IMG/VR virus record: IMGVR_UViG_3300042386_001233
Location: 124,001-188,000 of that record
Reading direction: 5' to 3' (one strand)
DNA length: 64,000 bases
Of the stretch, positions 1 through 64,000 are shown piece after piece (within the stretch, counting starts at the first letter, position 1; the number at the start of each line of letters is the position of its first letter). A model generated the notes under the pieces. That model ran no database searches. It was not told the DNA's origin and saw nothing but the letters and a program-made list of their open reading frames with translations. Made by a program: the position numbers and the translations under genes.

Positions 1-566
1 TTAGCAAGTTGTGAGACTATGTGTTTTTTTGCCATCATTTTTTTCCAATTTTTCTCTTTAGCTATCATACTATTCATACACCTGTCAGTAAAAATATCAA
101 CCATCTTATCACACTCGTTTTCGTTCCATCTAATGCCAGCCGCAGCAGCTTTGCTGTGTTCCCCATCCATACTAAATGACCCATAATGAATCATAACATG
201 TGTATTTGGCATCAATATTCTAAGGTCGGCAGCTTGTAATAAAACACTACTAGAAGATTCTGCTTTAGCATAAGCGAGGATGATAACTTTAGCTTTTGAT
301 GCCCTGACAGCATCATACATACCTAGGCAGTCTTGCCAGTCTCCTCCTGGTAAATGCATATGAACTAAAATTGGTTCTAGAGATAATAGGTTTAAGTACC
401 TGAGATTTTTTTCAAGTACTATAGCAGACCTATAGTCAACACCACCTTCTTCACTATCTCCTAAATATGAATGTAGATATATTTCTCTGTTTTTTGTATC
501 TATATTATATGAGTGTATTGATTGTAATTCGCTTTCAAGTTCAGTAAATGATTTGGCTGTTGACAT
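1..566 (-). CDS. clpP: ClpP-family ATP-dependent protease proteolytic subunit (3' end runs off window; not in ORF track)
   Basis: Manual translation from ATG at 566: MSTAKSFTELESELQSIHSYNIDTKNREIYLHSYLG...ILVHMHLPGGDWQDCLGMYDAV...AYAKAESSSSVLLQAADLRILMPNTHVMIHYG. This matches the ClpP pattern (xPGG, catalytic Ser in AxSxxS, R-x-x-xP-N, MIH). Confidence 0.85.
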   Translation of the reverse strand, partial: MSTAKSFTELESELQSIHSYNIDTKNREIYLHSYLGDSEEGGVDYRSAIVLEKNLRYLNLLSLEPILVHMHLPGGDWQDCLGMYDAVRASKAKVIILAYAKAESSSSVLLQAADLRILMPNTHVMIHYGSFSMDGEHSKAAAAGIRWNENECDKMVDIFTDRCMNSMIAKEKNWKKMMAKKHIVSQLA

Positions 567-568
567 TG

Positions 569-1000
569 TTATGATAGCTCCGAGTATACTCTCTTATTTA
601 TATCTCTCATTACCGAAGAATCATCAAAAGCTTTACCAACAGCAATTCGGAATCTGTATCTAGTAAAAATATCTAGGGTTTCAACCCCATCGGTTTTTTC
701 GATAACATCAGCAACTTTATGAGTAATATCAAAGTTAGTATGCCCAATCCAAAAATTAAAAATCTTTCCACTCATAGTATTATCAGTGACTGGTATAATG
801 CCCATTGGCGTAGCAATAACTTTTACTCTTTGTGTTGTATTAATTATTTTATTCTCTTGCTCCTCATCATTAATGTTTTCAGTAGTACCATCTGATTCTT
901 GTTCTTCATAATCTGCAAGATATGGATCATGCTCCAGCTCTTCTGCGTCATCAGATCCAAATGGATCAAGCCACTTTTGCCATGAGATAAGATTGATCAT
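569..1000 (-). CDS. hypothetical phage protein, acidic N-terminus
   Basis: 143 aa ORF packed against clpP; no recognised family. Confidence 0.6.
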   Translation of the reverse strand: MINLISWQKWLDPFGSDDAEELEHDPYLADYEEQESDGTTENINDEEQENKIINTTQRVKVIATPMGIIPVTDNTMSGKIFNFWIGHTNFDITHKVADVIEKTDGVETLDIFTRYRFRIAVGKAFDDSSVMRDINKRVYSELS

Positions 1001-1096
1001 ATAATTGATACTTTGTTTAAACTCTTATTTTTTTTAGAGATACCATGTATAATACACCCATGGTATAGTAATAAGAAATTGGCCGACAAACAACAG

Positions 1097-1513
1097 CTAT
1101 TTGGAGTTAAATACAGATCTTGGTCTGATTAGTGGGCCATTATCAATTAGTTTTTTCTCAAATTCGGTTTTTATAACATCATAATATGATAGAACATTAT
1201 CATAAAATAATTGCTCTTTATCATTATTCGTGTTTTTGATTTTATTACGAATTGTTGTCAATAATTTTGGTTCCATTAGATTATTAGTAACATAAATCAA
1301 CAATTCTGCAAATTTCTCTGCTTCTGTTGAAATTTCAACTAGAGATAATTTATCTAACTTTGGATGCAAAACTATGATATCAACCATGTCGTCTGGATGT
1401 AGAATTACACTTAGACTATGCATCTCCTCTGCTATAGACTCTTCTTGGGTTTTTTCTTTAGCCACAGAGGGCTGTTTTTTACTTAGCCAATAACGAAAGA
1501 GTTCTTGTAGCAT
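1097..1513 (-). CDS. hypothetical protein
   Basis: 138 aa ORF, colinear with neighbours. Confidence 0.55.
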   Translation of the reverse strand: MLQELFRYWLSKKQPSVAKEKTQEESIAEEMHSLSVILHPDDMVDIIVLHPKLDKLSLVEISTEAEKFAELLIYVTNNLMEPKLLTTIRNKIKNTNNDKEQLFYDNVLSYYDVIKTEFEKKLIDNGPLIRPRSVFNSK

Positions 1514-1904
1514 TTGGTGGTAGTATATCGGTGTTAAGATCTATGGTTCTAGTATAGCTATTTATTATAGTAGTTTCATAATTAACAAAACAAATATAAT
1601 ATATATCAAGCTGAGAAGTTATGATAATGTCAACTAATTTAGGATTTGTTCCAGAGGTTTCTTTTATACATCTATTCAACAGCATTGATAGAAGCTCATT
1701 AATGTCTTGATTAGGCTCTAGTTCAACAGAAGGCAGTCTTAGAGTATAATCAGCTAATGAGAGTATCTCATATCTGTTCTTGGAATGAATAAAAATTGGA
1801 ATAATAAGATTAAGCTGTGCATTTATCATAAGATCGAATAATATCCAGTGCTCTCTTAATGTTTTGCCTAATTGCTTCTCTAGAGACACCAAACTTTTTA
1901 CCAA
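1479..1904 (-). CDS. hypothetical protein (true start probably internal)
   Basis: ORF overlaps the sigma gene; an internal Met (MINAQL) is more plausible. Confidence 0.45.
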   Translation of the reverse strand: MVKSLVSLEKQLGKTLREHWILFDLMINAQLNLIIPIFIHSKNRYEILSLADYTLRLPSVELEPNQDINELLSMLLNRCIKETSGTNPKLVDIIITSQLDIYYICFVNYETTIINSYTRTIDLNTDILPPNATRTLSLLAK

Positions 1905-2409
1905 TATATGACAAAGTATGATTTTCTAGATAATACATTTTAATCTGTATTTTCTGTTTGTCAGATAAAATGCTATTATTCAGTAGCTGATCGATGCTTG
2001 ATGTTAACCGTGAAGACTCTTCTTTATCTATTAAAATATCTACTGGATCCATTGCCTTCTCATCAGATATAGAAGAATAGAATGACGAGTCTGAACCCTC
2101 TTCACTAAAATTAAGACTGATACTTGTATCGAGATGTTTTTTGTATTTATTAGTTACATATGTCTTAATTGCCCATATTGCACACTGATTACGATATGAG
2201 TATAGTGTCTTTTTCTGACCACTTTTCCCAGGTCTATTTGGATCAAATCTCCAATCGGCATACATAATGGCTGTTGCAACATCTGATACTGCATCAGTGT
2301 TTTTCAACATTTCTGCTGAGAGACCATTGTAAAATCTTGGTCCAAATTTCACTATGGTTTTTTTTGCTAGGTTTATATACGAATCCAAACTGTCATACGT
2401 TCTGTCCAT
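1810..2409 (-). CDS. sigma70-family RNA polymerase sigma factor (small; regions 2 and 4)
   Basis: Region-2-like DVATAIMYADWRFDPNR...TLYSYRNQCAIWAIKTY and region-4 HTH LSDKQKIQIKMYY...TLSYIGKKFGVSREAIRQNIKRAL. Confidence 0.85.
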   Translation of the reverse strand: MDRTYDSLDSYINLAKKTIVKFGPRFYNGLSAEMLKNTDAVSDVATAIMYADWRFDPNRPGKSGQKKTLYSYRNQCAIWAIKTYVTNKYKKHLDTSISLNFSEEGSDSSFYSSISDEKAMDPVDILIDKEESSRLTSSIDQLLNNSILSDKQKIQIKMYYLENHTLSYIGKKFGVSREAIRQNIKRALDIIRSYDKCTA

Positions 2410-2452
2410 TAAAAGTCCTTTTGTATAAAATAAAATCTTAATTGAAAGTGTC

Positions 2453-2881
2453 TTACTTAGTTAACTTTTTCCACTGATCAGGATCTGGTCTGTCTTTATC
2501 TCCTCGTTTAGCTGGCTTATAATTCTTGCCTTCTCGTTCTTTTTTCTTGCGGATATTATCCCAAAGTCCAGGCTTATCCCCAGCAAAAGAGTTATCGTCC
2601 TCTGATGGTACATACTTCACAAAATCGTGAATGGTTCGCATGTAATCCTCAGTTATGGCGATTTTACCCTGTAGCCAGCTTTCTGTCAAGTTTTCTTTAA
2701 CTGACGGGTCACCTAGAGAGTCAAGTATGTTTTTAGCATGTTGCATGATTGCTGTGAGTGAGCCGATATTCATCTCTAGGAAGTCTTGTTTATATTCATT
2801 TAACTCTGTCTTTGGAGACTCAATTTCTTGATTCTCTACTGCTGCCTGAACATTTTTTAGTATATCGTATATTCTGTCCAT
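2453..2881 (-). CDS. hypothetical phage protein with small conserved modules
   Basis: LTESWLQGKIAITEDYM and PGLWDNIRKKK motifs resemble modules I recall from large aquatic phage proteins. Confidence 0.55.
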   Translation of the reverse strand: MDRIYDILKNVQAAVENQEIESPKTELNEYKQDFLEMNIGSLTAIMQHAKNILDSLGDPSVKENLTESWLQGKIAITEDYMRTIHDFVKYVPSEDDNSFAGDKPGLWDNIRKKKEREGKNYKPAKRGDKDRPDPDQWKKLTK

Positions 2882-2908
2882 GATTAATACCTTTATTTAT
2901 TGAGACTA

Positions 2909-3502
2909 TTATGTCTGTAAAGTTAAAAAGTTGTCTATACCCATTTGTTCAATAAGCTTTAAGTAGCCTTCGTATAGTTTTATGCCATCTTCACTACCTT
3001 GTAGTAGAGGAATCATTATATTGGCTGTTAGTTCATCTCCTACCGCCCTAGCTGCAACAATAGTTGCTTTTTCTGTATCTGCAGCCTCTCTTACAGATGC
3101 TAAGTTATAGTTGATAATAGCAACCATGTCATGTCGTGTCCATGATGGAGGAGACACTACTAGTGGTTGATAATCTTGATCAAAAAATTCTAGTCTTGTT
3201 AAGTTGATTATTGAGTGTTGGTGTTCTTCTAGGGCATCTGCTTTAATGATAGCAGCAAGTTTCTTATATCCCCATCTTTCAAGATGAACAGCTTGAGCAC
3301 TTAATGAAGTTGTTTGTTGCCAGTGTATATTCAAAGACTTTTTAAGTAATCCGATAACATTATTTTCGGTCTCAGATACAACATTTTCTATAGTTTCATT
3401 AACCTCATTAGTTTCATTAGTCTGGCTAGCTTGTACTTCGTCCACTTGATTTTCCTTTACTTCAGCATTTTCGTTTAATAGTTCATCTATTGTTTTGGTC
3501 AT
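2909..3502 (-). CDS. bacterioferritin-like protein with degenerate ferroxidase centre
   Basis: Aligns by eye to Bfr (WGYKKLA, EEHQH, GDELTA, LIEQMGIDNFL); acidic N-terminal extension. Confidence 0.75.
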   Translation of the reverse strand: MTKTIDELLNENAEVKENQVDEVQASQTNETNEVNETIENVVSETENNVIGLLKKSLNIHWQQTTSLSAQAVHLERWGYKKLAAIIKADALEEHQHSIINLTRLEFFDQDYQPLVVSPPSWTRHDMVAIINYNLASVREAADTEKATIVAARAVGDELTANIMIPLLQGSEDGIKLYEGYLKLIEQMGIDNFLTLQT

Positions 3503-4001
3503 AATTATTAATCCATTTTTTATAGTTAGTATAAAATTGTTCTAAGTGCTGTTCATTGCGTATCATTCCTTCTATAATATTACACTGTACGCATAAAATT
3601 CCTCTAACCTTACCAGTATTGTGATCATGATCTATAACGGCAGCATTTCCTTTATTCTTAGCATGGTGAAAAACTGCAATACCACAGATACCGCAGTTCT
3701 TTATTGCTCTTAAATGTTTTAGCTCTTCTATAGTAATATTGTATTTTGTTATAAATTTGTAACAGGTTGTGCAGATTGTCGAACTGAAATATATGTGCCT
3801 GGTTTTATTGCATGATTGACATTGACCTATGTTTCCTTTACTCATTCTACATAGTCTACAGAAATTGTGTTTTTTGGATTTGAAAATAGTTCCACACTCG
3901 CAAGCCTTTAGCTTAAGTTTGCAATAATCACAAAATTTTCTAGAATTTTGAGGGACCTCATTTAATTTACATTTTCTACATTTTCTCATGATTATTACCA
4001 A
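3483..4001 (-). CDS. endonuclease VII-like homing endonuclease with Zn fingers
   Basis: CGIC...IDHDHNTGKVRGILCVQCN motif; multiple CxxC pairs. Confidence 0.85.
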   Translation of the reverse strand: MVIIMRKCRKCKLNEVPQNSRKFCDYCKLKLKACECGTIFKSKKHNFCRLCRMSKGNIGQCQSCNKTRHIYFSSTICTTCYKFITKYNITIEELKHLRAIKNCGICGIAVFHHAKNKGNAAVIDHDHNTGKVRGILCVQCNIIEGMIRNEQHLEQFYTNYKKWINNYDQNNR

Positions 4002-4531
4002 CTCTTACATGCCCAATATCGACTTTTCCACTTTGGCCCAGGATTATCACAATTCATTCTAGCTCTAAAACTTTTCCTTCGTGAAGGAATATTTTTTTTA
4101 ATTTTCATGTTAGGATCACCAAATCTAACAATAACTACTTTACCCTTGTCATTTTTAACATAAACGGCAGATTTTTTAGGACCGTCAGGAGTTCTAAAAG
4201 GTTTATTAAGAGTAACCTTGCGTCCTTGATATTCTGAAGATACGGCACATAGATCAAATTCTTCTGTTACTTCATCAGTATCAACATAGTCATTTTCATT
4301 GGGTAAAATCAAATTAGCTTTAGTTAGCTCTTCACCGTCACTATCGTATTCATTATCTATGTAGGAAATAGCCTCGCACACTTGCTCCAACAATGAAGCT
4401 TTGACCTGACCAAGACACGCTGCTATTCTTTGTTGAGAATCTGGATAGTCTTTTTTCATAGCCTCATCACCCATGCATCTTGCAACAAAATTTTTAGATT
4501 TTTCATCAGGATTTGGTTTTGGAATTGGCAT
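3995..4531 (-). CDS. conserved viral hypothetical protein
   Basis: C-terminal VRFGDPNMKIK...RRKSFRARMNC...RYWACKSW module typical of aquatic phages; N-terminal PIPKP...FVARCM...QRIAAC module. Confidence 0.6.
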   Translation of the reverse strand: MPIPKPNPDEKSKNFVARCMGDEAMKKDYPDSQQRIAACLGQVKASLLEQVCEAISYIDNEYDSDGEELTKANLILPNENDYVDTDEVTEEFDLCAVSSEYQGRKVTLNKPFRTPDGPKKSAVYVKNDKGKVVIVRFGDPNMKIKKNIPSRRKSFRARMNCDNPGPKWKSRYWACKSW

Positions 4532-4540
4532 AATATTAAC

Positions 4541-5602
4541 CTATTTATTCATGTAACTGAGTATCTTTTGTGCTGTATTTGTCCACGATAACTGATTAGC
4601 AGTATTTACACCAGCAGGATTAGTATTAATGTGATTATTGACCACATATCGCATATAATCGATCAATATGTCTTTTTCAGATTGATCTATTTTTGCCCAA
4701 TTACCCTGACCCATAAAAGCCTTGCCGTCATGGGCTTTTTCAGTAGTCGATATATCGACTAAATATGAGTTGTCTTTATTACAAAACTCTGTATGTGCTG
4801 AATAATTAGTAGTTATAACAGGTTTATTCATAGCCATACACTCTAATAACTCCATATTCCAACCCTCTGCTCTTGAGGGGAAAATACCACAATTAGCTTT
4901 TGATATTAGTTCTGCAATCTCAGAATGTTGAGCAAACCCCGAAAATAATTTAACTCTACTATCGTTTTGGTACATATTCTTCCACTGCTCAATTTCAGCA
5001 GGAGAGGAGTATCCATTGGTTGTTTCTGAAGCTAAAATCCAAAGTTCAACATCTGGATTATTTGGAAAAGCTTTGGTAAATAATTCTAATAAAATATCAT
5101 GACCTTTTCTTACTTCCCACTTGCCTATGTTAATAAATACATACTTATTATCAGATGGTTGTGAATATCTAGACTTATCAAATATCGACAAGTCAACGCC
5201 AAGCGGAGCAACATGAACTGGAGTTGAAACGTGCTTAGACACTACATCGGCTGCCCACTGACTAGTTGTAAAAATACCATCTGGAGTTTTTAGGCTATTG
5301 ATTTCTATATCACTAAAAGTATCTAGTTCAAAAAAGGGAAAAGCAAAATATGGACCTCTTCCTACATGCTCTAATAAGTCAAACTGATGCCATATTTTAA
5401 GATGAGGAGCATTTATATCGCATAAATATCTTTGTTTAAGAATATTTGATACAAAGGCGTGATCCTCTTGTGTTTCTACTGATGGCTGACCTATTGGGAA
5501 ATATGATATAACATTATTGAGAGCGCTAAGACCCTTAATAATATTGTAGGAAGCTATGCCATATCCTGTACTGTTGATTGGTGCCGACACATTGATGTTC
5601 AT
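4541..5602 (-). CDS. glycosyltransferase, GT-B fold (GT4-like)
   Basis: TGYG N-terminus, GKWEVRKGHDIL, FPSRAEGWNMELLECMAMNKPVITT (EX7E motif). Confidence 0.9.
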   Translation of the reverse strand: MNINVSAPINSTGYGIASYNIIKGLSALNNVISYFPIGQPSVETQEDHAFVSNILKQRYLCDINAPHLKIWHQFDLLEHVGRGPYFAFPFFELDTFSDIEINSLKTPDGIFTTSQWAADVVSKHVSTPVHVAPLGVDLSIFDKSRYSQPSDNKYVFINIGKWEVRKGHDILLELFTKAFPNNPDVELWILASETTNGYSSPAEIEQWKNMYQNDSRVKLFSGFAQHSEIAELISKANCGIFPSRAEGWNMELLECMAMNKPVITTNYSAHTEFCNKDNSYLVDISTTEKAHDGKAFMGQGNWAKIDQSEKDILIDYMRYVVNNHINTNPAGVNTANQLSWTNTAQKILSYMNK

Positions 5603-6720
5603 TTTTCAAATATCCTATTATGAGTATTGTTAACTTGTATAAATGTTGTTTTTTTACCAAAGTCTTTAATTTTAGAAGCTCCAACATAAGTGCATGAACT
5701 TCTAAGACCTCCCATTATATCCAACATAATATCCTCAGTAGTTCCCTTATATGGAATAATAACGGATTTTCCTTCACTGGTTCTATAGTTAGCAACTCCG
5801 TTATGATATTTATCCATTGCGTCCTTGGAACTCATACCATAGAACTTAAGACGTATCTTTCTTTTTTCTGTTTCATATCCAGGATTAAATGGTTGCCAAA
5901 ATTCTCCTGCAAGACCTGCTTTGACGCACTTATATTCGTATTCCCATTCCCCTTCACAGCAGTCTGTACCAGCAAGCATACTGCCAAGCATAACGAAATC
6001 TGTATTTGCACCAAAAGCTTTACAAATATCAGCAACTATTTTACAACCCCCATCGCTGCAAATGTGTCCACCAATACCATGAGCAGCGTCGGCACACTCC
6101 ATTACGGCAGACAGCTGGGGGTATCCCACGCCAGTTTTTAATCTTGTAGTACAAACAGATCCTGAACCTATACCGACCTTCACTATGTCCACCAGTCCGT
6201 GCATCAGCAGTTCTTCTGTCATTTCCGGAGTAACAACATTCCCAGCCATAATAACAATATCAGGATACATATCCCTAATATGTTTGACAGCCTTAACGAA
6301 CTTATCGCTATATCCGTTGGCAACATCAACGCATACATTTGGTAAATATAAGCCCTTAAGTTTTAGTCTGTCAAAAGTGTCTATGAGTTTCTCTATATCT
6401 GGCTTATTAATTCCTGTAGAATAGAAGGAAAGTTCTGGTTTTTGAGATTTTGTAAAATAGTCAACAATCTCATCAATAGAGTAGTGTTTATGCAAACATG
6501 TTATAGCATTGAATTGAGCCAGCACTCCTGCCATACTCATTGTGCCGGTTGTGTCCATATTGGCGGCAACAATAGGAGTACAAGATAAAAATCTTGTAGA
6601 ATATAGAAATTTAAAATCTCGTTGTAGAGAAACCTCTGATCTACTACCAAGTCTTGATCTCTTGGGTTTAATCAGTACATCGTCAAAATCTAGTTTTAGT
6701 TCATTGATAATTTTTTGCAT
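5599..6720 (-). CDS. guaC: GMP reductase
   Basis: LDFDDVLIKPKRS, PIVAANMDTTG, VDVANGYS, KVGIGSGSVCTTR...GVGYPQLSA, SDGGC, FYGMSS, YRTSEGK, GGLRSSCTYVGA. Confidence 0.92.
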   Translation of the reverse strand: MQKIINELKLDFDDVLIKPKRSRLGSRSEVSLQRDFKFLYSTRFLSCTPIVAANMDTTGTMSMAGVLAQFNAITCLHKHYSIDEIVDYFTKSQKPELSFYSTGINKPDIEKLIDTFDRLKLKGLYLPNVCVDVANGYSDKFVKAVKHIRDMYPDIVIMAGNVVTPEMTEELLMHGLVDIVKVGIGSGSVCTTRLKTGVGYPQLSAVMECADAAHGIGGHICSDGGCKIVADICKAFGANTDFVMLGSMLAGTDCCEGEWEYEYKCVKAGLAGEFWQPFNPGYETEKRKIRLKFYGMSSKDAMDKYHNGVANYRTSEGKSVIIPYKGTTEDIMLDIMGGLRSSCTYVGASKIKDFGKKTTFIQVNNTHNRIFEK

Positions 6721-6721
6721 T

Positions 6722-6925
6722 TTATGTTTTCTTCAAGTATTCATCAGTATCATAACACTTCCATGTTTTGTGGCTTTCAAAACCACGCTCGCTAACACAA
6801 ATTTTTGGTCCGGTTAAGAGACCCTTCCCTTTAAAATGATATAATGCTGCCAATATTGCGGATATTGGATCATTACAATCAATGATATATTTTATTTGAC
6901 CAGACTTTACATAATATTTAGGCAT
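6722..6925 (-). CDS. hypothetical protein
   Basis: 67 aa, tightly packed between guaC and the NDT-like gene. Confidence 0.55.
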   Translation of the reverse strand: MPKYYVKSGQIKYIIDCNDPISAILAALYHFKGKGLLTGPKICVSERGFESHKTWKCYDTDEYLKKT

Positions 6926-6926
6926 G

Positions 6927-7457
6927 TTATACCGAGAAAAAATACCATCTTTTATAGGTATCTATGTTTTCCGATGTGTTTATATGAGAAAGATAATCTT
7001 TGATATCATCCCAAGAAGAAAAAATAGTTTGATGTGGTATTGTGCCGAATAACCAATCCGGGGCGTTTATCTTACCTTGCTCCATATGAATTATTATTGG
7101 CTTTTTCTGACGATTAGCCCAAAATATTTCTTCATATGTTCCGCATGGATGAATATCAAGATTCAGATTCACGACCAAAAAGTCACTAATATCTACAAGT
7201 CTTAAATCTACCCTGCGAATAACTTTCATCATTTCTGCAAGTTCATCGTATCTCTCTGCTTTTTTCAGTTTGGTCTTAATAGTATGAGAGTCACTGTCTT
7301 CCATACCTGTGTTTGTTGGCTTAGTAATAGGATTAAAGACTATGGAACCCATTTCTTCAAGAAATGGAGTAATATTATCTCTCCAAGTAGCTCCGCGATC
7401 AGCAACTCTATCCATAGCCCCGGCCAAATAAACTCGTTGATTCTTCAATCTATTCAT
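6927..7457 (-). CDS. nucleoside 2-deoxyribosyltransferase-like / nucleotide hydrolase
   Basis: VYLAGAM...WR...FNP...DLRLVDISDFLVV...GTYEE motif set. Confidence 0.75.
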   Translation of the reverse strand: MNRLKNQRVYLAGAMDRVADRGATWRDNITPFLEEMGSIVFNPITKPTNTGMEDSDSHTIKTKLKKAERYDELAEMMKVIRRVDLRLVDISDFLVVNLNLDIHPCGTYEEIFWANRQKKPIIIHMEQGKINAPDWLFGTIPHQTIFSSWDDIKDYLSHINTSENIDTYKRWYFFSV

Positions 7458-7606
7458 ATTTAATTAGTAGCGATCAGTAAATAAAAAGGTAAATAAGTTT
7501 CTTGACGAATATAATCTATGACAGCTAGATCTGTCATGTATTTTATATTGGGCGTCTATCATGCCAAAAACTATTGCCAAAACCAAAAAGAATAATATAA
7601 CTTCAA

Positions 7607-8326
7607 TCATGTTAGGTATCCAATATAATTGTGTCTCATGCGATTAACTTCATCAATCATCTGTTGTAGATGTTTTGGGTCAGTAGACCGACCAGATGGG
7701 TTATGATAGTACAAACCGACTGGGTGGTTGACCATCTTTATTCTAGCACCTCCCGCAGCACAACGCAACCACATATCTCCATCAGAAGCCGTCTTATAGT
7801 TTTCATCAAATAGCCCAAATCTATCATGTAAATTCTTCTTCCATAACGGCATACAATGAGGACTGTTATTATTTAGTAGATTACGGAAAGAGTGGGGTAG
7901 GCATGGGTAGACTTGATCATATGTATTATCTTCATATTTTTCATTTGCTTCTGTAGAAACATAAGTAATTCCATATGCTATGTCTAGTAAAGGATCTCTG
8001 TCAAATGCTTTAAGCAAAATGTCTATACTGTCAGTACTTTTACGATCATCAATATTCCAGTTGCCTATTATAGATGATGAACATAAACGAATAGCAATGT
8101 TCCACGCAGCATATAATCCTGGATCTTTTTCTAGTTGATGATACTTTACATTATTAAACCTTTTTGCAATTGGTAGGATATAGTCTTTTTCATTTTCTGT
8201 AGAACTACAGTCAAGAAAAATAAATTCTGTATTATTAAATACTGATTGTTTTAGCATATCATTGAGATATCCTTCAATGAATTTTTCACCTTTATAAAAC
8301 GAACAAAATATTGAACATTTAAACAT
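7607..8326 (-). CDS. glycosyltransferase family 2
   Basis: FLDCSSTENE, GLYAAWN, NIDD, FGLFDENYKTASDGDMWLR; start moved to MFKCSIF. Confidence 0.88.
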   Translation of the reverse strand: MFKCSIFCSFYKGEKFIEGYLNDMLKQSVFNNTEFIFLDCSSTENEKDYILPIAKRFNNVKYHQLEKDPGLYAAWNIAIRLCSSSIIGNWNIDDRKSTDSIDILLKAFDRDPLLDIAYGITYVSTEANEKYEDNTYDQVYPCLPHSFRNLLNNNSPHCMPLWKKNLHDRFGLFDENYKTASDGDMWLRCAAGGARIKMVNHPVGLYYHNPSGRSTDPKHLQQMIDEVNRMRHNYIGYLT

Positions 8327-8339
8327 ATGCAGATTTTTA

Positions 8340-9443
8340 TTAGTTATATTTGAGAAAATGTATGATTTTATCGCAAATAAAGCTGATTTGACTTTCACTA
8401 AGAGTGGGATATGAAGGAACCATTAGACATTGGTTTTGTAATATTTTTGAGTTTTCATTAGATACGCATTTAATAGGCTTCAGATATTTATGCTGATGTA
8501 TATCATAAAACATTGGCCTTGTATCTATTCCTGCTTCGTACAAATATAATTCGAGTGATTTTTTCTTTTCTAAATCAAAATCTAGAAATCTCATACCAAG
8601 CATCCAATTAGAATGAGAGGTATCGGGATCTATATGCTGAAAAGATATATTAGGCAATTTTAAAATAGATCTATATTGATTAAAAATATTCTTTTTTTGA
8701 TTTATAATCCAGTCTAAATCATTTAGCTGACCATATAAAATAGCAGCTTGTATATTTGTCATTCTGTAATTATAGCCAAGATAATCATGAATGAATTTTT
8801 TATGGGATTGCCCTTGATTTTTTACTGTATTGATATAAGAGAACAGCTCATCATCAGAAGTTATAAAAGCACCACCTTCTCCGCATGTTATTGTTTTATT
8901 ACCAAAAAAAGATATTGATGAAGCAAAACATTCTGATCCAGATGGTTTATCTCCATAGGATCCCAAGAAGCCTTCACAATTGTCTTCTACAAAAATAGTA
9001 TTTGGAAATTTTTGTTTTAGTTTTGGAACATTGATAATATTTCCGATATTATGTACTATCAATACTGCGGTTTCTTCATCTAAAAGTTCTTCCAGATAAG
9101 AGTCTTCAAAATTCCAAGTATATAAATTGGCGTCTACTGGTATTAGTTCATACTTTTGAGTATATAAAAAAGCATTCCACGCAGCTACATATACATTATT
9201 TGGAACAATAATTTTTTTGATAGATGGATATTTATATTGTAGTGCCAAAGCTAATAGATGAGTAGCTGTCGTCCCATTATTCGTTAGTACGATTTTATGA
9301 TTGTTGTATTTAGCTTTTGATTTTAATAAATTTTTTGTTAAATCCAGATACTCTCCTTGAGATGATATCCAGCCACTATCCAGTGCTTTATGGGCATGTT
9401 TTAGATTATTTTTAGTTAGATACGGTTGGTATATAGGTATCAT
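8340..9443 (-). CDS. DegT/DnrJ/EryC1/StrS PLP aminotransferase (perosamine synthase-like)
   Basis: GWISSQG, TNNGTTA, EDNCEG, SFFGNKTITCGEGG (PLP Lys), GYNYRMTNIQAA. Confidence 0.92.
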   Translation of the reverse strand: MIPIYQPYLTKNNLKHAHKALDSGWISSQGEYLDLTKNLLKSKAKYNNHKIVLTNNGTTATHLLALALQYKYPSIKKIIVPNNVYVAAWNAFLYTQKYELIPVDANLYTWNFEDSYLEELLDEETAVLIVHNIGNIINVPKLKQKFPNTIFVEDNCEGFLGSYGDKPSGSECFASSISFFGNKTITCGEGGAFITSDDELFSYINTVKNQGQSHKKFIHDYLGYNYRMTNIQAAILYGQLNDLDWIINQKKNIFNQYRSILKLPNISFQHIDPDTSHSNWMLGMRFLDFDLEKKKSLELYLYEAGIDTRPMFYDIHQHKYLKPIKCVSNENSKILQNQCLMVPSYPTLSESQISFICDKIIHFLKYN

Positions 9444-9448
9444 AGAAT

Positions 9449-9757
9449 CTAGTATGTCTTATGACTTCTCTGTAAAAATTTACCATTATCTAACTCTTCT
9501 CCACTTATCTTAGCATTAATAATTTCAATAATTTTTTCATCTACTTCATTAATTAGTTGGTTTCTTTGAACATTTAAATCACAAGCTTTTTTAAGATACT
9601 GCCATAGTTCAATGGCTCCATTTTCAGTATCAAAATACTTTTGTTTATATTCTTCAAATGTCATTCGTCTAATTTCATACAGCAATTCTTGATTATTCCA
9701 CATTTTAAGATCTACTGTTGTTAGTTTATCTACTAGTGAGCCTAATGTATCGGCCAT
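9449..9757 (-). CDS. small helical protein (DUF4254-like)
   Basis: TLGSLVDKLTTVDLKMW...LNVQRNQLINEVD pattern. Confidence 0.55.
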   Translation of the reverse strand: MADTLGSLVDKLTTVDLKMWNNQELLYEIRRMTFEEYKQKYFDTENGAIELWQYLKKACDLNVQRNQLINEVDEKIIEIINAKISGEELDNGKFLQRSHKTY

Positions 9758-9759
9758 AT

Positions 9760-10311
9760 TTATTCTTTCTTTGTTAAAACTACTTGGTAATTTAGTGGTT
9801 TTCTGTCATCATTATCATTGTCTAAAATTTTATCTATTTTTACATTAAACAAATCATTAAACAGTTCACGATATCCGTATTCAGATATTCTCCAATAGTC
9901 AGGAAAGGGATTATGAAGATAGAAGTGGAATGGGGAGGACAAAAAAATCTGTCCATTGTTATTCAAAATATTGTTTAGTACTTCTGGTAATAGCCATATT
10001 TTTCCGATATGCTCTATAACTTCACAAGCAATAATAATATCAAATTTTCCAACTATTTCTGGAGTAAGGTCTAATACATCGTGTATATAATCTGCTTTAC
10101 TGTCTAAAAATTTATCACATGTTTTATATTCTATGTTTAATTTTGGAAGTAATTGATTTTGCAAATTGATATAATAGTTTTTAACCGGAGTATATCTTAT
10201 ATCCATTGGACCAATTTCAAGAATTCTCATACCATCTTTGCATGAAGGTAGGATAGAATTTTGATAGAAGTTAAATACAGAAGATCTTAATTTTAATACT
10301 TCTGGTCTCAT
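9760..10311 (-). CDS. class I SAM-dependent methyltransferase
   Basis: ILEIGP, FDIIIACEVIEH, SPFHFYLH.PFPDYWR. Confidence 0.85.
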   Translation of the reverse strand: MRPEVLKLRSSVFNFYQNSILPSCKDGMRILEIGPMDIRYTPVKNYYINLQNQLLPKLNIEYKTCDKFLDSKADYIHDVLDLTPEIVGKFDIIIACEVIEHIGKIWLLPEVLNNILNNNGQIFLSSPFHFYLHNPFPDYWRISEYGYRELFNDLFNVKIDKILDNDNDDRKPLNYQVVLTKKE

Positions 10312-10625
10312 TTAATTTCTTTCATGATATTATCCCATGTACCATAACTCAAAGCCTTATCGTCGATCCAATAATCATATATGGGCTTACCGCAAATTAA
10401 TAAATCATATTTGATATCATGGGACTTTAACCAATGTTCAGTCATCTTATATTCAGCCCAACCTCTAGCAGTATATATTGTTATGTGATAATTTTGATAG
10501 TATAGATTATTGATACTCTTAATAGCATTTTTTTGTGGAGTAGCAAGATACTTGTTGAAGGTTTTTTCTTCAGTACAGATAGTACCATCCATGTCTATGA
10601 TAAGATTTTTATGCGTTTCTCTCAT
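10308..10625 (-). CDS. HAD-superfamily phosphatase (capsule-locus type)
   Basis: IIDMDGTIC, IYTARG, GKP.YDYWIDDKA. Confidence 0.85.
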   Translation of the reverse strand: MRETHKNLIIDMDGTICTEEKTFNKYLATPQKNAIKSINNLYYQNYHITIYTARGWAEYKMTEHWLKSHDIKYDLLICGKPIYDYWIDDKALSYGTWDNIMKEIK

Positions 10626-10628
10626 ACA

Positions 10629-11537
10629 TTAATTAAAGAATGTCTCTTTGTAGTATCTTTCCATCAATAAGTTATTGGTCCAAGATTTAGGCTGGTAGTT
10701 AAAATCATAATTAAAATAATCTTTTTTTATCAGACTTATGATGTCTAGTCCAGACTCCATAGATAAAACAGTACCTCCGCCAAACCTTGCATTTACTTCA
10801 ATAATAAATGGTTGATCGTTGTTGTCAATAATGTATTGAAAGCAAGCTGGGCCCCTTATTTTTAATTTTTCTCCAATAAGTTTTGAGTAATCATACAGAA
10901 TGTCTTTATGAGATGTTCTTGAAGTCAATACCTCTCCACCAGCAACTCGTATTCTTTCTCTAGTAACCGCATCTATAAACTTATTAGTTTTGTCAAAATA
11001 ACAATCTACTGAATATTCTTTACCGAAAATTTGTTTTTGTAAGATAAATTTGTTGCTATCTATGGACATACTTTCATTGACACTATTTATAGTAGTAATA
11101 TTATTAGAAGAAAATCCAAAAACAGGCTTGCATATCAAAGGAAAACTATCAGGAAAAGGATATAGTTCTGGAAAATATTTTGTTATAAAATCAGCAAATA
11201 GTTTTTTATTAAAACAAGTATGTGATGTTTCAGAGTTAGAGTTTAGAAATACTACATCAGTATTTGATTTGTTTTTTTGTTCTATTTGTGATAGTATACA
11301 AACGGCTTCGTCTTGTAGTGGTACTATAAGTTTAACATTATTTTTAATAGCTGTTTCTAGAATATCTTGTTGAACGTTAGGATCTTTCCATGACAAACCT
11401 ATAATTATTTTACATATTTTTGACAATGGAACATCTTTGCTAGTTTCGTATGAGATAATATTGAATCCATTATCTATAAATCTCTCAGCTAAGGATACTC
11501 TGCGTCCAGCACCAACAAGCATAGCATTAAATGTCAT
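10629..11537 (-). CDS. ATP-grasp ligase (polysaccharide-locus type)
   Basis: AGRRVSL, KPVFGFSS, GKEYSVD, IIEVNARFGGG. Confidence 0.85.
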   Translation of the reverse strand: MTFNAMLVGAGRRVSLAERFIDNGFNIISYETSKDVPLSKICKIIIGLSWKDPNVQQDILETAIKNNVKLIVPLQDEAVCILSQIEQKNKSNTDVVFLNSNSETSHTCFNKKLFADFITKYFPELYPFPDSFPLICKPVFGFSSNNITTINSVNESMSIDSNKFILQKQIFGKEYSVDCYFDKTNKFIDAVTRERIRVAGGEVLTSRTSHKDILYDYSKLIGEKLKIRGPACFQYIIDNNDQPFIIEVNARFGGGTVLSMESGLDIISLIKKDYFNYDFNYQPKSWTNNLLMERYYKETFFN

Positions 11538-12190
11538 TATATTGTATTCCAGAATTTGTGAGGTTTAGACATTAGATTTATGTGACTAGGATATTTTTTA
11601 ATATATCTATGATGGAATATGGGAGTGTCTTTAGTATCCAATAAGTCTACCAAACAGATGAAAGAAGAGTCTATGCAATGAATCTCTTTTGCATTAAGAA
11701 TAGTATAGATCCAGTCAAAAAACTTACCGTGAGTTGGTGCGATTAAAGGAAGATCATGATGGATAATATATGGGGACTTGGCTATACTATGATCATGAAC
11801 GAATATATATTCATTCTCTTTGATGTTCAAAGAATCAAACAATTTTTTTTCGTTAGCTAAATTTCTGTTGATATAAAATTTTTGATACTCATATTCAATA
11901 GGAACACTTGCCATTTTATAAAATTGAGCAATAAAATTTTCTCTTGCATGAAGCTGGAATCCAATGTATAAAACGTCTTTTAGTCGATTCTTTTGTATAA
12001 AATTTTGAACATACTCGTCATCACCAACTATTAATTCTAAATTAGTTATATCGTTATACATATATTGAACATTGTCTTTATTGTGTGGTTTAACAAATAA
12101 AGAAACCTTATCGTTCTGTTCGCAGTAATGTCGAACTATTCCATGACAAGATATATGGTCCCCAAGCCCAAGATGATGATATATATACAT
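11537..12190 (-). CDS. putative glycosyltransferase-like protein
   Basis: HHLGLGD N-terminus and EIHCIDSSF; lies within the glycan cluster. Confidence 0.5.
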   Translation of the reverse strand: MYIYHHLGLGDHISCHGIVRHYCEQNDKVSLFVKPHNKDNVQYMYNDITNLELIVGDDEYVQNFIQKNRLKDVLYIGFQLHARENFIAQFYKMASVPIEYEYQKFYINRNLANEKKLFDSLNIKENEYIFVHDHSIAKSPYIIHHDLPLIAPTHGKFFDWIYTILNAKEIHCIDSSFICLVDLLDTKDTPIFHHRYIKKYPSHINLMSKPHKFWNTI

Positions 12191-12828
12191 TATATTAAGT
12201 CTTTTTGATTTTTAGAATTTAAATATAGTTTTTCCATAGTATCATAGCTTGTGACATAATGAAATGTCATATATTCACTTATTCTGTCATAAGTTAGTCC
12301 ATAAAACTCAGGTAATTGACCCTTAAAGAGATTATTATGTTTAAGAGGTATCTTTTTATTTCTAAAATTAATTCCAATAGAAACATCACCATATTGGGTA
12401 TTGTTATAGGATATATTAATCATGTTTTGTAGAATACTGTTATGCATCAAATACCCTGCGCCCCCTGACGGATAGTACAAAGTAGTATCTTGGGGCCAAG
12501 TATTTATGATTTCTCCATGAATGTGGTTGTGTTCAGCATTGATGACGTAATTGTCTAAATTTGTAGTATTCACAAAAGTATCATTATCACAAAAAAAATA
12601 CCATTCATAGTTATTGAATTGATTTAATAATAGATTAAATACATTGATTTGTTTAAGTTGCCCAGACGAATAATCAGACCGTTCACAAACTTTATAGCAA
12701 TTATTTGACGAGTCGTCGTGATCTGAATAAAAAATAACTGAATTATTTTTGCCCCATGTATTGGTAATGTTCTTGATTCTATTATTTTGGTGTTGAGTAT
12801 GTATGATACAGTATAGTATATTTTTCAT
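12190..12828 (-). CDS. Fringe/GT31-like glycosyltransferase
   Basis: TWG...FYSD, YEWYFFCDNDTFV (DxD), YPSGGAGY, GDVSIG, TFH. Confidence 0.8.
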   Translation of the reverse strand: MKNILYCIIHTQHQNNRIKNITNTWGKNNSVIFYSDHDDSSNNCYKVCERSDYSSGQLKQINVFNLLLNQFNNYEWYFFCDNDTFVNTTNLDNYVINAEHNHIHGEIINTWPQDTTLYYPSGGAGYLMHNSILQNMINISYNNTQYGDVSIGINFRNKKIPLKHNNLFKGQLPEFYGLTYDRISEYMTFHYVTSYDTMEKLYLNSKNQKDLI

Positions 12829-13586
12829 GACATTCCGATAGTTTTGTTATACAAAGTTTTGTCTTCTATAAAGGTTATTTGTTTCTCTGAATCAATCAAT
12901 GGAGGTATTCTAAAATGATGCATTCTAAGCACTGAGTAGTCATGAGCATGTTCTGATTCGTCTACGACATACCCCAGATCATGAACAACCCCTCCGTGCT
13001 GTATTAGAGGAGTTTTTGCATAATCTGACTTGCATATACTCTTGCCTCGGTTTTTAAATTTTGTTTGATTTCTGGATTCATAGTCCCATCTTGAACATGA
13101 AGCTGGTTGATTTGTGATCCAGTTTGAAAGCGTATACTTATTGTCAACATCAAAAGAGTGGCAATAGATTCTGTCGATTTTTTTTGTTTCCATCATATTT
13201 TCTACAATATCTGAGATATTAGAATCCATATCAGATACCACATACTCGTCTACGTCTATTAAATAACATATACATTGTCCATATTTTATATTTGCTATGT
13301 CTAAGCCCCTAGATAGAGAGCGAACTATTCTGTAGTTACAGCTAACACTGTGACCATATAGCTCAGAATCTGTCGTGTCGAACATTTGTCCTTTACCGTC
13401 TGTAGCAAGTAGCTCTAAATCGATGCCGTATTTATTACATATCTCTATTATTCTTTTTTTGGAAGAGTCAACAGAAAAATCATCAAAAAATATTAAACAA
13501 TTAATACCTTGACTAGCATGATATGCTATCCAATTTTCTAGTCTAATTGACAAATTTCTTGCTTGGGTTATAATAACGTGTTTCAT
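12825..13586 (-). CDS. GT-A fold glycosyltransferase (GT2/GT92-like)
   Basis: LENWIAYH...G, FDDFSVDSS, IDVDEY, GKSI, MHHF. Confidence 0.75.
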   Translation of the reverse strand: MKHVIITQARNLSIRLENWIAYHASQGINCLIFFDDFSVDSSKKRIIEICNKYGIDLELLATDGKGQMFDTTDSELYGHSVSCNYRIVRSLSRGLDIANIKYGQCICYLIDVDEYVVSDMDSNISDIVENMMETKKIDRIYCHSFDVDNKYTLSNWITNQPASCSRWDYESRNQTKFKNRGKSICKSDYAKTPLIQHGGVVHDLGYVVDESEHAHDYSVLRMHHFRIPPLIDSEKQITFIEDKTLYNKTIGMS

Positions 13587-14683
13587 CTTATGATCTCTTT
13601 TATTCTAGATAATGCTGAACCTATAACTTGATGCATATCATAGTATCTATACTCTGCTAGTCTTCCTCCAAAGAACACTCTGTTATTTGTTTGGTTTAGT
13701 TTTATGTATTTACTATATTTTTCGTTATTCTCTTTGTTATTAACTGGGTATATCGGCTCTTCTGACCCTGTCCATTTTATAGGATACTCTTTGCTAATAA
13801 TAGTATTACTTTCGTTATTATTTGCAGTAAGATTAAAGTGTTTGTGTTCAATAATTCTAGTATATGGTATATTTTGATCAGTATAGTTAATAACACTATG
13901 ACCTTGATAATTATTTGTTTCTAATATTTTATGTTCAAAATAAAGAGGTCGATAGTCTAGCATACCGAATTCTAAATTATAGAACTTATCTACTGATCCT
14001 GTATATATTATGTATTTTGAGATATTGTCGTAATAGTTTCTTCTGTCAAAGTAATCGACATTTAGTTCTACAGTAGATCCATCTAATAATTTTTCAAATA
14101 ATTCTGTATAACCATTTTTAGGAATGCCTTGATATGTATCATGAAAATAGTTGTTATCGTATGTAAATCTTAAAGGTAGTCTAGTTATAATATCTGATGG
14201 CAGATTCTTAGGTTCTGTCATCCACTGCTTAATAGTGTACCCTTTTATTAATTTTTCGTATATATCGAAACCAACCATAGACAACGCTTGTTCTTCTAGA
14301 TTTGAAGGATTTCCGATAAATTTTTGACTATCTATGATTGATCTAGCTTGTTCTGGAGTTGTGGCACCCCAAAACTTGTTAAAAGTCCACATATTGAAGG
14401 GCAAAGAGTAGATTTCATTATTGTAATTAGCTACCACATGATGTTTGTAGTTGTTGAATTCAATAAATCTATTTACATAATCCCATATTTTTTTATTAGA
14501 GGTATGAAAGATATGTGCGCCATATTTATGGACATCTATATTATTTTGTTTATAGGTATAGCAGTTCCCTCCTATGTGATCTCGTTTGTCTATCACCAGA
14601 CAAGAGTATCCTGCGTCACTTAGTTCTCTAGCACATACTGAACCATATATGCCAGCTCCAATAATTAAAAAATCAAATTTCAT
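13583..14683 (-). CDS. glf: UDP-galactopyranose mutase
   Basis: GAGIYG FAD motif, HIGGNCY, HKYGAHIFHT, YQGIPKNGYT, YTRIIEHKHF, GGRLAEYRYYDMHQVI. Confidence 0.95.
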   Translation of the reverse strand: MKFDFLIIGAGIYGSVCARELSDAGYSCLVIDKRDHIGGNCYTYKQNNIDVHKYGAHIFHTSNKKIWDYVNRFIEFNNYKHHVVANYNNEIYSLPFNMWTFNKFWGATTPEQARSIIDSQKFIGNPSNLEEQALSMVGFDIYEKLIKGYTIKQWMTEPKNLPSDIITRLPLRFTYDNNYFHDTYQGIPKNGYTELFEKLLDGSTVELNVDYFDRRNYYDNISKYIIYTGSVDKFYNLEFGMLDYRPLYFEHKILETNNYQGHSVINYTDQNIPYTRIIEHKHFNLTANNNESNTIISKEYPIKWTGSEEPIYPVNNKENNEKYSKYIKLNQTNNRVFFGGRLAEYRYYDMHQVIGSALSRIKEIIR

Positions 14684-15336
14684 AAGGGTATAAATTTATA
14701 GAATTCTGGATGTCTTATATCATTCTCGTCGTAAACGTCTCCGACAAATTCAGTACCTTGTCTCATAGTAGGAAAAGGTTTTTTGTCAAAAAACTCATCA
14801 TGAACAACTTTATCGTTTTGTATGAGTGGATATAGAGTGTTGCCTAAAAATTCATAATCAGTTCCATATTTATCTTTGCTGACATAATTTTTAAGAAGTT
14901 CTTCTATGTTATATGTATCGTTTTTTTTGTATCCCCACATTCCTCCCAAAATGGGATATCCGTGATGAGGATGATCCCTCATTATGTGAATGGTTTTATT
15001 TTGCTTTAGCCAATAGTCAACAGCATATTTTTCTCTCATACTAAGACGACTATCAGTATCTCTGAATACACAAACATCAAATTCGGGATCAAAACAAGTT
15101 TGAAATCTCCAGAACAGATTGGACCACGAATCTGATCCATTCATTGTTTTTACAATCACATGATCAAATTGTTCTAGTTCTATTTTTGTTTGTTCTGGAA
15201 CAGATGAGTCGCTTATGAAGAATACACATTTCCATTCTGGATATATTATTGAAGCTAGTTTTGCATTTTTAATAGCTCCAACATTATATTTTGGATTATT
15301 TCCCCATAAGCTAAAAGCAATACATTTATTAGTCAT
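14680..15336 (-). CDS. conserved putative glycosyltransferase-like protein
   Basis: IAFSLWGNNPKY.VGA..N, FWRF, RDTDSRLS.RE, HIMRDHPHH..PILGGMWG. Confidence 0.6.
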   Translation of the reverse strand: MTNKCIAFSLWGNNPKYNVGAIKNAKLASIIYPEWKCVFFISDSSVPEQTKIELEQFDHVIVKTMNGSDSWSNLFWRFQTCFDPEFDVCVFRDTDSRLSMREKYAVDYWLKQNKTIHIMRDHPHHGYPILGGMWGYKKNDTYNIEELLKNYVSKDKYGTDYEFLGNTLYPLIQNDKVVHDEFFDKKPFPTMRQGTEFVGDVYDENDIRHPEFYKFIPL

Positions 15337-15910
15337 TTAACTTATTATTTGTTTTAGGAGGATAGTTATACACAATAACATCAAACTGTCCCCAAATATC
15401 ATCAATTAAATCAGAAACGAACTGCCAATTACCACCAGCTAGTCCGCTACCAAATTTAGGACAATGTATTTCTATCTTTTCGCTTTTATTAGAGAATCCC
15501 GTATTAGATTTAATATATTGAGATAAAGTATTCATTGACTTAACTAATGCCAAATAGTTTAAAGGTCTGATATTGTTAGTCCCTTTAACTCCATTTTGAG
15601 CTATCATATTAACAAAAAATAGTTTATGCTTAAATTTATTGTCTTCATAGACTTTTAGTATTTGGCTATATCCAAAATTGTTACGCAAAAAGTGCTTGCC
15701 TAGCAAGTGATAGTCTTGTTTAACTGAAGGATATTTTTCAGCTAACTGAGCGGCAAATCCAGCACCGAATAGATCTATATTATTACACACATGAGGAACA
15801 AATACCGTAGATCCATTATTGCCGGAACTTACTCTTTCTCTGATAGATTCAAAAAGATTTTGATTAGAAAATCTGTAGTTGGGTAATAGTTTATTTATTT
15901 TTATTGACAT
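15329..15910 (-). CDS. macro domain ADP-ribose glycohydrolase (Poa1p/TARG1/DarG-like class)
   Basis: HVCNN...FGAGFAAQL.EKYP, NMIAQ, IHCPKFGSGLAGGNW. Confidence 0.8.
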   Translation of the reverse strand: MSIKINKLLPNYRFSNQNLFESIRERVSSGNNGSTVFVPHVCNNIDLFGAGFAAQLAEKYPSVKQDYHLLGKHFLRNNFGYSQILKVYEDNKFKHKLFFVNMIAQNGVKGTNNIRPLNYLALVKSMNTLSQYIKSNTGFSNKSEKIEIHCPKFGSGLAGGNWQFVSDLIDDIWGQFDVIVYNYPPKTNNKLND

Positions 15911-15914
15911 TTGA

Positions 15915-16193
15915 TCACCTTTGAATTTTTGGCCATTTGCCAATAGGGCATTCTTGATCAGCCCATGCTAGTTTATTTAAGAATTTCTTCTTCTTACTCA
16001 AATAACATCCACATACATTGCACTGTTCTTTGTTTGCATTGAATTCTTCACATGTTTCACATACGTGGTATCTGTCTAGTATTTCTTTTTGTGTGGACTT
16101 TGGGAATCCTCCATAAATATGAAACCATAAGGACTTAATGAAGATCTGTAGTCTGATTAGGAACATCCTTCTTCCTTTCTTTAATGGCAACAA
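15915..16193 (-). CDS. small Cys-rich Zn-binding protein
   Basis: R..VCETC...QCNVCGC...K...ECPIGKW. Confidence 0.6.
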   Translation of the reverse strand: MLPLKKGRRMFLIRLQIFIKSLWFHIYGGFPKSTQKEILDRYHVCETCEEFNANKEQCNVCGCYLSKKKKFLNKLAWADQECPIGKWPKIQR

Positions 16194-16386
16194 TATTTGA
16201 ATCTTTATCTACTGTAAAAAGATCAATTTGTTCTATTATAAGATCAGGCAACATCCATTTTGTTGTTCCATCAATAAGAGAAACACATAAACGAGAGCCA
16301 TTTTTCTTGTAGTCTGTGGTGACTACATATTGGCATCCATTGTGCTGATAGCAATCACCAATTAATAATTCTTCTAAGTATTTCAT
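16135..16386 (-). CDS. hypothetical protein
   Basis: 83 aa ORF colinear with neighbours. Confidence 0.5.
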   Translation of the reverse strand: MKYLEELLIGDCYQHNGCQYVVTTDYKKNGSRLCVSLIDGTTKWMLPDLIIEQIDLFTVDKDSNIVAIKERKKDVPNQTTDLH

Positions 16387-16391
16387 ATTAA

Positions 16392-16604
16392 TTAATGATT
16401 GTAGTATCTATCCCAGTCTTCCCATTCTTCGTCTTGGAGATCTTCTTTGTGTTTTTTAACCTGTTTATTTATATCTTTAGGAGAAAAATCACCATCATCG
16501 TAACGTTGTTTGTTACGCTTCTTTTTGATTTTATCTCTTCTATCGAGTTTTCGGTCTTTTTCTGGAAATTCGTTGTTTGGTTTCATTGAAATTATAGTCG
16601 CCAA
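16392..16604 (-). CDS. hypothetical highly charged small protein
   Basis: 70 aa; basic N-half, acidic/aromatic tail. Confidence 0.5.
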   Translation of the reverse strand: MATIISMKPNNEFPEKDRKLDRRDKIKKKRNKQRYDDGDFSPKDINKQVKKHKEDLQDEEWEDWDRYYNH

Positions 16605-16617
16605 AAGTATCTTTTGT

Positions 16618-16698
16618 ATAGTAGCTCAAAAAAGTTTGATGTCAATAGACTCTTTAGGATTTTTTTATCTTGACCCAACGAGAGAAGAGAATTACTAT
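16618..16698. promoter_or_regulatory. divergent sigma70-type promoter pair at the strand switch
   Basis: Minus: TTGACA(16645-40)-N16-TACTAT(16623-18). Plus: TTGACC(16670-75)-N17-TACTAT(16693-98). Confidence 0.55.
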
Positions 16699-16752
16699 TA
16701 TGCAGGTCGGTGGATATAATATACTCTTTAGATACAATACCCTCTATCATCC

Positions 16753-18414
16753 ATGCTCAAATCTACCATCGTTACAGGAATATGGGATTTGGGCAGAGGT
16801 TCGCTAGGCGACGGATGGAGCAGGTCTTTTGATCGCTACAGAAACAACTTCTCTGTTCTGCTAAATAATATTAAAGATATTCCTACTATAGTTTTTATAG
16901 ATAAAGAACACGAAGATATAGTATGGAAATACAGAAGCAGAGACAACACAGCTGTTTATCATCATTCTGCTAAGGATTTTGATAATAATTTTTTCCCTTT
17001 TCGCAATCAAGTGGAAAAAATAAGGACAAATGAAGACTGGTTATCTCAAGCTGGCTGGTTAAGAGATAGCACTCAAGCGAAATTGCCATTATACAACCCC
17101 ATGGTAATGAGCAAGATGTTCCTATTGCACAATGCAAAAGTATTTAATCCATTTAGTAGTGAGTACATGTATTGGCTTGATGGTGGAATATCCAATACTG
17201 TTCACCCAGGATACTTTAGCCACGACAAAGTAATAGAAAAAATACAAGATATCACTAAAAAATTCCTCTTTGTGTGTTTTCCTTATGAAACAGAATCAGA
17301 AATCCATGGATTCGACATAAGAAAAATGAGAGAATACGCTAAATCAGAAGAGGTTAATAGGGTTGCTAGAGGAGGATTTTTTGGTGGACACATTGATTAT
17401 ATATCTGAAGCTAATAATCTGTATTATAGTCTATTGAATGATTCTCTCAATAACGGTCTCATGGGTACTGAAGAAAGCATATTTACCCTAATGACATATT
17501 TGCAACCAGAAATGTATCAACATGAAACAATTAATCATGATGGTTTATTGTCAACATTTTTTGAAAAAGTAAAAAATAATCAAACAGTTATAGAAGAAAT
17601 AGCAAAAAACAATCCTAGAAAAAAGCATTCAAATAACGAAACAGTATTATACATTAATGCTTTTAATTCTCCAGAACAATTACAAATGGTCTTGGATAGT
17701 TTTGAACTACATGATAACTCATTTATTACTCAAACAAAAAAGATTCTAATAAACAATAGCACAAAAGAAGATCTCTTCAGTAAGTATGATGCCATTTGCG
17801 AAAAATACGGATTTTCAGAGCAGATTAAAAAAGGAAATTTAGGAGTTTGTCGAGCTAGACAATTTGCTGCTGAACATTTCGCAGACCTTGGTTCTAAATA
17901 CATGATCTTTTTTGAGGACGATATGTTGTTAGATTATTCTATATCTAATTGTAATTTTGGTTTTAAAAAATCGACACCTAATTTATTAAGTAGTCTTATT
18001 CGTATAATGGACAATGAAGAGTATGATTTTTTGAAATTTAGCTTTAGCGAATTTTATGGACATAACGGAGAACAGTGGAGTTGGCATAATGTTCCTTCAG
18101 AATTACGAGTAAAATATTTTGGAGACGCAAAGAAAAAACCCCCAACGAAGTTCTCCTGCATAAAATCTTATAATGGCATACCTTATGCAGAAGGTGAGAT
18201 TTACTATTCAAATTGGCCCCATATAATAGATCAGGAAGGCAACCAAAAACTATTCTTAGATACTACATGGTCAAATCCTTTTGAACAAACGTGGATGAGT
18301 CACATATATACTCTAACAATTAACAATAAAGTTAAACCAGCGATATTATTAGCTAGTCCAATAACACATAATAGGGTTCATTTTTATGAAGCGAACGAAC
18401 GCAAAGAAAATTAA
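16753..18414 (+). CDS. HtrL/WlaTC-like domain fused to a GT-A glycosyltransferase domain
   Basis: TIVTGIWDLGR, YNPMVMSKMFLL, YWLDGG, GGFFGG, GTEESIF; C-terminal domain with NLGVCRARQ and FFEDD. Confidence 0.65.
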   Translation: MLKSTIVTGIWDLGRGSLGDGWSRSFDRYRNNFSVLLNNIKDIPTIVFIDKEHEDIVWKYRSRDNTAVYHHSAKDFDNNFFPFRNQVEKIRTNEDWLSQAGWLRDSTQAKLPLYNPMVMSKMFLLHNAKVFNPFSSEYMYWLDGGISNTVHPGYFSHDKVIEKIQDITKKFLFVCFPYETESEIHGFDIRKMREYAKSEEVNRVARGGFFGGHIDYISEANNLYYSLLNDSLNNGLMGTEESIFTLMTYLQPEMYQHETINHDGLLSTFFEKVKNNQTVIEEIAKNNPRKKHSNNETVLYINAFNSPEQLQMVLDSFELHDNSFITQTKKILINNSTKEDLFSKYDAICEKYGFSEQIKKGNLGVCRARQFAAEHFADLGSKYMIFFEDDMLLDYSISNCNFGFKKSTPNLLSSLIRIMDNEEYDFLKFSFSEFYGHNGEQWSWHNVPSELRVKYFGDAKKKPPTKFSCIKSYNGIPYAEGEIYYSNWPHIIDQEGNQKLFLDTTWSNPFEQTWMSHIYTLTINNKVKPAILLASPITHNRVHFYEANERKEN

Positions 18415-19702
18415 AGCCAAGACTCAAACAGCCACAAAGAGTAATAAAGTAGAGACTATTTTTATTCAGATAGCTTCGTATCGAGATCCTCAACTCCTCC
18501 CAACCTTGAGAGATTTGTTTAGTAAAGCAAAAAATCCAAATAATATCACTGTTGGAATATGCTGGCAACATTCTCCAGATGATACATGGGATGTCCTAGC
18601 AGAGTTTGAAAACGATCCAAGAATAAAAGCTATAAACATAGACTATAAAGATAGTCAAGGTGTTTGCTGGGCTAGAAATTTAGTTCAATCTCTATATAAT
18701 GGAGAAACATATACTCTACAACTAGATAGTCACCACAGATTCGTTCAAGACTGGGATGAAATCTTAATAGATATGCTAAAAGGTTTACAAAAAGACGGCT
18801 ACAATAAACCGTTAATAACAGCATATATACCCAGCTTCGATCCAGACAATGATCCCGCATCCAGAGTTCAAGAGCCTTGGAAAATGAATTTTGATAGATT
18901 CATTCCTGAAGGAGCAGTTTTCTTTTTACCTGCCTCTTTTGATTCTTGGGACGATAAAACCAAACCTCTTCCAGGCAGATTTTATAGTGCTCATTTTGCT
19001 TTTAGCGTAGGAGCATTTTGTAAGGAGGTTCCTCACGATCCTCAATATTATTTTCATGGTGAAGAAATTAGTATTGCGGCTAGAGCATATACTCATGGGT
19101 ATGATATATTCCATCCTCATAAGGTTGTTTGTTGGCATGAATATACCAGAAAGGGAAGAACCAAGCAGTGGGATGATGATAAAAAATGGGGAGACAGGAA
19201 TAATATCTGTCATCTACGAAACAGAAAATTGTTTGAAATGGATGGAGAAAAAAGAGATATAGATTTTGGCCAATATGGTTTTGGCACAGTAAGATCTTTG
19301 AGAGATTACGAAAAATATAGTGGATTATCATTTGGTAAAAGAGCTATACAAAAAAGAGTACAGGATCATCAAGCACCACCAGATCCAGAAACATCCTATC
19401 TACCCGATGAGGATTTTGATAAAAGACTATTAAGGATATTCAAGCATTGCATAGATATTCAATATGGTCAAGTACCAGAAAATGATTATGATTTTTGGGC
19501 TGTTGCTTTTAAAGATAAAGAAGGTCGAGATATATACAGGCAGGACGCAGATAAAGACGAAATACTACGTATTAAAAATGATCCAGATGGATATTGCAAG
19601 GTGTGGAGAGAGTTTCAAACAGAAGTTACTCCAACAAGCTGGTTGATTTGGCCTCATAGCTTATCAAAAGGATGGGCAGAACCGATTGTAGGGTATCTGT
19701 AA
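18386..19702 (+). CDS. GT60-like polypeptide GlcNAc transferase (Skp1-hydroxyproline GlcNAc-T-like)
   Basis: IFIQIASYRDP, GVCWAR, LQLDSHHRF..DWD, FYSAHFAF, EVPHDP..YFHGEE...ARAYTHGYDIFHP, WHEY. Confidence 0.8.
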   Translation: MKRTNAKKIKAKTQTATKSNKVETIFIQIASYRDPQLLPTLRDLFSKAKNPNNITVGICWQHSPDDTWDVLAEFENDPRIKAINIDYKDSQGVCWARNLVQSLYNGETYTLQLDSHHRFVQDWDEILIDMLKGLQKDGYNKPLITAYIPSFDPDNDPASRVQEPWKMNFDRFIPEGAVFFLPASFDSWDDKTKPLPGRFYSAHFAFSVGAFCKEVPHDPQYYFHGEEISIAARAYTHGYDIFHPHKVVCWHEYTRKGRTKQWDDDKKWGDRNNICHLRNRKLFEMDGEKRDIDFGQYGFGTVRSLRDYEKYSGLSFGKRAIQKRVQDHQAPPDPETSYLPDEDFDKRLLRIFKHCIDIQYGQVPENDYDFWAVAFKDKEGRDIYRQDADKDEILRIKNDPDGYCKVWREFQTEVTPTSWLIWPHSLSKGWAEPIVGYL

Positions 19703-20322
19703 AACGTCTTATGCCAATATTTTCAAATATTAGTGCTATTGGAGATTCTCATGTTGGTGCTTTTTCACCATACTGTAGATTATGTACTCTTGGTCCAGTT
19801 ACCATGTATTCATTGACAACAGATAAGCTTAATGAATATATTGTTTATTTGCTTGAACGAAAAGAAATAGATATTAATGGCTGGTGGATTTTTTGTACTG
19901 GCGAAATAGATATAAGATGCTTATTACACAAACAAATAAATGAGTACGGTAGAAAAGAGGACGAGACTATAGAAACATTGGTAGAGAATTATATATCCAA
20001 TCTATATAAGCTGAATCACACCAAGTTAGCCATATCAACCACAGTACCACCTGCAAAAACAGAAGGTTTTGAAGTTCAACAAAAACATACCATTAATTCT
20101 GACTACCCTTTCAAGGGATCAGATTCAGAAAGAAACAGATGGTCTCAAAAATTAAATCACTATTTAATAAATAAGTGCATAGAAAAAAACATTACTTATA
20201 TAGATATATACTCTCTATTCAAGAACAACGAAGGATTTTTAGATCATCAATATATAGACGCAGATATGATACATGTTTCAAAAAATGATAAAATTGTCAC
20301 ATTACTTAATAATTTATACTAG
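19672..20322 (+). CDS. SGNH/GDSL hydrolase-like protein
   Basis: IGDSH, GEIDIR, terminal DMIH (DxxH). Confidence 0.7.
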   Translation: MGRTDCRVSVKRLMPIFSNISAIGDSHVGAFSPYCRLCTLGPVTMYSLTTDKLNEYIVYLLERKEIDINGWWIFCTGEIDIRCLLHKQINEYGRKEDETIETLVENYISNLYKLNHTKLAISTTVPPAKTEGFEVQQKHTINSDYPFKGSDSERNRWSQKLNHYLINKCIEKNITYIDIYSLFKNNEGFLDHQYIDADMIHVSKNDKIVTLLNNLY

Positions 20323-20330
20323 GAGAAACT

Positions 20331-21071
20331 ATGAATTTGCTTTCCGCCCTGACGACATATAATGTTAATTCGAATAAAATGAGAATAGGTAATGAGCACG
20401 ATGGTGGATATATTATCAATGATCTCATAGTTAAAAATACCAAAAGATTAATTTCTGTAGGAATAGGCGGAGAAGACAATTTTGAATTACAGTGGGCAGA
20501 AAAATTCCCAACAACATTCATAGAAGCATACGACGGAACGTATCCGTGTAACAATTTATGTAATAAATTTCCTGATAGAATTAACAAAAACATTTTTTAC
20601 GTTCATAATGACGTTGGTTTTGGAGAAAAACAAATTCCTCTCAATACAATCGTAGATAGTAAAGAAGGAGTTTTATTAAAAGTTGATATAGAAGGTGGTG
20701 AATATACTGCATTTGATAATTTATATCCAGACAGGAATCTAACAGGACTCATCTTAGAAGTCCACGATTTACATATACCTGAGAATTGTCAAAAAATAGC
20801 AAAAATAATCACTGAAAATTTCAAAAACTTGCTTCTTTTCCATGTTCACGGAAATTCGTGGGGAGGTATGTTTGATTTGAACTTGACACCCAATGTCAAT
20901 GATGGTATACTAATCAAGAGGTTTCCTCATGTGCTAGAACTGACATTCATATCAAAGCATATTGTAGATAATTACTCTCTTGAAAAGCGTAAATTCCCTG
21001 TGGATGGTTTGGATAATACTAACAGACATGATTTTCCTGACATAGATCTTTATTGGATAAATGCTATATGA
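20331..21071 (+). CDS. FkbM-like methyltransferase
   Basis: RIGNEHDGGY, SVGIG, LLKVDIEGGEY, LEVH, HVHGN, LELTF. Confidence 0.75.
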   Translation: MNLLSALTTYNVNSNKMRIGNEHDGGYIINDLIVKNTKRLISVGIGGEDNFELQWAEKFPTTFIEAYDGTYPCNNLCNKFPDRINKNIFYVHNDVGFGEKQIPLNTIVDSKEGVLLKVDIEGGEYTAFDNLYPDRNLTGLILEVHDLHIPENCQKIAKIITENFKNLLLFHVHGNSWGGMFDLNLTPNVNDGILIKRFPHVLELTFISKHIVDNYSLEKRKFPVDGLDNTNRHDFPDIDLYWINAI

Positions 21072-21928
21072 TATACATCTCGCTATGTGCTATGCCAGAT
21101 AGATTAGAGACTAAAGATAGTTCGTCCCAATGTTTATCTTCTTTATTAGAACAAGAAACAACCCATGAATATAAAGTTCTTTTAAATATTCCTTTAAAGT
21201 TAAGGAACTACGAAAATACAACTATACCACAATGGGTATTGGATTTAGAAGCAACATATAGCGGTAAGCTTATGATTCTTAGAGATGATACGGACTATGG
21301 ACCAATATCTAATCTATTGTCTCCCATTAAGCTAATAAGTATGGATCCAAATGACATTATTATTATTTGTGATGATGATCATATGTATGATCCAAAAATG
21401 ATCGAATACCATCTTAAAAAATTGCAACAATATCCCGACCATCATGCTATTTGCTTTAGGGGTAATCAACCACTAGAACTAAGAACGTGGTATATAGATA
21501 ATGTTAAATATGGTAAACTCTATAATTCCTGTGTTTTATTTCCAACAAGAAATGATATTTATTTAAAATTGCCTGATCATTGGCATAGCGTATCATATCG
21601 TAGAAAGTTTATTCAACAAGACATTTTTGATCAAGATTTTTTAAATATATCTTGGAATAACGACATTTTAATGGGATGTTATGCATGGTCTCATGACTTT
21701 TATTTCTTATGCGCTAACTATGATCAAGAGAGTGATTTTAGACCCGTTAACTATGATGGTCGAGGAGCTAATTCTTTTCCTTTAATGAAGATGCTTCCAT
21801 TTTCTGGAGACAGTGGGTGCAATAGATGGAGAGATAAAAATAAGAAACCGGGTGAAGATATATGGGATTTAGAAAAATTTCGACAACTATTTGATAAGGA
21901 TAAAGGAATAATACAATTATGGAAATAA
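21053..21928 (+). CDS. GT-A glycosyltransferase
   Basis: ISL..PDRL, LNIP, DYGPIS.L, IIICDDD, NDI. Confidence 0.7.
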   Translation: MDKCYMIYISLCAMPDRLETKDSSSQCLSSLLEQETTHEYKVLLNIPLKLRNYENTTIPQWVLDLEATYSGKLMILRDDTDYGPISNLLSPIKLISMDPNDIIIICDDDHMYDPKMIEYHLKKLQQYPDHHAICFRGNQPLELRTWYIDNVKYGKLYNSCVLFPTRNDIYLKLPDHWHSVSYRRKFIQQDIFDQDFLNISWNNDILMGCYAWSHDFYFLCANYDQESDFRPVNYDGRGANSFPLMKMLPFSGDSGCNRWRDKNKKPGEDIWDLEKFRQLFDKDKGIIQLWK

Positions 21929-22689
21929 TCATATCTCTAACAACTGTACCTAATAGGTTATATGAGCATCACGGTCATTCAGCCACTAGGGCTGCTCTCA
22001 CCACTCTATTAGAACAGTCATATCCTTCATATTCTGTTCACTTAAATATTCCTTTAGAATATAGAGGAGAGCAAGTTTCTATACCAGATTGGCTTAATGA
22101 CTACACAAATAAGTACAAACATCTAAAAGTTTTTTTAACACAAGACTATGGATCAATAACCAAGCTAATACCAACTCTAGAGAGAGTTGAAGATCCAGAA
22201 AGCATTATCATATTAGCAGATGATGATCTTTACTATATGGACGGATTAATTTCTGCACATATCAATGGAAGACAAAAATATCCAGACTACGCATTAGGTT
22301 TTGCTGGTATGGCAGCAATAGATGGCTCATGTCACTTTTGTACAACAATACCAAAGGATACCAGAGTTAAGGTTTTAGAAGGATACAAAACAGTATCATA
22401 CCTAAGAAAATTTTTTGACATTAATGAACTCAAAAAAGATTTTGTTGGTAAGTCTTGGAGAGATGACGAAACATTATCGGCTTATATGGGGTATAAAAAC
22501 ATTAAAAAATTAGTATTATCATATGAAGGGGATACTGACTTTTCTCCAAGAGTAGAGTCTTTTCCAGTAACTGGTCATGTTCCAGCAGAAAGAGGTGGAT
22601 GTAATTTATTCAGGGACTGTTCTGATTCCCAAAACAAGTCAGAACAAAATATACAGGAATTTTTTAAACTTGGTTACTTAGAAAGATAA
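21919..22689 (+). CDS. GT-A glycosyltransferase (paralog of upstream gene)
   Basis: ISLTTVPNRL, LNIP, DYGSITKL, IILADDD, DDE. Confidence 0.75.
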   Translation: MEIIISLTTVPNRLYEHHGHSATRAALTTLLEQSYPSYSVHLNIPLEYRGEQVSIPDWLNDYTNKYKHLKVFLTQDYGSITKLIPTLERVEDPESIIILADDDLYYMDGLISAHINGRQKYPDYALGFAGMAAIDGSCHFCTTIPKDTRVKVLEGYKTVSYLRKFFDINELKKDFVGKSWRDDETLSAYMGYKNIKKLVLSYEGDTDFSPRVESFPVTGHVPAERGGCNLFRDCSDSQNKSEQNIQEFFKLGYLER

Positions 22690-22691
22690 TT

Positions 22692-23072
22692 ATGAAATAC
22701 TTTTATTGTGTCATTTTGGTCATTCTTTTGTCTAGCAGCACTAAAGCTCAACAATGGTCTAATCCTGAAAATGCTAATCTTACAAGCACTATGACAAATA
22801 TGATGGTTAATTTTGGTATAGCAGGAATGCAGTCATCCCAACCTTATGCAGCAAATAATACTAATCAATATCTAGATTATCAAAATGGATATTATCAAGA
22901 ACTACAAAATAATTTAACTAGAACTGAAATATATTTTCAAAAAAGACAAACTAATATGTACTACAGAGAACTTGAGTTTATTCAAAAACGAGAACTCAAA
23001 AATCTTAAAAAATATGATCAGTTGACCATACCAGAGCTTAATAGAATTTTTGGGAAAGATAGCAGATATTAA
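22692..23072 (+). CDS. hypothetical protein with signal peptide
   Basis: MKYFYCVILVILLSSSTKA-QQ N-terminus. Confidence 0.55.
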   Translation: MKYFYCVILVILLSSSTKAQQWSNPENANLTSTMTNMMVNFGIAGMQSSQPYAANNTNQYLDYQNGYYQELQNNLTRTEIYFQKRQTNMYYRELEFIQKRELKNLKKYDQLTIPELNRIFGKDSRY

Positions 23073-24004
23073 AATATTGGATTTACAATCCCATAACCTT
23101 GATATTTTTTTATTCCTTTATATCTAGGATTTTCTAAAGAAATAGCATGTAGTTTAAATACTTCTATATAGTCTTCAAATGTTTTAAGCTGATATTTTTT
23201 ATGCTTATTATTATAGCTTAATAGTAATGAAGCACAACCGACGACAAATGGATTGCTCATGCTTGTTCCGCTCATACTAGCATATCTATTTCCTGGAACA
23301 CATCCAATAATATTGTGACCAGGAGCCAAAAAGTCTAAATCATCTCCACTACAGGTAAATGAAGTTCTATTCATATTTTCGTCTATTGCTCCTATAGATA
23401 TAGTATTTTTATATCTAGCTGGATACATTATTTCGGCATTTTCTCCGCTATTTCCAGCAGCGCAAAAAACAACACATCCCTTACTATTAGCATAAGTGAT
23501 AGCATCCTCTATAACCTTCGCCGGTGCTGGTGAACCAAGACTCATAGTTATAAAATCTACATCTCCGTGGTTTGCAGCCCAGTAAATTCCGTCTGCAACT
23601 GTGTTCATTGATCCTGAACCATCGTCTCCAAGTGATTTAACCGGAATAATTTTAGTCATAGGAGCAACTCCAACCATGCCAAAACCATTATCTGACGCAG
23701 CTATAGTAGAAGAAACATGCGTTCCGTGACCAGCACCATCTATTGGTTCTTTATTTTGATTAATAAAATTTTTCCCAGGTAATAAATTATCTACTAAGTC
23801 TTTATGGGTTAGGTCACATCCTGTGTCTATAACAGCTACGACTACTCCTTCTCCTTTAGACTCTTTCCATAGATTAGGCACATTAAATTTTGTAAGTTCC
23901 CATCCCTTAAATTGTGGATCATTCACAGATAGTCCATACACATCCTCTCTAACATATGGTAACAGTGAAATATTATTTTTCTTTTTTAAAAAACCTCTAG
24001 CCAT
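23069..24004 (-). CDS. subtilisin-family (S8) serine protease, intracellular ISP-like
   Basis: VAVIDTG, HGTHV, AAGNSG, SGTSMS triad; no signal peptide; N-terminal LLPY. Confidence 0.93.
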   Translation of the reverse strand: MARGFLKKKNNISLLPYVREDVYGLSVNDPQFKGWELTKFNVPNLWKESKGEGVVVAVIDTGCDLTHKDLVDNLLPGKNFINQNKEPIDGAGHGTHVSSTIAASDNGFGMVGVAPMTKIIPVKSLGDDGSGSMNTVADGIYWAANHGDVDFITMSLGSPAPAKVIEDAITYANSKGCVVFCAAGNSGENAEIMYPARYKNTISIGAIDENMNRTSFTCSGDDLDFLAPGHNIIGCVPGNRYASMSGTSMSNPFVVGCASLLLSYNNKHKKYQLKTFEDYIEVFKLHAISLENPRYKGIKKYQGYGIVNPIF

Positions 24005-24006
24005 GA

Positions 24007-24756
24007 TTACTCCTTAGCTTGTTTTAGTGTTTTTTTTATCCAATCGTGGAATAAACTTACCCTAGTATGACAACTTTCGTCTGTATATGTTGAGTTTGGC
24101 TTCCCGTCATAGCCTATAACAGACGAGTGGATTCCGGCAAGTTTGTTGCCTATGAACAAACCCCCGCCACTATCCCCACTACCTATAAGATATTCTAGTT
24201 CTGTCATTTTCTCGTTTCTTCTCGATGGCGAGCAGATTAAAATCTTTCTTTCTGTTCTATCTATAAAATTAGATCCAGCTCTTTTTTTTCCATCTGCTCT
24301 TTCAATACCAGTATTAAATGTTCCAGTAAATCCCAAACCGGCCATAGAGCATACTTTACCTACCTCATCTGAATCAATATATAATTCAGGATAATGGTCT
24401 AATTTAATTTCTTTTTCTATATAACCTAAAGCAATATCATTATAACCAAATACTTCTGTTTTATAATCTTCGTGAATAATAACTTTATCAATCTTGTATT
24501 GTTCTTCACCCACTGTAACTGACCAACTATGGCAATTTTCTACCACATGAGCAGCTGTAATTATCCAATGTGGATCTATTATAACAGCAGATCCACAAGA
24601 CAGTCCTTTGCCGTCAAAACAACATAGTTTAACAACACTATGAAATTTAGACCCATATTCTACATACCTTGAGTCTGGAGTATTAGGATCTATGGTTCCA
24701 GAATAAGCTGCAGAACCTATCAAAAATACTACTAAAGCTAGTAAAAATTGACGCAT
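24007..24756 (-). CDS. trypsin-like (S1) serine protease with signal peptide
   Basis: ITAAHV, NDIAL, GDSGGG; hydrophobic N-terminus. Confidence 0.93.
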   Translation of the reverse strand: MRQFLLALVVFLIGSAAYSGTIDPNTPDSRYVEYGSKFHSVVKLCCFDGKGLSCGSAVIIDPHWIITAAHVVENCHSWSVTVGEEQYKIDKVIIHEDYKTEVFGYNDIALGYIEKEIKLDHYPELYIDSDEVGKVCSMAGLGFTGTFNTGIERADGKKRAGSNFIDRTERKILICSPSRRNEKMTELEYLIGSGDSGGGLFIGNKLAGIHSSVIGYDGKPNSTYTDESCHTRVSLFHDWIKKTLKQAKE

Positions 24757-25069
24757 GGTTTTGCACTTTGGGAGAATAGGGACGATTCTTAACCTTATTT
24801 AAATACACCGAGCAATCATTAATCACGTCAACATTCCAACTACTATAATCCATTAAATGGCCAAAAACAAAATGACAATCAGAACACAAAGTAATAAGAT
24901 TAGTTAAATCCAACTCTCTGCTTGGATTGACATGAAAAGGCTCTATATGATGTACCTGAATTTTTTTGCATGAACCGCAAGCCATGCAGCAGGGTTGTGA
25001 TAGTAGGTGTTTTTTTCTTATTAATGACCATTTAGGAGATCTGTCGGATAAAATATTCCACATTTTCAC
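24683..25069 (-). CDS. HNH endonuclease
   Basis: CMACG...QVHHIEP...NLITLCSDCH..GH. Confidence 0.85.
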   Translation of the reverse strand: MKMWNILSDRSPKWSLIRKKHLLSQPCCMACGSCKKIQVHHIEPFHVNPSRELDLTNLITLCSDCHFVFGHLMDYSSWNVDVINDCSVYLNKVKNRPYSPKVQNHASIFTSFSSIFDRFCSLFWNHRS

Positions 25070-25073
25070 TATA

Positions 25074-25646
25074 TTATCCGCTTATTTCCATATAAATACA
25101 GTAATTCCCAACATTATCAAACCATGTTCCACTATCCCATATTCCACAATATACATATCCAGAGGATGGGGCAACTATATTTCCTCCCAATCCTATATAA
25201 AATGATCCAGTAGTAGTAAACGGTATTGAAGAAGCATCTGTTGTTGATAAAACGCCAAATACTGCATTATAATTGTTTATAAAAACATTAGGAGTACTAT
25301 AAATGCCACGAGCATCACTAATACAAGCACCAACAGCACAAGAAACACACCCTCTAACAGAGAAACTTATAGTCTGACCCGCTGTCACAAACTGCTGACC
25401 AATTCTTTTAAGTGTTGCTCCATCGGAATAAACTAATGATGTTTCAATGGGTAGGCACGTAATACTTTCGGCACTTATACACATTCTGGTTGGCGTGGGT
25501 GTGATTGTTGGTGTGGGTGTAGGGGTATTAGTTTTTGTTATTGTGGGTGTTAGACTTACTGTTGGAGTTATTGTTGGTGCTGGTGTGCTGCTACTCAGGG
25601 GTTTTTGAGTAGCTACTGGACAGCAATTTATATTAATAATTGTCAT
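25074..25646 (-). CDS. Cys-anchor + Thr/Pro stalk + putative lectin-like domain protein
   Basis: N-terminus [22 protein letters not shown] repeats, C-terminal F.IG...APSSG.VY.GIWD...DN.G.Y (PA-IL/LecA-like by eye). Confidence 0.6.
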   Translation of the reverse strand: MTIININCCPVATQKPLSSSTPAPTITPTVSLTPTITKTNTPTPTPTITPTPTRMCISAESITCLPIETSLVYSDGATLKRIGQQFVTAGQTISFSVRGCVSCAVGACISDARGIYSTPNVFINNYNAVFGVLSTTDASSIPFTTTGSFYIGLGGNIVAPSSGYVYCGIWDSGTWFDNVGNYCIYMEISG

Positions 25647-26233
25647 ATTTTATAACCACTTACTCTTGAGATCATAGGTCCAAAACATCCACCCGGAGAT
25701 ATTGATTCAAATTTTAGTAATGTACTATTAGAATTAGCAGTAAAAGTCTCAGAAATAGTATTCCAGCCAAAAGTTTCTGCTGAAACTTGAAACCCATAAC
25801 TTGGACACGTATAAGTATATGTTTTATTAAGTATTATATTAGTACCAGTTAGCGTTAATTTCATAACTTTATCAGCAACATTATTATCAAAACGCACCCC
25901 ACAATTTCCGCTTAGATCAAAATAAATTACATAATTTTGTCCAGGTATTGTTGTAATAGTTTGACTGATATATCCAATCCCACAAGCGTTTAAGTCTACA
26001 AAATATCTATCAAAACCATAATAATTATAATCTACAGAACTAAAAGTCCAATTACTAAGGGAATTTTCTAATGATCCGTTTATCACTATGTTAACAGGTT
26101 CTGCGCTTGGCGTAGGCGTTATTGTTTGTGTAGGAGTAGGGGTATTGGTTTTTGTTATCGTGGGAGTAGGAGTAACACTACTTAATGGTTTTTGAGTAGA
26201 CACTGGACAGCAATTAATACTTATGATGCTCAT
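25643..26233 (-). CDS. Cys-anchor + Thr/Pro stalk + DUF642/choice-of-anchor-C-like carbohydrate-binding domain
   Basis: N-terminus [22 protein letters not shown] repeats, NIVINGSLE...VDLNA...[13 protein letters not shown]...FDLSGN...FTA...L.F.S...FGP. Confidence 0.7.
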
Positions 26234-28302
26234 GGGATATAGTTAATTTCTCTTTGGGCTATAAAATAGTAGGTGGGTTCTGGTGTAGGTTGAGGCGTAG
26301 AACTTGGTGGTGGTGTAGAGCTTGGGGTTGCTGCCGGTGTGCTGCTAGATGTTGGTTCTGGAGTTTGAGTCGGAGTAATACTTGGAGTTGTTGTTATTGT
26401 CGGCGTTACGGTAGCAGTTGGTGTTGGGGTTGGAGTTACGCAGCATGATTCAAAGCAATACGTTCCAGGAAATGATACCCAAGAACTTGGAATATTAGAT
26501 GGCGAAACAGATGTAGAATCAAAATATGCATCTTGACAATTTGTAAAATGCATAGCCCTAATTCTAAAAGTTAGAGGCTGATCCGCACTTGTGCAAGTAC
26601 CGTCTCCACTTTTATTCTCAAAACTATTTAGATAATACTGATAAGATGAAGCGTTAGGATTAAATATGCAGATATTATCTACTATATCATCAACCGATCC
26701 GCTTTGACCATTTGCGTCCAGTGCTTGTATCTGATACCCCTCTATACAGCCTTGACTACCTGGTTCAGTATTTCTGTTCCATGTTAAATATATAATTACT
26801 TGGTTAGGGCTTTCAGTACCATCCTTTATACATGAACAGGCAGCACTTTGAATACTAGGAGTTAATAACTGACAATTATTTGTTGGCGTTGGGGTCGGAC
26901 TTTGGCTAGGCGGTGGAGTACAACAATTACAATTACTTGTATTTCCCTCAAATGCCCATACTGGAGGAACATTACATTGACAGGCAGTAGATATTCCAGT
27001 TATATTTAATCCTCCAACACAAGAAATATTAGCACTTGCTGTCCATTTATTAGCACATGAACTAGAACCAGTATATGCTACACTAGGATCACAAGTAACT
27101 GACATAAAGTATGTATCGCCACAAGCCAATGTGCCGCTACTAGTCCAATAATTTGGCATGACTTTAGTAAATAACAAATCTAGACTTATAGTTCTGGTTA
27201 TATTGTTACAATTTAATACAAATGTAGTCAAACCATTCCAGTCGCAGCAAGTAGCTCTACTTGGAGATGGCGTTAATGTCTGAGATGCTGTTAATGAAGG
27301 CGTTGGAGTTAGCGTTCTGGTGACTGTTTGGGTTGGTGTTCTTGTTGGAGTAGGAGTGCAACAACTGCAATTATCAAAATTGCCAACAAAACTCCAAATA
27401 GGAGGAGCGTTACATTGACAGGCTTCTTTTATTCCAGTAATTATTAGACCAGTAACACAGGATATGGTTAATGAAGAAGTCCATTTATTTATACATGAAC
27501 CTGATCCTGTGTATCTAGCATTTGGATCACATGTTATCGTAGAACTAAAAGTATCTCCACATGATAAACTTCCACTAGCTTGCCATGTATTTGCTGCTGT
27601 TTTTGTATAGGCTACTGGAATGACTAAATTGCCACAAGAAGCATCAAACTGTAAGAATGTATTACCGTCCCACTCACAACATGTAACAGTAGATGGGCTT
27701 GGAGTATTTGTCGGAGTAGCAGTAATTGTGATAGAAGGAGTAATAGAGGGTGTTACTGTAGCAGTAGCAGATCTTGTGATAGTAACTGTTGGGGTTTGGC
27801 TTACTGTAATACTTGGTGTTTGCGTTGGTGTTTGCGTAGGTGTTGGTGTCTGTGTATTGGTCTGAGTAATACTAGGAGTTAGTGTAGGGGTCGATGTAGC
27901 TGTTCGACTATTAGTGGGGGTTGCAGTTGGTGTTCTTGTATTAGTAGGGGTGTTTGTTCTAGTTGTTGTTATGCTTGGAGTTACGGTAGGGGTTACTGTT
28001 CTTGTTAGTGTTCTAGTTGGTGTTCTTGTTGGGGTAACTGTTCTAGTTACAGTAATGCTTGGAGTTATTGTAGGGGTAAGTGTTGGTGTCGGTGTTGGCG
28101 TTTTTTTAGGGGTTCTAGTTGGTGTTGGAGTTTTAGTAGGTGTCTTAGTAGGCGTTTTACTAAGGGAATTTCTATCTATAAAAGGACACCCATCATCCGA
28201 CCCTATCCTTGGAGGTTTTGGAGTTTCTGTTGGTGTTCTGGTTGGTGTTGGAGATGGCGGAAGTATTTTCCGCTCATTTTGTCCGTTCATTCTGTTTGTC
28301 AT
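26230..28302 (-). CDS. large mucin-like Thr/Pro/Ser-rich protein with two Cys-rich repeat domains
   Basis: 690 aa; long TPT tracts separate two ~110 aa homologous Cys-rich domains and a third beta-rich Cys domain. Confidence 0.8.
26920..27684 (-). repeat. internal duplication: two Cys-rich domains (27358-27684 and 26920-27252)
   Basis: TCC.W.G.T...W..SG.L.CGDT...TCDP...YTGS.SC.NKWT.S..ISCV.GL.ITGI..ACQCN.PP.W.F.GN..NC.CC occurs in both. Confidence 0.9.
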
Positions 28303-28305
28303 TTA

Positions 28306-29307
28306 TTACAATACTTTCGCAGCTATTAAACATCCTTTTGACACTGAATGTAACGGATCGGCGGCATGCTTAACTTCTTTAATAGACAAAGGAAAATTAT
28401 TTTCTGATAGTTTTTTCTTAAAATGTTCAATATAACCACCAGCTTGTGATGTTCCACCAGCAATGACTATTGTTAGTGGGTCTTTAAACTTTGGTAAAGC
28501 TTTATGATCTGTTAGTGCTGCTGTTAATTGTTTAGTAGTATAATCTATTAAACGATCATAATATGACGATACAGCTGCTAATATAGGATTATCATTATGC
28601 TGACCAACATTAAAATTTCCACCCTCTTTCTCAGCCTGTACGACACTATCCGGTTCCCCTGTGGCTACGGCGCTCATTCTATCTACCCAATCCCCAGATT
28701 TAGTTGTGGAAAATACAACAGTGGGTTCACCATTTAGCATTACACAAACATTAGTCATACCAGCACCACAGCTAATAGCTATACCAGTATAATCATTATC
28801 CGCTAACTCAGCATAGCATAAAGCTTCAGCTTCATTAATTGATCTAGCGTTATATCCACAGCTATCTAAAATAGTTTTGACTACATCTTCATGATATCCA
28901 ACATCAAAATCTTCATCTTCTTGGTCTACTGGTTGAGCAGGAACACAAAAAACGATCTTTTCAAGGGGCTCCGAAGATTGCCCGACTACTTCCTTTAATA
29001 TAAAAGCTAAGACTCTTTTCGCATCTTTCTCTTTTGCAGAAACAACTCCTTTGTACATTGGTCTTTTAGCGGTGTCGTTTCTCTCAATAGCTTTTTCAAT
29101 AGCATCTTGTCCGAGGATAATAAAAGAACCGTCTGTATCTTTAATAAAGACTTTTCCAGCCAATCCCTTTTCTATCATCTTTGTTGCTACTGGAGTAGAT
29201 GGCTTGATGATATAAAAGGCATCTCTAAAGTCTTTGTATTGTACTTTATCTCCTTTGTCCTCAGATAAAACAATATAGCTTGTTCCTACGTCAAGACCCC
29301 TAGCCAT
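28306..29307 (-). CDS. actin-like ATPase (volactin/MreB-FtsA superfamily)
   Basis: Phosphate-1 GLDVGTS, connect INEAEA, phosphate-2 ISCGAGMTNV, GDWVD, adenosine IVIAGGTS, terminal P..SVSKG. Confidence 0.88.
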   Translation of the reverse strand: MARGLDVGTSYIVLSEDKGDKVQYKDFRDAFYIIKPSTPVATKMIEKGLAGKVFIKDTDGSFIILGQDAIEKAIERNDTAKRPMYKGVVSAKEKDAKRVLAFILKEVVGQSSEPLEKIVFCVPAQPVDQEDEDFDVGYHEDVVKTILDSCGYNARSINEAEALCYAELADNDYTGIAISCGAGMTNVCVMLNGEPTVVFSTTKSGDWVDRMSAVATGEPDSVVQAEKEGGNFNVGQHNDNPILAAVSSYYDRLIDYTTKQLTAALTDHKALPKFKDPLTIVIAGGTSQAGGYIEHFKKKLSENNFPLSIKEVKHAADPLHSVSKGCLIAAKVL

Positions 29308-29310
29308 AAT

Positions 29311-29622
29311 TCACCTCTTTAAATTTTGTAGTTTATTAACAGACTCGGAAATATTCTCGTTTGACAATCTTGTATTTCCTAATTCGTTATATTTTTTCTC
29401 CATCCCATCAACACTTATATCTGTAACAAATTTTCTGTCATCTATAATAATCTTATTTTGACTTTTTTCATTATTATTATATTGTTTGTTTCTTTTTGAT
29501 ATTGGTTTTTCAATCATTGTATAACTACTATTGTTTAATCTTCCTATAATATAACCAATTCCAAAAGAGACAAAATTAAAAAGTACCAATATTATACTTA
29601 ACAGAGATGCAGTATCTATCAT
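29311..29622 (-). CDS. small N-terminally membrane-anchored protein
   Basis: One hydrophobic helix (LLSIILVLFNFVSFGIGYIIG) then a charged tail; AAGGAGG SD; 3 nt from the actin start. Confidence 0.7.
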   Translation of the reverse strand: MIDTASLLSIILVLFNFVSFGIGYIIGRLNNSSYTMIEKPISKRNKQYNNNEKSQNKIIIDDRKFVTDISVDGMEKKYNELGNTRLSNENISESVNKLQNLKR

Positions 29623-29663
29623 GTGGATAGCCTCCTTACCAAATTTACACCATACTATAAAAG

Positions 29664-29689
29664 AAAAAAGGAGCGATTGCTCGCTCCTT
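29664..29689 (-). terminator. rho-independent terminator after ruvB
   Basis: AAGGAGCGA-gcaa-TCGCTCCTT hairpin followed by a U-run on the minus strand. Confidence 0.8.
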
Positions 29690-29727
29690 AATTTTAAAAA
29701 TGGGGTTGTAATCGGCCCGTAGTTTTC

Positions 29728-30618
29728 CTATATCGTACCCATGACTCTGCCCTTTTGGGTACGAACAACATAACCCTTACGAACCAAAAACGGCTCAATA
29801 CTATTCTCGATAGTATCTAAAGCTATTCCAGTCATTGCTGATATAGACTTAAGACCCAAAGGATTACCCTTGCTTCGTCTCAAAGCATCAATATAAAGCC
29901 TATCATACAGATCCAAACCCTTACTATCTATACCCTGAGTAGAAAAAATGGTATCAATTGTACATGGATCGGTATGGCATATCTTGTAGTTTTTATACCA
30001 TAATAGTCTAGCATTAAGAATTCTCGGAGTACCCTTGCTTCTTTTTGCTATCTCAACCAAATCTTCATCAGAGATTTCTAGATCTAATTTAGCAGAGTTC
30101 AATCTTGCTACTTTAGCTAGATCATCATCCGTATAGAAAGAAAGATGTTCTTTGATTGTAAACCTGTCATAAAATGGCTGACTTAAACTTCCCCCACTAG
30201 TAGTCGCTCCGATAAGAGTAAACATTGGAAGATCAATAGTTTCTGGAGCATCTTCTGATGATATACTAAGTACAAAATCTTCCATGATAGGATACAAAAA
30301 CTCCTCTACTGTTTTGGGCAACCTGTGTATTTCGTCAATAAACAACACAGACCTAGCAGAGATTCCCATAATATATGGCAAAAGATTTTTTATGCTACGA
30401 ATATTAGCAGCATTGAGAGTATAAAGACTGACCCCCATTTCGTTTGCTATAGCACTCGCTATGGTAGTCTTGCCAAGCCCAGGAGGGCCGTCTATTAAAA
30501 CATGAGGCAGCACACTGCTAGACATTTTACAGCCCATAGCAGAGATGCGTAGACGCTCAATAACGTCGCCCTGACCAATGATTTCATCAAAACTCTTCGG
30601 CCTTGTAACATTTGCCAT
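29728..30618 (-). CDS. ruvB: Holliday junction branch-migration AAA+ helicase RuvB
   Basis: RPKSFDEIIGQ, GPPGLGKTT, FIDEIHRL, LYPIMEDF, FTLIGATT, DRF, GTPR, IEPFL...RTQKGR. Confidence 0.95.
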   Translation of the reverse strand: MANVTRPKSFDEIIGQGDVIERLRISAMGCKMSSSVLPHVLIDGPPGLGKTTIASAIANEMGVSLYTLNAANIRSIKNLLPYIMGISARSVLFIDEIHRLPKTVEEFLYPIMEDFVLSISSEDAPETIDLPMFTLIGATTSGGSLSQPFYDRFTIKEHLSFYTDDDLAKVARLNSAKLDLEISDEDLVEIAKRSKGTPRILNARLLWYKNYKICHTDPCTIDTIFSTQGIDSKGLDLYDRLYIDALRRSKGNPLGLKSISAMTGIALDTIENSIEPFLVRKGYVVRTQKGRVMGTI

Positions 30619-30621
30619 AAT

Positions 30622-31038
30622 TCACATTCCTCCAAAAATTTTCAGAGCATCCTTCACTAACAATAAAGGATTATTCTGATTAGTAAGATCGTATACTTTA
30701 TTTACCAAATCTACAGCTTCTTTGTTAGAAAAACCATAGTTTTCCAAAATTTTATATGCTTTTTTAAGATACTCAGGCTCCTCTTTCGTAACTATTTCAG
30801 ATGACTTATTAGATTCTGTTCTAGGTTTTGTGGTCTTTTTTGAGAATTGTGTTTTTATATTTGCTATCTGGCGTATCTTATAAACATTCCCGCAATCACA
30901 TACAAGTTTAAAACCCTTCACTTGAACTTGATTCAAAAATAGCCAATGTTCTGATTCGCACTCTGTATTTGTGCATTTATATTTAAACTGAGCATCTAGA
31001 CTAATCGGTTTCAGGCTTTTGGTTTGATTTTGTATCAT
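30622..31038 (-). CDS. Zn-ribbon + RuvA C-terminal-domain-like protein
   Basis: CTNTEC...VCDCG N-terminus; C-terminal AYKILENYGFSNKEAVDLV...LLVKDALK; 3 nt upstream of ruvB. Confidence 0.6.
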   Translation of the reverse strand: MIQNQTKSLKPISLDAQFKYKCTNTECESEHWLFLNQVQVKGFKLVCDCGNVYKIRQIANIKTQFSKKTTKPRTESNKSSEIVTKEEPEYLKKAYKILENYGFSNKEAVDLVNKVYDLTNQNNPLLLVKDALKIFGGM

Positions 31039-31480
31039 CTTCTTCTTTCACCCAAAAAATAAAATCGTTTTGATCACTATCGTACGCACTATCAAGAATT
31101 CCTTTATTAACCAAGGAATTTAATATATTACTAATCATTCTATTATTCAGATCTTCTATAATAGTTTGAAGAAGTTTATCAGTTAAACAATATCTTACTT
31201 CTTTTGTTTTTTTATTTATCTGTTTCTTTGCGTGGTTTTTAATTATAATAGCAGATTCATCATGGGTTAGTGTCTCATTCATCTCCTCTATTTCTTGTTT
31301 GCTCATTTCAGATATGGATGCCACCATAGAATCGTGTTCTACTTCTTTTATAGCTCCAAAAAATTTAAAAACTAATGATCTTGAATGGTCAACAAAGTCA
31401 TCAAAATCATTTATAAAAAACCATTGTTCATTTTTCATTGAACTAGGGTTACTCCTTCGTACTTTGGAATCTCTGTCCAC
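31001..31480 (-). CDS. hypothetical protein (paralog family with 49190 and 49533 ORFs)
   Basis: C-terminal LNSLVNKGILDSAYDSDQNDFIFW. Confidence 0.6.
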   Translation of the reverse strand: MDRDSKVRRSNPSSMKNEQWFFINDFDDFVDHSRSLVFKFFGAIKEVEHDSMVASISEMSKQEIEEMNETLTHDESAIIIKNHAKKQINKKTKEVRYCLTDKLLQTIIEDLNNRMISNILNSLVNKGILDSAYDSDQNDFIFWVKEEDDTKSNQKPETD

Positions 31481-32353
31481 ATCAGTTTAGCAGAGAACTC
31501 TGGTTTGTACACTGTGACCACCCTATCTGTTTTTTTATCTTTTTCCACAATTGCTTCTACTATTACTCTATCTTCATTAAGTCTTTTTTCTATCTCTCTA
31601 ATAGAGTCAGACATACTATCGAATGTTTTATTGTATTCTGGTCTATTAAATAGTGTTTTAAAATATGTGGTCATAATTATTTATCTTTGAGTTCTGTTTG
31701 ACAGTTATTGTGTTTGTCTACAAATGTTCTTTCAAATCCCAATTCTGCTAGTATGGGCATTTCGTAAAAGGTAATAGTAAATCTTACATTACCGGCATCA
31801 TCTGTCATTTTTGTCCACTCAATTCTTTTTGCTTGGCTCATGTTGGTTGCAAGATCGTATGCTATTAACGGAGTTTCTGTCAAAGAACCAAAAGCCATCG
31901 CTAAATATAAAAATAATGCTGGTAACATAACATCCGTGTCTTTCAGTTTAAAATATCAAACATACCATCATAATAATTCGGCTGTTGTAAAAAGTGAACA
32001 GCGTTTGCTATTAAATGATTTCTATACTCAGTATCTAATTTGTTGTGAATAAAATATTTTGTTTTGTAAATTGGTTCTTTGTAATGATTGTTCCCCAAAT
32101 ACAGGGAGTTTTTGAAGTTCCCTGATTTGGAGAAGTAATCATTCACAGGTAACGAACCTTTAGGAAAGCTCGGGCCAATATACCATACGTTTGAAGGATG
32201 TTCAACTATTTCATTTAGAGTATCATATAACATTTTTCCCCAAGCATCCCAAGCGTCGGGGTCAAACTTGAAATACTTTTTATAATGACTCTCTAAATTG
32301 TCCTGACTATCACCATAGTCATCGTAGTCATCATCTTCATAATCTTCGTGCAT
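31435..32353 (-). CDS. three small hypothetical proteins (31435-31674, 31677-31928, 31943-32353)
   Basis: Tightly packed ORFs, no recognised motif. Confidence 0.5.
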
Positions 32354-32356
32354 ATT

Positions 32357-33514
32357 TCACCCGATACAAAATTTATCACTAATCTTAGACGCTAGTTCTT
32401 TAGCAGCATTAGAAAGAAACCTGTTGTTGCTAAAGTAGAGGGGTGTTGAGACTTGATTAAGGAACTCCACGACCGTTTTTAAAAGCTTGGTCTGGGAACC
32501 GTCAAGATCTAAATCTTCGCCCCCAGCGTCAACAGGAAGCGGCTCAATAGCATCTGTATCGTCCTCAGTAACAGGAGATACTGGAGTAGGATCACCATAA
32601 GCCTTGTTGAACATACCATGACCAGAATAGACATACTTTGTCTTGATATCTTCTGTGCTGTTGGTATATGTGTTAAGGTTTAAAGACTTCATCTGATTTG
32701 CAATAGTTGTAGCAACATTAATTGCAACTGGAACTCCAGTGATGTCAGACTTTTTATAAGCCTTGGCATATTCTTTAAACCATTCGTCGCTAGTCTTATT
32801 AGCAACAATATTAACAACAGCAGAAACTCCATCAAGAGCCTCTTTAAGTTGTTCAATATTTATCGGATTACCAGTTGATCCAGACAAAATACTGGTAAAA
32901 TAAGGTTGCTTTCCTTCCCAACCCTTCCTCCACCAAGTATAAGGGATTCTGTAAATCTGATTGATTTTGATAGCTCGGGCATCACCACCAAAATGATTTA
33001 CCAGTTTCTTTTGAATACCATTCCAATAAGTCTTATGAGGACTATTAGTATTTGGGTTTAGAATCCAATAGCACTGATAACCATTACGAGTATCAACAAC
33101 CCAGCTTGGCTTTACTGGAAAGTTATTGATATAATTCAAGAATCCCCTTTTCTTCTGCATTACGACACTGGGCTTAAAATAGTTACCGTTATCATCTCGT
33201 CCAGCATCCATATCAACAAAACAAGCACGAATTCTACTAATAGCATATTGTTTACGTCCACCATTAACGTAGAAATAAGCATCAGCACCTTGGTTATCAT
33301 TTGCAATAGCAACGGTGGTGAGATGATCTGTATGATTCATGCTACTGATCTTCTTGCGAGGATCACCATTGTAACAGAAAATCTGCTGACCACCAAAAGA
33401 CTCAAAAAACTTATTCCTCAAAGTAATCTGATCTCTTGTTCCAATAGCACTATGAGTCTTATCAAACGGATTAAAAGCCAAAGTATCGCTAAACATTTGT
33501 TTTCCTTTTTCCAC
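32357..33514 (-). CDS. RepB'-type (AEP superfamily) DNA primase-like protein
   Basis: AYFYVN, RACFVDMD (DxD), PSWVVDTRNGYQCYW, FGGD, YRIP. Confidence 0.75.
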   Translation of the reverse strand: MEKGKQMFSDTLAFNPFDKTHSAIGTRDQITLRNKFFESFGGQQIFCYNGDPRKKISSMNHTDHLTTVAIANDNQGADAYFYVNGGRKQYAISRIRACFVDMDAGRDDNGNYFKPSVVMQKKRGFLNYINNFPVKPSWVVDTRNGYQCYWILNPNTNSPHKTYWNGIQKKLVNHFGGDARAIKINQIYRIPYTWWRKGWEGKQPYFTSILSGSTGNPINIEQLKEALDGVSAVVNIVANKTSDEWFKEYAKAYKKSDITGVPVAINVATTIANQMKSLNLNTYTNSTEDIKTKYVYSGHGMFNKAYGDPTPVSPVTEDDTDAIEPLPVDAGGEDLDLDGSQTKLLKTVVEFLNQVSTPLYFSNNRFLSNAAKELASKISDKFCIG

Positions 33515-33575
33515 TTCCTACCTACATTTTTGATATTGGGATAGTAAACACTACCATCAAAAGCAATATCGTAAA

Positions 33576-33655
33576 AGATGGTAACGGAATCGAACCGTTA
33601 TTGTAGGATAGTAAAAACTATATAGGTACTATCTTACAAGTTCCAAACACCACCT
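33576..33655 (-). ncRNA. tRNA-like / tmRNA-TLD-like structured RNA (80 nt)
   Basis: Acceptor AGGUGGU/ACCAUCU with G3.U70; T-arm AACGG-UUCGAUU-CCGUU; stemless 9-nt D region; 12-bp helix with one mismatch in place of the anticodon arm. Confidence 0.65.
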
Positions 33656-33658
33656 TGA

Positions 33659-34234
33659 CTATTTACTAACTCCATATTTATTCTTGAGACTTTCCATTGT
33701 TCTATTAATTTTCACTTCGCTTTTTTTGGTAAATTTATCACTATCAGATAGTTCATAATGCAACTCTCTATGACATCTATTACAAAGCAGTTTACACTTT
33801 TTTATTTCTTGTAACAGTTTTTCAAAATTTGTATTAATTTCTCCTATCGCATACTCTTTGATCGCAGGATCTAAATGATGAAAATCTAATGCCGATTGAC
33901 ACTTATTGTATCCACATTTTTCACATCTGTTGCCCAGTTGTTCTATTAGAATTTTTTTCTTTGCTATTTTAATGATTTTGTTAGCGCATTTACTACAAGT
34001 TTTCATTGAGCTTTTTTTATCACAAATTTCACAGTTGGTTATACCTAATGCTTTTCTGTTTGTTTTATCGTGTGGTCTTAAGTTTTTAGTTAAGTACCCT
34101 AGTCGTTTTTTAGCCTCATGAATAGATGATTTAGAACATCCATATAATTCGGCTAACTCATACGAGGTTTTACCTTCAAGTATATGCTGCTTGAATCTTT
34201 TCTTATCCTTGATAATTTCTTTAATAGTCATCAT
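33659..34234 (-). CDS. HNH homing endonuclease with N-terminal HTH
   Basis: ELAELYGCSKSSI HTH; CEKCGY...ALDFHHLDP..K...KCKLLCNRCHRELH. Confidence 0.88.
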   Translation of the reverse strand: MMTIKEIIKDKKRFKQHILEGKTSYELAELYGCSKSSIHEAKKRLGYLTKNLRPHDKTNRKALGITNCEICDKKSSMKTCSKCANKIIKIAKKKILIEQLGNRCEKCGYNKCQSALDFHHLDPAIKEYAIGEINTNFEKLLQEIKKCKLLCNRCHRELHYELSDSDKFTKKSEVKINRTMESLKNKYGVSK

Positions 34235-34301
34235 AAACCCCCGGAGAATGAAAGTATACCTTTTAATACACCTTTCAAACTCCGAGGGCATGATTTATTT
34301 T

Positions 34302-35171
34302 TTAGAAATTATCCTCATCCTCTTCATCGTCAAAATCGTCCTCATAATCATCTTCGTCAGAATCGTCAAATTGAGACCAATAATCTTCATCGGTCAAGTG
34401 ATCATCATTATCTTCGTCATCATTATCATCATAGCTAAAATTTTCCGAATACAGAGGCTTAAGTAATTCTCCTGCATATTCAGCAACAACTTCATATCGA
34501 CAAGTACGAAGTTTTTCATAATTGCAATCACTTGGGACACTGACTACATCTTTCGGGTTAATCTTGACGATCACAATTCGATCTCCATTCTCAAGACTAC
34601 CATACCCAGCAACATAGTTTAAAGCCCCGGCATGAAGTCCATTTGAACAACCCCTACCTCTATCGTCATCAACTTTAGATCGTGTCATTTCGCAAACCTT
34701 ACCAACACTATTGTCGAAAACACCACGATACTTATCCTTAAAATCTGAACGAACAGCTTTATAGGCCAAAAAATATCCATCGGAAGTTACAGCCAAATTC
34801 TCATGTTCCAAGAAATCATACAGTTCCTTCTGACTCTGCATACTTGGATTTTCCATGAGATTATTCAGGAAATTAACAAGGGGCTGAAACGGCAATCCCT
34901 TGCTCATAAACTCCAGAATACGCTTACTAATACTACCATGAACTTCCTCACCCTCGTAGAGAACCTGACCGTTCTTGATCTCCACAAGACCATCGCTAAA
35001 AGTAGCAACAGCCTTTTGAACATCAACAACTTCCAAGAGTTCCTCTGCCGTAGCAGTAGGAAGTCTTTCCAGAATCAACTTATAGTTGATATGATCCGGC
35101 AACACCTGATAACTCTGGTTGTTAAGAACCAGCGTCAAATTACCATCCACAAACATAAACGGAACAGCCAT
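34302..35171 (-). CDS. rIIB: T4 rIIB-like protein
   Basis: DGYFLAYKAV..D, VDDDR..GCS.GLH, IVKINPKDVVSVP.D...KLRTCRYEVV; acidic tail. Confidence 0.85.
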   Translation of the reverse strand: MAVPFMFVDGNLTLVLNNQSYQVLPDHINYKLILERLPTATAEELLEVVDVQKAVATFSDGLVEIKNGQVLYEGEEVHGSISKRILEFMSKGLPFQPLVNFLNNLMENPSMQSQKELYDFLEHENLAVTSDGYFLAYKAVRSDFKDKYRGVFDNSVGKVCEMTRSKVDDDRGRGCSNGLHAGALNYVAGYGSLENGDRIVIVKINPKDVVSVPSDCNYEKLRTCRYEVVAEYAGELLKPLYSENFSYDDNDDEDNDDHLTDEDYWSQFDDSDEDDYEDDFDDEEDEDNF

Positions 35172-35217
35172 AATCCAAACTCCTAATACTTTTAGTTACG
35201 ATACCTGTGATACTGTC

Positions 35218-35256
35218 ATTTTACACTAATCGGCAAGCTTGTCAAGGGGTCTTGAG
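35218..35256 (-). promoter_or_regulatory. interlocked sigma70 + sigma28-like promoter (rIIB)
   Basis: TTGACA-N16-TAAAAT overlapped by CTCAAG-N16-GCCGATTA. Confidence 0.7.
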
Positions 35257-35266
35257 AAATTCCTGA

Positions 35267-37951
35267 CTACTTGATCAAACTACTCAACTGAATCTTAAAA
35301 AGGTCAATATTCTCCTGACTCATCTGCTCAATCCAATCCTTGCTAGACTTTCCATAATAGGAACTACGATCTTCAAGAATAGGATTCTGACTAGGCTTTA
35401 GGTCTGTCAGATTGCCGCTAACTTGATGAGTTCCCATCATATATTTCAGCATAGGATTCTTGTCTACTTCAGCCTTAATCTTCTCCCTAATTTCAGAGAT
35501 TTTCCATCTCTTAAGATCTTCAGTAGAAGTTCCACGAATAATCTTGAGATAACCCTCTGCCTTGTCTTGATTAGTCACAGAATACAAACGAGTGACAATC
35601 ATGTTTGTCAAGGTGTTATAGGCCAAATTAGCATTACGAATCTCTTTACTATCAACATCTTCAATCCCAGCCTCTTTCATAAGCTTAGAAATATGAGAAA
35701 GATATTCTGTTTGACTGAACTTAGTGATATTAAAAGGATGAATATGAACAGTATTAGCAAAGAACTCTGTTAGCATTGTTTTGTTCAAGCAATCAACAAG
35801 AGTCTTATTGCCAATAAACTTATCATAATCCAATCCAAAGATACTCAGAACATGAAACATAAACTGCTTATCGGTTGTTCCATACTGGCAATATCTATAG
35901 CCGCCAGTAGTCTTTTCTTCAGTTGCAAAATCTTTCTTGCAATATTCAACAAGCTTGTTGATAGAAGCAAGATTCTTAAAGTGCTTGTTAGCAACAACTT
36001 TAAGTTGACGCTTCAAGAAATCATTGAAGTTAACAAGATTATATCCGTCTTTCTCAAGCTTTTTAGCAAAAGCTGTTTTGATAGCATAAACCTTACTATC
36101 TCCAACCAAGTCCTTGACTATACTCTTGAGTTTATCATCACTAAGAGTAATAGCGATGTCATTAATCTCAGGATAACCAGACTCAGGCTCAGTCTTATAA
36201 CGAAGCATAGGAACATACACAATCTCATCCTGTTCCAGAAAATCCTCTAGTTGTTCTTCTGAAAGAATTCTGAGACAAGTAGCATCATTATAAGGATTAG
36301 TAATCTGCTTACTGTCCTTATCATAACCGTGGATAAAGAATACATCTTGATCACTAACACTACCATTAGAATTTCTATTGTAAGACTTTCTTGGGCCAGA
36401 ACTTTGTGTCAGATGTTTATAGTCTGAAACCTTGAGCAGATTTCCAGCCCCAACATCTTCGATCAGTTGATCAAAACCTTCTCCGCTTTTTGTATGATCC
36501 TTAGTGTCGATCATCAGATAAGCAAAGCAATCGTTTGCATTACAATATCTTGTAAGAATTTTCTTGGCACTTTCTTCACTAGCAACGTCGCAGACAAAGA
36601 AAGCCATCGTTCCCTTCTTTTTCTGATTATTCCAGTAATAGGAACCTTTACCAGTAAGAGTTTCATGATGGATTCTGTCTGTCAGAGCAACTTGGCGGCG
36701 AGAACGATAGCCAGCAGTCTTGTAATTAAAAACGTACAGACTCTTACCGGCAGGAATTTTATATTCCAAGTCATTGCCAGAGTTGATAGGATGATCTTTA
36801 CCCTTGGGATCAGTCCAAGTAGCACCAACACCCCAGCCGCCAGCCAATTCATTCATAGCATAGTATGAAGTAATTGCTTCTACCTTGTTTTGGGCAGCTT
36901 GAATTTTCTTGGAGAATTCTTCCTTCATCTCCATGTAAATTTCTTGAGTCTTTTTACGCAGTGTCTTGATAACATCTTTAGTATACTGCAAACCTTCACG
37001 GCTAACATCCATTTCCAGTTCACCGATACCAAAATCAAGCTCAAGATAAAGGCCGGAGTTCAGAATCTCTCCAACGAAACTCTTCCAAGAATCAATATCT
37101 GCTTTCTGGAAAGCCCTATTCCACTTCTGAATATGATCGGGCATCTCATCCTTCTCTTGACCAACAATCTGTGCGGTCTGAACAGGATAAGCGATATTGC
37201 CCATGATAGCTACGATACCACTATCAATTCGATGATAACCATTAGGGAAATAACTATTATCATTATTAAGTCGGCATACCCTCCAACCTTCACCACTAAT
37301 GATGATGTTGGTATTACTATACTTATGATCTTGCAGATTATTTCCGATACCACCTTCAAGGATGGGTTTCATGCGGAAATAGTGGAAGATTCTCTTAGCC
37401 TTGTCGGTAAACTCTTGGAAATCATGCTGCTTAACAGCGAAACTAATTTCAAGACCATTAGGCTCAGACGTATCTGAAGTATTGAAAAGATTCAGAGTAG
37501 GCACTCCGCTCTCGTCAATCGCAGCAATATAGGTATACTTCTTACCGTTGTAATATGATGCCGTGGTGAAACTCTTGGTATACGCGAAGGGACTCTTAGA
37601 CCCTAGACCAAGACAACCAACAAAATCATTACTATCATTCTTGTTGGACGCACCATAAGTTGTATACAAGTCCTCCATATCGGCCTGACTAAGACCAGTG
37701 CCATAATCTCTGACTACGAAGGTAGGATTGGCAGCGGTAGGCAAAGTCACCTTAAAGGGATTCTTATTCCCGGCAGAGATATGACTATCATAAGCATTAG
37801 TAGAAAGCTCACGAATCGCAGCCATAACCTTATCAGAGTAAAGAGAGTCTGAAAGGATTTTAAACATTTTGCTCGTCTGAGCAATATTGAACTGATTCCT
37901 GCTTGCAACTCCAACGCTGTGAGTCTCAATCGTCCTATCTGCCAACTTCAT
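35267..37951 (-). CDS. rIIA: T4 rIIA-like protein (GHKL ATPase N-terminus)
   Basis: FKILSDSLYSDK.AAIRELSTNAYDSH, RDYGTGLS, YGASNK, GCLGLGSKSPFAYT, SREGLQY; directly upstream of rIIB. Confidence 0.88.
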   Translation of the reverse strand: MKLADRTIETHSVGVASRNQFNIAQTSKMFKILSDSLYSDKVMAAIRELSTNAYDSHISAGNKNPFKVTLPTAANPTFVVRDYGTGLSQADMEDLYTTYGASNKNDSNDFVGCLGLGSKSPFAYTKSFTTASYYNGKKYTYIAAIDESGVPTLNLFNTSDTSEPNGLEISFAVKQHDFQEFTDKAKRIFHYFRMKPILEGGIGNNLQDHKYSNTNIIISGEGWRVCRLNNDNSYFPNGYHRIDSGIVAIMGNIAYPVQTAQIVGQEKDEMPDHIQKWNRAFQKADIDSWKSFVGEILNSGLYLELDFGIGELEMDVSREGLQYTKDVIKTLRKKTQEIYMEMKEEFSKKIQAAQNKVEAITSYYAMNELAGGWGVGATWTDPKGKDHPINSGNDLEYKIPAGKSLYVFNYKTAGYRSRRQVALTDRIHHETLTGKGSYYWNNQKKKGTMAFFVCDVASEESAKKILTRYCNANDCFAYLMIDTKDHTKSGEGFDQLIEDVGAGNLLKVSDYKHLTQSSGPRKSYNRNSNGSVSDQDVFFIHGYDKDSKQITNPYNDATCLRILSEEQLEDFLEQDEIVYVPMLRYKTEPESGYPEINDIAITLSDDKLKSIVKDLVGDSKVYAIKTAFAKKLEKDGYNLVNFNDFLKRQLKVVANKHFKNLASINKLVEYCKKDFATEEKTTGGYRYCQYGTTDKQFMFHVLSIFGLDYDKFIGNKTLVDCLNKTMLTEFFANTVHIHPFNITKFSQTEYLSHISKLMKEAGIEDVDSKEIRNANLAYNTLTNMIVTRLYSVTNQDKAEGYLKIIRGTSTEDLKRWKISEIREKIKAEVDKNPMLKYMMGTHQVSGNLTDLKPSQNPILEDRSSYYGKSSKDWIEQMSQENIDLFKIQLSSLIK

Positions 37952-37991
37952 CTGTATTCTCCAAAAGTGTTATCGTTCCTGTGATGGCTCA

Positions 37992-38020
37992 AGTATACCA
38001 TCGGCAAACCATCTTGTCAA
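37992..38020 (-). promoter_or_regulatory. sigma70 promoter (rIIA)
   Basis: TTGACA-N17-TATACT, with GCCGAT in the spacer. Confidence 0.8.
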
Positions 38021-38268
38021 GCATCACTTTTCTTTTGTTGTCTGTCTGAGATTATTTTAAAACCGATAGCTATGTCTATCAGACCCAAAACTTTTAAAAA
38101 TGGCACTGGCAAAGTGAATGTCATCCCTCCGACAAGTATGCAAAGAAGTCCCATAATCCATACAACAAACTTTGGCATCCAATCAAATAATGACAAAAGA
38201 TAACTCATTGGCCCTATAATTAGCACAGATAAAAAAATAATTGTTACTAGTAGAGCTAAACTAGCCAT
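38017..38268 (-). CDS. small membrane protein
   Basis: Three hydrophobic segments. Confidence 0.6.
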   Translation of the reverse strand: MASLALLVTIIFLSVLIIGPMSYLLSLFDWMPKFVVWIMGLLCILVGGMTFTLPVPFLKVLGLIDIAIGFKIISDRQQKKSDA

Positions 38269-38567
38269 TAGTTATCTTCATTATCATAATCGCCTGGATC
38301 AAAATCCTCATCTTCATAAGGATTCCATTCTGTATTATATTCATCTTCTTCTTCTTCTTCGTCTATTTGTTCCTCCATTAATTCAATTGCGTCCATAACA
38401 ACTTCAAATTCTTGAATTTTATTAAGAACAAGATCTACTTTTTTGTCTAGATTTTTGATAAGTTTCTTTAACTCGCTAATATCTTTTGAAAGATTGTCTT
38501 CTATTTGATGTATCTCTTTATTAGCTTTGATTATCTCTTTGTTAATATTCTCAATATCTCTTGACAT
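38268..38567 (-). CDS. coiled-coil protein with very acidic tail
   Basis: Heptad pattern then EEEEEDEY...DEDF. Confidence 0.55.
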   Translation of the reverse strand: MSRDIENINKEIIKANKEIHQIEDNLSKDISELKKLIKNLDKKVDLVLNKIQEFEVVMDAIELMEEQIDEEEEEDEYNTEWNPYEDEDFDPGDYDNEDN

Positions 38568-38580
38568 AAGTAGTTACCTA

Positions 38581-38922
38581 TTATAGACGTTTATATTCTT
38601 TAATATCTCCATTTTCAATAATCTTCTTATCTTCGTATGAGCTTGCTGCACGACGATAAAATTCTTGCTTAATATTCTCTAATACACCAGTAATCATAGC
38701 AATCTTGGAGTATGAAATGTCTCCCATAATCCCACCTAATATTCGAGAAAAACAATAGTTAATTTTACCTAAAAGCATCATTGTTTGATTGTCTGTCAAG
38801 TTTTGTTGTTGGCAAATTTCTCCCTCTAAGGAGCATTTAAATACAAAAATTAAACTATCTATATGATTATCTAGTATTTTTCTATCTTGTTCTTTGATAT
38901 ATGGCATTTTAAATTCCTTCAC
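38581..38922 (-). CDS. conserved phage hypothetical protein
   Basis: MPYIK...G.INY...GVLENIKQEFYRR...YED.KI.ENGD. Confidence 0.6.
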   Translation of the reverse strand: MKEFKMPYIKEQDRKILDNHIDSLIFVFKCSLEGEICQQQNLTDNQTMMLLGKINYCFSRILGGIMGDISYSKIAMITGVLENIKQEFYRRAASSYEDKKIIENGDIKEYKRL

Positions 38923-39463
38923 ACTTACATTGGTATTTTAAACAATATGAACATTTTGGGCCGGGATCAGAATTTCCAAAATAATTAGCATAACCATCCC
39001 AGGTTTCTTTACCCGTGTCGATGCAAACCAATTTAGCTTTACCGTCTCTTATAATATAACCAATATTTTTTGTGTGACAGTCCCAAAATTTTAACTTTGT
39101 TTTGTCATATATAGATTCTACTAATTCTTGTATTTTCCATAGCTTAGTTTTTTCGCTACTTTCTTTAGCCAGTTCAGTAACATATCCCCAACCACTTATT
39201 TTATGAGGAAAGAAAGGCTCGTACCTCATTTTGCACAATTCAGAACAGACCTTGGGAGCAAGATCATAACTACTTAATTTGGACTGAATTTGTCTGGCGT
39301 ATGATGCTCTAGACTTAGAAATAAATTCTTTGAATCCTAAAGATGGTTCATTAGAGACTTTAAACAAAGTACAATAACCACCGTTTTCACTATAGTAGTC
39401 AGATAAATCAACTTTATATTTTGTACTTACCATATTAATAAGAGATAACTTGAGGAATTTCAC
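38909..39463 (-). CDS. protein kinase-like (PKL fold) protein
   Basis: GGYC, GFKEF, LAPKV, YVTELA, DCHTKNIG (catalytic loop), IDTG (DFG equivalent). Confidence 0.65.
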   Translation of the reverse strand: MKFLKLSLINMVSTKYKVDLSDYYSENGGYCTLFKVSNEPSLGFKEFISKSRASYARQIQSKLSSYDLAPKVCSELCKMRYEPFFPHKISGWGYVTELAKESSEKTKLWKIQELVESIYDKTKLKFWDCHTKNIGYIIRDGKAKLVCIDTGKETWDGYANYFGNSDPGPKCSYCLKYQCKCEGI

Positions 39464-40824
39464 CAGTTATATTATATAGAAAAGCTTTTGCCTTATCTAT
39501 AGAATGAAACTCTCCAAGAAAAACAGTTCCCGGTAGACCATCACTATCAACTGGTACTGATCCATATATTTGATAAAAGGGGTCATCATAAGCATCCTTT
39601 TCTTTTTCTAAAAATTCCGCAGATGTTCTGATTTCATCTATATAAGTACCTCCCTCATAATCACTATATTCTCTTACAGTAACCAGTAAAAAATATTCTA
39701 TGGGAGATTTGGGATTATTATTCTTAATCCTACCATTACAAAGAGTATTACCCATCATTTTTCCTATAAAGAGGAATTACAGTATTTTGATCAACATAAG
39801 GGTTGTTTTGAGTTCTTAAATCAAACAAATCACCACGACCATTAATTCTGGCCCAAGCAACAGGCTTATCAAGAGAATCTTTTAAAGACTGCATCTGCTG
39901 AGACACTTCCAAGTATTCGTTTGTCTGTTCAACAGCAAATTCATTAGCTCTATAGACTTCTTCAGCCCATTCTTTATTTTTCTCTTTTAGTTTTTTCAAT
40001 TCATCTTTGGCATTTTGCACAAAGAAAAGATCAGCCCCAGAAGCCCAAGCAAAATCAATAATACTCTCAAGAGGATTAGCGTGTTTTTCCATATAAGTTG
40101 CTAGTTCTATAAATGTCCTTCTTATTCCATCTTCCCAATTTTCATATTCTTCGATCATTCTTTAGCTGTTCTATTTCTCTTTCCAATTTAGCTACTCTTT
40201 CGTATATATCATGGTTAGCTAAACGAGGCAGGTCTTTTGCTGGTGTTTTGCCATCTCCAATTCTTGTATCCCACAACTCAGCAATGCTATCATACTGGTA
40301 TAAGAAGAGTTCGCCAAGTCTTGGAATAACATCACAACCATTCTTGGCTTTTGGTAGACTAAAAGATCCGTTCATTCTAAGACAGTAATTTCTGCTCCCT
40401 TAAATTCAGGCTTATAGAAGCCTGTCAAACTGTCCTTCTGATAAGTATCTTCAACGATGAATCTAATATCATACTTATTCTCCATTATGGAAACTTCTGA
40501 ACTAGTAGAAATCTTTTTGTTCTCAACAATATATTGAATAATTGCTATCTTAATTTCTTCTTTAGTTAGATTGTATAGATTATATGTCATAAATTAAAAG
40601 TCATCTCCCATTCGATATTCATCAAACTTTTCTTGACATTCTTCATTAGCATCATAATATCCAACATCATAACCTTGTTCATGGCCCATAGCATACGCTG
40701 CCATCAACCATTTGATTATATCGTCAGTCTTTCCTTTTGCAACACAATTTCTTATGTCGCTTATAGCTCTTTCGTGTCTGACGCTATATCCTTCAACTTC
40801 ATTTATCCAGTGGTCGAATGTCAT
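39435..40824 (-). CDS. cluster of five small hypothetical proteins
   Basis: ORFs 39435-39758, 39748-40158, 40142-40375, 40372-40590 and 40594-40824 overlap or abut. Confidence 0.5.
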
Positions 40825-40853
40825 AAGAGTAAACTCATTTAAAAAGGATTAAG

Positions 40854-41128
40854 TAGGAGCGGTGAGAATCGAACTCACACTGGATGGATTTTCTTGCCAC
40901 TATAGTTTTCACTACCATTTCTGTTTGTGGTCTGGACTTTATCTTAACCATAACTTTCGTTTTAGGTTCCTGCCGTCAAGTCTCTACACCTTCATAATAT
41001 TTCTATTAAGCTTGGCTCGGTATTAGCAGTTAAGCCTCCACCGAATTTGACAGGTTCTACATCAAAGATTTCTCTTTAAGCACTCAAATTGTATAAGTCC
41101 ATTGTCTCTGCCGTTGGACTACGCTCCC
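40854..41128 (-). tRNA. trnL: tRNA-Leu(UAA) interrupted by a group I intron
   Basis: Exon1 GGGAGCGUAGUCCAACGGCAGAGACAAUGGACUU (41128-41095) + exon2 AAAAUCCAUCCAGUGUGAGUUCGAUUCUCACCGCUCCUA (40892-40854); spliced loop CUUAAAA. Confidence 0.9.
40893..41094 (-). mobile_element. self-splicing group I intron (tRNA-Leu UAA type), 202 nt, no ORF
   Basis: Inserted after U34; IGS GAGU pairs with ACUU; P AAAUUCGGUG, Q AAUACCGAGCCAA, R GUGUAGAGACUUGACGG, S AAGAUAAAGUCC; terminal G. Confidence 0.9.
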
Positions 41129-41133
41129 GTATA

Positions 41134-41215
41134 CTTCCAAGCTACATATCATAACGATTGGTTAGATGTTTGTCTATGTGTCTCTACCAATATTTATGAG
41201 GGATGTAGTTGGAAG
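41134..41215. other. long interrupted inverted repeat / hairpin just upstream of tRNA-Leu
   Basis: CTTCCAA/TTGGAAG, CTACAT/ATGTAG, TCATAA/TTATGA, ATTGGT/ACCAAT nested pairs. Confidence 0.65.
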
Positions 41216-41235
41216 CATTTGGTTTACACTAAGAC

Positions 41236-41520
41236 TCAGCCGTTAGAATGAGCAGCCTTTAGACGGCGAACAGTCTCAGCCATAGCCTCGACATTATCCA
41301 CAGTCTTTGTGGGCTTTGCTCGCTCCATCGCTGGCAGTTCAATGCCCTTCTTAGCCAGAGCGGCCTTTGTACGAGCATAACGAGCCATCGTACTAGCAAC
41401 CTTCTGACCAGTCTTACTGGCAATCTCAGCATAGGTCTTGCTGGAAAAAACTGCCTCAAGGAACTGGTCATCACTGCAACGAACACGACTCTGCTTCTCA
41501 GTAGTAGTAACTTCAGCCAT
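41236..41520 (-). CDS. small basic HTH-like DNA-binding protein
   Basis: SKTYAEIASKTGQKVASTMAR; GGAGG SD; own promoter. Confidence 0.6.
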   Translation of the reverse strand: MAEVTTTEKQSRVRCSDDQFLEAVFSSKTYAEIASKTGQKVASTMARYARTKAALAKKGIELPAMERAKPTKTVDNVEAMAETVRRLKAAHSNG

Positions 41521-41577
41521 AATCAACCTCCAAATTCTTAACCAATCTACAACCAAGGCTCAGTCAAGCGACTGATC

Positions 41578-42198
41578 TTACCTTGCGTTGTTCCTTCGAT
41601 TGTACAACATAGTATCGTCACTGTCAATGGGCGACCTTGAAATTTTTTTCGTTCTCGCCAGAAATTGCTGTTGAACGTCTTTAAAGCTCCAAGGAGTACC
41701 AAACTCCACCCCATCTCTTTTATTATCGACCCCTACATCAAGAGTGAGCGTTCCAGAAGCAACGTCCTCACGATGCAGTCTGCCATGAACATGACCATAA
41801 AGCATCCAACTTTTCCTATAGCTACCAGACCAACTTCTCATAGGATAATGACACATAAATATCTTTTGATTAACATACAGAATCATTTTCTGATCAGACA
41901 CACTAGAAAATCCACTAGTAAACTTAGTTGGTTCATCATGATTACCAAGAATAATGTGAACATTCTCACAAACTATTCTTTCTCTATATGAGAGAGCAGT
42001 TCCACCCTTATGACAGAAATCTCCTATAATATAAAGAATATCGTTTTGTCCAACTGTTTCGTTTATAGAAGAAATAATTTTAGCGTCCATCTCTCCACCA
42101 GTAGAAAATGGACGATTACAATATCCTATAATATTCCTATGTCCCAGGTGAAGATCAGCAGTAAAAAATACTTTCTGACCATCAACTATCTTATCCAT
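41578..42198 (-). CDS. calcineurin-like metallophosphoesterase
   Basis: TADLHLGH, GDF, GNHD, CHYP, YGHVH, DVGVD. Confidence 0.9.
   Translation of the reverse strand: MDKIVDGQKVFFTADLHLGHRNIIGYCNRPFSTGGEMDAKIISSINETVGQNDILYIIGDFCHKGGTALSYRERIVCENVHIILGNHDEPTKFTSGFSSVSDQKMILYVNQKIFMCHYPMRSWSGSYRKSWMLYGHVHGRLHREDVASGTLTLDVGVDNKRDGVEFGTPWSFKDVQQQFLARTKKISRSPIDSDDTMLYNRRNNAR
41599..41641 (-). promoter_or_regulatory. interlocked sigma70 + sigma28-like promoter
   Basis: TTGACA-N17-TACAAT with TTCAAG-N16-GACGATAC. Confidence 0.75.
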
Positions 42199-42202
42199 TA
42201 AA

Positions 42203-42388
42203 TTAATCCTCTGTTGGAAGAACCAGAGCCATTAGTAAATATGCCCAGAAAAGAATACTTCCGGTGAAAATCGCACCAGCAACAAATCCCAGCCTAACTA
42301 CAGAAACATCTAACCCTAGACTTTCTGCTAGTCCTCCACAAACACCAAAGAAAACTCTATTCTTATTACTCTTGTGAAATTGGTTCAT
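42203..42388 (-). CDS. PspC-domain membrane protein
   Basis: RVFFGVCGGLAESLGLDVSVVRL...YLLMALVLP. Confidence 0.85.
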   Translation of the reverse strand: MNQFHKSNKNRVFFGVCGGLAESLGLDVSVVRLGFVAGAIFTGSILFWAYLLMALVLPTED

Positions 42389-42484
42389 AAGTAGATCCTT
42401 TAATAATTTGTTGAATCTGATATTCTGAATAGCCAGACATTAACATTGCTTGATGATAACCGATAACGGGAATGAGTTCTGAAA

Positions 42485-43558
42485 TCATGATGTTTCCTTT
42501 GGTGAGTATAGAGTAACCTTAATTATTATATACCCATCCCGCCCACTGTCAATATTCTGTATTGATGATATTCTTCCTTTACCCAAGAATGAATCACCAA
42601 CTAACAAGAATGGCCCGCCGTCTAAGTTAGCAGAAGTTATTATTGAGATATCTGATTGACATCCAAATTTCGCCCAATCGCTTTCTCCCTCAACCAAATA
42701 TTCATATTCCCCAATTTGTGTTATTATTCTTTTGTTTTTGTTCTTAGACTGTAAGCACTGGCTCATTAAAAGCCTCACTATCGAGTATATAACCTTGATT
42801 ATTTTCTGACGTTAGGTTAGCAAGAACGTCTTTTAGTCTTTGATTTTCTTTCTCAAGGGTATTCATTATTTTTTCAGCTTGATTTAAAGCTTTCTGAAGA
42901 GATTTAACTCTATTAGCTAATTGATCGTTCATATATTCTGTTGCTGTTCTGACAACCATGATTAGCCTCCTTGATATGAGTTTGACAACCTTATATTATA
43001 CACCTTACAGGTTAAGTCCATTTAAGAATTTTTGTAAATCTTTGAGTTGTTTTTTGTCTAACACCATCTGATCAGCATAGGGCTTTTTATATGCTAAAAC
43101 TTGAAAACAGTACCTTAGTCTCTGCCATAATGACATCTTATTACTATAGTTTGTATAATGCTCAAATATAGCCAAATCTGCCAACTCAATTTCATGGTCA
43201 TATTCTATTACCAATATCTCACTCTTACAAGAACACGGAATGAATAGTGTCTTATTTTCTTTTAGATTGGTTACGCTTCCCATGTTTCTTCTTTCTAAAA
43301 ATTCTTTCGTAGTTTTTGTCCCAAGTATCTTGAGAAACTAGACTGACTCTTCTTTTAGACCCTTTACCATTTTGGCTCATCATTTTCTCCTACATACAAA
43401 AATTCGTTCTCTTTTACAATATATAGTGTTGATGAATCCCCATAAATTTCATACAAATAAGAACCATCTCCTTGAGGCATGTCTTTATTCAGATAACCAT
43501 ACTCTATTATCTCATTATCTCTCATAATAGCAACTCTAGGAAATCTCATTGGACTCAT
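42485..43558 (-). CDS. cluster of small hypothetical proteins
   Basis: ORFs 42485-42778, 42744-42959, 43005-43283 and 43364-43558, plus a short MSQNGKGSKRR ORF starting at about 43382. Confidence 0.5.
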
Positions 43559-44253
43559 GATTCTAGTACATAACTCCAGTAGCGACTATCTTCTTTCTTT
43601 TGAAGATCATCCCAATAGATCGACCTTGCTACATAGGATGGGACTTTCAATTTACCACAGTTAACCATCCAATGCCGCTCCATCTTCTTATAGATTTGTG
43701 AACCAATCTTGCTCTTATTATACTTCAGAGCCTCAACATCGTAAAGCCTCAGTTGATGAATATCTCCGCAGAGTACCCTAGCCTCATTAGGATGAATCAT
43801 CTCAAGAGCAAAGCTAATCTTAGCCAGACCAATTCCGCTAATCTTATTGAGGATACTATCACGTTTCTTAACATGATACTTCTTTGTGGTCAGATAAAAA
43901 TCTTTAGGATTAGCCCAAAACTTGGTGCTAAAATCCCAGATATAAGCGGTGCGATTATTGTGCAACCCAACACCACTCTTGTGGAGTTTTGTCAAAAGAA
44001 TTTCTTTACTATCTACCCATTCGCTAAAATTCTTGATAGCATTGTATCCCTTGACATTACCCTGCCAAGTGGTATGCACTGAACAATAGGCAAAGAGATA
44101 GCGACGGAAAATATCTTCGTCAGTCTTGGGGCGAACACTCTCCCAATAGTCTTTATAGGCAACTACCTTATCCTTCGGAAAATTCTTGAAAAACTCATCG
44201 GCCTTGCTGGTACTCATAACAATCGGCTTTTTCTCAACAACAATCTCTGTCAT
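43555..44253 (-). CDS. HhH DNA glycosylase-like protein (8-oxoguanine glycosylase type)
   Basis: HhH motif ISGIGLAKISF followed by LCGDIHQLR (DxH). Confidence 0.6.
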   Translation of the reverse strand: MTEIVVEKKPIVMSTSKADEFFKNFPKDKVVAYKDYWESVRPKTDEDIFRRYLFAYCSVHTTWQGNVKGYNAIKNFSEWVDSKEILLTKLHKSGVGLHNNRTAYIWDFSTKFWANPKDFYLTTKKYHVKKRDSILNKISGIGLAKISFALEMIHPNEARVLCGDIHQLRLYDVEALKYNKSKIGSQIYKKMERHWMVNCGKLKVPSYVARSIYWDDLQKKEDSRYWSYVLES

Positions 44254-44290
44254 AATGTCCTCAAAGGTTGGTTCCAAAGTGTATGCTCAC

Positions 44291-44334
44291 ATTCTACACT
44301 AGTCCTATCGTCTTGTCAAGCCCCGTTTCTTGAA
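44291..44334 (-). promoter_or_regulatory. interlocked sigma70 + sigma28-like promoter
   Basis: TTGACA-N17-TAGAAT with TTCAAG-N16-GACGATAG. Confidence 0.75.
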
Positions 44335-44745
44335 TCAATCCAATTTCGTAACGCCAGACTTATCTAAAATCTCATCTAATTTATAGTAGTATTCCCATGT
44401 TTTCCATTTCACTCTAACACTGCCAATATCTTTAATTTCTTTTCCGTTTTTGTCTTTGATCTTATAAACAGCCCAATAATGCTCTTCTCCTTTTACAAAC
44501 TCATGAATAATTTCAAAATCTTTTGGACAGTCTAGGCTTGCCCATAATCTTAATCGTCCATTAGATTTAACCCATTCTTCTATCCTTTCATCATACTTTA
44601 TTGGAAAAAATATATTTCGTACTGATCTTTCTACAAGAACATATTTGTAGCCAAACCATTCTGAATTACAAATAAAACCTATAGAAAATCCTACGAATAG
44701 AATAAACCACGGATATATCAGAGAGCGAAGAACAACTTTGATCAT
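44335..44745 (-). CDS. hypothetical membrane-anchored protein
   Basis: N-terminal hydrophobic helix. Confidence 0.55.
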   Translation of the reverse strand: MIKVVLRSLIYPWFILFVGFSIGFICNSEWFGYKYVLVERSVRNIFFPIKYDERIEEWVKSNGRLRLWASLDCPKDFEIIHEFVKGEEHYWAVYKIKDKNGKEIKDIGSVRVKWKTWEYYYKLDEILDKSGVTKLD

Positions 44746-44797
44746 TTAATGTCTCCAGTAAGGCGAGATAATTAAATACACCATTACTGGAAATTGG

Positions 44798-45778
44798 TCA
44801 ATCGGTTTTATCCTTTACTTCCTTCACATATTTCATCAATGGATTTTCTTGTTTAGGTATAATGGTTTTATGATTAGTAGTCCATGCTGGCAGTTTACCA
44901 GATAGCTTAGTTTTCTTTTTAGCTTTTTGTTTTTGGTATTGTTCTTCTAGTCTTATTCTTTTTTGTTGAAAAGTTTCTTTCGGTTTATTTTTTTGGAAAT
45001 GTGGCCTTATGCAACTTTTAAGTTTTTCACTAGCATTAGGATGATTCAATAGAAGATTTATAAAATATGGAAAAGCTTGACGTAGTTGTTTTTTAATTTC
45101 ATCTTCACTAAGATTATTATAGTATTTTACTTTAGAATTAATCCATGATTGATCTTTGTTTTTAAAATAATTGCTAATATCTTTATTGTCAACAGCTTTA
45201 GGCTTTTTTTTCTTTTTATGTTGCTTTATATAGTTATCAATTTCATTTTTTATAACATCTAAAGACGATTCTTCTTTTTTCGATGTTGTATTTATTACTT
45301 CTGGTTTATTAGCATTAGTAGAGATAGGTTTCTTTTTGTTTTTATTCTTATGTTTCTTTCTCTTGATATGGTTATGCTCAAATAGTCTTTCTGAATTATA
45401 TTGAATATCACTATTAAATGCTTGAGCCCAAATTTGCCATTCATCTAAAGTATTTTTGCTATTTTGACAAAATAATTTATTTAACAAGCTTTTCTTTTTA
45501 CCAATATGCTTGTCTTGCTCAACAAAATTATGGCATGGTTCACACAATGTAATTAATTCATGCTGATCTCCCTGACCCAGCATGATAATTTTTGTGTAAT
45601 CAATATGATGAACTGTTTTAGAAGGAGTGCCACATACTTGACAACATTTACCATCTCTTTCTAAGACTAATTGCCTAATATTCCACCATAGTCTAGATTT
45701 TATATAGGCATCATAACTTCTAAAACCTAGCTCTTTCCATGCTGGTGGCATAATTCTATATGTCTCTTTCTTCTCCAT
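44798..45778 (-). CDS. HNH endonuclease with long Lys-rich C-terminus
   Basis: VLERDGKCCQVCG...VHHIDY...LITLCEPCH. Confidence 0.8.
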   Translation of the reverse strand: MEKKETYRIMPPAWKELGFRSYDAYIKSRLWWNIRQLVLERDGKCCQVCGTPSKTVHHIDYTKIIMLGQGDQHELITLCEPCHNFVEQDKHIGKKKSLLNKLFCQNSKNTLDEWQIWAQAFNSDIQYNSERLFEHNHIKRKKHKNKNKKKPISTNANKPEVINTTSKKEESSLDVIKNEIDNYIKQHKKKKKPKAVDNKDISNYFKNKDQSWINSKVKYYNNLSEDEIKKQLRQAFPYFINLLLNHPNASEKLKSCIRPHFQKNKPKETFQQKRIRLEEQYQKQKAKKKTKLSGKLPAWTTNHKTIIPKQENPLMKYVKEVKDKTD

Positions 45779-46376
45779 GAAGAATCTTATTACTTTTCTT
45801 GATGTTGTCTATTGCCCACAATGGTTGTAAATTTGTATAGTGAAAACATTTTTTTTGTTCTGACTCTTTGGACATATCAAATGATGAACATGGTAATATA
45901 TGATCTATATGCCATTTTCCATAATTGTCCCAACTCATTCCAATTGTGAATTTAGTTTCTAGATGAATTTTTAACTCACTTATTGTGCATCCTAAATAAT
46001 CTAAGGTCGTTGTCGTTTTTTTATTATTCTTGATGGCTGTTCTTAATCTAGTCCTTAAATTATAGGCTATTTTAAAAGACACGTCCTGTTTTCTTCTTGC
46101 TTTCTCTCTTTTTGCTCTTTGTTGATATATCTTTTTTTTATGCTTGTCAAAATATTCTTGTACCTTGTCCTTATTTTCTTCTCTATATTTTTTAGCATAT
46201 TCTAGCTTAGAGTCTTTATTTTGAATGTAATTATTAGTAACCCTATCTAATACATTGGCTTTATTCTTTTTGTACCATTCTTGCTGACATTTTTTATTGC
46301 AATTTTTGCACCATGTTCCTTTTTTCCATTCATTATGTTCTACTTTACAAGAAGAGCAGATTTTATTCTTTTTCAT
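45756..46376 (-). CDS. HNH-like homing endonuclease
   Basis: CSSC...CKNC, LGCTI.EL..HLE, MSWDNYGKWHIDHILP...CFHYTNLQPLWA.DN..K. Confidence 0.8.
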   Translation of the reverse strand: MKKNKICSSCKVEHNEWKKGTWCKNCNKKCQQEWYKKNKANVLDRVTNNYIQNKDSKLEYAKKYREENKDKVQEYFDKHKKKIYQQRAKREKARRKQDVSFKIAYNLRTRLRTAIKNNKKTTTTLDYLGCTISELKIHLETKFTIGMSWDNYGKWHIDHILPCSSFDMSKESEQKKCFHYTNLQPLWAIDNIKKSNKILHGEERDI

Positions 46377-46440
46377 TTGGTTTTCTCCTACTCATAGTTA
46401 CACCAAATGTCCCAAATTGTTCCCAGTTTTTTGAAGAAGA

Positions 46441-47742
46441 TTAGGTATCTCTAGAATCTCCATATAGGTATTTAAATGTAGGAAACCTCAAAGAGATACC
46501 GCCTTTTTCGTTCTCTGTCTCCTCAAAATATTGTACCAAAATAATCTTGCCAAGAATCTTCTTAGGGTTCTTATAAAACTCTTGTCTTTGTTCGATACTA
46601 AAACCAGACCCAACTCGTACAGTATGTCCCTTATGCTGAATCATAACACAACTCAACATAGTTTCCTCACATTCTGCACCATCCTTAACATAACGGAATG
46701 GCCCCATTTCAGTATCTAGAACCTCATATTCATCATCAAAGAATGACTTATATTTGAGTAGGTCTTTGGATCGCTTTCCTTTATATGGAGCATCTGATCG
46801 AAGCATAAGCCCCTCCCAGCCATTCTCAGTAGATTCTTTGACAAATTCTTGGAAATGGTTTTCATCCTTAATCAAGGATTGCTCCAGAAGTGTCAAGCAT
46901 GGACATTCGTTCTTCTTCATAATCTCTGTAAGATTCTTGAGCCTGATACTAAATGGTCGATTTTTCTCTCCCTTCTGGCTATAAAACTCATCATGAGTAA
47001 TCATATCAAAAATTTTATAGGAAGGATTGGGAATAGTATGATCCTTCTTGCGAAGTTCCTTCATTACTCCTTGAAAATCCTCGTTACCCTCTTCATCAAC
47101 CAGACAAAGCTCTCCATCAAGAACTACATTAGTAAGTCCCAAAGCTTTAATCCCACCGCTAACAATATCAAGAGTATCAAAGATTTTTCCCGTGCGGGAA
47201 TAAAAGGTAGTATTGCCATTACTATCAACAATAGCAATACATCTAGCACCGTCGATCTTCCTGCTAACATACCATCCATCCTTCCAGTCTACGATTTTAG
47301 GAACATACTTGTCCGCTAGAGCAACACTAAATGTTGGGATATGATCTGGAATAGCCTTATTAATCAGCTTATCTCCAGCACGGGTTTTCAAATCCTTGTC
47401 AATGATGCAATGAACGAGTTCTTCGTATTCTCTTTGGTTGTCAATAAAGCTATTAACTGCTCCAATAGCATCATGACCTGTGATTTCTCTATTCTTCAAA
47501 GCATCCAACAGATCAAATATAGACTTGTATACTTTACCACGCAGATGACTTTTCTTTTTAAGATTATCACTAGTTACATTGTACTGCCAAAGAGGATGAT
47601 AAGTATAGAGCAGAATCTTTTTAAGAAAATTTGCTCCACTCTCATTAGAGGAAGTATAATCCTCAATAATGCCAACTTTATCAAGTGTGCTGCTAGTTGA
47701 CTTCAAATCACGAACAAAACCATTAAGATGCTCAAACGACAT
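46441..47742 (-). CDS. lig: ATP-dependent DNA ligase
   Basis: SRKIDGAR (KxDG), LDGEL, IFD, EGLMLR, YKGKRS.DLLK.K, VGSGFS, LRFPTF; start moved to MSFEHL, downstream of the promoter. Confidence 0.93.
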   Translation of the reverse strand: MSFEHLNGFVRDLKSTSSTLDKVGIIEDYTSSNESGANFLKKILLYTYHPLWQYNVTSDNLKKKSHLRGKVYKSIFDLLDALKNREITGHDAIGAVNSFIDNQREYEELVHCIIDKDLKTRAGDKLINKAIPDHIPTFSVALADKYVPKIVDWKDGWYVSRKIDGARCIAIVDSNGNTTFYSRTGKIFDTLDIVSGGIKALGLTNVVLDGELCLVDEEGNEDFQGVMKELRKKDHTIPNPSYKIFDMITHDEFYSQKGEKNRPFSIRLKNLTEIMKKNECPCLTLLEQSLIKDENHFQEFVKESTENGWEGLMLRSDAPYKGKRSKDLLKYKSFFDDEYEVLDTEMGPFRYVKDGAECEETMLSCVMIQHKGHTVRVGSGFSIEQRQEFYKNPKKILGKIILVQYFEETENEKGGISLRFPTFKYLYGDSRDT

Positions 47743-47767
47743 TTTTATTTTCTCCTGTGTTGTCCCA

Positions 47768-47796
47768 ATTCTACCATACGGTAGTCCCTTTGTCAA
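47768..47796 (-). promoter_or_regulatory. sigma70 promoter (ligase)
   Basis: TTGACA-N17-TAGAAT. Confidence 0.75.
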
Positions 47797-48008
47797 GTAT
47801 CATCTAATCGGTTTCGTTTCTTAAATACTATCGCCATAGACTGAACCAAATCGCTGCCAGAAGTTTGAAACCAACATGGAAAAAACGCATGAATTATCAA
47901 ACAAAATCCAGCCAATAAAGATAAGCATCCAAAAAATACAGCAAACCTAAAATGTTGCCAGTATGTCATATTGTTTTCTGCTAGGTGTTCTTTAATCTTA
48001 TTTTTCAT
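47793..48008 (-). CDS. small membrane protein (DUF6356-like)
   Basis: HL..NNMTYWQHFRFA...IHAFFP..F.T.GS. Confidence 0.6.
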   Translation of the reverse strand: MKNKIKEHLAENNMTYWQHFRFAVFFGCLSLLAGFCLIIHAFFPCWFQTSGSDLVQSMAIVFKKRNRLDDT

Positions 48009-48345
48009 ATCGTTTTTGTCTTGAAAGAAAATAATTCATAGCGTTAACGATGCTCTGAAAATCATCACCCAGTTTGCCTATGCCAGTATTGCAAGGTTCA
48101 CAGAGCCAGCCCCTAAAACTATTATCATCATGATCATGATCTAAGGCCCATTTGTAGGGAACCTTTTTACAGCACTCACATACTTCTGGTTTTGGTGGCG
48201 CTTTTTTATGTAGCTTAACTCTAATCTTAGAATGTTTTTTAACACACTTGCGACATCTGCTATCAAGATTATCTTTGTACATAGTGTGTTTGGGAAAACT
48301 TGCTAAGTTTTTACGTTTTCCACAGTAAGTACAAATTTTTCTCAT
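47998..48345 (-). CDS. endonuclease VII-like homing endonuclease
   Basis: CECC...LDHDH...FRGWLCEPCNTGIGKLGD. Confidence 0.85.
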   Translation of the reverse strand: MRKICTYCGKRKNLASFPKHTMYKDNLDSRCRKCVKKHSKIRVKLHKKAPPKPEVCECCKKVPYKWALDHDHDDNSFRGWLCEPCNTGIGKLGDDFQSIVNAMNYFLSRQKRYEK

Positions 48346-48354
48346 AATATTAAG

Positions 48355-48707
48355 TGGACGATTGGGGAATCGAACCCCGTCCAGTATAAACGTCTATATA
48401 AACTTCTACATTGTTAGTTACTTGTTATCACACAAATAACAAAGCTATCAGAATTATCTGAGTCAGATTGAGTACAATCATCATTCCTATTTATGTCTGG
48501 TAGGACTACCATATCCGAATATCGGAGTCAGCATGATTTGGTAATAAGGCTCATGCCGCCCCACTCATTACCTAATTAATTAGGCAGCGAGAGCGAGAGT
48601 TGAAACTTCGCCAATTAACATTTTTAATCGACTTTTATACTGGCCGGTCGATCAACCAGTCAATGCAATTTATATTTCTTTTTACCTGTCGATACCAGGA
48701 ATCGCCC
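48355..48707 (-). ncRNA. ssrA: tmRNA; tag peptide (A)GEVSTLALAA* at 48612-48580
   Basis: 5' GGGCGAUUCCUGGUAUCGAC and 3' GGACGGGGUUCGAUUCCCCAAUCGUCCA; G3.U70, A73; PK1-like region; UUAAUU before resume codon GGC; tag ends LAA-UAA. Confidence 0.93.
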
Positions 48708-48891
48708 GTTCTTTAGTATACCCCCAAAACTTTGGTTTGATATGAATTTCTGGAGTTCTTTCTATAATAATCCTTGCTGGCTTGTTTGACAACTTTTTTA
48801 GTCTTTGAATATCTGAATAAAGTAGGAAGTTAAATCCTAGTGAAGTTAGGAATAATCCTGCAAAAATAGCCGTTAATGGTTGAAGTCTCAT
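48682..48891 (-). CDS. small membrane-anchored protein whose 3' end overlaps the tmRNA 5' end
   Basis: Hydrophobic N-terminus; last codons lie in the tmRNA acceptor/D region. Confidence 0.5.
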   Translation of the reverse strand: MRLQPLTAIFAGLFLTSLGFNFLLYSDIQRLKKLSNKPARIIIERTPEIHIKPKFWGYTKERAIPGIDR

Positions 48892-48912
48892 CAGAATCCT
48901 TCCTGTTTAAAG

Positions 48913-48988
48913 TAGGGCGAGTTGGAGTCGAACCAACCTATGAACACCTTATAAGAGTGTCGGATGCAACCGGCTTACCTTCCGCCCC
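48913..48988 (-). tRNA. trnI: tRNA-Ile(UAU)
   Basis: GGGGCGG/UCGCCCU acceptor, anticodon arm ACACU-CUUAUAA-GGUGU, T-arm GUUGG-UUCGACU-CCAAC, A73. Confidence 0.85.
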
Positions 48989-48998
48989 GTGTTGAGTT

Positions 48999-49036
48999 AT
49001 TGTATCATATCGACCAACCACTGTCAAGACCTTTAG
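48999..49036 (-). promoter_or_regulatory. interlocked sigma70 + sigma28-like promoter (tRNA-Ile/tmRNA)
   Basis: TTGACA-N17-TACAAT with CTAAAG-N16-GTCGATAT. Confidence 0.78.
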
Positions 49037-49189
49037 GAATTTTGTTGAGACTCTAGTTGATTTAATCTTTGACTAATTTTATCTAGAGCTAATGCTGCAT
49101 CTCCACAAGCCTTACACAAGTCAGAATATAAATATTCTTTCAAGTCATGAATTTGATCTTTTAGTTGTTGTATTTCTTCTTTTGACATA

Positions 49190-49916
49190 TTATTTAATAG
49201 TGTTGAATGTTTCGTTTGATTCAGGATGCCAAAAAATCATCTCATTAGAGTCATCGTCCCATGCACACTCTATTTTTCCAGACGAGGCTACTTGGCTCAG
49301 GCTTGAGTTGTAAATCCATTTTTTAATCTCGGCACAAAGATGATCATAGTTACATTCAGAAATTATGAACTCATCATTATATCCTGGTTCAATATATTTT
49401 CTAACCAAGTTTTCTGCTTGAGCTAATGAAATCAAGTTGTCTACCTGATGATGGTATGATCTGGGAAAAACCATTACTACGTTTTTTCTAATGCTTTTAG
49501 TAAAAAGATTGACGTTCCTAATATTCAAATAGTTACTCATCATTGTCCTTTGAGGGTTTTGCAGAAATACTTGTCTTGTCTTTATTTGCCAACCAAAAAA
49601 CCATGTCGTTAGACTCGTTATCCCAAGCACATTCTACGAATCCTTTTGAAGCAAGTTTAGCTAGACCAACTCCATAAAGCCAATCTCTAATATCATTGAA
49701 TACATCATCAAAAATCTGTTCGTTGATAAGATAATTACCTTCTTCGTCAAGTCCAAGGTTATTTTTTTTGATCAAGTTAATTACCTGACCAATAGAGATA
49801 AATTCATCCAAATTTTCTGTATAGTCTTTTTCAAAAGAGGATGCAGCACCCTCTCTCATAGCTTTGGCATAACCTTCCAAGTCAATAATACTATAGCTTT
49901 CCATCGTTTCTTCCAA
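49190..49916 (-). CDS. tandem paralog pair of hypothetical proteins (49190-~49543 and 49533-49916)
   Basis: Shared LD.(L/F)IS..Q...L...I..W.Y...L...AS.G..ECAWD..SN.M.FW. Confidence 0.7.
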
Positions 49917-50602
49917 TTAAAGATATTTTGTAGTACCCTTGCCACTCTCGTTAATTTTACACCGCTCCAACAGATTGTCAATAGTGTTCTGCAAACTATA
50001 CTCCCCTCTACTTAGCCACTTTTTATCCTCATAAAGAGCAGTGGTAATTTGAGGCAGATAGAATTGGATAGCTCGTTCAAATTCTTCTGGAAAATAAGTC
50101 TTTAAAATACGCTCAATATGATAGAGACTGTTTACTATCTTATCTCTATTGTCAAGCAGAATATTGATTTGATCTTTTTGTTCTTGAGTAAGAGACATTA
50201 CGCCTCCACCTTTGGTTTAAGTTTCATAAGCTTATGCTTAATTTTCCAAACATGAGTCTCTTTGTTCTGAATATCTGGCCCCATATAAATGTGACAGAAG
50301 CCTTGGTGCTTGTCCAGACCCCATGCTTTAATTCCATGCTGGTCAATCCCTTCCACAACAAAACGACCCCTATAACCCATCGGGATGAACTCAGCACCCC
50401 TCACAAAGTATGGGCCTCCACCAACTCTAATTCTATCTCCTTTAATCAGTTCCTTCCAATTAAAGTCACGAATAATCTTTGTGTTCTTTGCTTCTTTGCT
50501 CTTTGCCTTAAAAACGAACGGAGCATTGCACTTAGGACACATATAAGCTCGCGGGCCTGTGGTAGCTCCACATTTTTCACAAGTTTTTTGACCCTTACCC
50601 AT
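49917..50602 (-). CDS. two hypothetical proteins (49917-50198; Zn-finger protein 50198-50602)
   Basis: CEKCG...CPKC in the second ORF. Confidence 0.55.
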
Positions 50603-50638
50603 TTTCTTTTCTCCTGTGTTTGTTGACGTTACACCCTA

Positions 50639-50680
50639 AGTATATCTCACTTATCGGCACTGTCAAGAGGGAATCTTTAG
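50639..50680 (-). promoter_or_regulatory. interlocked sigma70 + sigma28-like promoter
   Basis: TTGACA-N16-TATACT with CTAAAG-N16-GCCGATAA (perfect sigma28 boxes). Confidence 0.8.
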
Positions 50681-50712
50681 AGTATTCTCGATTTTTTGAT
50701 TTAGTCACTAAT

Positions 50713-52108
50713 TTAGATAATATAGCCTTCTTTTTCTGCTTCACTATCACAAAGAGTTTTTATCCATGCCATAACCGGCTCTCCTTCATTGTCTCTTCTT
50801 TGTTTACGAAGCTTTCCTTTTTCTCCAGTAACTTCACAAGTTGTATAACTCATACTTTCTGCCATATCTATTGCTCCTTTGATAAAATCATCAGCGCCAT
50901 AAGCATAGGCTCTTAGCCCACCAAACTTTTCCTTAATTTGACTCCAACAGAAAAAATCTAGAGGCTCATTAGTCTTTTGCTTGTAATGAAGACGATTATC
51001 TACAATATAACATAGCTTGGATAGGATATTAAACCAACCATCCCCACATTCTATCCATGTAAGATTTTTAAACTGTTCAGGATAGGCTGAGATTAATTTA
51101 GCTGTTAGTTCAGGACTCATTGTAATCTACCTTGTGTATAATTCGTGTTCCAAGATGAGCGTTACTTAATTCTGTACTATCGTTAAGAGATTCATCACAA
51201 AGTCTTTCAAATTCTTTTCTGTCAATCTTTCGACCATCAAGAATAGTTTCTTCAAGATGTTTTTGAGTCAGCTCTTCTGGCTTATCAATCAATACAGTAT
51301 CATAAGCGTGTTCAAGATTCTTAGCTTCAATCACATACTTATGTCGAAACAAAGAAACGGTATTAACTTCAAAAAGTGGCATAATAATCTCCTTAGTCTA
51401 TGTTGATATTATATTCATTAACTAATCTGTGAAATTCTGATCTAATCTTGTCAAGAGCATCACCCGCATCGGTAAAATCATTGCTATATTTCTGCCAAGA
51501 CCGTAATTGTTGAGAAAAATCCCACAACATTCTTTTAGCATCATTGGCTTTAACAGCCGTATCAAACTCGTACTGTTCTTCTGGTAGTTTAAATTTTAAA
51601 GTTGCTATTGGCATAATTCACCACTTCTTTTTAAGATCGTCTGGTCTTTTGTCTGGATCTGGAATAATAGTCAAAACATTGTTTCTGAAAGTTGTCATAT
51701 AGCTTTGAGAAATCTTTCGCTTCAACAATCCCTCTTCTTCAATCTGAGTATAAACATTAATTCGATAATAGTCATGGAATACATTAATAACTTTAGTCAT
51801 CAAATGATTTTTAGGTTTCTCAACCTGCTTAAACAATAGTCCCTCAAGCTCAAATTCATTAGTCATCTAGCTCTCCTGTTTGCTCTGTTCAAAATCCTAA
51901 TAGTCTCTTTAGCATTGCTTGGAACCATAACCAGGCTTGGTGCGGTCTTATGTCCCCAATCCATATATCCAACAGCTTTTTGTTCTGCTGAACATTCCTT
52001 ACATACAATATTTCTATTAGTTTCTACAAGAAACTCATATCTTTCAACACCAACACAATTTTTGCAATAAATGCAATTCATAGTTTCTCCAAAATGACGC
52101 GGCAACAA
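50713..52108 (-). CDS. cluster of five small phage hypothetical proteins
   Basis: Includes the ECGDGWF...QIKEKFGGLR protein (50713-51120) and a CxxC...CxxC protein (51863-52108). Confidence 0.55.
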
Positions 52109-52115
52109 CTCATGT

Positions 52116-52157
52116 TTTATACCACAAGTATCGGAGTTGTCAACAGGCAGACTTTAG
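52116..52157 (-). promoter_or_regulatory. interlocked sigma70 + sigma28-like promoter
   Basis: TTGACA-N16-TATAAA with CTAAAG-N16-TCCGATAC. Confidence 0.72.
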
Positions 52158-52160
52158 AAA

Positions 52161-52463
52161 CTATTTGTGTTTCTTTTTCTTTTTTATATTTCTGTCTAGA
52201 TGGTCTAAATATAGATTCTGATGAAGCTGTTCTTGTTTCTCTTTTTCTTTGCGTAGTTTTTTATGTTTTTTATCTTCTACTAGTTTGATTTTAATAGCTT
52301 TTGTGCCAGAATATATCATGAAAAGAGGAACAAATAAAAATATCAAGAGTATAACATACGAAAAATAAAACAATATCTTAATTAAGTACCCTAAAAAAAT
52401 AATACAGTAATATGAAAACGGAGCTTCTCTCTCAAAATATTCCATCCACTCTGGTTCAAACAT
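52161..52463 (-). CDS. hypothetical membrane protein
   Basis: Long hydrophobic segment, basic tail. Confidence 0.5.
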   Translation of the reverse strand: MFEPEWMEYFEREAPFSYYCIIFLGYLIKILFYFSYVILLIFLFVPLFMIYSGTKAIKIKLVEDKKHKKLRKEKEKQEQLHQNLYLDHLDRNIKKKKKHK

Positions 52464-52917
52464 AAGGAATGTCTACCATGTGTTCAATCTTGATGGTTTT
52501 AGTAGGACAAACAAAGTTTCCATCATCATCACTATAATAGATATTATTTAATCCCACAGCATTTAATAGCTTAGAGCAATTAACACATGGCTTGCTTCCA
52601 AGGATCAATCCCTGTCTGTTAATTCGTAAGACACATACGCTCCAATTAGGATCAATGGAGTTATAGCGATCAAGTAATTTAGAAATAAGATGAGATTCAC
52701 TATGTACATAAGGATACTCCAAATATTTGGGGATATTAAATCTTTTGCCAATCCTAAATGCTTTGGTACTCATTTTAACAGGATTGTTCTGAGCAAATTC
52801 TATCATCTTGTTACCATCAAAAGCAGCACAATAATGATAACAACGAACAAGAGGATTCGGTTCCCAATTTTCGTAGGCTTTCTTAATGGTCTTGTGAATT
52901 ATTTTCATTACTTTCAT
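52456..52917 (-). CDS. Zn-dependent cytidine/dCMP deaminase-like protein
   Basis: HSE...SKPCVNC...G...IYYS. Confidence 0.75.
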   Translation of the reverse strand: MKVMKIIHKTIKKAYENWEPNPLVRCYHYCAAFDGNKMIEFAQNNPVKMSTKAFRIGKRFNIPKYLEYPYVHSESHLISKLLDRYNSIDPNWSVCVLRINRQGLILGSKPCVNCSKLLNAVGLNNIYYSDDDGNFVCPTKTIKIEHMVDIPYV

Positions 52918-53093
52918 CCAATAGTCTATTTATTTTATCCAAATCTATAGGAGTATAAGTATCATCATTATCTTGACCATAAGCATCCCATTCAGTTTTA
53001 TTTAATGGGGGTAGTCTGTGTTTAGTAACCTCTTTTGGTGTTGGAGTTTCTGGATTAAGTTTGATTCTTTTAGGTTCTTTCATAAGTACCTCT

Positions 53094-53243
53094 TTATTTT
53101 GAAGCTAACATATACAGTCCAACATTAGCTGCTGCATAACCAAGATAGGCTATAAACATACCATAGTTACTATGTAGATAACCTTGTTCAATGGCTATAT
53201 AAAGATATATTATACCAGTAATAAGAATAAGGTTAGCCGACAT
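53094..53243 (-). CDS. small membrane protein (not in ORF track)
   Basis: Manual translation MSANLILITGIIYLYIAIEQGYLHSNYGMFIAYLGYAAANVGLYMLASK*. Confidence 0.6.
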   Translation of the reverse strand: MSANLILITGIIYLYIAIEQGYLHSNYGMFIAYLGYAAANVGLYMLASK

Positions 53244-53407
53244 TTTAGTTCTTCTCTATGGGGATATAGCGAGAGCCATCGGGAGCAGTTTGTTCCTGAC
53301 CAATAGTAATCTTCTTATCTTCCTTCAGCAAGTTAATGATTGCTTGAGTATTGACATTGGGACTAATTGAAATTGCACCGATTTGAGCCATAATTATCTC
53401 CTTATAT

Positions 53408-54319
53408 TTAAGAAACACAGTTTAGTAACGAATCATATTTTGCAAGAGCCAAGTCTTTTGCTTTTAGTTCTAGATCAATATCAAACTCAAGACCATAATT
53501 ATCAAAAGTATTTTCTGGATAATCTGCGTGCGCTCTTGGATTATTTCCTTCTCTACTTTCACTATAATGAAAAAGCGGTCTAGTTTGCCAAGTATCCCAA
53601 CACATATTAATAGCCTCACGTTCTGTAAGACCATTTGGGTGGCACTTATGATGTAAATAGTCGAAACATATTGGAATACGAGTAATCGGATGGAAGATAT
53701 CTACTAATTCTTTCACACTCCAGCAGTTAAGTTTGTCATCGTTTTCGATTGTGATGCGAGCCTGACAGTTATTGTCCAGTTTCTTAAAGTTGTTGTAGAA
53801 CCTGTGAGCAATTTCTTCTCTGGTTCCATTATTATTATGAATATGGAAATTCATTGGAGATCTACGATCTGCTGGAAGTCCAATTCTGTCAAAGAAACTG
53901 CTGTAGAAATTGAGTTCTGTAATGGTTTTTTCGATAACTTTTTCGTTGAGACTAGCCAGACTGTTAAATTCACTTGGATGAGCAGAAACACGAACGCTAG
54001 TAGAGGAAATAGTTTCTGAAAGATTGTCAAACGCATCTTGTATTTCGTCATAATTAGGCAAATCTTCAAGACTCACATTAGCCTCATCGTAAGTAATAAG
54101 AGGAAAAATGTCGCTACTAACACGATAAACATAATTGTTTTCTGCACAAAATTGAATTGTTTTATTGGTTACTTCTAGATTGTTTTTGATTCTATCACCA
54201 AGAATCTCTAGTGCTTCTTCTCGCGGCAAAGAACTGAATCGTTTAAAGGTCATAGTCTGATGACCAAATCCCTGTTCTTTCAACTTGAGGGATATGCAGC
54301 AAAGTCCAAGTTTATTCAT
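53408..54319 (-). CDS. uvsE: UV damage endonuclease UvsE/UVDE
   Basis: LGLCCIS, YRVSSDIFP, RVSAHP, IENDD, IPICFDYLHH, PLFHYSE, RAHADY, LELKAKDLA; start moved to MNKLGL. Confidence 0.92.
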   Translation of the reverse strand: MNKLGLCCISLKLKEQGFGHQTMTFKRFSSLPREEALEILGDRIKNNLEVTNKTIQFCAENNYVYRVSSDIFPLITYDEANVSLEDLPNYDEIQDAFDNLSETISSTSVRVSAHPSEFNSLASLNEKVIEKTITELNFYSSFFDRIGLPADRRSPMNFHIHNNNGTREEIAHRFYNNFKKLDNNCQARITIENDDKLNCWSVKELVDIFHPITRIPICFDYLHHKCHPNGLTEREAINMCWDTWQTRPLFHYSESREGNNPRAHADYPENTFDNYGLEFDIDLELKAKDLALAKYDSLLNCVS

Positions 54320-54337
54320 AGTGTCTCCTGTGCCGGA

Positions 54338-54378
54338 ATTATATCCTAGTATCGTCAAGTTGTCAAGCCAGACTTGAG
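54338..54378 (-). promoter_or_regulatory. interlocked sigma70 + sigma28-like promoter (uvsE)
   Basis: TTGACA-N17-TATAAT with CTCAAG-N16-GACGATAC. Confidence 0.8.
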
Positions 54379-54380
54379 AA

Positions 54381-55016
54381 TTATTCGTATTCAACCAGCA
54401 ATGCTTGTCGAATAGGATCAGTAAGATTATGACGATCTAGATAAAAAGATAGATCGGGATTAAAAGTATTAGGCATATGTTCTAATACTCTTTGTGAGTA
54501 TATTGGACGTTTTGGTCGTAGTCTTAATTCTCTATTGAGATGATAACTCCATAAATACGCATTAGTTGCTCGTATATATTTATCTGTGTCAAAATCTTCG
54601 ATAGGACAATTTTTGACCAGTTTTAAAACTCTTTTTTCACAATCATGTTCTATCTCTAAAATATCGTGTAGACTTTTGTCTAGTTCTTCTGTAGTGACTT
54701 TGTAGTCTTTAATAAAAGCACTAGCAACCAAAGAAGGATAACTAATCCAATCAAAAAGAATATCATATGTTTCCATACTTCTATCCCACAATTTACGATC
54801 AGTTTTCCATTGAAGGAAATGACAGTATTCATGAATAAGTATTTCAAAACCCATGTGATGCTTCATGGCTACCGCGAATTCTTTTTCATTATCCTCTATA
54901 GAACACCATCCACCACAAGCTCCCTCTAATTCTTCTTGATTGTATAGCAAAACAGAGAATCCATGATCAAGCAATTCTCTAACTATTTTAATTGTTAAAT
55001 TAGATTTAGTTTCCAT
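54381..55016 (-). CDS. putative zincin metallopeptidase
   Basis: ILIHEYCHFLQ (HExxH) plus downstream EHDCE. Confidence 0.6.
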   Translation of the reverse strand: METKSNLTIKIVRELLDHGFSVLLYNQEELEGACGGWCSIEDNEKEFAVAMKHHMGFEILIHEYCHFLQWKTDRKLWDRSMETYDILFDWISYPSLVASAFIKDYKVTTEELDKSLHDILEIEHDCEKRVLKLVKNCPIEDFDTDKYIRATNAYLWSYHLNRELRLRPKRPIYSQRVLEHMPNTFNPDLSFYLDRHNLTDPIRQALLVEYE

Positions 55017-55201
55017 TGTTTATACTAATTGTCCTTGTTCATTAACAACAGAATAGATTTTCATTACTTTGAGATCTGGTTCAAAATATTCATGAAATTT
55101 TTGTATCGCTGCTTCTCTTGAAGATTCAAAAAAAGAACCATGAAGAATAAGTTTTTGTCCGTCTGAGTCTTGTAATTGTCCGGTAACAATAAGCTCTTTC
55201 T

Positions 55202-55834
55202 TTACCATCCTAATGCCTCCGATACAGTAGGAAATTGTTCTGAAAAAATTCTTTTTGCTTCTTCTGCAATAAGCATATGTTCTTTTTGAGTCCCATTAGA
55301 AGATCGTAATTCTATGTAGTGAATCCATGATCTGATATTTCCATGAATATATAAACGAGTAGGAGTTGCCAATGGTAGAATAAATCTAGCACACTCTTTA
55401 GCTATTCCATCAGCTATCATTCCATCGTAAATAGATTTAGCCTTAGCAAAATGTTCTCTAATTCTCATACCCCATTTAGCCCTAACTTCATCTGGAATAT
55501 CATCTATACTATTTTGACGATTTTTATCGTCTTGTCTGCGTAATTCAAATAATGGAATTTCTTCTGCTAATAGTGTCGTGTCTGCATATCTCTGAGAAAA
55601 CTCTTGAAAATTAAAGCTTCTATGTCTAAGAATTTGAGCCGCTATTCCTCTTGTGGTATTCACCTCAAGACCCATACTCGCCATTTCAAATATCGACCAA
55701 TGTTTATTTTTAATACAGTAAGCTAATAGTTTTGCGTAATTATCTGAATCCTGATTTTTCGGGTTACTGACCCTCGCACAATAGCTCATTAGTTTTTCTG
55801 CGTCTGGAGTTACACTAATTAGTTTTACACTCAT
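55202..55834 (-). CDS. thyX: FAD-dependent thymidylate synthase
   Basis: YCARVSNP, HWSIFE, QILRHRSFNFQEFSQRY, AKECARFILP, RSWIHYIELR, TQKEH. Confidence 0.95.
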   Translation of the reverse strand: MSVKLISVTPDAEKLMSYCARVSNPKNQDSDNYAKLLAYCIKNKHWSIFEMASMGLEVNTTRGIAAQILRHRSFNFQEFSQRYADTTLLAEEIPLFELRRQDDKNRQNSIDDIPDEVRAKWGMRIREHFAKAKSIYDGMIADGIAKECARFILPLATPTRLYIHGNIRSWIHYIELRSSNGTQKEHMLIAEEAKRIFSEQFPTVSEALGW

Positions 55835-56066
55835 ATTTGATCCTCCGTATATAATATTTCAAACTCTTCTAATGGACAAAGTTCTTCATCCCAAAAACCA
55901 TTTCTTAAACCTCTACCAAGTATATGTCCTGCTTTTAGCCAAGTATTATGATAGCTATCAAGAGTCATTCTTTTGGTAATTCTGCCCCAATCACATATTG
56001 TAGCATCAAAAACTTCTGTTCCAGCATCAAACCATTCGTCTGATTTAGACACAAATTTGACATACA

Positions 56067-56765
56067 TTATTCTTTTGCCTCTTTAAATTCATAAAAGTAT
56101 TCTTCTTCTTCTGATTTGCTTACCCACCTACTACCAGTATGCTCACAACTAAATTCTTTGCTAAAAACTTTCCAATCTGGTTTCTTGTCAAATGTTCTAC
56201 TGATAAAACTTCCTCCATCCATCCACAGTACCCTATTGTTTGGTTGTATAAAAAATTGTCCACCTTCACCTAAGAATACATGACCACATTTATGACCAGC
56301 AGCCATTTCACCATAACCAGATTTGTACTGTGGGCCAAAACACCAATCTAAAGTAAACAAATATTTGGATCTATGTAATGAATGATCCTTTAGCATTATT
56401 TTAGCTGCTCTGTTTTTTGTATATTCATTAATATTGCACGACACATAGTAGCTCATACTATCCCACAGTTGTATCCAGTCCAATGGATATTCGCTACCTC
56501 CCTCATCATTACCTCTTAGATAATGAATTGGAACTCTGGCGTGTTGACTTCCATATTCTGTCATAATAGAAAACATACCACATCTTTGTGGGATGCTGGT
56601 GAAGCTAAAAACTTCAACCACTATTCTTTCATTTTTGACATTAGGGAGTTCATCGTTTAGAAAGCCCGTATCAAGAAAACACCAAAATGGAGGAATGTCT
56701 ATATTTAGGTAATTGCTCACGGTACTGTTCTTTCTGAAGGAATATTTGGCTCCTGTAAATTCCAC
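56067..56765 (-). CDS. conserved phage hypothetical protein
   Basis: PIH...QLWD...YLFTLDW...E...HKCGH...G.F..QPNNR. Confidence 0.6.
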   Translation of the reverse strand: MEFTGAKYSFRKNSTVSNYLNIDIPPFWCFLDTGFLNDELPNVKNERIVVEVFSFTSIPQRCGMFSIMTEYGSQHARVPIHYLRGNDEGGSEYPLDWIQLWDSMSYYVSCNINEYTKNRAAKIMLKDHSLHRSKYLFTLDWCFGPQYKSGYGEMAAGHKCGHVFLGEGGQFFIQPNNRVLWMDGGSFISRTFDKKPDWKVFSKEFSCEHTGSRWVSKSEEEEYFYEFKEAKE

Positions 56766-58455
56766 ATAGGATTAGCACCAAAGTATATCTCATGACTATC
56801 TACATGAATACACTCTCTTGTTGAGAACAAATCTACTACCCAAATAGTATTAATGTCTGGCCCATAATCTATAACCAATCTAGCAAAACCTTCTCCTTTT
56901 GGAGTAAAAACATTGATAGGAGGATTTAATTGCAAAATATACATTAATAATCGCTCACTGTAAATTTAACATCGGCTTTTTCTTCTTTAAACTTGGTTTG
57001 ATGTTCAACCCATTTATCTTCTGTCATATGATTAAAAATAGCGGTAGCTACTTTGCTAACACTTTTTGCTACTCCACTAGCATCCGGCCCAGCATCTAAC
57101 TTAGCCCAATAATAAAGACCATCTTCCTTGTCTTTAATTACTTCATAACCCTGTGTTTTAGCCCATTTTTTGATTTCGGAGATCATCATATTAACAACTC
57201 ATGTTACCAGACTTGGGTGGTTTGTCAACATACTTTCTTGTGGTTGGATCGTAATTTTCTATAGGTTTATCATAATGCTTCCATGCTTTTTCATGTCGCA
57301 AAGCAATGATCTCTTTTTCTTGCTCAAATATTCTTTTCTTTTGATATTCAATTAACTTATATAGCTCAATGATGTAATCTAAAACCTGCTGTCCTTTATA
57401 TTGTGACAGGATACTGCTGACTTTAGACAAATTCATAGGCTCATACTTGAGTGTCATATCGTAATCGTCTGGATTCCAGTTAGGATCATATGCCTCGCTC
57501 ATTTTTGCATAGCCTCTTCATGGGAAATTGTTCTCTTATGATCAAATCCCATAGAGAATCCCTGCATATAAACAGTTTTAAGTAGACGAGAATTTTCTCC
57601 AACAAGTTGTCTATTATCTTTTGCCCAAAGAACAAAACTTTTCTCTTCATCGCAAATATCAGACAAGTCTGGATAATAAATATCATCAAACCAATAATAA
57701 TGTTTTTGTAGCATAGTATCTAATGCTATAAATACTGGTGGTTTTGGATCATAACTATGGTCTATTGCTGATATAACAAGCTCATCCATAAACACATTAA
57801 CAATCTTGTCTCCAACCTTTAATCCCATAGCCAAATCAAGACGCATTAGTAGTCTCCTTACTAAATTGATCCATATATGAATTGTAGGCATCTTCTAGAT
57901 TTTCAATAAGCTTAAATTTCCAGATTGGAGCCTTGTTCCATTCTGTACTCTCGTCAATGCTTTCAATCAAACACTGTAATGCTTTTTCTGTGCCTATTGT
58001 TTCTAATGCTTTTTTAATTTGGTCTTTATTAGTCATCCCATCCTCTTGTATAAATAACTTCCTGCCCAATCACACTCATCAATAAGTTTTTTGTGGTCAT
58101 GAAATAGATTGTATCTAGCATCTTTATATGGAGCTTTATAGCTTGCTGGCTTATAAACATCTCCGGTGTTTTTATCTACGAAAGCATGAATAGTCTCAAC
58201 ACCTTCCCAAACTTGAGTAATCTTGTAGTATTTCTTATTCTCTTTGAAGAAATAATAAACAGCTTGTTCATCTCCATAGGTCTGTTTTTTAGCTTTTACT
58301 TCAAGAGCATCTAACCATATGTTAATATGGTCATGAAAATTAGTAGCTGTAGAGTTCACCAGTTAACCCCTAAAAAATAACCAAAAACAAAAAATACAAT
58401 AATCACTAAAGTTAGTTCGATTAACCAAGTAAAATCCCAATCCATCCAGTTCCTC

Positions 58456-58492
58456 ATTCTATCTTATCGGTTTTCTCTTGTCAAGACTTCAA
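58456..58492 (-). promoter_or_regulatory. sigma70 promoter with overlapping sigma28-like boxes
   Basis: TTGACA-N17-TAGAAT; TTGAAG-N15-ACCGATAA. Confidence 0.65.
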
Positions 58493-59337
58493 GCAAAACC
58501 AATTCTTTGCTTTGTTGTAGATAGAGTGCTTTCAATTTCATAGTCAGCAAAACTCTTGCAGTCATAACTTCGTCCATTCCACCAGCCAATTTCATAGCTG
58601 ATCGAATTATTTCCACGAATATTAATCCCTGTTACCTTGCCGAATACATCTTCAGCCAGTTTAACGTCAGTACCAATAGCAAAAACTTCTGTCTTATCTT
58701 TCATTATTATCTCCATTTTCTATCCATAGGTTGTGGTCGAACATCGGCGGCTTGTCTTGATCTAATAGCGATCTGCGTTCTTCTCGCAAAGAACCTATTT
58801 CTTTTCTTTGGGTTCTAATCTCATTTTTAAGAGACTCTATTGTATATTTTTGCTGTTCTATTGTTTTTTCCAGACGATTGATATAAGTATCTATATCAAA
58901 AAATGGATCTTTTTTATCTAACTGTTTCATGATTCCATGCTTTTTCTAGATAGCTTAGTGTTGTATCGGTTTTGTTATCGTTATAAAAACAATCTAAGTC
59001 TGTTGAGATTAATTCTCTATGCTTATCGGGCCAAACTTCTGATAAGGAATTCATAACTGTTTGACCATACCTTAAACCATACTTTTTAAGATCATGATCA
59101 ATTTTGTTTTTAAAATCAGAGTAGGTCACTTATGTCTCTTTTTAAGAAGAGTCACAATATCTCCGGCGGTATCTACAACATTGTTCCCGCCAAGATAATA
59201 CTGTCCAGTAATCTGAATCATTTCATCCAAAGTATCTTCAGCATTATAAAGTCTGGCCCACTTTGGCTTATATTCAGCTTTCATATAATTCCAAACACTA
59301 TTATAGAAATCACAAATAGCTTGATTTACTGACTCGT

Positions 59338-59495
59338 TCATTGCTTTTCCTTTTTAGTAGATGATTCGTCTTTCACTTCTAGTTTAACGTCCTCTGGTTC
59401 CTTTGTCAAGCCCTCTGGTTGCTCGTTATAAGGGCAGTTAAAGCATCCAAGGGGCAGCAGTACCCTCTTTTTAATAGGAACTCCCTAGATAGCAT
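59338..59495 (-). pseudogene. small Cys-rich protein gene (LLKRGYCC..GC..CPY type) with a 1-nt frameshift at 59451-59454
   Basis: Frame 0 MLSREFLLKRGYCC; -1 frame LGCFNCPYNEQPEG...KEKQ*, ending in an ATGA overlap with the next gene. Confidence 0.6.
59381..59409 (-). promoter_or_regulatory. sigma70 promoter
   Basis: TTGACA-N17-TAAACT. Confidence 0.6.
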
Positions 59496-60611
59496 CAACC
59501 TGTTCGCTCTGAGGATATTCTTTGATAGTCCATCCTAGCTGTAGTAAGTCTGATCGAATTTCATCAGTAACAAAACTCTCCCCAACATATCCATCATGAT
59601 GATTACCTATTCCAGAACAATACCAATCAATATAACTCTCTCCCTTATTTCTTATATCTGCAATAACACCCCCAGCATATCTCCAAGAACAACTCCATTC
59701 TTCATCATTCTTGTAGAATAAATTATTGCACATGGCGGAATATAAATTTTGGCTGTAAGATTCGCTGTTAACACATTTGTCTGTAATATAATCCGATTTG
59801 ATAAGATCGTGTTCTAAACTAACTGTTCTCATGACCACAACTCCTTACGGATTTTAATTAGTTCAATGAGCATTTTTGTATCTTCTTTTTCGTAGTCTGC
59901 TTCAATCTTTTCAAGCTTTTTAAATTCCAGTAGTTCTTTTTTAGATATCTTTCCACCCATCAAGTTGTCTTCTTTATTCTGATCCCAGTTTAATCCAGCA
60001 ACAGTCATTGGTTCTGGTCGATTAGGACGATCTTTCCACCAGAGATAAAGTTCTTTAATCTTTTGTGCAGAGATGGCTTGGTGGGTTGGTTTTCCGTACT
60101 TTGGGTCTTTTTTATCTACTCCCCAATCTTTGGTATACTTTAAAGAACAAGCCCACTTTAGATAAGCTAATCCTGCTTCAATTGATCGACCATGTTTGAA
60201 CTTGTATTTTTTAGTACCTTTTTTAAGAGACCATTTTGCTAGGTGTGCATATTCAATCTCTACAAAATCCACAAGCTCATTAAATAACCCATGAAGAATT
60301 CTATAATCAAGCTCATAGTAATGTCCTGGCTTTAGTCTAGTTTTTAGATAGTGTGTTTTAGTTATCCAACGATTGTTGATATAGTATCTAATCTCAGTGT
60401 AAACGTCCACAGGAAACATGATCAAATCCTGTAGTTTAGGTAATACTTCTTCTGCCAGCCAATATCTTACTGGTCTTTTCTTTTTTTGTTTTTTATTCCA
60501 TTCGTCCCATTTGCCCCACTCTAAAGCAAAGGGTTTCTTCTCTCCGCGAATAAAATCCGCGAACCTAGAACAATTCCAATGATGAACTCTTGATTTTGGT
60601 CTTAGCCACAT
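59485..60611 (-). CDS. two conserved phage hypothetical proteins (59485-59838, 59829-60611)
   Basis: YSQNLYSAMCNN...WSCSWR.AGG...YIDWYCSG; HYWxCS-like N-terminus...ELYLWW...RP...MLIELIKIR..LW. Confidence 0.6.
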
Positions 60612-61413
60612 AATTTATTCCTGTACTTTAGTTCCAATATCATAAGGATATCCATCTTCTACTTCTTCACTATAAGTATCTTCATAATGATTATCCCACC
60701 AAGGAATTTTACTATCTGGTAATGTACTCATGATTAAAATTGAAATTCTTTTAGGATATTTAATATTCGTCGTGCTAATGCAGCACCACCGACAATTCTA
60801 CCATCATTATAATCTTCACCATATCCAGCACTAGCCTCATGATCTTTTTGTGCTTTGATCTTTTGGTTACACAATTTCATAATTTCAAGTATGCTAGTTT
60901 TTTCTTTGTCGTTCATACAAATAATCTATCCTGCAATAGTTTTCTAACTGTTTCTGTTACATTAATCCCATTAAGTATAATGTCGTCAGAGCCATAAGGA
61001 TTACTTGGCATCTTTTTAGCAACCGTATTGTATAGCCAAAATATAACAAACCGCTCATTTTCTGTCACAGAATGGCCTCCTTGGTTTCCTCATCAAGAAC
61101 AGGATTATCAAAAGATTCTATTAGTCTTTGTAGGGTAACTTTAAGATCTTCTAAGCCTTCTTCCATAATTCTAATAGGTTCTTCTGTCCAGCCTTTTACT
61201 TTCCCATCTTCATCATAATAAACTTCATGGATAGCATAATAAATACTGTCATCATCAATATGTCTAATTATTCTATGATTCCACATGATATAATCCTTTG
61301 TATTAAAGCAGAATTGGTTTTGGTCATTTACGAAAACTTTTCTGCAAACAAAACCTACGGCTGTTGATTATTGAGGATACCCGCGACCCCAACCTTTCGG
61401 CATCAACATTTTA

Positions 61414-61441
61414 ATTATACTACCCGATACTAGACTGTCAA
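61414..61441 (-). promoter_or_regulatory. sigma70 promoter followed by a structured leader
   Basis: TTGACA-N16-TATAAT. Confidence 0.75.
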
Positions 61442-62041
61442 TAGTTCAGTTTCCAATTCGTTTAAACATCTGAAATCCGTACCACTTATATTCATATTCC
61501 AACTCTTATGATAATGACCAAATCGCCATTTCTTAGGTTGATGAATATTAAATAGCTCTTGCAAAGCCCATCCTGTTAGGTTCTCATATTTTCTTTGGTT
61601 GGAATCTAGTATTTGTAAACTAACTTCGTCTGGACAATCATGAGTTAAAACAATATCAGGCTTGATCTGTCTATAAAGCTCTCTGGCCTTCAAGAATTGA
61701 TCAATAGTAACCTGTTCTTGCTGCCACCAATTTATTCCAATAGTTCGATCTTGACGATCAATACTATAGGCTCCACGATAAAAAAAGAAGGATATTCCAT
61801 TCAATGTGGTAAAACCATAATCTCCCAAGTAATGAGGAATATGAATAATCCTATCATAATGATCATGATTTCCTCCTATGATCTTGTGTTTTTCATCGTC
61901 CACATTAAATACTGTACCATAATCAAAACCAAAATCTCCTAATTGAATAGTATATGGATGACGATCTTTTTCTCTGATAATTTCATGGTAGCGTTTATAT
62001 TTACCATGAACGTCGCCAATAAGAGTTATTGAATCTTTCAT
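61430..62041 (-). CDS. calcineurin-like metallophosphoesterase
   Basis: IGDVHG, QLGDFG, GGNHD, GAYSID, LTHDCP, FGHYH. Confidence 0.9.
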   Translation of the reverse strand: MKDSITLIGDVHGKYKRYHEIIREKDRHPYTIQLGDFGFDYGTVFNVDDEKHKIIGGNHDHYDRIIHIPHYLGDYGFTTLNGISFFFYRGAYSIDRQDRTIGINWWQQEQVTIDQFLKARELYRQIKPDIVLTHDCPDEVSLQILDSNQRKYENLTGWALQELFNIHQPKKWRFGHYHKSWNMNISGTDFRCLNELETELLTV

Positions 62042-62505
62042 ACTCCATCCAAAGGATCGTTTTCATAAGGATAACTAAACGGCCCTAAAACACTTTTTCT
62101 TTTTTCTTTCAGTAAATCAATTACATCATTGAAGCACGACTCGCACAGATCAACCTCAAATCTTGATCCATCATTCTTTGAGCCATATCCCCAACAAGAT
62201 TCAAGAGTGGCATAATCTGGCCCAACATCTGGATAGTTAGTGGTACTTTTCCCACAAGCATCACATGAAACGTCATCAAGAACTTTTCTAATTTCTTCTT
62301 TAAATGTTCTCATTACCATCTTCGTGACGGGTCACGCCTTTTTGGTTTCTTATTTTTAAGTTTAGTCATAGACCAACCGTATGGTACTGTATTGTATTGA
62401 CTTTTAGAAAGGCCAATATATTCTGCCCAGTAATCCATAGTTTTTTTGTATCCATCAATAATAACGTCTTTGGAACAAGTTTTCTTCAACAAATCTTCAA
62501 AACTC

Positions 62506-62667
62506 TTAGCCATTGTTAATAATCTCCAGAATAGTTTCTGCTAGTGTTGAACGCCCAACAATTCGTCCATCCTCATAAGGATCATTATAACTAGATTTTT
62601 GACTCCAACATTGCATAATACCCAAGCACATTCGCCTAATTTCTTCCAGTTTTTCTTCTTTAGTCAT
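62506..62667 (-). CDS. small hypothetical protein (not in ORF track), paralog of 60734-60916
   Basis: Manual translation MTKEEKLEEIRRMC...DPYEDGRIVGRSTLAETILEIINNG*. Confidence 0.6.
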   Translation of the reverse strand: MTKEEKLEEIRRMCLGIMQCWSQKSSYNDPYEDGRIVGRSTLAETILEIINNG

Positions 62668-63175
62668 TTTCTACCTCTGTTGGAATATAGAGCGGTTGTT
62701 TAATATTGCATCGTCCAAGAGCAATTCTAACGCCCAGCTTTTTATTATAGTTTTCTTTCTTGCTACAAATAGCCAGCCCTTCGTAATGATCACCAGATGG
62801 ACTGTCAATTACAATTTGAGTTGATCCACCTTTAGTATCTGGATCAACAGGCCCATAACCATGATCTCCACTAGGCTTGCTACCTACTTGCCACTTATAG
62901 TAGCCGTTATAAAGACGATTATGAAGAACCCTAACCTTGTAGCCATCATTACGAAGCTGTTGAATTGTCATATTTTCTCCAATTTATTAATGTAGACCAC
63001 AAACTTCCACTGTACGAGTGATAATAATAGTATTATATTCCTGCAAAAAACTATTTAGATCATCTTGTTTAATAACTAGTTCACAGTTATTCTGACCGAT
63101 AAAATACTTGTCAAGCAAATTTTGAACTTTTTGTTGAACTGTTGGACTCATTAGATTTTCTCCAAGGTATGCCCT

Positions 63176-63216
63176 AGTATACTACAGTATCGGCGTTTGT
63201 CAACAACCAACTTTAA
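63176..63216 (-). promoter_or_regulatory. interlocked sigma70 + sigma28-like promoter
   Basis: TTGACA-N16-TATACT with TTAAAG-N16-GCCGATAC. Confidence 0.8.
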
Positions 63217-63651
63217 AAATCAGCTAGGAACTTTTTCTTTGTAGTCCTTTACTTCTGCTATGAGTTTTTTCAGTTTTTCATTATCTTTCAAATCAGATAA
63301 CGTATAGTTAACTCTACGATTTTGTCTAGAGTCTGGATTCATGTCGCCCAAAAACAAAATACTAATAGCTAAACCGGAACTAACAATTAAAGTAATTATT
63401 AGCCCTGCAAAAAAAATAAACATTTCCATGATTAATCTCCCTTATAAGAGAATAGATTACCAAGACTAAGAATACTAGGAACCCACAAACCTACAAAAAG
63501 TCCACTATCTTTAGCCTCTGGCATACCACTGAACCAAAGACCAACACTAAGAGCAAAGCTCAAAAAAGCAGCAACCAAAACACTAATCTTAAAAACGCTC
63601 ATAATAAAACTCCGGTTTGTGTTTGTTAAAATAACCTTTCGATACCCTTGC

Positions 63652-63685
63652 ATTATACATCGTCATACTCAGCAGTCAACTTGAA
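63652..63685 (-). promoter_or_regulatory. sigma70 promoter with overlapping sigma28-like boxes
   Basis: TTGACT-N16-TATAAT; TTCAAG-N15-GACGATGT. Confidence 0.65.
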
Positions 63686-63931
63686 TTTTTAGGTATTGTC
63701 CTTATAAAGACCAACGCTCACTCCAGAATCAGCACTTTGATAATACTCTCCCTTACGATATTCTGGAAAATCAACTTCATTGACCCCAAATCCTATCCTA
63801 AGATACTCATTAGCATGAATCTCTCCCTGAAAATAATCGTCAAATACTTTCACTTGTTCGATAGTTGAATTTCTAGCCACAATAAAAACCCATCTCATGT
63901 AAATTTCTCCAAAAGGCAGTCTTTAGCGTAA

Positions 63932-63959
63932 ATTATACCACGTTTAACTGGAGGGTCAA
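63932..63959 (-). promoter_or_regulatory. sigma70 promoter
   Basis: TTGACC-N16-TATAAT. Confidence 0.65.
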
Positions 63960-64000
63960 CTGGATTTTCAAATTTATTGACAGATTTTACAACCCATCCA

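What the first reader, a model, noticed from the sequence alone, without database searches (positions are those of the whole stretch)
28306..29651. Phage actin resembling haloarchaeal volactin, paired with a membrane-anchored protein and heading the stalk/protease operon
Seen: a complete actin-fold motif set. The string GLDVGT...RPM.KG...P.E...F..PA.P.D...YH...INE..A..Y.ELADN..TG..IS.GAGMTNVC...GDW.D...ATG...AGGTS matches my recollection of the volactin (disk-shape) family rather than MreB/ParM. A terminator (29664-89) and a GGTGTA motif (29646-51) precede a single-TM gene, followed with gaps of 4 nt or less, or overlaps, by actin, three stalk proteins, HNH, trypsin and subtilisin. Known: characterised jumbo-phage cytoskeletons are mainly PhuZ tubulins. 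Inference: a membrane-tethered actin filament that positions assembly or reshapes the host cell.
Basis: partly seen in the sequence, partly recalled or inferred. Interest (0 to 1): 0.8.

Follow-up and report, generated by a model that had tools for sequence, protein, structure and literature searches.

The report
Lake jumbo-phage volactin actin with membrane adaptor
A large uncultured lake-water phage encodes an actin-like protein of the "volactin" family, so far studied only in salt-loving archaea, always paired with a small membrane-anchored partner, which points to an undescribed phage cytoskeleton that could be tested by expressing the two genes.

Summary
Window 28306-29307 (-) encodes a 333-aa actin-fold ATPase. 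It matches Pfam Volactin end to end (223.6 bits, cut-off 35) and is 36.7% identical over 99% of its length to a true haloarchaeal volactin ortholog. It falls below the cut-offs for MreB, MamK, BeeR and salactin.

The AlphaFold model is confident (pLDDT 95.5); its nearest solved folds are MamK, BeeR and MreB.

The genome is a roughly 244-kb lake phage with rIIA/rIIB, RuvB and a DNA ligase.

The upstream 103-aa gene (29311-29622) has an N-terminal transmembrane helix, a variable linker and a strongly conserved C-terminal region. It lies next to the actin in all 80 related phage loci examined. A small upstream partner also occurs in 7 more distant phage volactin loci, with or without a transmembrane helix; an eighth is inconclusive.

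The three "stalk" proteins are a variable insert found only in the closest relatives. The conserved block is RuvB, partner and actin, usually followed by a trypsin-like protease.

Best reading: an ATP-driven filament tethered to the host membrane by a dedicated adaptor. Polymerisation, binding and biological role are inferred, not shown.

I found no paper describing phage volactins. I rate it a new variant of a known kind.

The parts
28306..29307 (-). Volactin-family actin-fold ATPase, 333 aa
   Evidence: Pfam PF25216 at 223.6 bits (cut-off 35) over the full length. It is 36.7% identical over 99% of its length to Natrinema volactin, E = 2e-58. Invariant residues are D6, G8, T9, E159, G181, G183, G284 and G285. 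AlphaFold pLDDT is 95.5, and the nearest folds are MamK at TM 0.74 and MreB at 0.69. It is the most conserved gene of its neighbourhood, with a median of 83% identity.
29311..29622 (-). Small partner protein, 103 aa: N-terminal transmembrane helix, variable linker, conserved C-terminal region ending in a basic helix
   Evidence: No Pfam, PHROG or NCBIfam match. Hydrophobic helix at residues 4-30. It is present upstream of the actin in 80/80 loci, and its stop lies 0-18 nt before the actin start in 74/78. The C-terminal roughly 45 residues are nearly invariant. All 50 distinct homologues have a hydrophobic 19-mer scoring at least 1.82.
29645..29652 (-). TGGTGTAA, a candidate phage promoter element about 23 nt before the partner's start codon
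   Evidence: A GGTGTA(A/T) motif is kept at this position in diverged relatives whose spacer otherwise differs: L008, L011, L019, L026, L062, L068, L070 and L076. It is not enriched window-wide (5 found, 4.3 expected). However, all 5 lie on the coding strand, and 3 are intergenic and 20-30 nt before a start codon.
29659..29689 (-). Intrinsic terminator after ruvB
   Evidence: 9-bp stem with 5 G-C pairs, a GCAA loop and a T run. The same hairpin-plus-motif arrangement occurs in relatives that have a spacer here. Other relatives have no spacer, and the partner gene follows ruvB directly.
29728..30618 (-). RuvB-type AAA+ helicase, the conserved upstream neighbour
   Evidence: Pfam RuvB_N plus the RuvB C-terminal domain. 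It passes the NCBIfam RuvB equivalog cut-off, 286.4 against 282. It is present in 80/80 loci and in L087, where the actin is 53% identical.
25074..28302 (-). Three Pro/Thr-rich, Cys-rich proteins (690, 196 and 190 aa): a variable insert, not part of the conserved module
   Evidence: Translations. The 196-aa protein carries DUF642. All three are absent from 71/71 loci at 81-86% actin identity.
23069..25069 (-). HNH endonuclease, trypsin-like protease with a signal peptide, and subtilase S8: frequent but not constant downstream neighbours
   Evidence: Pfam matches. The trypsin N-terminus MRQFLLALVVFLIGSAAYSG looks like a signal peptide, and both catalytic triads are present. Among 71 loci, trypsin is present in 54, HNH in 33 and S8 in 23.

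Best explanation
The two genes form a phage cytoskeletal module. The 333-aa protein is an actin-fold ATPase of the volactin family. It probably binds ATP and assembles into filaments in the host cytoplasm, as Haloferax volactin does.

The 103-aa protein, encoded 3 nt upstream and probably translated together with it, is a single-pass inner-membrane protein. Its short N-terminus faces out and about 70 residues face the cytoplasm. Its conserved C-terminal region, which ends in a basic amphipathic helix, probably docks onto the actin. That would tether or nucleate filaments at the membrane, much as ParR, AlpA, RodZ, FtsN and PilN dock onto their actin-fold partners.

The module sits in the rIIA-rIIB-RuvB block. 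It is therefore likely expressed with replication and recombination genes, and likely organises infection in space, for example by positioning replicating DNA or assembly sites relative to the membrane.

Shown: family membership, intact nucleotide-binding motifs, the confident actin fold, strong purifying selection, the constant pairing with the partner, and the partner's architecture.

Inferred: polymerisation, the actin-partner contact, membrane topology, expression timing and biological role.
For: Family and fold:
- Pfam Volactin at 223.6 bits, full length.
- The only PLSDB plasmid hits are haloarchaeal (35-37% identity, E = 1e-55 to 2e-58).
- The Natrinema hit is a true volactin ortholog. 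It is 82-97% identical to the 120 best hits, and all that carry an organism name are haloarchaea. NCBI names one of them 'disk-shape morphogenesis protein volactin'.
- Phosphate-1, phosphate-2 and adenosine motifs are invariant across 54 diverse family members.
- AlphaFold pLDDT 95.5 and pTM 0.92. Foldseek gives MamK filament TM 0.74/0.76, BeeR 0.73 and MreB 0.69.
- Volactin forms dynamic filaments whose tips are bound to the membrane in Haloferax (PMC10869688).

Selection:
- In 71 loci the actin has a median identity of 83%, against 71% for RuvB, 44% for the partner and 49% for trypsin.

Partner:
- Adjacent in 80/80 loci, with a gap of 0-18 nt in 74/78.
- Transmembrane helix in all 50 distinct sequences.
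- Nearly invariant C-terminal block.
- A small gene ending with a basic helix of the type KLK.[LM]K lies directly upstream of the actin in 7 more distant phage loci: L087, L088, L089, L090, L093, L094 and L095. An eighth, L091, has a small upstream gene without a clear motif.
- A profile of the C-terminal block finds the partners of L087 (E = 6.7e-7) and L094 (E = 1.1e-3) among 1016 ORFs.

Other support:
- The actin has no N-terminal amphipathic helix of its own.
- Fused N-terminal adaptor domains in bacterial family members (HU, ParB-type HTH, zinc ribbon) show the same two-part logic.
- Precedent: a co-transcribed adaptor upstream of a prophage actin, AlpA-AlpC (PMC4446434).
Against: - There is no experimental or transcript evidence. 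No RNA run was listed for this sequence.
- The actin-partner contact was not modelled, because no multimer prediction was available.
- The partner's conserved region is modelled with low confidence (pLDDT 55-68) and mostly as coil.
- The charge bias across the transmembrane helix is weak: median -1 before and +1 after. The topology is therefore only a prediction.
- For the partners of L088, L089, L093 and L095, homology is not statistically demonstrable (E = 0.4-5). It rests on position plus a short motif.
- Several of these distant partners lack a transmembrane helix, so membrane tethering may not be general to phage volactins.
- Haloarchaeal volactin loci show no comparable upstream partner.
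Confidence: 0.55

Rival explanations
1. It is a DNA-moving machine of the ParMRC or AlpAC type. The filaments push or pull phage genomes, and the small protein is the adaptor between filament and cargo rather than only a membrane anchor.
For: The adaptor-then-actin gene order matches the alpAC operon, whose products move prophage DNA and are needed for efficient replication (PMC4446434). The module lies next to RuvB, rIIA/rIIB and a DNA ligase. Bacterial volactins are fused to HU and ParB-type HTH DNA-binding domains. Distant partners have basic N-termini.
Against: The window's partner has a transmembrane helix and no detectable DNA-binding domain in Pfam, PHROGs or NCBIfam. The family profile finds no ParM in the PDB at E up to 10, whereas MamK, BeeR, MreB and FtsA are found. 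No centromere-like repeat array was looked for near the operon.
Confidence: 0.17
2. It is a host-remodelling factor. The phage filament changes host cell shape or blocks division, by analogy with volactin's role in the rod-to-disk transition, to enlarge the cell or time lysis.
For: Volactin depletion delays the rod-to-disk transition in Haloferax (PMC10869688). The pair is membrane-associated. It lies near rIIA/rIIB, which PHROGs files under lysis inhibition.
Against: The window clade is not orthologous to the haloarchaeal clade. No peptidoglycan-synthesis or division gene is linked to the module in any of the phage loci examined. The host is unknown.
Confidence: 0.15
3. It is a non-polymerising scaffold ATPase of the PilM or FtsA type. 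It docks as monomers or short oligomers onto the cytoplasmic tail of a single-pass membrane protein, to build a membrane complex for export or virion exit.
For: PilM-PilN and FtsA-FtsN are actin-fold proteins paired with single-pass membrane proteins. PilM and FtsA appear among the structural and profile hits. A secreted trypsin-like protease lies downstream in most loci.
Against: The model aligns over its whole length with MamK and MreB (TM 0.69-0.76) but poorly with PilM (0.52) and FtsA (0.59). The insert after the first beta-sheet lies where subdomain IB of MreB and actin lies. The characterised family member forms long filaments.
Confidence: 0.1
4. It is a recently captured cellular gene with no phage-specific role, or a decaying passenger gene.
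For: None beyond the general mobility of genes in large phages.
Against: It is the most conserved gene of its neighbourhood across 71 diverged loci. All nucleotide-binding residues are intact. A database search finds 1734 homologues, the closest on contigs up to about 250 kb. The phage clade branches apart from the haloarchaeal clade. A 5-kb stretch that includes the gene pair is present, at full word share, in at least 24 lake-water runs dated 2018-2024.
Confidence: 0.02

Closest known systems
Volactin (VolA, HVO_2015) of Haloferax volcanii and its haloarchaeal orthologs; Pfam PF25216
   Same: Same Pfam family at full length. It is 35-37% identical over 99% of its length to the haloarchaeal proteins. 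It shares the volactin-type 'GAG' phosphate-2 and 'GGTS' adenosine motifs (motif table in the supplement of PMC10869688). Volactin filaments are attached to the membrane by their tips, which is what a membrane adaptor would produce.
   Different: It is encoded by a phage of low-GC lake-water origin, not by a haloarchaeon. It branches in a separate subclade, and the haloarchaeal proteins form their own tight clade (support 99). It has a dedicated upstream membrane partner that the two haloarchaeal loci examined lack. [quoted passage not shown]
AlpC-AlpA of Corynebacterium glutamicum prophage CGP3
   Same: A phage-encoded actin-like protein with a co-transcribed small adaptor encoded upstream. 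AlpC-AlpA is expressed early and needed for efficient replication (PMC4446434; PMC5539076).
   Different: AlpA is a DNA-binding adaptor of a temperate prophage. Here the adaptor is a membrane protein, the actin belongs to another family, and the gene content is T4-like and lytic. Sequence similarity to AlpC and AlpA was not tested, because no sequence was at hand.
MamK, MreB and BeeR (bacterial actin families with solved filaments)
   Same: They are the nearest solved structures by profile (MamK E = 2.6e-16, BeeR 1e-10, MreB 2e-9) and by fold (TM 0.74, 0.73 and 0.69). MreB also works with a single-pass membrane partner, RodZ (PDB 2wus is among the hits).
   Different: The scores are far below the family cut-offs: MreB Pfam 23.3 against 27, MamK 29.8 against 400, and BeeR 30.3 against 530. 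Identity to these structures is only 15-19%.
PhuZ tubulin spindle of nucleus-forming jumbo phages
   Same: A phage-encoded cytoskeletal polymer in a genome above 200 kb, used to organise infection in space (reviews PMC8314001 and PMC7950403).
   Different: PhuZ is a tubulin-fold GTPase, not an actin-fold ATPase, and it needs no membrane adaptor. Whether this phage also has a tubulin or a nucleus shell protein was not examined, because only 64 kb were available.
ParM-ParR-parC plasmid segregation
   Same: An actin-fold filament plus a small adaptor whose C-terminal helix inserts into the actin. This last point is established knowledge and was not tested here.
   Different: No ParM is detected by the family profile. 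The gene order is reversed, with the adaptor first. The adaptor has a transmembrane helix and no recognisable DNA-binding fold.

Membership tests
Volactin family (Pfam PF25216) | Full-length match above the curated gathering score | tested here: met
   223.6 bits against a cut-off of 35, E = 5.7e-66, covering model positions 1-321 of 321.
Volactin family (Pfam PF25216) | Significant full-length similarity to bona fide haloarchaeal volactin | tested here: met
   36.7% identity over 99% of the query, E = 2e-58, to Natrinema DVR14_24150. That protein is 86% identical to a Halosegnis protein that NCBI names volactin.
Volactin family (Pfam PF25216) | Actin-fold ATPase motifs (phosphate 1, phosphate 2, adenosine) intact | tested here: met
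   D6, G8, T9, E159, G181, G183, G284 and G285 are invariant in 54 family members. The model has pLDDT 95.5 with a canonical actin fold.
Volactin family (Pfam PF25216) | Orthology with haloarchaeal VolA (same clade) | tested here: not met
   The haloarchaeal proteins form one clade (support 99). The window groups with the metagenomic representatives P0121, P0123 and P0124 (support 96) elsewhere in the tree. This was a quick tree with a single, very long MreB outgroup.
Volactin family (Pfam PF25216) | Dynamic filaments in vivo and a role in cell shape | not testable with these tools
   Known only for Haloferax (PMC10869688).
MreB/Mbl (PF06723) | Score above the gathering threshold | tested here: not met
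   23.3 bits against 27, and only a partial match (residues 56-209).
MamK (NCBIfam NF040964) | Score above the curated cut-off | tested here: not met
   29.8 bits against 400. MamK is nevertheless the nearest solved structure.
BeeR (NF053558) and salactin (NF053533) | Score above the curated cut-off | tested here: not met
   30.3 against 530 for BeeR, and 27.3 against 400 for salactin.
ParM / ParMRC | Sequence relationship to ParM | tested here: not met
   The family profile finds no ParM chain in the PDB at E up to 10.
ParM / ParMRC | Adaptor with a DNA-binding fold, plus a centromere repeat | tested here: inconclusive
   No Pfam, PHROG or NCBIfam domain is found in the partner. It has a transmembrane helix instead. 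Centromere-like repeats were not searched for.
AlpAC-type phage actin system | Small adaptor co-transcribed upstream of a phage actin-like gene | tested here: met
   The partner's stop lies 3 nt before the actin start. The pair is conserved in 80/80 loci. Co-transcription itself is inferred.
AlpAC-type phage actin system | Adaptor binds phage DNA and the actin | not testable with these tools
   This needs biochemistry.
FtsA/PilM-type actin-fold scaffolds | Subdomain 1C in place of IB | tested here: not met
   The model aligns over its whole length with MamK and MreB (TM 0.69-0.76) and poorly with PilM (0.52) and FtsA (0.59). The insert at residues 30-90 lies at the IB position.

The most novel reading that the evidence does not exclude
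Volactin-type filaments, tip-anchored to the host inner membrane by a dedicated single-pass adaptor, are a widespread and so far undescribed phage cytoskeleton. They would be an actin-based counterpart of the PhuZ tubulin spindle, used by abundant uncultured lake jumbo phages and by other large phages to position replication or assembly. Haloarchaeal volactin would then be one narrow branch of a family that lives mostly in phages and bacteria.
Probability: 0.3. Interest if true: 0.8.

Novelty: new variant of a known kind. Interest (0 to 1): 0.62.

Why it matters
Phage-encoded cytoskeletons are known mainly from PhuZ tubulins of nucleus-forming jumbo phages and from one prophage actin, AlpC.

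Here an actin family known experimentally only from a haloarchaeon turns out to be large:
- 949 clusters at 50% identity match the window protein.
- It is common in uncultured phages. IMG/VR holds 297 loci encoding a relative.
- A 5-kb stretch that includes the gene pair is held, at full word share, by at least 24 lake-water runs.
- It is absent from every cultured phage record searched. Only two metagenomic huge-phage genomes match among 50,697 records, and it has no PHROG family.

The constant pairing with a membrane adaptor gives a concrete two-protein system that can be expressed, imaged and reconstituted without culturing the host.

It also bears on how volactin filaments attach to the membrane by their tips, which was left unexplained in Haloferax.

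Finally, it bears on how actin-fold filaments recruit interchangeable adaptors: a transmembrane helix, an amphipathic helix, HU, ParB-type HTH or a zinc ribbon.

Tried and rejected
- **GTDB genome scan.** It found only four close relatives, all phage contigs binned into unrelated MAGs. An alignment query would have reached cellular homologues. I obtained those instead from PLSDB and from a homologue search with the Natrinema protein.
- The alignment held four rows from annotated public records. The Natrinema sequence was later used only in tools that accept such references.
- **Transcript evidence.** No RNA run was listed.
- **GGTGTA motif.** As a 12-mer with 2 mismatches, and as TGGTGTAW exact, it is not enriched window-wide. 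Only its conserved position in relatives and its strand and intergenic bias support it.
- **Homology of distant partners.** A profile of the C-terminal block is significant only for L087 and L094. L093, L095 and L088 rank high but are not significant, and iteration did not help.
- **Partner structure.** The model is low-confidence outside the two helices, so I ran no fold search on it.
- **Viral structure library.** BFVD holds no close model. The best match has TM 0.57 at 12% identity.
- **Cluster look-up.** The ten representatives carried no informative names and no accession numbers.
- **Literature.** Searches for volactin, PF25216, phage actin and phage cytoskeleton found no report of phage volactins.
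- **Hsp70 fragment or ordinary ParM.** Rejected on the Pfam, NCBIfam, PDB-profile and fold results.
Full report
**1. Observation**

The ORF at 28306-29307 on the minus strand is complete, with 333 codons, an ATG start and a GAGGTGA ribosome-binding site 5 nt upstream. Three nucleotides upstream ends a 103-codon gene (29311-29622), whose N-terminus is a hydrophobic helix.

Upstream of that gene lie TGGTGTAA (29645-29652) and a 9-bp-stem intrinsic terminator with a T run (29689-29659). Pfam confirms the HNH, trypsin and subtilase S8 domains.

**2. What the window is**

- The window encodes rIIA (378.7 bits to phrog_612) and rIIB.
- It encodes a RuvB that passes the NCBIfam equivalog cut-off.
- It also carries an ATP-dependent DNA ligase, several HNH endonucleases and many glycosyltransferases.
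- Six IMG/VR viral contigs encode the actin at 100% identity, and the fully fetched ones also encode its nine neighbouring proteins at 100%. One of these contigs is 243,821 bp long.
- A 5-kb stretch around the pair is held, at full word share, by at least 24 lake-water or freshwater metagenome runs from 2018-2024.
- No record in the INPHARED phage collection matches the DNA.

It is therefore an uncultured lake jumbo phage.

**3. Identity of the actin**

- Pfam Volactin (PF25216) matches end to end at 223.6 bits, against a cut-off of 35. MreB scores 23.3, below its cut-off of 27.
- NCBIfam models for BeeR, MamK and salactin score about 30 bits, against cut-offs of 400-530.
- A tblastn search of 72,556 plasmid records finds only haloarchaeal replicons, at 35-37% identity over 99% of the protein.
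- The Natrinema hit is the conserved chromosomal-type gene of Halobacteria. It is 82-97% identical to the 120 best hits of a homologue search, and all that carry an organism name are haloarchaea. NCBI names one of them 'disk-shape morphogenesis protein volactin'.
- Across 54 diverse family members, D6, G8, T9 (phosphate 1), E159, G181, G183 (phosphate 2) and G284, G285 (adenosine) are invariant.
- The AlphaFold model is very confident (pLDDT 95.5, pTM 0.92).
- Its nearest solved structures are the MamK filament (TM 0.74/0.76), BeeR (0.73) and MreB (0.69). PilM and FtsA fit worse.
- The family profile finds MamK, BeeR, MreB and FtsA in the PDB, but no ParM.

**4. Size and spread of the family**

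- An exhaustive HMMER search finds 949 clusters at 50% identity, 272 of them at E up to 1e-30.
- A word-indexed search finds 1734 proteins. The 120 best are 81-96% identical and lie on contigs up to about 250 kb.
- IMG/VR holds 297 loci that encode a relative.
- Among 50,697 deposited phage genomes, only two metagenomic huge phages (485 and 595 kb) have a homologue. No PHROG family matches.
- The ESM Atlas lists volactin-domain clusters labelled Uroviricota and Acidobacteriota. These include HU-volactin fusions and intein-bearing viral forms.
- I confirmed an HU-volactin fusion in a bacterial-looking context (PilZ, SPOR, amidase).
- In a quick maximum-likelihood tree the haloarchaeal proteins form one tight clade (support 99) nested among metagenomic sequences.
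- The window clade groups with P0121, P0123 and P0124 (support 96). The two huge phages sit elsewhere.

The single MreB outgroup has a very long branch, so I do not rely on the root.

**5. The partner**

tblastn of the window's proteins against 80 related IMG/VR loci shows the small gene upstream of the actin in all 80. Its stop lies 0-18 nt before the actin start in 74 of 78.

All 50 distinct sequences have a hydrophobic 19-mer scoring at least 1.82 near the N-terminus. A variable, low-complexity linker follows. Then comes a nearly invariant block of about 45 residues ending in ...S[IV]NKLKN[LM]K[RG]. AlphaFold models a confident helix at residues 4-30, a disordered middle and a C-terminal helix at 91-102.

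Basic residues follow the transmembrane helix, which suggests a cytoplasmic C-terminus. The charge bias is weak, however.

In seven more distant phage loci, at 33-53% actin identity, a small gene again lies directly upstream and ends in a similar basic helix. An eighth, L091, is less clear. The N-terminal part varies:

| Locus | N-terminal part of the partner |
|---|---|
| L087, L094 | transmembrane helix |
| L088, L089, L093 | hydrophobic or amphipathic N-terminal helix |
| L090, L095 | neither |
| L091 | small upstream gene without a clear motif |

A profile of the C-terminal block finds the L087 and L094 partners significantly. The others are not significant. Two haloarchaeal volactin loci show no such partner.

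**6. What is and is not part of the module**

In the 71 loci at 81-86% actin identity:

| Gene | Loci with the gene (>60% of its length matched) | Median identity |
|---|---|---|
| Actin | 71/71 | 83% |
| RuvB | 68/71 | 71% |
| Partner | 71/71 | 44% |
| Trypsin-like protease | 54/71 | 49% |
| HNH | 33/71 | 58% |
| Subtilase S8 | 23/71 | 60% |
| Three Pro/Thr-rich proteins | 0/71 | not applicable |

These loci were chosen by actin identity, which inflates the actin's lower bound. Even so, the actin is clearly the most constrained gene of the block.

The order rIIA-rIIB-...-RuvB-partner-actin-HNH-trypsin-S8 persists at 53% actin identity (L087). The 'stalk' proteins are a lineage-specific insert. 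The trypsin-like protease has a signal peptide and the subtilase does not. I see no evidence that ties the proteases to the actin functionally.

**7. Regulation**

Where relatives have a spacer between ruvB and the partner gene, it holds a terminator hairpin followed by a GGTGTA(A/T) motif about 20-25 nt before the start codon. The rest of the spacer differs between them.

In other relatives the partner gene follows ruvB with no spacer. In the window the motif is not over-represented overall. However, all five copies are on the coding strand, and three lie in intergenic spacers just upstream of genes. I regard it as a candidate phage promoter element and nothing more.

**8. Mechanism**

The best-supported reading is a two-component cytoskeletal module. 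It consists of an ATP-dependent volactin-type filament and a dedicated single-pass membrane adaptor whose cytoplasmic C-terminal region binds the actin.

This follows from four things:
- the family's known behaviour, namely dynamic filaments whose tips are bound to the membrane in Haloferax (PMC10869688);
- the intact catalytic motifs;
- the strict gene pairing;
- the adaptor's architecture.

General precedent also supports it: actin-fold proteins recruit small partners through short peptides or helices, as in ParR, AlpA, RodZ, FtsN and PilN.

Fusions of volactin domains to HU, ParB-type HTH and zinc-ribbon modules in bacteria show that the family works with interchangeable N-terminal or upstream adaptors. 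The phage version would then be the membrane-anchored form of the same scheme.

The biological role is open. It could be positioning of replication or assembly, DNA movement, or host remodelling. I rank these options in the rival explanations.

**9. Novelty**

Pfam and automatic cluster names already label such phage proteins as volactin-domain proteins. The family assignment itself is therefore not new.

Full-text searches found 17 papers that mention volactin. The 14 listed deal with archaea or general cell biology, and none reports a phage homologue. No paper mentions PF25216. Searches for phage actin and phage cytoskeleton returned only AlpC, plasmid-prophage ParM-like proteins and PhuZ.

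What appears undescribed is:
- the breadth of the family in phages;
- its conserved membrane adaptor;
- the placement of haloarchaeal volactin as one narrow branch of the family.

**10. Verdict**

It is a new variant of a known kind, the known kind being an actin-like filament with an adaptor. Interest is moderate to high, mainly because the two-gene system can be tested directly in heterologous hosts.

Noticed in passing
window 48352-48707 (-): Phage-encoded tmRNA. Rfam RF00023 scores 77.4 bits against a gathering score of 47, full length. ARAGORN did not report it.
   Followed up: no
window 40911-41104 (-): Group I catalytic intron (RF00028, 56.9 bits against 50), lying between the small ORFs 40594-40824 and 41236-41556. 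The interrupted gene was not identified.
   Followed up: no
window 48912-48988 (-): tRNA-Ile with anticodon TAT, the only tRNA in the window.
   Followed up: no
P0122, P0131, P0147, P0197, P0202, P0207, P0231, P0241, P0263 and others: About 16 of the top 150 volactin cluster representatives are roughly 700 aa long, and at least some carry inteins with LAGLIDADG domains. There are two insertion sites: just before the G181-A-G183 phosphate-2 motif, and just before G205-D206.
   Followed up: partly
P0218, P0153, P0162, P0169, P0236, P0196, P0126, P0185: Bacterial volactin-domain proteins are fused to various modules: HU (confirmed, in a PilZ/SPOR/amidase context), ParB-type HTH (weak match) and N-terminal zinc ribbons. 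There is also a tandem double volactin, and a volactin-Wzz-ParA-like kinase fusion. In Haloferax the gene next to volA (HVO_2014) is a small CPxCG zinc-finger protein.
   Followed up: partly
window 25074-28302 (-) and window 1-22700: There are three Pro/Thr-repeat, Cys-rich proteins. Two share the N-terminus [17 protein letters not shown], and one carries DUF642. The same window holds a large set of glycosyltransferase and sugar-nucleotide genes: GT4, GT2/GlcNAc, a DegT aminotransferase, UDP-galactopyranose mutase and an IMPDH-like enzyme. This suggests phage-encoded glycosylation, perhaps of the Pro/Thr linkers. The local jump in GC content and GC skew at 26-28 kb comes from the Thr and Pro codons.
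   Followed up: no
window 44776-44783 and 46398-46405 (-): Two further copies of TGGTGTAW lie in intergenic spacers 20-30 nt upstream of start codons on the coding strand. This is consistent with a phage-specific promoter element.
   Followed up: partly
L081-L084: Contigs of this phage clade (76-83% actin identity) are filed in GTDB species genomes as MAGs of Chitinophagia, Flavobacteriales, Alphaproteobacteria and Thermoplasmatales. The mutually inconsistent taxa point to binning contamination, not to host information.
   Followed up: no
window 29728-30618 (-): The phage RuvB passes the NCBIfam equivalog cut-off (286.4 against 282), and is conserved in all related loci. None of the neighbouring genes I scanned matched RuvA or RuvC; the whole window was not scanned.
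   Followed up: no
window 24683-24756 (-): The HNH ORF (GTG start) overlaps the start of the trypsin-like gene by 74 nt. HNH is present in only 33 of 71 relatives, which suggests a mobile insertion.
   Followed up: no

What the first reader, a model, noticed from the sequence alone, without database searches (positions are those of the whole stretch)
29728..31038. RuvB paired with a Zn-ribbon/RuvA-domain-III fusion instead of a true RuvA
Seen: the gene 3 nt upstream of ruvB ends in AYKILENYGFSNKEAVDLVNKV...LLVKDALK, which resembles RuvA domain III (AV.AL..LGY...EA..MV...LIREAL). Its N-half is a C-x4-C...C-x-C Zn ribbon plus linker, with no OB or HhH domains. Known: RuvA domain III docks and activates RuvB, while domains I-II bind the Holliday junction. 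Inference: a swapped targeting module loads the RuvB motor on a different DNA structure or protein. No RuvC is present in the window.
Basis: partly seen in the sequence, partly recalled or inferred. Interest (0 to 1): 0.75.

Follow-up and report, generated by a model that had tools for sequence, protein, structure and literature searches.

The report
Phage RuvB with zinc-ribbon mini-RuvA
A widespread group of large lake-water phages carries its own RuvB DNA motor, usually partnered with a small protein that keeps only the motor-docking tail of RuvA and replaces RuvA's junction-binding body with a basic zinc ribbon.

Summary
Window 29728..30618 (-) encodes a full RuvB with all three Pfam domains above cutoff and E 6e-63 to E. 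coli RuvB. Three bases upstream, 30622..31038 (-) encodes a 138-aa protein made of a four-cysteine zinc ribbon, a variable linker and a three-helix C-terminal domain. That C-terminal domain is homologous to RuvA domain III. hhalign against true RuvA gives 93-94% probability (E about 1e-7). The family profile's best PDB hit is the domain III chain of the RuvA-RuvB complex (1ixs_A, E 3.8e-4). Foldseek ranks RuvA first in the PDB (TM 0.81, 1.4 A). The family's most conserved positions align with RuvA L167, L170, G171, Y172 and L199, the RuvB-docking face. There is no OB or HhH domain. The family has 359 clusters at 50% identity, and the gene sits directly upstream of RuvB in 71 of 80 viral loci. 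It has been lost at least three times, including in three complete genomes. There is no RuvC, but the phages carry endonuclease VII genes (two in this window), a ligase, and in complete relatives RecA-like and DnaB-like genes. The likeliest role is a minimal RuvA-like adaptor and activator for phage branch migration. What the zinc ribbon binds is unknown. This is a new variant of a known system.

The parts
29728..30618 (-). Phage RuvB, a 296-aa AAA+ dsDNA translocase. It has the large ATPase domain, the lid and the C-terminal winged helix. Its pre-sensor-1 beta-hairpin tip is 4 residues shorter than in E. coli.
   Evidence: Pfam RuvB_N, AAA_lid_4 and RuvB_C above cutoff; 6e-63 to E. coli RuvB with catalytic motifs aligned; hairpin comparison.
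30622..31038 (-). Whole gene for the zinc-ribbon/RuvA-domain-III adaptor (138 aa plus stop), translationally coupled to ruvB.
   Evidence: ORF; junction sequence with GGAGGA and a 3-nt spacer; 36 close homologues and 359 clusters at 50% identity.
30844..31008 (-). Residues about 11-65: a basic four-cysteine zinc ribbon (C22, C27, C47, C49, plus near-invariant P11, Y20, H31, W32).
   Evidence: Conservation; model pLDDT about 97 with four beta strands; only generic zinc-ribbon fold matches; mean net charge +6 across the family.
30775..30843 (-). Residues about 66-88: a variable, low-confidence flexible linker, 7-70 aa long across the family.
   Evidence: pLDDT 61-73; length spread; hhalign aligns it to the RuvA domain II-III linker.
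30625..30774 (-). Residues 89-138: a three-helix domain homologous to RuvA domain III, the predicted RuvB-docking and activating module.
   Evidence: hhalign 94%, E 1.4e-7; PDB profile hits to RuvA domain III of five species; Foldseek 1ixs_A TM 0.81, RMSD 1.4 A; the conserved positions L98, Y101, G102, F103, E107, L127, K129 and L132 align with E. coli RuvA L167, L170, G171, Y172, E176, L194, R196 and L199.
31001..31480 (-). Conserved upstream gene (159 aa from the GTG start, probably 145 aa from the ATG at 31438). It accompanies RuvB in every locus examined and may carry a C-terminal winged helix.
   Evidence: 79 of 79 loci; directly abuts RuvB where the adaptor is absent; weak HTH_56 (12 of 38 members) and DsrD (9 of 38) hits; the Atlas record starts at residue 15.
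31943..32353 (-). Conserved 136-aa gene of unknown function in the same block.
   Evidence: 78 of 78 loci; no Pfam, PHROG or PDB match.
3483..4001 (-). Endonuclease VII-family protein (172 aa), a candidate junction resolvase.
   Evidence: Pfam Endonuclease_7 2.5e-13, above cutoff.
47998..48345 (-). Second endonuclease VII-family protein (115 aa), a candidate junction resolvase.
   Evidence: Pfam Endonuclease_7 4.9e-13, above cutoff.
46441..47796 (-). ATP-dependent DNA ligase, part of the recombination and repair context.
   Evidence: phrog_114 3.2e-83; Pfam DNA_ligase_A_M and DNA_ligase_OB_2.

Best explanation
The 138-aa protein is a minimal, domain-swapped RuvA. It keeps RuvA's flexible linker and domain III and has a basic zinc ribbon in place of the tetrameric OB/HhH junction-binding core. 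Inferred mechanism: domain III docks on the hydrophobic surface of the phage RuvB formed by helix alpha3 and the pre-sensor-1 beta-hairpin. There it acts as it does in RuvAB, as a tether or fulcrum and as a nucleotide-exchange and ATPase-activating factor for the hexameric dsDNA pump. The zinc ribbon, joined by the flexible linker, anchors the complex, most probably to DNA at a branch point. Together with the phage's RecA-like recombinase, endonuclease VII and ligase, the pair would drive branch migration during recombination-dependent replication or repair of a 150-230 kb phage genome. Shown here: RuvB identity, homology to domain III, conservation of the docking residues, translational coupling and synteny, and the recombination gene context. 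Inferred: physical binding, ATPase stimulation, DNA binding by the zinc ribbon, and the substrate.
For: RuvB is complete and has intact catalytic motifs. Domain III homology rests on hhalign at 93-94% probability and E about 1e-7, PDB profile hits led by the RuvA domain III chain crystallised with RuvB, and Foldseek top hits at TM 0.81. The most conserved domain III positions coincide with RuvA's invariant L167, L170, G171, Y172 and L199. L167A and L170A abolish RuvB activity in vivo without affecting junction binding (PMC2628435). Domain III binds alpha3 and the pre-sensor-1 hairpin and acts as exchange factor and activator (PMC9477746). The stop codon and ATG are 3 nt apart with an embedded Shine-Dalgarno sequence. 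The gene is adjacent to RuvB in 71 of 80 viral loci and in all six divergent contexts checked. The zinc ribbon has mean net charge +6, and at least +3 in 90% of members. Endonuclease_7, RecA-like and ligase genes are present, and a separate DnaB-like helicase means RuvB is not the replicative helicase.
Against: No interaction, ATPase or DNA-binding data exist, and no complex model could be computed here. The window protein itself scores below Pfam RuvA_C and TIGR00084 thresholds; only profiles reach significance. The adaptor is absent from 9 of 80 loci, including three complete genomes with no domain III anywhere, and this needs at least three independent losses. RuvB can therefore function without it or with another partner. 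The zinc ribbon gives only generic fold matches and nothing shows it recognises junctions or oligomerises. The RuvB hairpin tip is shortened and variable. PF02945 members are not all junction resolvases.
Confidence: 0.6

Rival explanations
1. Domain III docks on the phage RuvB as above, but the zinc ribbon binds a protein rather than DNA. Candidates are the always-present 159-aa putative winged-helix protein, endonuclease VII, or a replisome component. The adaptor would then recruit the motor to a protein-marked site, and another protein would supply DNA recognition.
For: The 159-aa and 136-aa genes accompany RuvB in 79 of 79 and 78 of 78 loci, more constantly than the adaptor. The 159-aa protein gives repeated weak winged-helix hits. 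Zinc ribbons commonly mediate protein contacts (general knowledge). The adaptor can be lost while these neighbours stay.
Against: The zinc ribbon is strongly basic across the family, which fits nucleic-acid binding better. The winged-helix assignment is below threshold. No interaction evidence exists.
Confidence: 0.2
2. The protein is a decoy or regulator rather than a loader. A free domain III would occupy the docking site on the phage RuvB (or on the host RuvB) to block capture by host RuvA, or to inhibit host RuvAB. The zinc ribbon would serve only for stability or localisation.
For: Isolated domain III is sufficient to bind RuvB in the solved complexes (1ixs, 7pbl). The adaptor is dispensable in several lineages, as expected of an accessory regulator.
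Against: Strict translational coupling and co-inheritance with the phage RuvB, a highly conserved basic zinc ribbon, and a retained tether-like linker all argue for a bipartite adaptor rather than a simple cap. The phage RuvB hairpin differs from bacterial ones, so cross-binding to host proteins is not assured.
Confidence: 0.12
3. The C-terminal domain is merely a generic UBA-like three-helix bundle with no relation to RuvB, and the adjacency is incidental.
For: The fold is small and shared with UBA domains. UniProt names one family member a 'UBA domain-containing protein'. Single-sequence scores are sub-threshold.
Against: The profile-profile E-value is about 1e-7 to RuvA specifically. RuvA domain III from five species outranks the only UBA hit, E 0.001 against 0.23. 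RuvB-contact residues are conserved. The gene is adjacent to RuvB across a family with 359 clusters.
Confidence: 0.04

Closest known systems
Bacterial RuvA-RuvB branch-migration complex (E. coli, T. thermophilus 1ixs/1ixr, S. typhimurium/S. thermophilus 7pbl)
   Same: The RuvB is about 40% identical to bacterial RuvB, with the same three domains and motifs. The partner gene lies directly upstream, as ruvA does. The partner has a homologous flexible linker and domain III with the same conserved hydrophobic docking residues.
   Different: The partner lacks domain I (OB) and domain II (two HhH motifs), so it has no known means of tetramerising or of clamping a four-way junction. It has a basic four-cysteine zinc ribbon instead. 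The RuvB pre-sensor-1 hairpin tip is 4 residues shorter. The system is phage-encoded, is paired with endonuclease VII rather than RuvC, and its adaptor is dispensable in some lineages.
Stand-alone 'RuvA, C-terminal domain protein' entries (e.g. AlphaFold DB D4E5H7, 77 aa)
   Same: RuvA domain III occurs without domains I and II (query residues 61-134 aligned).
   Different: Those proteins have no zinc ribbon, and their context and function were not examined here.
Phage T4 recombination system (UvsX recombinase, UvsW branch-migration helicase, endonuclease VII resolvase, ligase)
   Same: The overall toolkit in these phages is a RecA-like recombinase, endonuclease VII-family genes, a ligase, a DnaB-like helicase and rIIA/rIIB.
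   Different: The candidate branch-migration motor here is an AAA+ RuvB with a domain III adaptor, not an SF2 helicase like UvsW. Whether a UvsW homologue is also present was not tested.
Jumbo-phage and poxvirus RuvC-like resolvases
   Same: These are viral acquisitions of parts of the bacterial RuvABC system.
   Different: They carry RuvC without a RuvB-like ATPase (PMC7824862). Here the reverse holds: RuvB and a RuvA fragment are present without RuvC.

Membership tests
RuvA (TIGR00084 / COG0632 equivalog) | Domain I, an OB fold (Pfam RuvA_N, PF01330) | tested here: not met
   No hit in the protein, the family or the whole virus record. The model shows a zinc ribbon instead.
RuvA (TIGR00084 / COG0632 equivalog) | Domain II with two helix-hairpin-helix motifs | tested here: not met
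   No HhH family hit at E up to 1 in any of 26 members. Residues 1-65 are beta strands.
RuvA (TIGR00084 / COG0632 equivalog) | Flexible linker followed by domain III (Pfam RuvA_C, PF07499) | tested here: met
   hhalign 93-94% probability, E 1e-7 to 3e-7, covering E. coli RuvA residues 117-202. PDB profile E 3.8e-4. Foldseek TM 0.81. The window protein alone is below the Pfam cutoff; 3 of 26 members hit PF07499, best E 4.6e-5.
RuvA (TIGR00084 / COG0632 equivalog) | Whole-protein score above the curated cutoff (85 bits) | tested here: not met
   18 bits for the window protein. 19 of 26 members match only the C-terminal end of the model.
RuvA (TIGR00084 / COG0632 equivalog) | Tetramer that binds and opens a Holliday junction | not testable with these tools
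   No multimer or DNA-complex prediction was available, and there are no biochemical data.
RuvA domain III as a RuvB-docking module | Conserved hydrophobic docking residues (E. coli L167, L170, Y172, L199) | tested here: met
   These align with L98 (L in 127 of 146 sequences), Y101 (Y, F or L in 141 of 146), F103 (F or Y in 144 of 146) and L132 (L or I in 138 of 146). G171 aligns with the invariant G102. Mutant data come from PMC2628435.
RuvA domain III as a RuvB-docking module | Physical binding to RuvB helix alpha3 and the pre-sensor-1 hairpin | not testable with these tools
The hairpin is present in the phage RuvB but shortened.
RuvB | RuvB_N AAA+ domain, AAA lid and RuvB_C winged helix, all above cutoff | tested here: met
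   149.4, 33.9 and 59.6 bits against cutoffs of 27, 27 and 24.7.
RuvB | Walker A, Walker B, sensor 1, arginine finger, sensor 2 and the C-terminal DNA-binding beta-hairpin arginines | tested here: met
   All are aligned with E. coli and P. aeruginosa RuvB. The C-terminal hairpin has R, K and R at the positions of P. aeruginosa R314, R317 and R319.
UBA domain | Best sequence and structure matches are to UBA domains | tested here: not met
   The only UBA chain hit is 2g3q_A at E 0.23, against RuvA domain III at 0.0011-0.024. Foldseek top hits are RuvA. The fold class is shared, so this speaks to family and not to fold.
Zinc ribbon (Zn_ribbon_4/5-like) | Two cysteine knuckles on a small beta sheet | tested here: met
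   C22-x4-C27 and C47-x-C49 are invariant or nearly so. TM is about 0.5 to Zn_ribbon_4/5 clusters and to AFDB 'zinc finger/thioredoxin putative' entries. Metal binding itself was not tested.

The most novel reading that the evidence does not exclude
The zinc-ribbon/domain-III protein retargets a RuvB motor away from Holliday junctions. One possible target is replication forks, D-loops or DNA ends. Another is a conserved phage module (159-aa putative winged-helix protein, adaptor, RuvB, small membrane protein, Volactin-type actin) that moves or positions phage DNA in the cell. RuvB would then be used as a general tethered dsDNA pump, with domain III as a portable activation handle.
Probability: 0.12. 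Interest if true: 0.85.

Novelty: new variant of a known kind. Interest (0 to 1): 0.58.

Why it matters
RuvA combines two jobs: holding the junction (domains I and II) and operating the RuvB motor (domain III). This family is a natural separation of the two. It pairs the motor-operating handle with a completely different 60-residue anchor, in a small soluble protein with a cognate RuvB encoded next to it. That gives a simple system for testing what domain III alone contributes (tether, nucleotide-exchange factor, ATPase activator) and how little DNA-binding architecture a RuvB motor needs. It also shows that phage-encoded RuvB exists and is common in lake phages of 150-230 kb. A survey of 224 jumbo phages had found RuvC-type resolvases that were not coupled to RuvB. 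Here the motor is combined with endonuclease VII instead of RuvC. The repeated loss of the adaptor, with RuvB retained, is a natural experiment on how far the motor depends on it.

Tried and rejected
1. Single-sequence Pfam and PHROG scans of the 138-aa protein gave only noise, with CRISPR_Cas9_WED and BAR_3 below cutoff. Profiles were needed.

2. The first AlphaFold model, from 26 sequences, was mediocre (pLDDT 66.8). It was replaced by a 146-sequence model at pLDDT 90.6.

3. The GenBank/INPHARED phage collection has no homologue of the adaptor. Its RuvB hits reach at most 41% identity, and the annotated ones I inspected lie among host-type genes (dgt, RNase HII, mraY) or at the end of a prophage record. 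So I reject the idea that a known phage RuvB exists in that set.

4. I rejected the idea that partner-less phages hide the adaptor elsewhere, or carry domain III fused to another protein. Neither the full-length nor the domain-III-only profile finds anything in three complete genomes, while positive controls are found.

5. I rejected canonical RuvA or RuvC elsewhere in these genomes. Note that the TIGR00084 genome search also missed the adaptor in G006, so that search is insensitive to domain III alone.

6. I rejected RuvB as the replicative helicase, because a DnaB-like gene is present in all five complete genomes.

7. The zinc-ribbon domain could not be tied to any specific functional family. 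Ribosomal zinc ribbons, Zn_ribbon_4/5, DPH-type, LysW and the MRNIP N-terminus all match at TM of about 0.5 or below.

8. The 136-aa neighbour has no detectable relative. The 159-aa neighbour gives only sub-threshold winged-helix hints.

9. I found no visible difference in the RuvB docking region between partner-carrying and partner-less phages. A co-variation test between hairpin-tip insertions and the adaptor was not pursued, because the insertion appears confined to one or two clades, which leaves no statistical power.

10. The literature searches found no description of this family.

Full report
**Where the window comes from.** The window is positions 11422-75421 of a 90.5-kb IMG/VR virus record that CheckV rates 65% complete. 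Its GC content is about 35%. It is a tightly packed early/DNA-metabolism region of a large tailed-phage-like genome. It carries rIIA and rIIB, an ATP-dependent DNA ligase, HNH endonucleases, a primase-polymerase-like gene, UvdE, ThyX and sugar-modification genes. Complete relatives are 154-229 kb, and one has direct terminal repeats. The exact locus recurs in at least 23 lake-water or freshwater DNA runs from 2018 to 2024. No cultured or catalogued phage resembles it; rIIA reaches at most 38% identity over part of its length.

**Checking the observation.** The ORFs are as described.
- Window 29728..30618 (-) encodes a 296-aa protein. It scores RuvB_N 9.5e-44, AAA_lid_4 2.7e-8 and RuvB_C 2.9e-16, all above Pfam cutoffs.
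- It aligns end to end with E. coli RuvB at 6e-63. Walker A, Walker B, sensor 1, the arginine finger and sensor 2 are all in place.
- It keeps R, K and R at the positions of the DNA-binding hairpin arginines R314, R317 and R319 of P. aeruginosa RuvB.
- The tip of its pre-sensor-1 beta-hairpin is 4 residues shorter than in E. coli.
- Window 30622..31038 (-) encodes the 138-aa protein. Its stop codon is 3 nt from the ruvB ATG, and its final Gly-Gly codons spell GGAGGA, a Shine-Dalgarno sequence for ruvB.

**The small protein is a real, large family.**
- The word-based search found 36 homologues.
- An exhaustive profile search of 1.84 billion representatives found 359 clusters at 50% identity. 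The 150 listed are mostly 120-185 aa and nearly all match across both domains.
- Across 146 diverse members, C22, C27, C47 and G102 are invariant. P11, Y20, H31, W32, C49 and E107 are at least 90% conserved.
- The AlphaFold model from this alignment has pLDDT 90.6. It shows a four-stranded zinc ribbon (residues about 16-54, pLDDT about 97), a low-confidence linker (about 66-88) and three helices at 89-100, 105-119 and 124-137.

**Is the C-terminus RuvA domain III?** Four independent lines say yes.
1. Profile-profile comparison with nine genuine RuvA sequences, taken from ruvA-ruvB operons of E. coli, Acinetobacter, Wolbachia and others. hhalign gives 93.4% probability and E 2.6e-7, aligning phage residues 54-135 with E. 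coli RuvA 117-202, which is the linker plus domain III. A domain-III-only profile gives 94% and E 1.4e-7.
2. hmmsearch of the family profile against all PDB sequences. The best hit is 1ixs_A, the T. thermophilus RuvA domain III crystallised with RuvB, at E 3.8e-4 and gapless over 52 residues. With the domain-III-only profile, RuvA domain III from five species scores E 0.0011-0.44, while the only UBA domain scores 0.23.
3. Foldseek with both models ranks 1ixs_A first in the PDB (TM 0.78-0.81, RMSD 1.4 A, probability 1.00), followed almost entirely by RuvA entries.
4. Member-wise scans. 19 of 26 close members hit the C-terminal end of TIGR00084 ruvA, and 3 hit Pfam RuvA_C with a best E of 4.6e-5. 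JGI had automatically named three members as the RuvA subunit.

The window protein alone is below every curated threshold. That explains why it looks unannotated.

**Is the RuvB interface kept?**
- Domain III binds a hydrophobic composite surface on RuvB made of helix alpha3 and the pre-sensor-1 hairpin. It acts as a nucleotide-exchange factor and ATPase activator (PMC9477746).
- E. coli RuvA L167A and L170A abolish RuvB activity in vivo without affecting junction binding (PMC2628435, citing Nishino 1998).
- In my RuvA alignment the invariant domain III positions are A163, A166, L167, L170, G171, Y172 and L199.
- Through the hhalign register these fall on phage A94, I97, L98, Y101, G102, F103 and L132.
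- The eight most informative columns of the phage domain are L98, Y101, G102, F103, E107, L127, K129 and L132. These correspond to E. coli L167, L170, G171, Y172, E176, L194, R196 and L199.
- The conservation pattern is therefore that of a RuvB-docking domain III and not just of a helical bundle. Physical binding remains an inference, because no complex prediction was available.

**The N-terminal half.** No OB or HhH domain is detectable. The zinc ribbon matches only generic zinc ribbons at TM of about 0.5 or below: ribosomal zinc-ribbon proteins, Zn_ribbon_4/5, TFIIB-type, DPH-type, LysW and the MRNIP N-terminus. It is basic, with mean net charge +6 and at least +3 in 90% of members. Domain III is about -1, and the linker varies from 7 to 70 residues. 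This is compatible with a nucleic-acid anchor on a flexible tether, but it is not proof.

**Synteny.**
- Using RuvB as the anchor, 219 viral contigs encode relatives. Among the best 80 (at least 70% identity), 71 have the adaptor immediately upstream, with a gap of -38 to +5 nt.
- All five divergent members whose contigs I looked up (67%, 38% and three at 26-32% identity) are likewise directly upstream of a RuvB of about 297 aa.
- Nine loci lack the adaptor. There RuvB abuts the homologue of window gene 31001..31480.
- Three of these nine are complete genomes with neither the full protein nor any domain III elsewhere. Positive controls were found.
- On a RuvB tree the partner-less phages are scattered. 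Supported branches force at least 3 changes, and 5 is the most parsimonious number.
- Their RuvB docking region looks no different from that of partner-carrying phages. The adaptor is therefore frequent but dispensable.
- By contrast, the 159-aa and 136-aa upstream genes are present in 79 of 79 and 78 of 78 loci. The former gives repeated sub-threshold winged-helix hits: HTH_56 in 12 of 38 members and DsrD in 9 of 38.

**What the motor is for.**
- None of five genomes has RuvC or canonical RuvA.
- All five have Endonuclease_7 family genes above cutoff. Two are in this window, at 3483..4001 and 47998..48345.
- The four complete genomes have a RecA-like gene.
- All five complete genomes tested have a DnaB-like helicase.
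- The window also carries a ligase and UvdE.
- The economical reading is therefore a phage recombination and repair pathway in which RuvB, usually with its mini-RuvA, supplies branch migration and endonuclease VII supplies resolution. RuvB is not the replicative helicase.

**Expression.** A 222-nt metatranscriptome contig matches 30881-31102 exactly. This is weak evidence of expression, because DNA carry-over cannot be excluded.

**Comparison with what is known.** The system works like RuvAB but is not a RuvA. Two defining domains were tested and are absent, and the curated whole-protein threshold is not met. It is best described as a RuvA-domain-III-containing adaptor paired with a bona fide RuvB. 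A survey of 224 jumbo phages reports RuvC-like resolvases that are not coupled to a RuvB-like ATPase (PMC7824862). The RuvB hits in GenBank "phage" records that I inspected are host genes. Three literature searches found no description of this family. I therefore rate it a new variant of a known kind.

**Verdict.**
A swapped targeting module on a RuvB-activating handle is well supported. A different substrate is not shown, and the recombination context argues for branched DNA.
- Confidence that domain III docks on and regulates the phage RuvB is about 0.6-0.7. Confidence that the zinc ribbon binds DNA is about 0.4.
- Interest is 0.58.

Noticed in passing
window 28306-29307 (-): A 333-aa actin-fold protein matches Pfam Volactin at 5.7e-66 over its full length. 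Volactin is an archaeal (Haloferax) cell-shape actin, but here it is encoded in a freshwater phage. It lies downstream of RuvB and a small membrane protein in 42 of 58 loci with enough room. It may be a phage cytoskeletal element.
   Followed up: partly
window 31001-31480 (-) and 31943-32353 (-): Two small genes (159 or 145 aa, and 136 aa) accompany RuvB in 79 of 79 and 78 of 78 viral loci, more constantly than the domain III adaptor. The first gives weak winged-helix hits (HTH_56, DsrD). The second has no detectable relative.
   Followed up: partly
loci L036, L044, L051, L055, L058, L074, L078, L079, L080; genomes G001-G003: In 9 of 80 related loci the adaptor gene is absent and RuvB follows the 159-aa gene directly. 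Three of these are complete genomes with no domain III anywhere. The losses are scattered on the RuvB tree and need at least three events.
   Followed up: yes
window 3483-4001 (-) and 47998-48345 (-): Two separate Endonuclease_7 (T4 endonuclease VII family) genes lie in one window. Every related genome checked has at least one. Which of them, if either, is the junction resolvase is unknown.
   Followed up: partly
window 30622-30640 (-): The near-invariant C-terminal Gly-Gly of close family members is encoded by GGAGGA, which doubles as the Shine-Dalgarno sequence of ruvB. Part of that 'protein' conservation may therefore be a nucleotide-level constraint.
   Followed up: no
window 26230-28302 (-): A 690-aa protein consists of long Pro/Thr-rich linkers separating two repeated cysteine-rich modules of about 100 aa plus a C-terminal domain. 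The region has unusually high GC (0.39) and positive GC skew. Function is unknown.
   Followed up: no
RuvB residues about 118-128; loci L016-L040 and others: One or two clades of the phage RuvBs carry an acidic insertion of 5 or 6 residues (for example D-E-E-D-K-D) at the tip of the pre-sensor-1 hairpin, exactly where domain III is expected to dock. Whether their adaptors compensate was not tested.
   Followed up: no
window 53408-54394 (-), 55202-55834 (-), 46441-47796 (-): A UvdE UV-damage endonuclease (5.2e-41), ThyX (1.6e-46) and an ATP-dependent DNA ligase sit together. This repair and nucleotide-metabolism set fits a sunlit lake habitat.
   Followed up: no
window 4541-9443 (-) and 16753-19702 (+): A cluster of glycosyltransferases, an aminotransferase and a dehydrogenase includes very strong PHROG matches (up to 4.9e-174). 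It may serve sugar modification of DNA or of the virion or host surface.
   Followed up: no
window 48912-48988 (-): A single tRNA-Ile with anticodon TAT, which would read the AUA codon.
   Followed up: no
GenBank records MK448681, CAKLQF020000007, MN180249 (loci L087-L089): RuvB (and in two of the three records RuvA) genes in these 'phage' records sit at the end of a prophage record or among host housekeeping genes (dgt, RNase HII, mraY). They look like host DNA or mis-binned contigs rather than phage genes.
   Followed up: partly
G007:C1:126372-126488 (+): A weak second match (E 0.003) to only the zinc-ribbon part of the adaptor profile occurs elsewhere in one complete related genome, with an in-frame TAG. 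It may be an unrelated zinc ribbon or a remnant.
   Followed up: no

What the first reader, a model, noticed from the sequence alone, without database searches (positions are those of the whole stretch)
33576..33655. 80-nt tRNA mimic shaped like a tmRNA tRNA-like domain with no message
Seen (minus strand): AGGUGGU-GUUUGGAAC-UUGUAAGAUAGU-(15-nt loop)-ACUAUCCUACAA-U-AACGG-UUCGAUU-CCGUU-ACCAUCU. It has a 7-8 bp acceptor with G3.U70, a perfect T-arm, a stemless D loop containing GG and a 12-bp helix instead of an anticodon arm. The discriminator is U and no CCA is encoded. Known: this topology is that of the tmRNA TLD, and G3.U70 is the Ala identity element. It starts 3 nt after the HNH stop and lies before the primase gene. 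Inference: an SmpB/EF-Tu decoy, a decoy for anticodon nucleases, or an RNase P/Z processing signal.
Basis: partly seen in the sequence, partly recalled or inferred. Interest (0 to 1): 0.7.

Follow-up and report, generated by a model that had tools for sequence, protein, structure and literature searches.

The report
Conserved tRNA-like RNA upstream of primase
An 80-base stretch between two phage genes folds like a tRNA without an anticodon, is preserved by compensating mutations in about 150 related uncultured lake phages, and most likely acts as a cutting signal for the host's tRNA-processing enzymes rather than as a tmRNA-like decoy.

Summary
There is a 7-bp acceptor stem with G3.U70, a GG-containing D region, a 12-bp helix with a 15-nt loop, a canonical T arm, discriminator U and no CCA.

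It is not a decayed tRNA. All 147 related viral loci with enough upstream sequence carry a T-loop element at this junction. In a structural alignment 15 of 24 pairs show compensatory changes. The element is 93-98% identical where the adjacent primase DNA is only 69-75% identical.

Across the family only the tRNA "top half" is constant: acceptor stem, mini D hairpin with GG, T arm and a U-rich trailer. The anticodon-position helix can be 12 bp, 6 bp, absent or replaced by a second T arm. G3.U70 occurs in only about 40% of variants. ARAGORN and Rfam call neither a tRNA nor a tmRNA here.

The ancestral position is the rIIB-to-primase junction; the HNH gene is a recent insertion. Some distant primase relatives have real tRNAs or a promoter at this place.

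Best reading, untested: a tRNA-derived punctuation signal for RNase P and RNase Z, like plant mitochondrial t-elements. A second covarying hairpin (33532-33570) belongs to the primase leader. No Rfam family matches, and RNA evidence is too thin to show transcript ends.

The parts
33576..33655 (-). tRNA-like element (TLS), type A: acceptor stem, mini D hairpin, 12-bp helix with 15-nt loop, T arm
   Evidence: Read from the sequence. Covariance model R1 scores it 113 bits, and it is the only copy in the 90-kb contig. Covariation is shown.
33649..33655 (-). Acceptor 5' strand AGGUGGU (G3 of G3.U70 at 33653)
   Evidence: Pairs with 33576-33582. Among 40 distinct sequences the 3:70 pair is G.U 32, G-C 5 and A-U 3.
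33640..33648 (-). D-region GUUUGGAAC: possible 3-bp hairpin GUU/AAC with a UGG loop
   Evidence: GG is invariant. Equivalent mini hairpins with other sequences occur in types C, D and F.
33601..33639 (-). 12-bp helix (33628-33639 with 33601-33612, one A.C mismatch) closed by a 15-nt loop (33613-33627) carrying the conserved CUA..UAGUU motif
   Evidence: 8 of 12 pairs show changes on both sides across the family. The loop is nearly invariant in type A. The motif recurs in types B, C, D and in the distant L218.
33583..33599 (-). T arm AACGG-UUCGAUU-CCGUU
   Evidence: 4 of 5 stem pairs covary and 99.5% of cells are paired. A T-loop motif is present in 147 of 147 loci.
33571..33582 (-). Acceptor 3' strand ACCAUCU, discriminator U (33575) and U-rich trailer; no CCA
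   Evidence: The discriminator is U in 59 of 64 distinct variants.
33656..33662 (-). Semi-conserved 5' leader AUAGUCA (contains the HNH stop codon in this window)
   Evidence: The same leader precedes the element in types A, B and C, where the upstream gene is rIIB.
33532..33570 (-). Hairpin 2: two-tier stem (GAUAUUG/CAAUAUC outer, GAUGGUAG/CUAUC inner) in the primase leader
   Evidence: RNAalifold on 29 sequences gives 15 pairs, 11 with compensatory changes, and many G.U pairs on the sense strand. It is absent where the primase is absent (L117).
32357..33496 (-). AEP-type (RepB'/PrimPol-like) primase gene; true start is the conserved AUG at 33496
   Evidence: PHROG hit is weak. Atlas neighbours are RepB_primase/PriCT. 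The AF2 model's best PDB hits are 6zp9 and 3h25. The start codon is conserved in relatives.
33659..34291 (-). HNH homing endonuclease gene, inserted between rIIB and the element in this clade only
   Evidence: PHROG HNH families, E 7e-20. Relatives have rIIB directly upstream.
34302..35171 (-). rIIB gene, the ancestral upstream neighbour
   Evidence: phrog_609, E 3e-72; synteny.

Best explanation
The element is a tRNA-derived, tRNA-shaped RNA module sitting in the polycistronic early transcript at the rIIB-to-primase junction.

It keeps only what tRNA end-processing enzymes read: a 7-bp acceptor stem stacked on a 5-bp T stem, a canonical T loop that can dock a GG-containing D loop, and a U-rich 3' trailer without CCA.

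Proposed mechanism (inferred, not shown):
1. Host RNase P cuts at the 5' end of the acceptor stem, near 33655/33656. This ends the upstream rIIB (here HNH) message.
2. RNase Z, or RNase E plus exonucleases, cuts after the discriminator, near 33575.
3. That second cut creates a primase mRNA whose new 5' end lies a few bases before hairpin 2. Hairpin 2 would then act as a 5' stabiliser or operator.
4. An ~80-nt tRNA-like by-product is released and may receive CCA.

This is the logic of plant mitochondrial t-elements, applied to a phage operon.
For: Shown:
- A conserved structure with covariation. 95.6% of cells are paired, and 15 of 24 pairs change on both sides, against 2-5 in slid controls. 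Within type A alone, 5 pairs do so.
- There is one copy per genome, always in the same orientation as the flanking genes, at the same junction. 147 of 147 loci carry the T-loop 71-117 nt before the primase AUG.
- The element is far more conserved than the neighbouring coding DNA: 93-98% against 69-75%.
- The invariant parts are the acceptor stem, D/T elbow, T arm and U trailer. The anticodon-position domain ranges from a 12-bp helix to nothing to a second T arm.
- No convincing promoter lies between the upstream gene and the primase.
- A distant primase homologue that is not downstream of rIIB has a near-consensus TTGACA-17-TACAAT promoter and no element.
- Two other distant homologues have genuine tRNA genes at the same place: tRNA-Ile in L221 and tRNA-Arg in L224. 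In L079 and L224 a real tRNA also follows the primase gene.
- In L117 the element persists after rIIB although hairpin 2 and the primase are absent. It is therefore a junction module, not a primase-specific operator.
- The phage's own tRNAs and tmRNA also lack an encoded CCA, so the host must mature CCA-less tRNA 3' ends.

Precedent: t-elements are cut by RNase P/Z, CCA-tailed and base-modified, but not aminoacylated (PMC1920247, PMC11658184).
Against: - No transcript ends could be observed. The three lake metatranscriptomes hold only single short contigs. One of them bridges the rIIB 3' end into the element, which shows at most that an unprocessed form exists.
- A bare cleavage signal does not explain the nearly invariant 15-nt loop or the CUA..UAGUU motif, which is shared by types A-D and by the distant L218.
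- Connectors between the acceptor stem and the D hairpin are 0-1 nt instead of 2, and the acceptor or T stem can be drawn one pair longer. Recognition by RNase P/Z is therefore plausible but not guaranteed.
- The host and its RNase set are unknown.
Confidence: 0.45

Rival explanations
1. Trans-acting tRNA mimic. After release the element accumulates as a stable small RNA, receives CCA, and titrates or misleads a factor that reads the tRNA acceptor end or elbow. Candidates are a host defence toxin acting on tRNA 3' ends, AlaRS, EF-Tu or SmpB. The conserved loop would be a second binding site.
For: - Loop nucleotides are conserved as strongly as stems in type A.
- The CUA..UAGUU motif persists across types and in the distant L218.
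- G3.U70 is kept in 21 of 23 type-A variants.
- T4's species 1 RNA (rnaC), a stable tRNA-like RNA, has a comparable 3' half: a long helix followed by a T arm. It is the best hit of model R1 in the T4 tRNA cluster.
Against: - G3.U70 is absent in about 60% of distinct variants, and the discriminator is U.
- The long helix and loop are missing in types D and F.
- The fixed position at one operon junction, instead of in a tRNA cluster, fits a cis role better.
- No SmpB or CCA-adding enzyme gene is on the 90-kb contig, although the contig is only about 65% complete.
- The D region lacks the UCGAC motif that the phage's own tmRNA carries at that position.
Confidence: 0.17
2. Cis-regulatory leader. 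The tRNA-like fold, together with hairpin 2, binds a protein or uncharged tRNA-handling factor and so controls translation or stability of the downstream message without being cut out.
For: - The leader is long and conserved in full: the element, hairpin 2, then a purine-rich stretch with two SD-like motifs.
- The rIIB stop codon lies only 7-15 nt before the acceptor stem, so a terminating ribosome would melt it. This would couple folding to upstream translation (inference).
Against: - L117 keeps the element in front of a different gene, without hairpin 2.
- L218 keeps the element without hairpin 2. The two parts are therefore separable.
- No complementarity to the ribosome-binding site was found on inspection.
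Confidence: 0.15
3. 3'-end module of the rIIA-rIIB message. The acceptor stem followed by UUUU acts as a leaky intrinsic terminator, as a barrier to 3' exonucleases, or as both. This would give the upstream mRNA a tRNA-like 3' end.
For: - The element always follows rIIB closely in relatives, also in L117 and L218.
- A U-run follows the stem in most variants.
- The scan flags the T arm plus tail as terminator-like.
Against: - The U tract has only 4-5 residues, and the closing stem encloses a multi-branch structure, unlike typical terminators.
- In the window an HNH gene separates rIIB from the element, yet the element and its 5' leader are intact.
- A canonical T loop and a GG D loop are not needed for termination.
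Confidence: 0.1
4. DNA-level signal. The folded sense strand, especially hairpin 2, is a single-strand initiation site or origin recognised by the adjacent RepB'-like primase.
For: - The primase model resembles RepB' (3h25). RepB' is known to recognise DNA hairpins (my knowledge).
- Hairpin 2 travels with the primase gene.
Against: - T-loop and GG D-loop features are RNA-tertiary hallmarks.
- Many G.U pairs would be weak G.T pairs in DNA.
- There is no GC-skew inflection at 33.5 kb.
- The element exists without the primase in L117.
Confidence: 0.05
5. Decaying tRNA pseudogene with no function.
For: ARAGORN does not call it, and Rfam's tRNA model gives 14 bits against a threshold of 29.
Against: - It is present in 147 of 147 loci.
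- It shows compensatory changes.
- It is 93-98% identical across phages whose primase DNA is about 72% identical.
Confidence: 0.02

Closest known systems
Plant mitochondrial t-elements (and the tRNA-like element upstream of Haloferax 5S rRNA)
   Same: Both are tRNA-derived, non-decoding cloverleaf-like structures that sit directly next to mRNA ends. Both lack an encoded CCA. Their role is to be cut by RNase P and RNase Z so that neighbouring transcripts get defined ends (PMC1920247, PMC11658184).
   Different: This element is found in a DNA phage operon. The anticodon-position domain is remodelled much more strongly (12-bp helix, none, or a second T arm), and the D arm is reduced to a 3-4-bp hairpin with a UGG loop. 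Cleavage has not been shown here.
tmRNA tRNA-like domain (RF00023)
   Same: The topology is shared: open acceptor stem, GG-containing D region, T arm, and a long helix where the anticodon arm would be. The window's copy has G3.U70. The phage also carries a real tmRNA without an encoded CCA.
   Different: There is no mRNA-like domain and no tag reading frame conserved across types. The D region has no UCGAC, and the discriminator is U. G3.U70 is not conserved, and the helix is dispensable. The Rfam tmRNA model does not match.
Phage T4 species 1 RNA (rnaC)
   Same: It is a phage-encoded, non-decoding stable RNA with a canonical T arm preceded by a long helix, and an imperfect acceptor-like stem. 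It is the best R1 hit in the T4 tRNA cluster, ahead of the true tRNAs. A homing endonuclease gene (segB) also sits next to that cluster.
   Different: The hit scores only 15 bits, so homology is not shown. rnaC is 139 nt with a large extra 5' hairpin, and it lies in a tRNA cluster, not at an mRNA junction. Its function is unknown (my knowledge).
Canonical tRNA (RF00005)
   Same: It shares the acceptor stem, the T arm with a UUCGAUU loop, and GG in the D region. Distant relatives have real tRNA genes at the equivalent position.
   Different: There is no 7-nt anticodon loop and no 5-bp anticodon stem. It scores 14 bits against a gathering score of 29, and ARAGORN is negative for all variants.
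mascRNA-type tRNA-like RNAs cut out of long transcripts (MALAT1) and viral 3' tRNA-like structures
   Same: These are tRNA mimics embedded in a longer transcript and recognised by tRNA enzymes (my knowledge; review PMC5723415).
   Different: They are eukaryotic or RNA-virus systems with different architectures, and there is no homology.

Membership tests
tRNA (RF00005) | Reaches the Rfam gathering score or is called by a tRNA finder | tested here: not met
   Rfam gives 14.1 bits against 29, and with a shifted acceptor. ARAGORN is silent on the window element and on all variants tested.
tRNA (RF00005) | 5-bp anticodon stem with a 7-nt loop carrying an anticodon | tested here: not met
   The window has a 12-bp helix with a 15-nt loop. 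In types D and F the domain is absent.
tRNA (RF00005) | 7-bp acceptor stem stacked on a 5-bp T stem, with a canonical T loop and GG in the D loop | tested here: met
   The T-loop motif is present in 147 of 147 loci.
tmRNA (RF00023) | Match to the family covariance model | tested here: not met
   There is no tmRNA hit at 33576-33655 even at E <= 10. The same model finds the real tmRNA at 48352-48707 with 77 bits.
tmRNA (RF00023) | G3.U70 alanine identity pair, conserved | tested here: not met
   The pair is present in the window, but only in 25 of 64 distinct variants. A-U and G-C variants occur even within type A.
tmRNA (RF00023) | mRNA-like domain with a resume codon and a tag ending in ..LAA | tested here: not met
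   The loop has only 15 nt. The short frames after UAGUU are not conserved between types (read). The real tmRNA encodes GEVSTLALAA*.
tmRNA (RF00023) | D-loop sequence GG..UCGAC and SmpB binding | tested here: not met
   The sequence motif is absent in the window element (GUUUGGAAC), whereas the phage tmRNA has CUGGUAUCGAC. The binding half of this feature could not be tested: the complex predictor did not fold RNA-protein jobs.
t-element-like processing signal (functional class) | Non-decoding tRNA-like fold directly flanking mRNA ends, in the sense orientation | tested here: met
   The element lies 3 nt after the upstream stop codon (7-15 nt in relatives) and about 80 nt before the primase AUG, on the same strand.
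t-element-like processing signal (functional class) | Derived from a tRNA gene | tested here: inconclusive
   Distant primase homologues have real tRNAs at the equivalent place. No cellular genome holds the 22-nt 3' half exactly, and no donor tRNA was identified.
t-element-like processing signal (functional class) | Cleavage by RNase P at the 5' side and by RNase Z at the 3' side | not testable with these tools
   The metatranscriptome contigs are too sparse to show ends.

The most novel reading that the evidence does not exclude
The module may be more than a cleavage signal. Once cut out, it could be CCA-tailed and persist as a phage-made 'top-half tRNA' acting in trans. It might serve as a sponge or decoy for host factors or defence toxins that attack or read the tRNA acceptor end or elbow. 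In the G3.U70 types it might be an alanine-accepting RNA. The conserved CUA..UAGUU loop would be a second, specific docking or dimerisation site. The many architectures (49 to about 130 nt, one or two T arms) would then reflect an arms race.
Probability: 0.15. Interest if true: 0.85.

Novelty: new variant of a known kind. Interest (0 to 1): 0.6.

Why it matters
tRNA-shaped cutting signals inside messenger RNAs are textbook for organelles and for a few eukaryotic transcripts, but they are hardly documented in phages. Here a whole uncultured lineage of large freshwater rII-bearing phages keeps such a module at one operon junction.

It comes in at least six interchangeable architectures that share only the part of a tRNA read by RNase P, RNase Z and the CCA-adding enzyme. 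This amounts to a natural deletion series for what those enzymes need.

If processing is confirmed, it would show that phages use host tRNA maturation to punctuate early operons and set the level of a replication enzyme. It would also add a new family to RNA databases; Rfam 15 has no match.

If the element acts in trans instead, it would be a new kind of phage tRNA mimic.

Tried and rejected
1. Nucleotide search of cultured phages found no match. Protein searches found no close cultured relative of the primase, and rIIA matches cultured phages at under 60% identity only.
2. Pfam on the neighbouring genes gave nothing at E <= 0.001. The primase had to be identified by PHROG, atlas neighbours and fold search. 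A profile search of PDB sequences was empty.
3. I tested a mini-ORF or tag reading after UAGUU by eye across types. It is not conserved: type A would give FTILQ*, while types B, D and L015 run on. Rejected.
4. A promoter inside the element (TTGGAA-18-TATAGT, 9 of 12 matches) was rejected, because spacing and hexamers are not kept in the other types. A T4 MotA-box-like TGCTT in hairpin 2 was also rejected: the stem covaries as RNA and no MotA gene is on the contig (where the control was also silent).
5. Homing-endonuclease hot spot: only the window clade has an inserted HNH gene. The varied 5' flanks elsewhere are just variable rIIB tails.
6. RNA evidence: both sequencing-run runs and both read-laying runs yielded single contigs only.
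7. Complex prediction with RNase Z and the element was not folded, so it gives no evidence either way.
8. No exact 22-nt match exists in 185,579 cellular genomes, so no donor tRNA or host clue came from that.
9. GC skew shows no origin-like switch.

Full report
**Observation**

On the minus strand of the window the described element is present exactly at 33576-33655. It has these parts:
- a 7-bp acceptor stem, AGGUGGU/ACCAUCU, with G3.U70;
- a 9-nt D region with GG;
- a 12-bp helix with one A.C mismatch, closed by a 15-nt loop;
- one linker U;
- a perfect T arm with the loop UUCGAUU;
- discriminator U, then UUUA, and no CCA.

It begins 3 nt after the stop codon of an HNH endonuclease gene (33659-34291). 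It lies 79 nt before the conserved AUG (33496) of the next gene. The sequence folds better than 199 of 200 shuffles. ARAGORN does not call it. Rfam gives only a sub-threshold tRNA match of 14 bits against 29, and no tmRNA match.

**Context**

The window is part of a 90-kb IMG/VR viral contig with no close cultured relative. The genes around the element are all on the minus strand:
- rIIA (35267-37951);
- rIIB (34302-35171);
- the HNH gene;
- the element;
- a 379-aa protein.

The 379-aa protein has no Pfam hit. Its atlas neighbours are RepB_primase/PriCT. The best PDB matches of its AF2 model are the AEP domain of cyanophage S-2L PrimPol and RepB'. The model's mean pLDDT is only 56, so this is a moderate-confidence assignment as an AEP-type primase.

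**Conservation**

Searching viral contigs with the primase gave 80 loci, plus 80 more around a divergent member. The 24-nt 3' part of the element is exact in 55 contigs.

Every one of the 147 loci with at least 200 nt upstream of the primase has a canonical T-loop motif 71-117 nt before the start codon. About 4 such matches would be expected by chance.

A covariance model built from 23 distinct type-A sequences finds exactly one copy per genome. On that alignment 5 pairs change on both sides. On the model-guided alignment of 40 distinct sequences of types A-E:
- 95.6% of cells are paired;
- 15 of 24 pairs have compensatory changes, against 2-5 for slid controls;
- 4 of 5 T-stem pairs and 8 of 12 long-helix pairs covary.

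One caveat applies: this alignment is fitted to the structure. However, independent MFE folds of the other types give the same cloverleaf-like layout.

The element is 93-98% identical in phages whose primase DNA is only 69-75% identical to the window's. It is therefore a functional RNA structure and not a decaying tRNA.

**What is constant and what is not**

Relatives carry strikingly different versions:
- Type A is the window's type.
- Type B has another 12-bp helix.
- Type C has a D arm AGUC-UGGU-GACU, a 6-bp helix and a large loop.
- Type D has a D hairpin CCGC-UGG-GCGG and a 13-nt single-stranded linker, with no helix.
- Type F has about 50 nt: acceptor stem, D arm and T arm only.
- Type G and L081 have two T arms.

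The constant parts are the acceptor stem, a tiny D hairpin with GG, the T arm, a U discriminator (59 of 64) and a U-rich trailer.

G3.U70 is not constant. Among 64 distinct cores the 3:70 pair is G.U in 25, A-U in 13, G-C in 12, U-A in 8 and a mismatch in 6 (the register was assigned automatically, so the numbers are approximate). Even within type A, natural A-U and G-C variants exist.

The features that persist are those read by RNase P, RNase Z and the CCA-adding enzyme (established knowledge of tRNA processing). The features that would make a tmRNA-like or alanine-accepting RNA, or an anticodon-nuclease target, do not persist.

**Position**

In all relatives examined the upstream gene is rIIB, whose stop codon lies 7-15 nt before the element. 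Only the window's clade has the HNH gene wedged in, and it leaves the element and its short AUAGUCA leader intact.

Downstream, a second structure (33532-33570) shows 11 of 15 pairs with compensatory changes and many sense-strand G.U pairs.

The two modules are separable:
- L218, a distant relative with rIIA-rIIB-element-primase, has the element but no hairpin 2.
- L117 has rIIA-rIIB-element followed by other genes. It has no hairpin 2 and no primase.

Hairpin 2 therefore belongs to the primase leader, and the element belongs to the junction.

Among more distant primase homologues:
- One that is not downstream of rIIB has a near-consensus sigma-70-type promoter and no element.
- Several are tightly packed against the upstream gene, with no element.
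- Two have genuine tRNA genes at the equivalent place. In L224 and L079 a real tRNA also follows the primase.

No significant promoter signal lies between the upstream gene and the primase in the window.

**Interpretation**

These data fit best with a tRNA-derived punctuation signal. RNase P and RNase Z (or RNase E) would excise the element. This would end the upstream message and create the 5' end of a primase mRNA that starts just before hairpin 2. Plant mitochondrial t-elements work this way (PMC1920247); they are also CCA-tailed and base-modified but not charged (PMC11658184).

The steps that are shown are structure, selection, position and modularity. The cleavages are inferred.

The main unexplained observation is the near-invariant loop. 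Its CUA..UAGUU motif is partly palindromic: CUAUAUAG in the window, CUAAUUAG in L015, CUAUAG in L218 and CUAG in types C and D. It recurs across types. This keeps alive a trans-acting or protein-binding role.

Transcript data do not help. Three lake metatranscriptomes hold only single contigs (33402-33552, and 33586-33667 continuing into a relative's rIIB), with no information on ends.

**Comparison with known systems**

The element is not a tRNA and not a tmRNA by their models and defining features (see the membership table).
- Topologically it resembles a tmRNA tRNA-like domain.
- Functionally it most resembles t-elements.
- Among phage RNAs it resembles T4 species 1 RNA, whose 3' half (long helix plus T arm) is the top hit of the model in the T4 tRNA cluster. 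That hit scores only 15 bits.

No Rfam 15 family matches. A 2023 catalogue of IMG/VR structured-RNA candidates mentions tRNA-like motifs in general, but nothing tied to a primase (PMC10690425).

**Verdict**

This is a real, strongly selected and structurally plastic tRNA-like module, new as a family. Its probable function is of a known kind. Interest is 0.6. Confidence in the processing-signal mechanism is about 0.45.

Noticed in passing
window 48352-48707 (-): The phage encodes a full tmRNA: Rfam 77 bits, G3.U70, discriminator A, no encoded CCA. The tag reading frame gives GEVSTLALAA*. No SmpB gene was found on the 90-kb contig.
   Followed up: partly
window 40854-41128 (-): A tRNA-Leu(UAA) gene is split in its anticodon loop by a group I intron (Rfam hit 40911-41104). 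This is the arrangement classic for cyanobacteria and plastids. ARAGORN misses it. Relatives L107 and L124 carry the intron-less tRNA-Leu(taa) with the same exon sequence.
   Followed up: partly
window 33532-33570 (-): A second conserved two-tier hairpin lies in the primase leader, with 11 of 15 pairs covarying and an invariant UGAU...AUCCC core. It travels with the primase gene, not with the tRNA-like element. It could be a 5' stabiliser, a translational operator or a primase recognition site.
   Followed up: partly
window 33613-33627 (-); L218:1412-1422: The loop motif CUA(N0-2)UAGUU, partly palindromic, is conserved across element types A-D and in a distant relative. No explanation was found.
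   Followed up: partly
window 33659-34291 (-): The HNH endonuclease gene is present only in the window's clade (L002-L008), inserted between rIIB and the element. Its stop codon reuses the conserved AUAGUCA leader.
   Followed up: yes
L081:3786-3916; L143:2318-2432: Some relatives carry a doubled element: one acceptor stem encloses two D-like hairpins and two canonical T arms. Their D regions read GGUGAC..UUCGAC, reminiscent of the tmRNA D loop.
   Followed up: partly
L224:1379-1451 and 2419-2489; L221:199-271; L079:5162-5234: In distant or related phages the primase gene is bracketed by genuine tRNA genes: tRNA-Arg and tRNA-Lys in L224, tRNA-Ile upstream in L221, and tRNA-Gly downstream in L079. 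L117 lacks the whole hairpin 2-primase-tRNA-Gly segment between the element and the next genes. This suggests a cassette bounded by tRNA-like sequences.
   Followed up: partly
L215:1409-1547 (phage T4 rnaC): T4 species 1 RNA folds with a canonical T arm preceded by a 10-bp helix. It scores higher with the element's model than T4's own tRNAs do (15 bits against 12.4 or less).
   Followed up: partly
window 48912-48988 (-): tRNA-Ile with anticodon UAU. Like tRNA-Leu and the tmRNA, it ends ..A-C-UU without an encoded CCA.
   Followed up: no
window 34302-35171 (-) and relatives: rIIB proteins end in a highly acidic, length-variable tail (..DEDEDEDY..DDQY*). Its last codons differ between otherwise close phages.
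   Followed up: no
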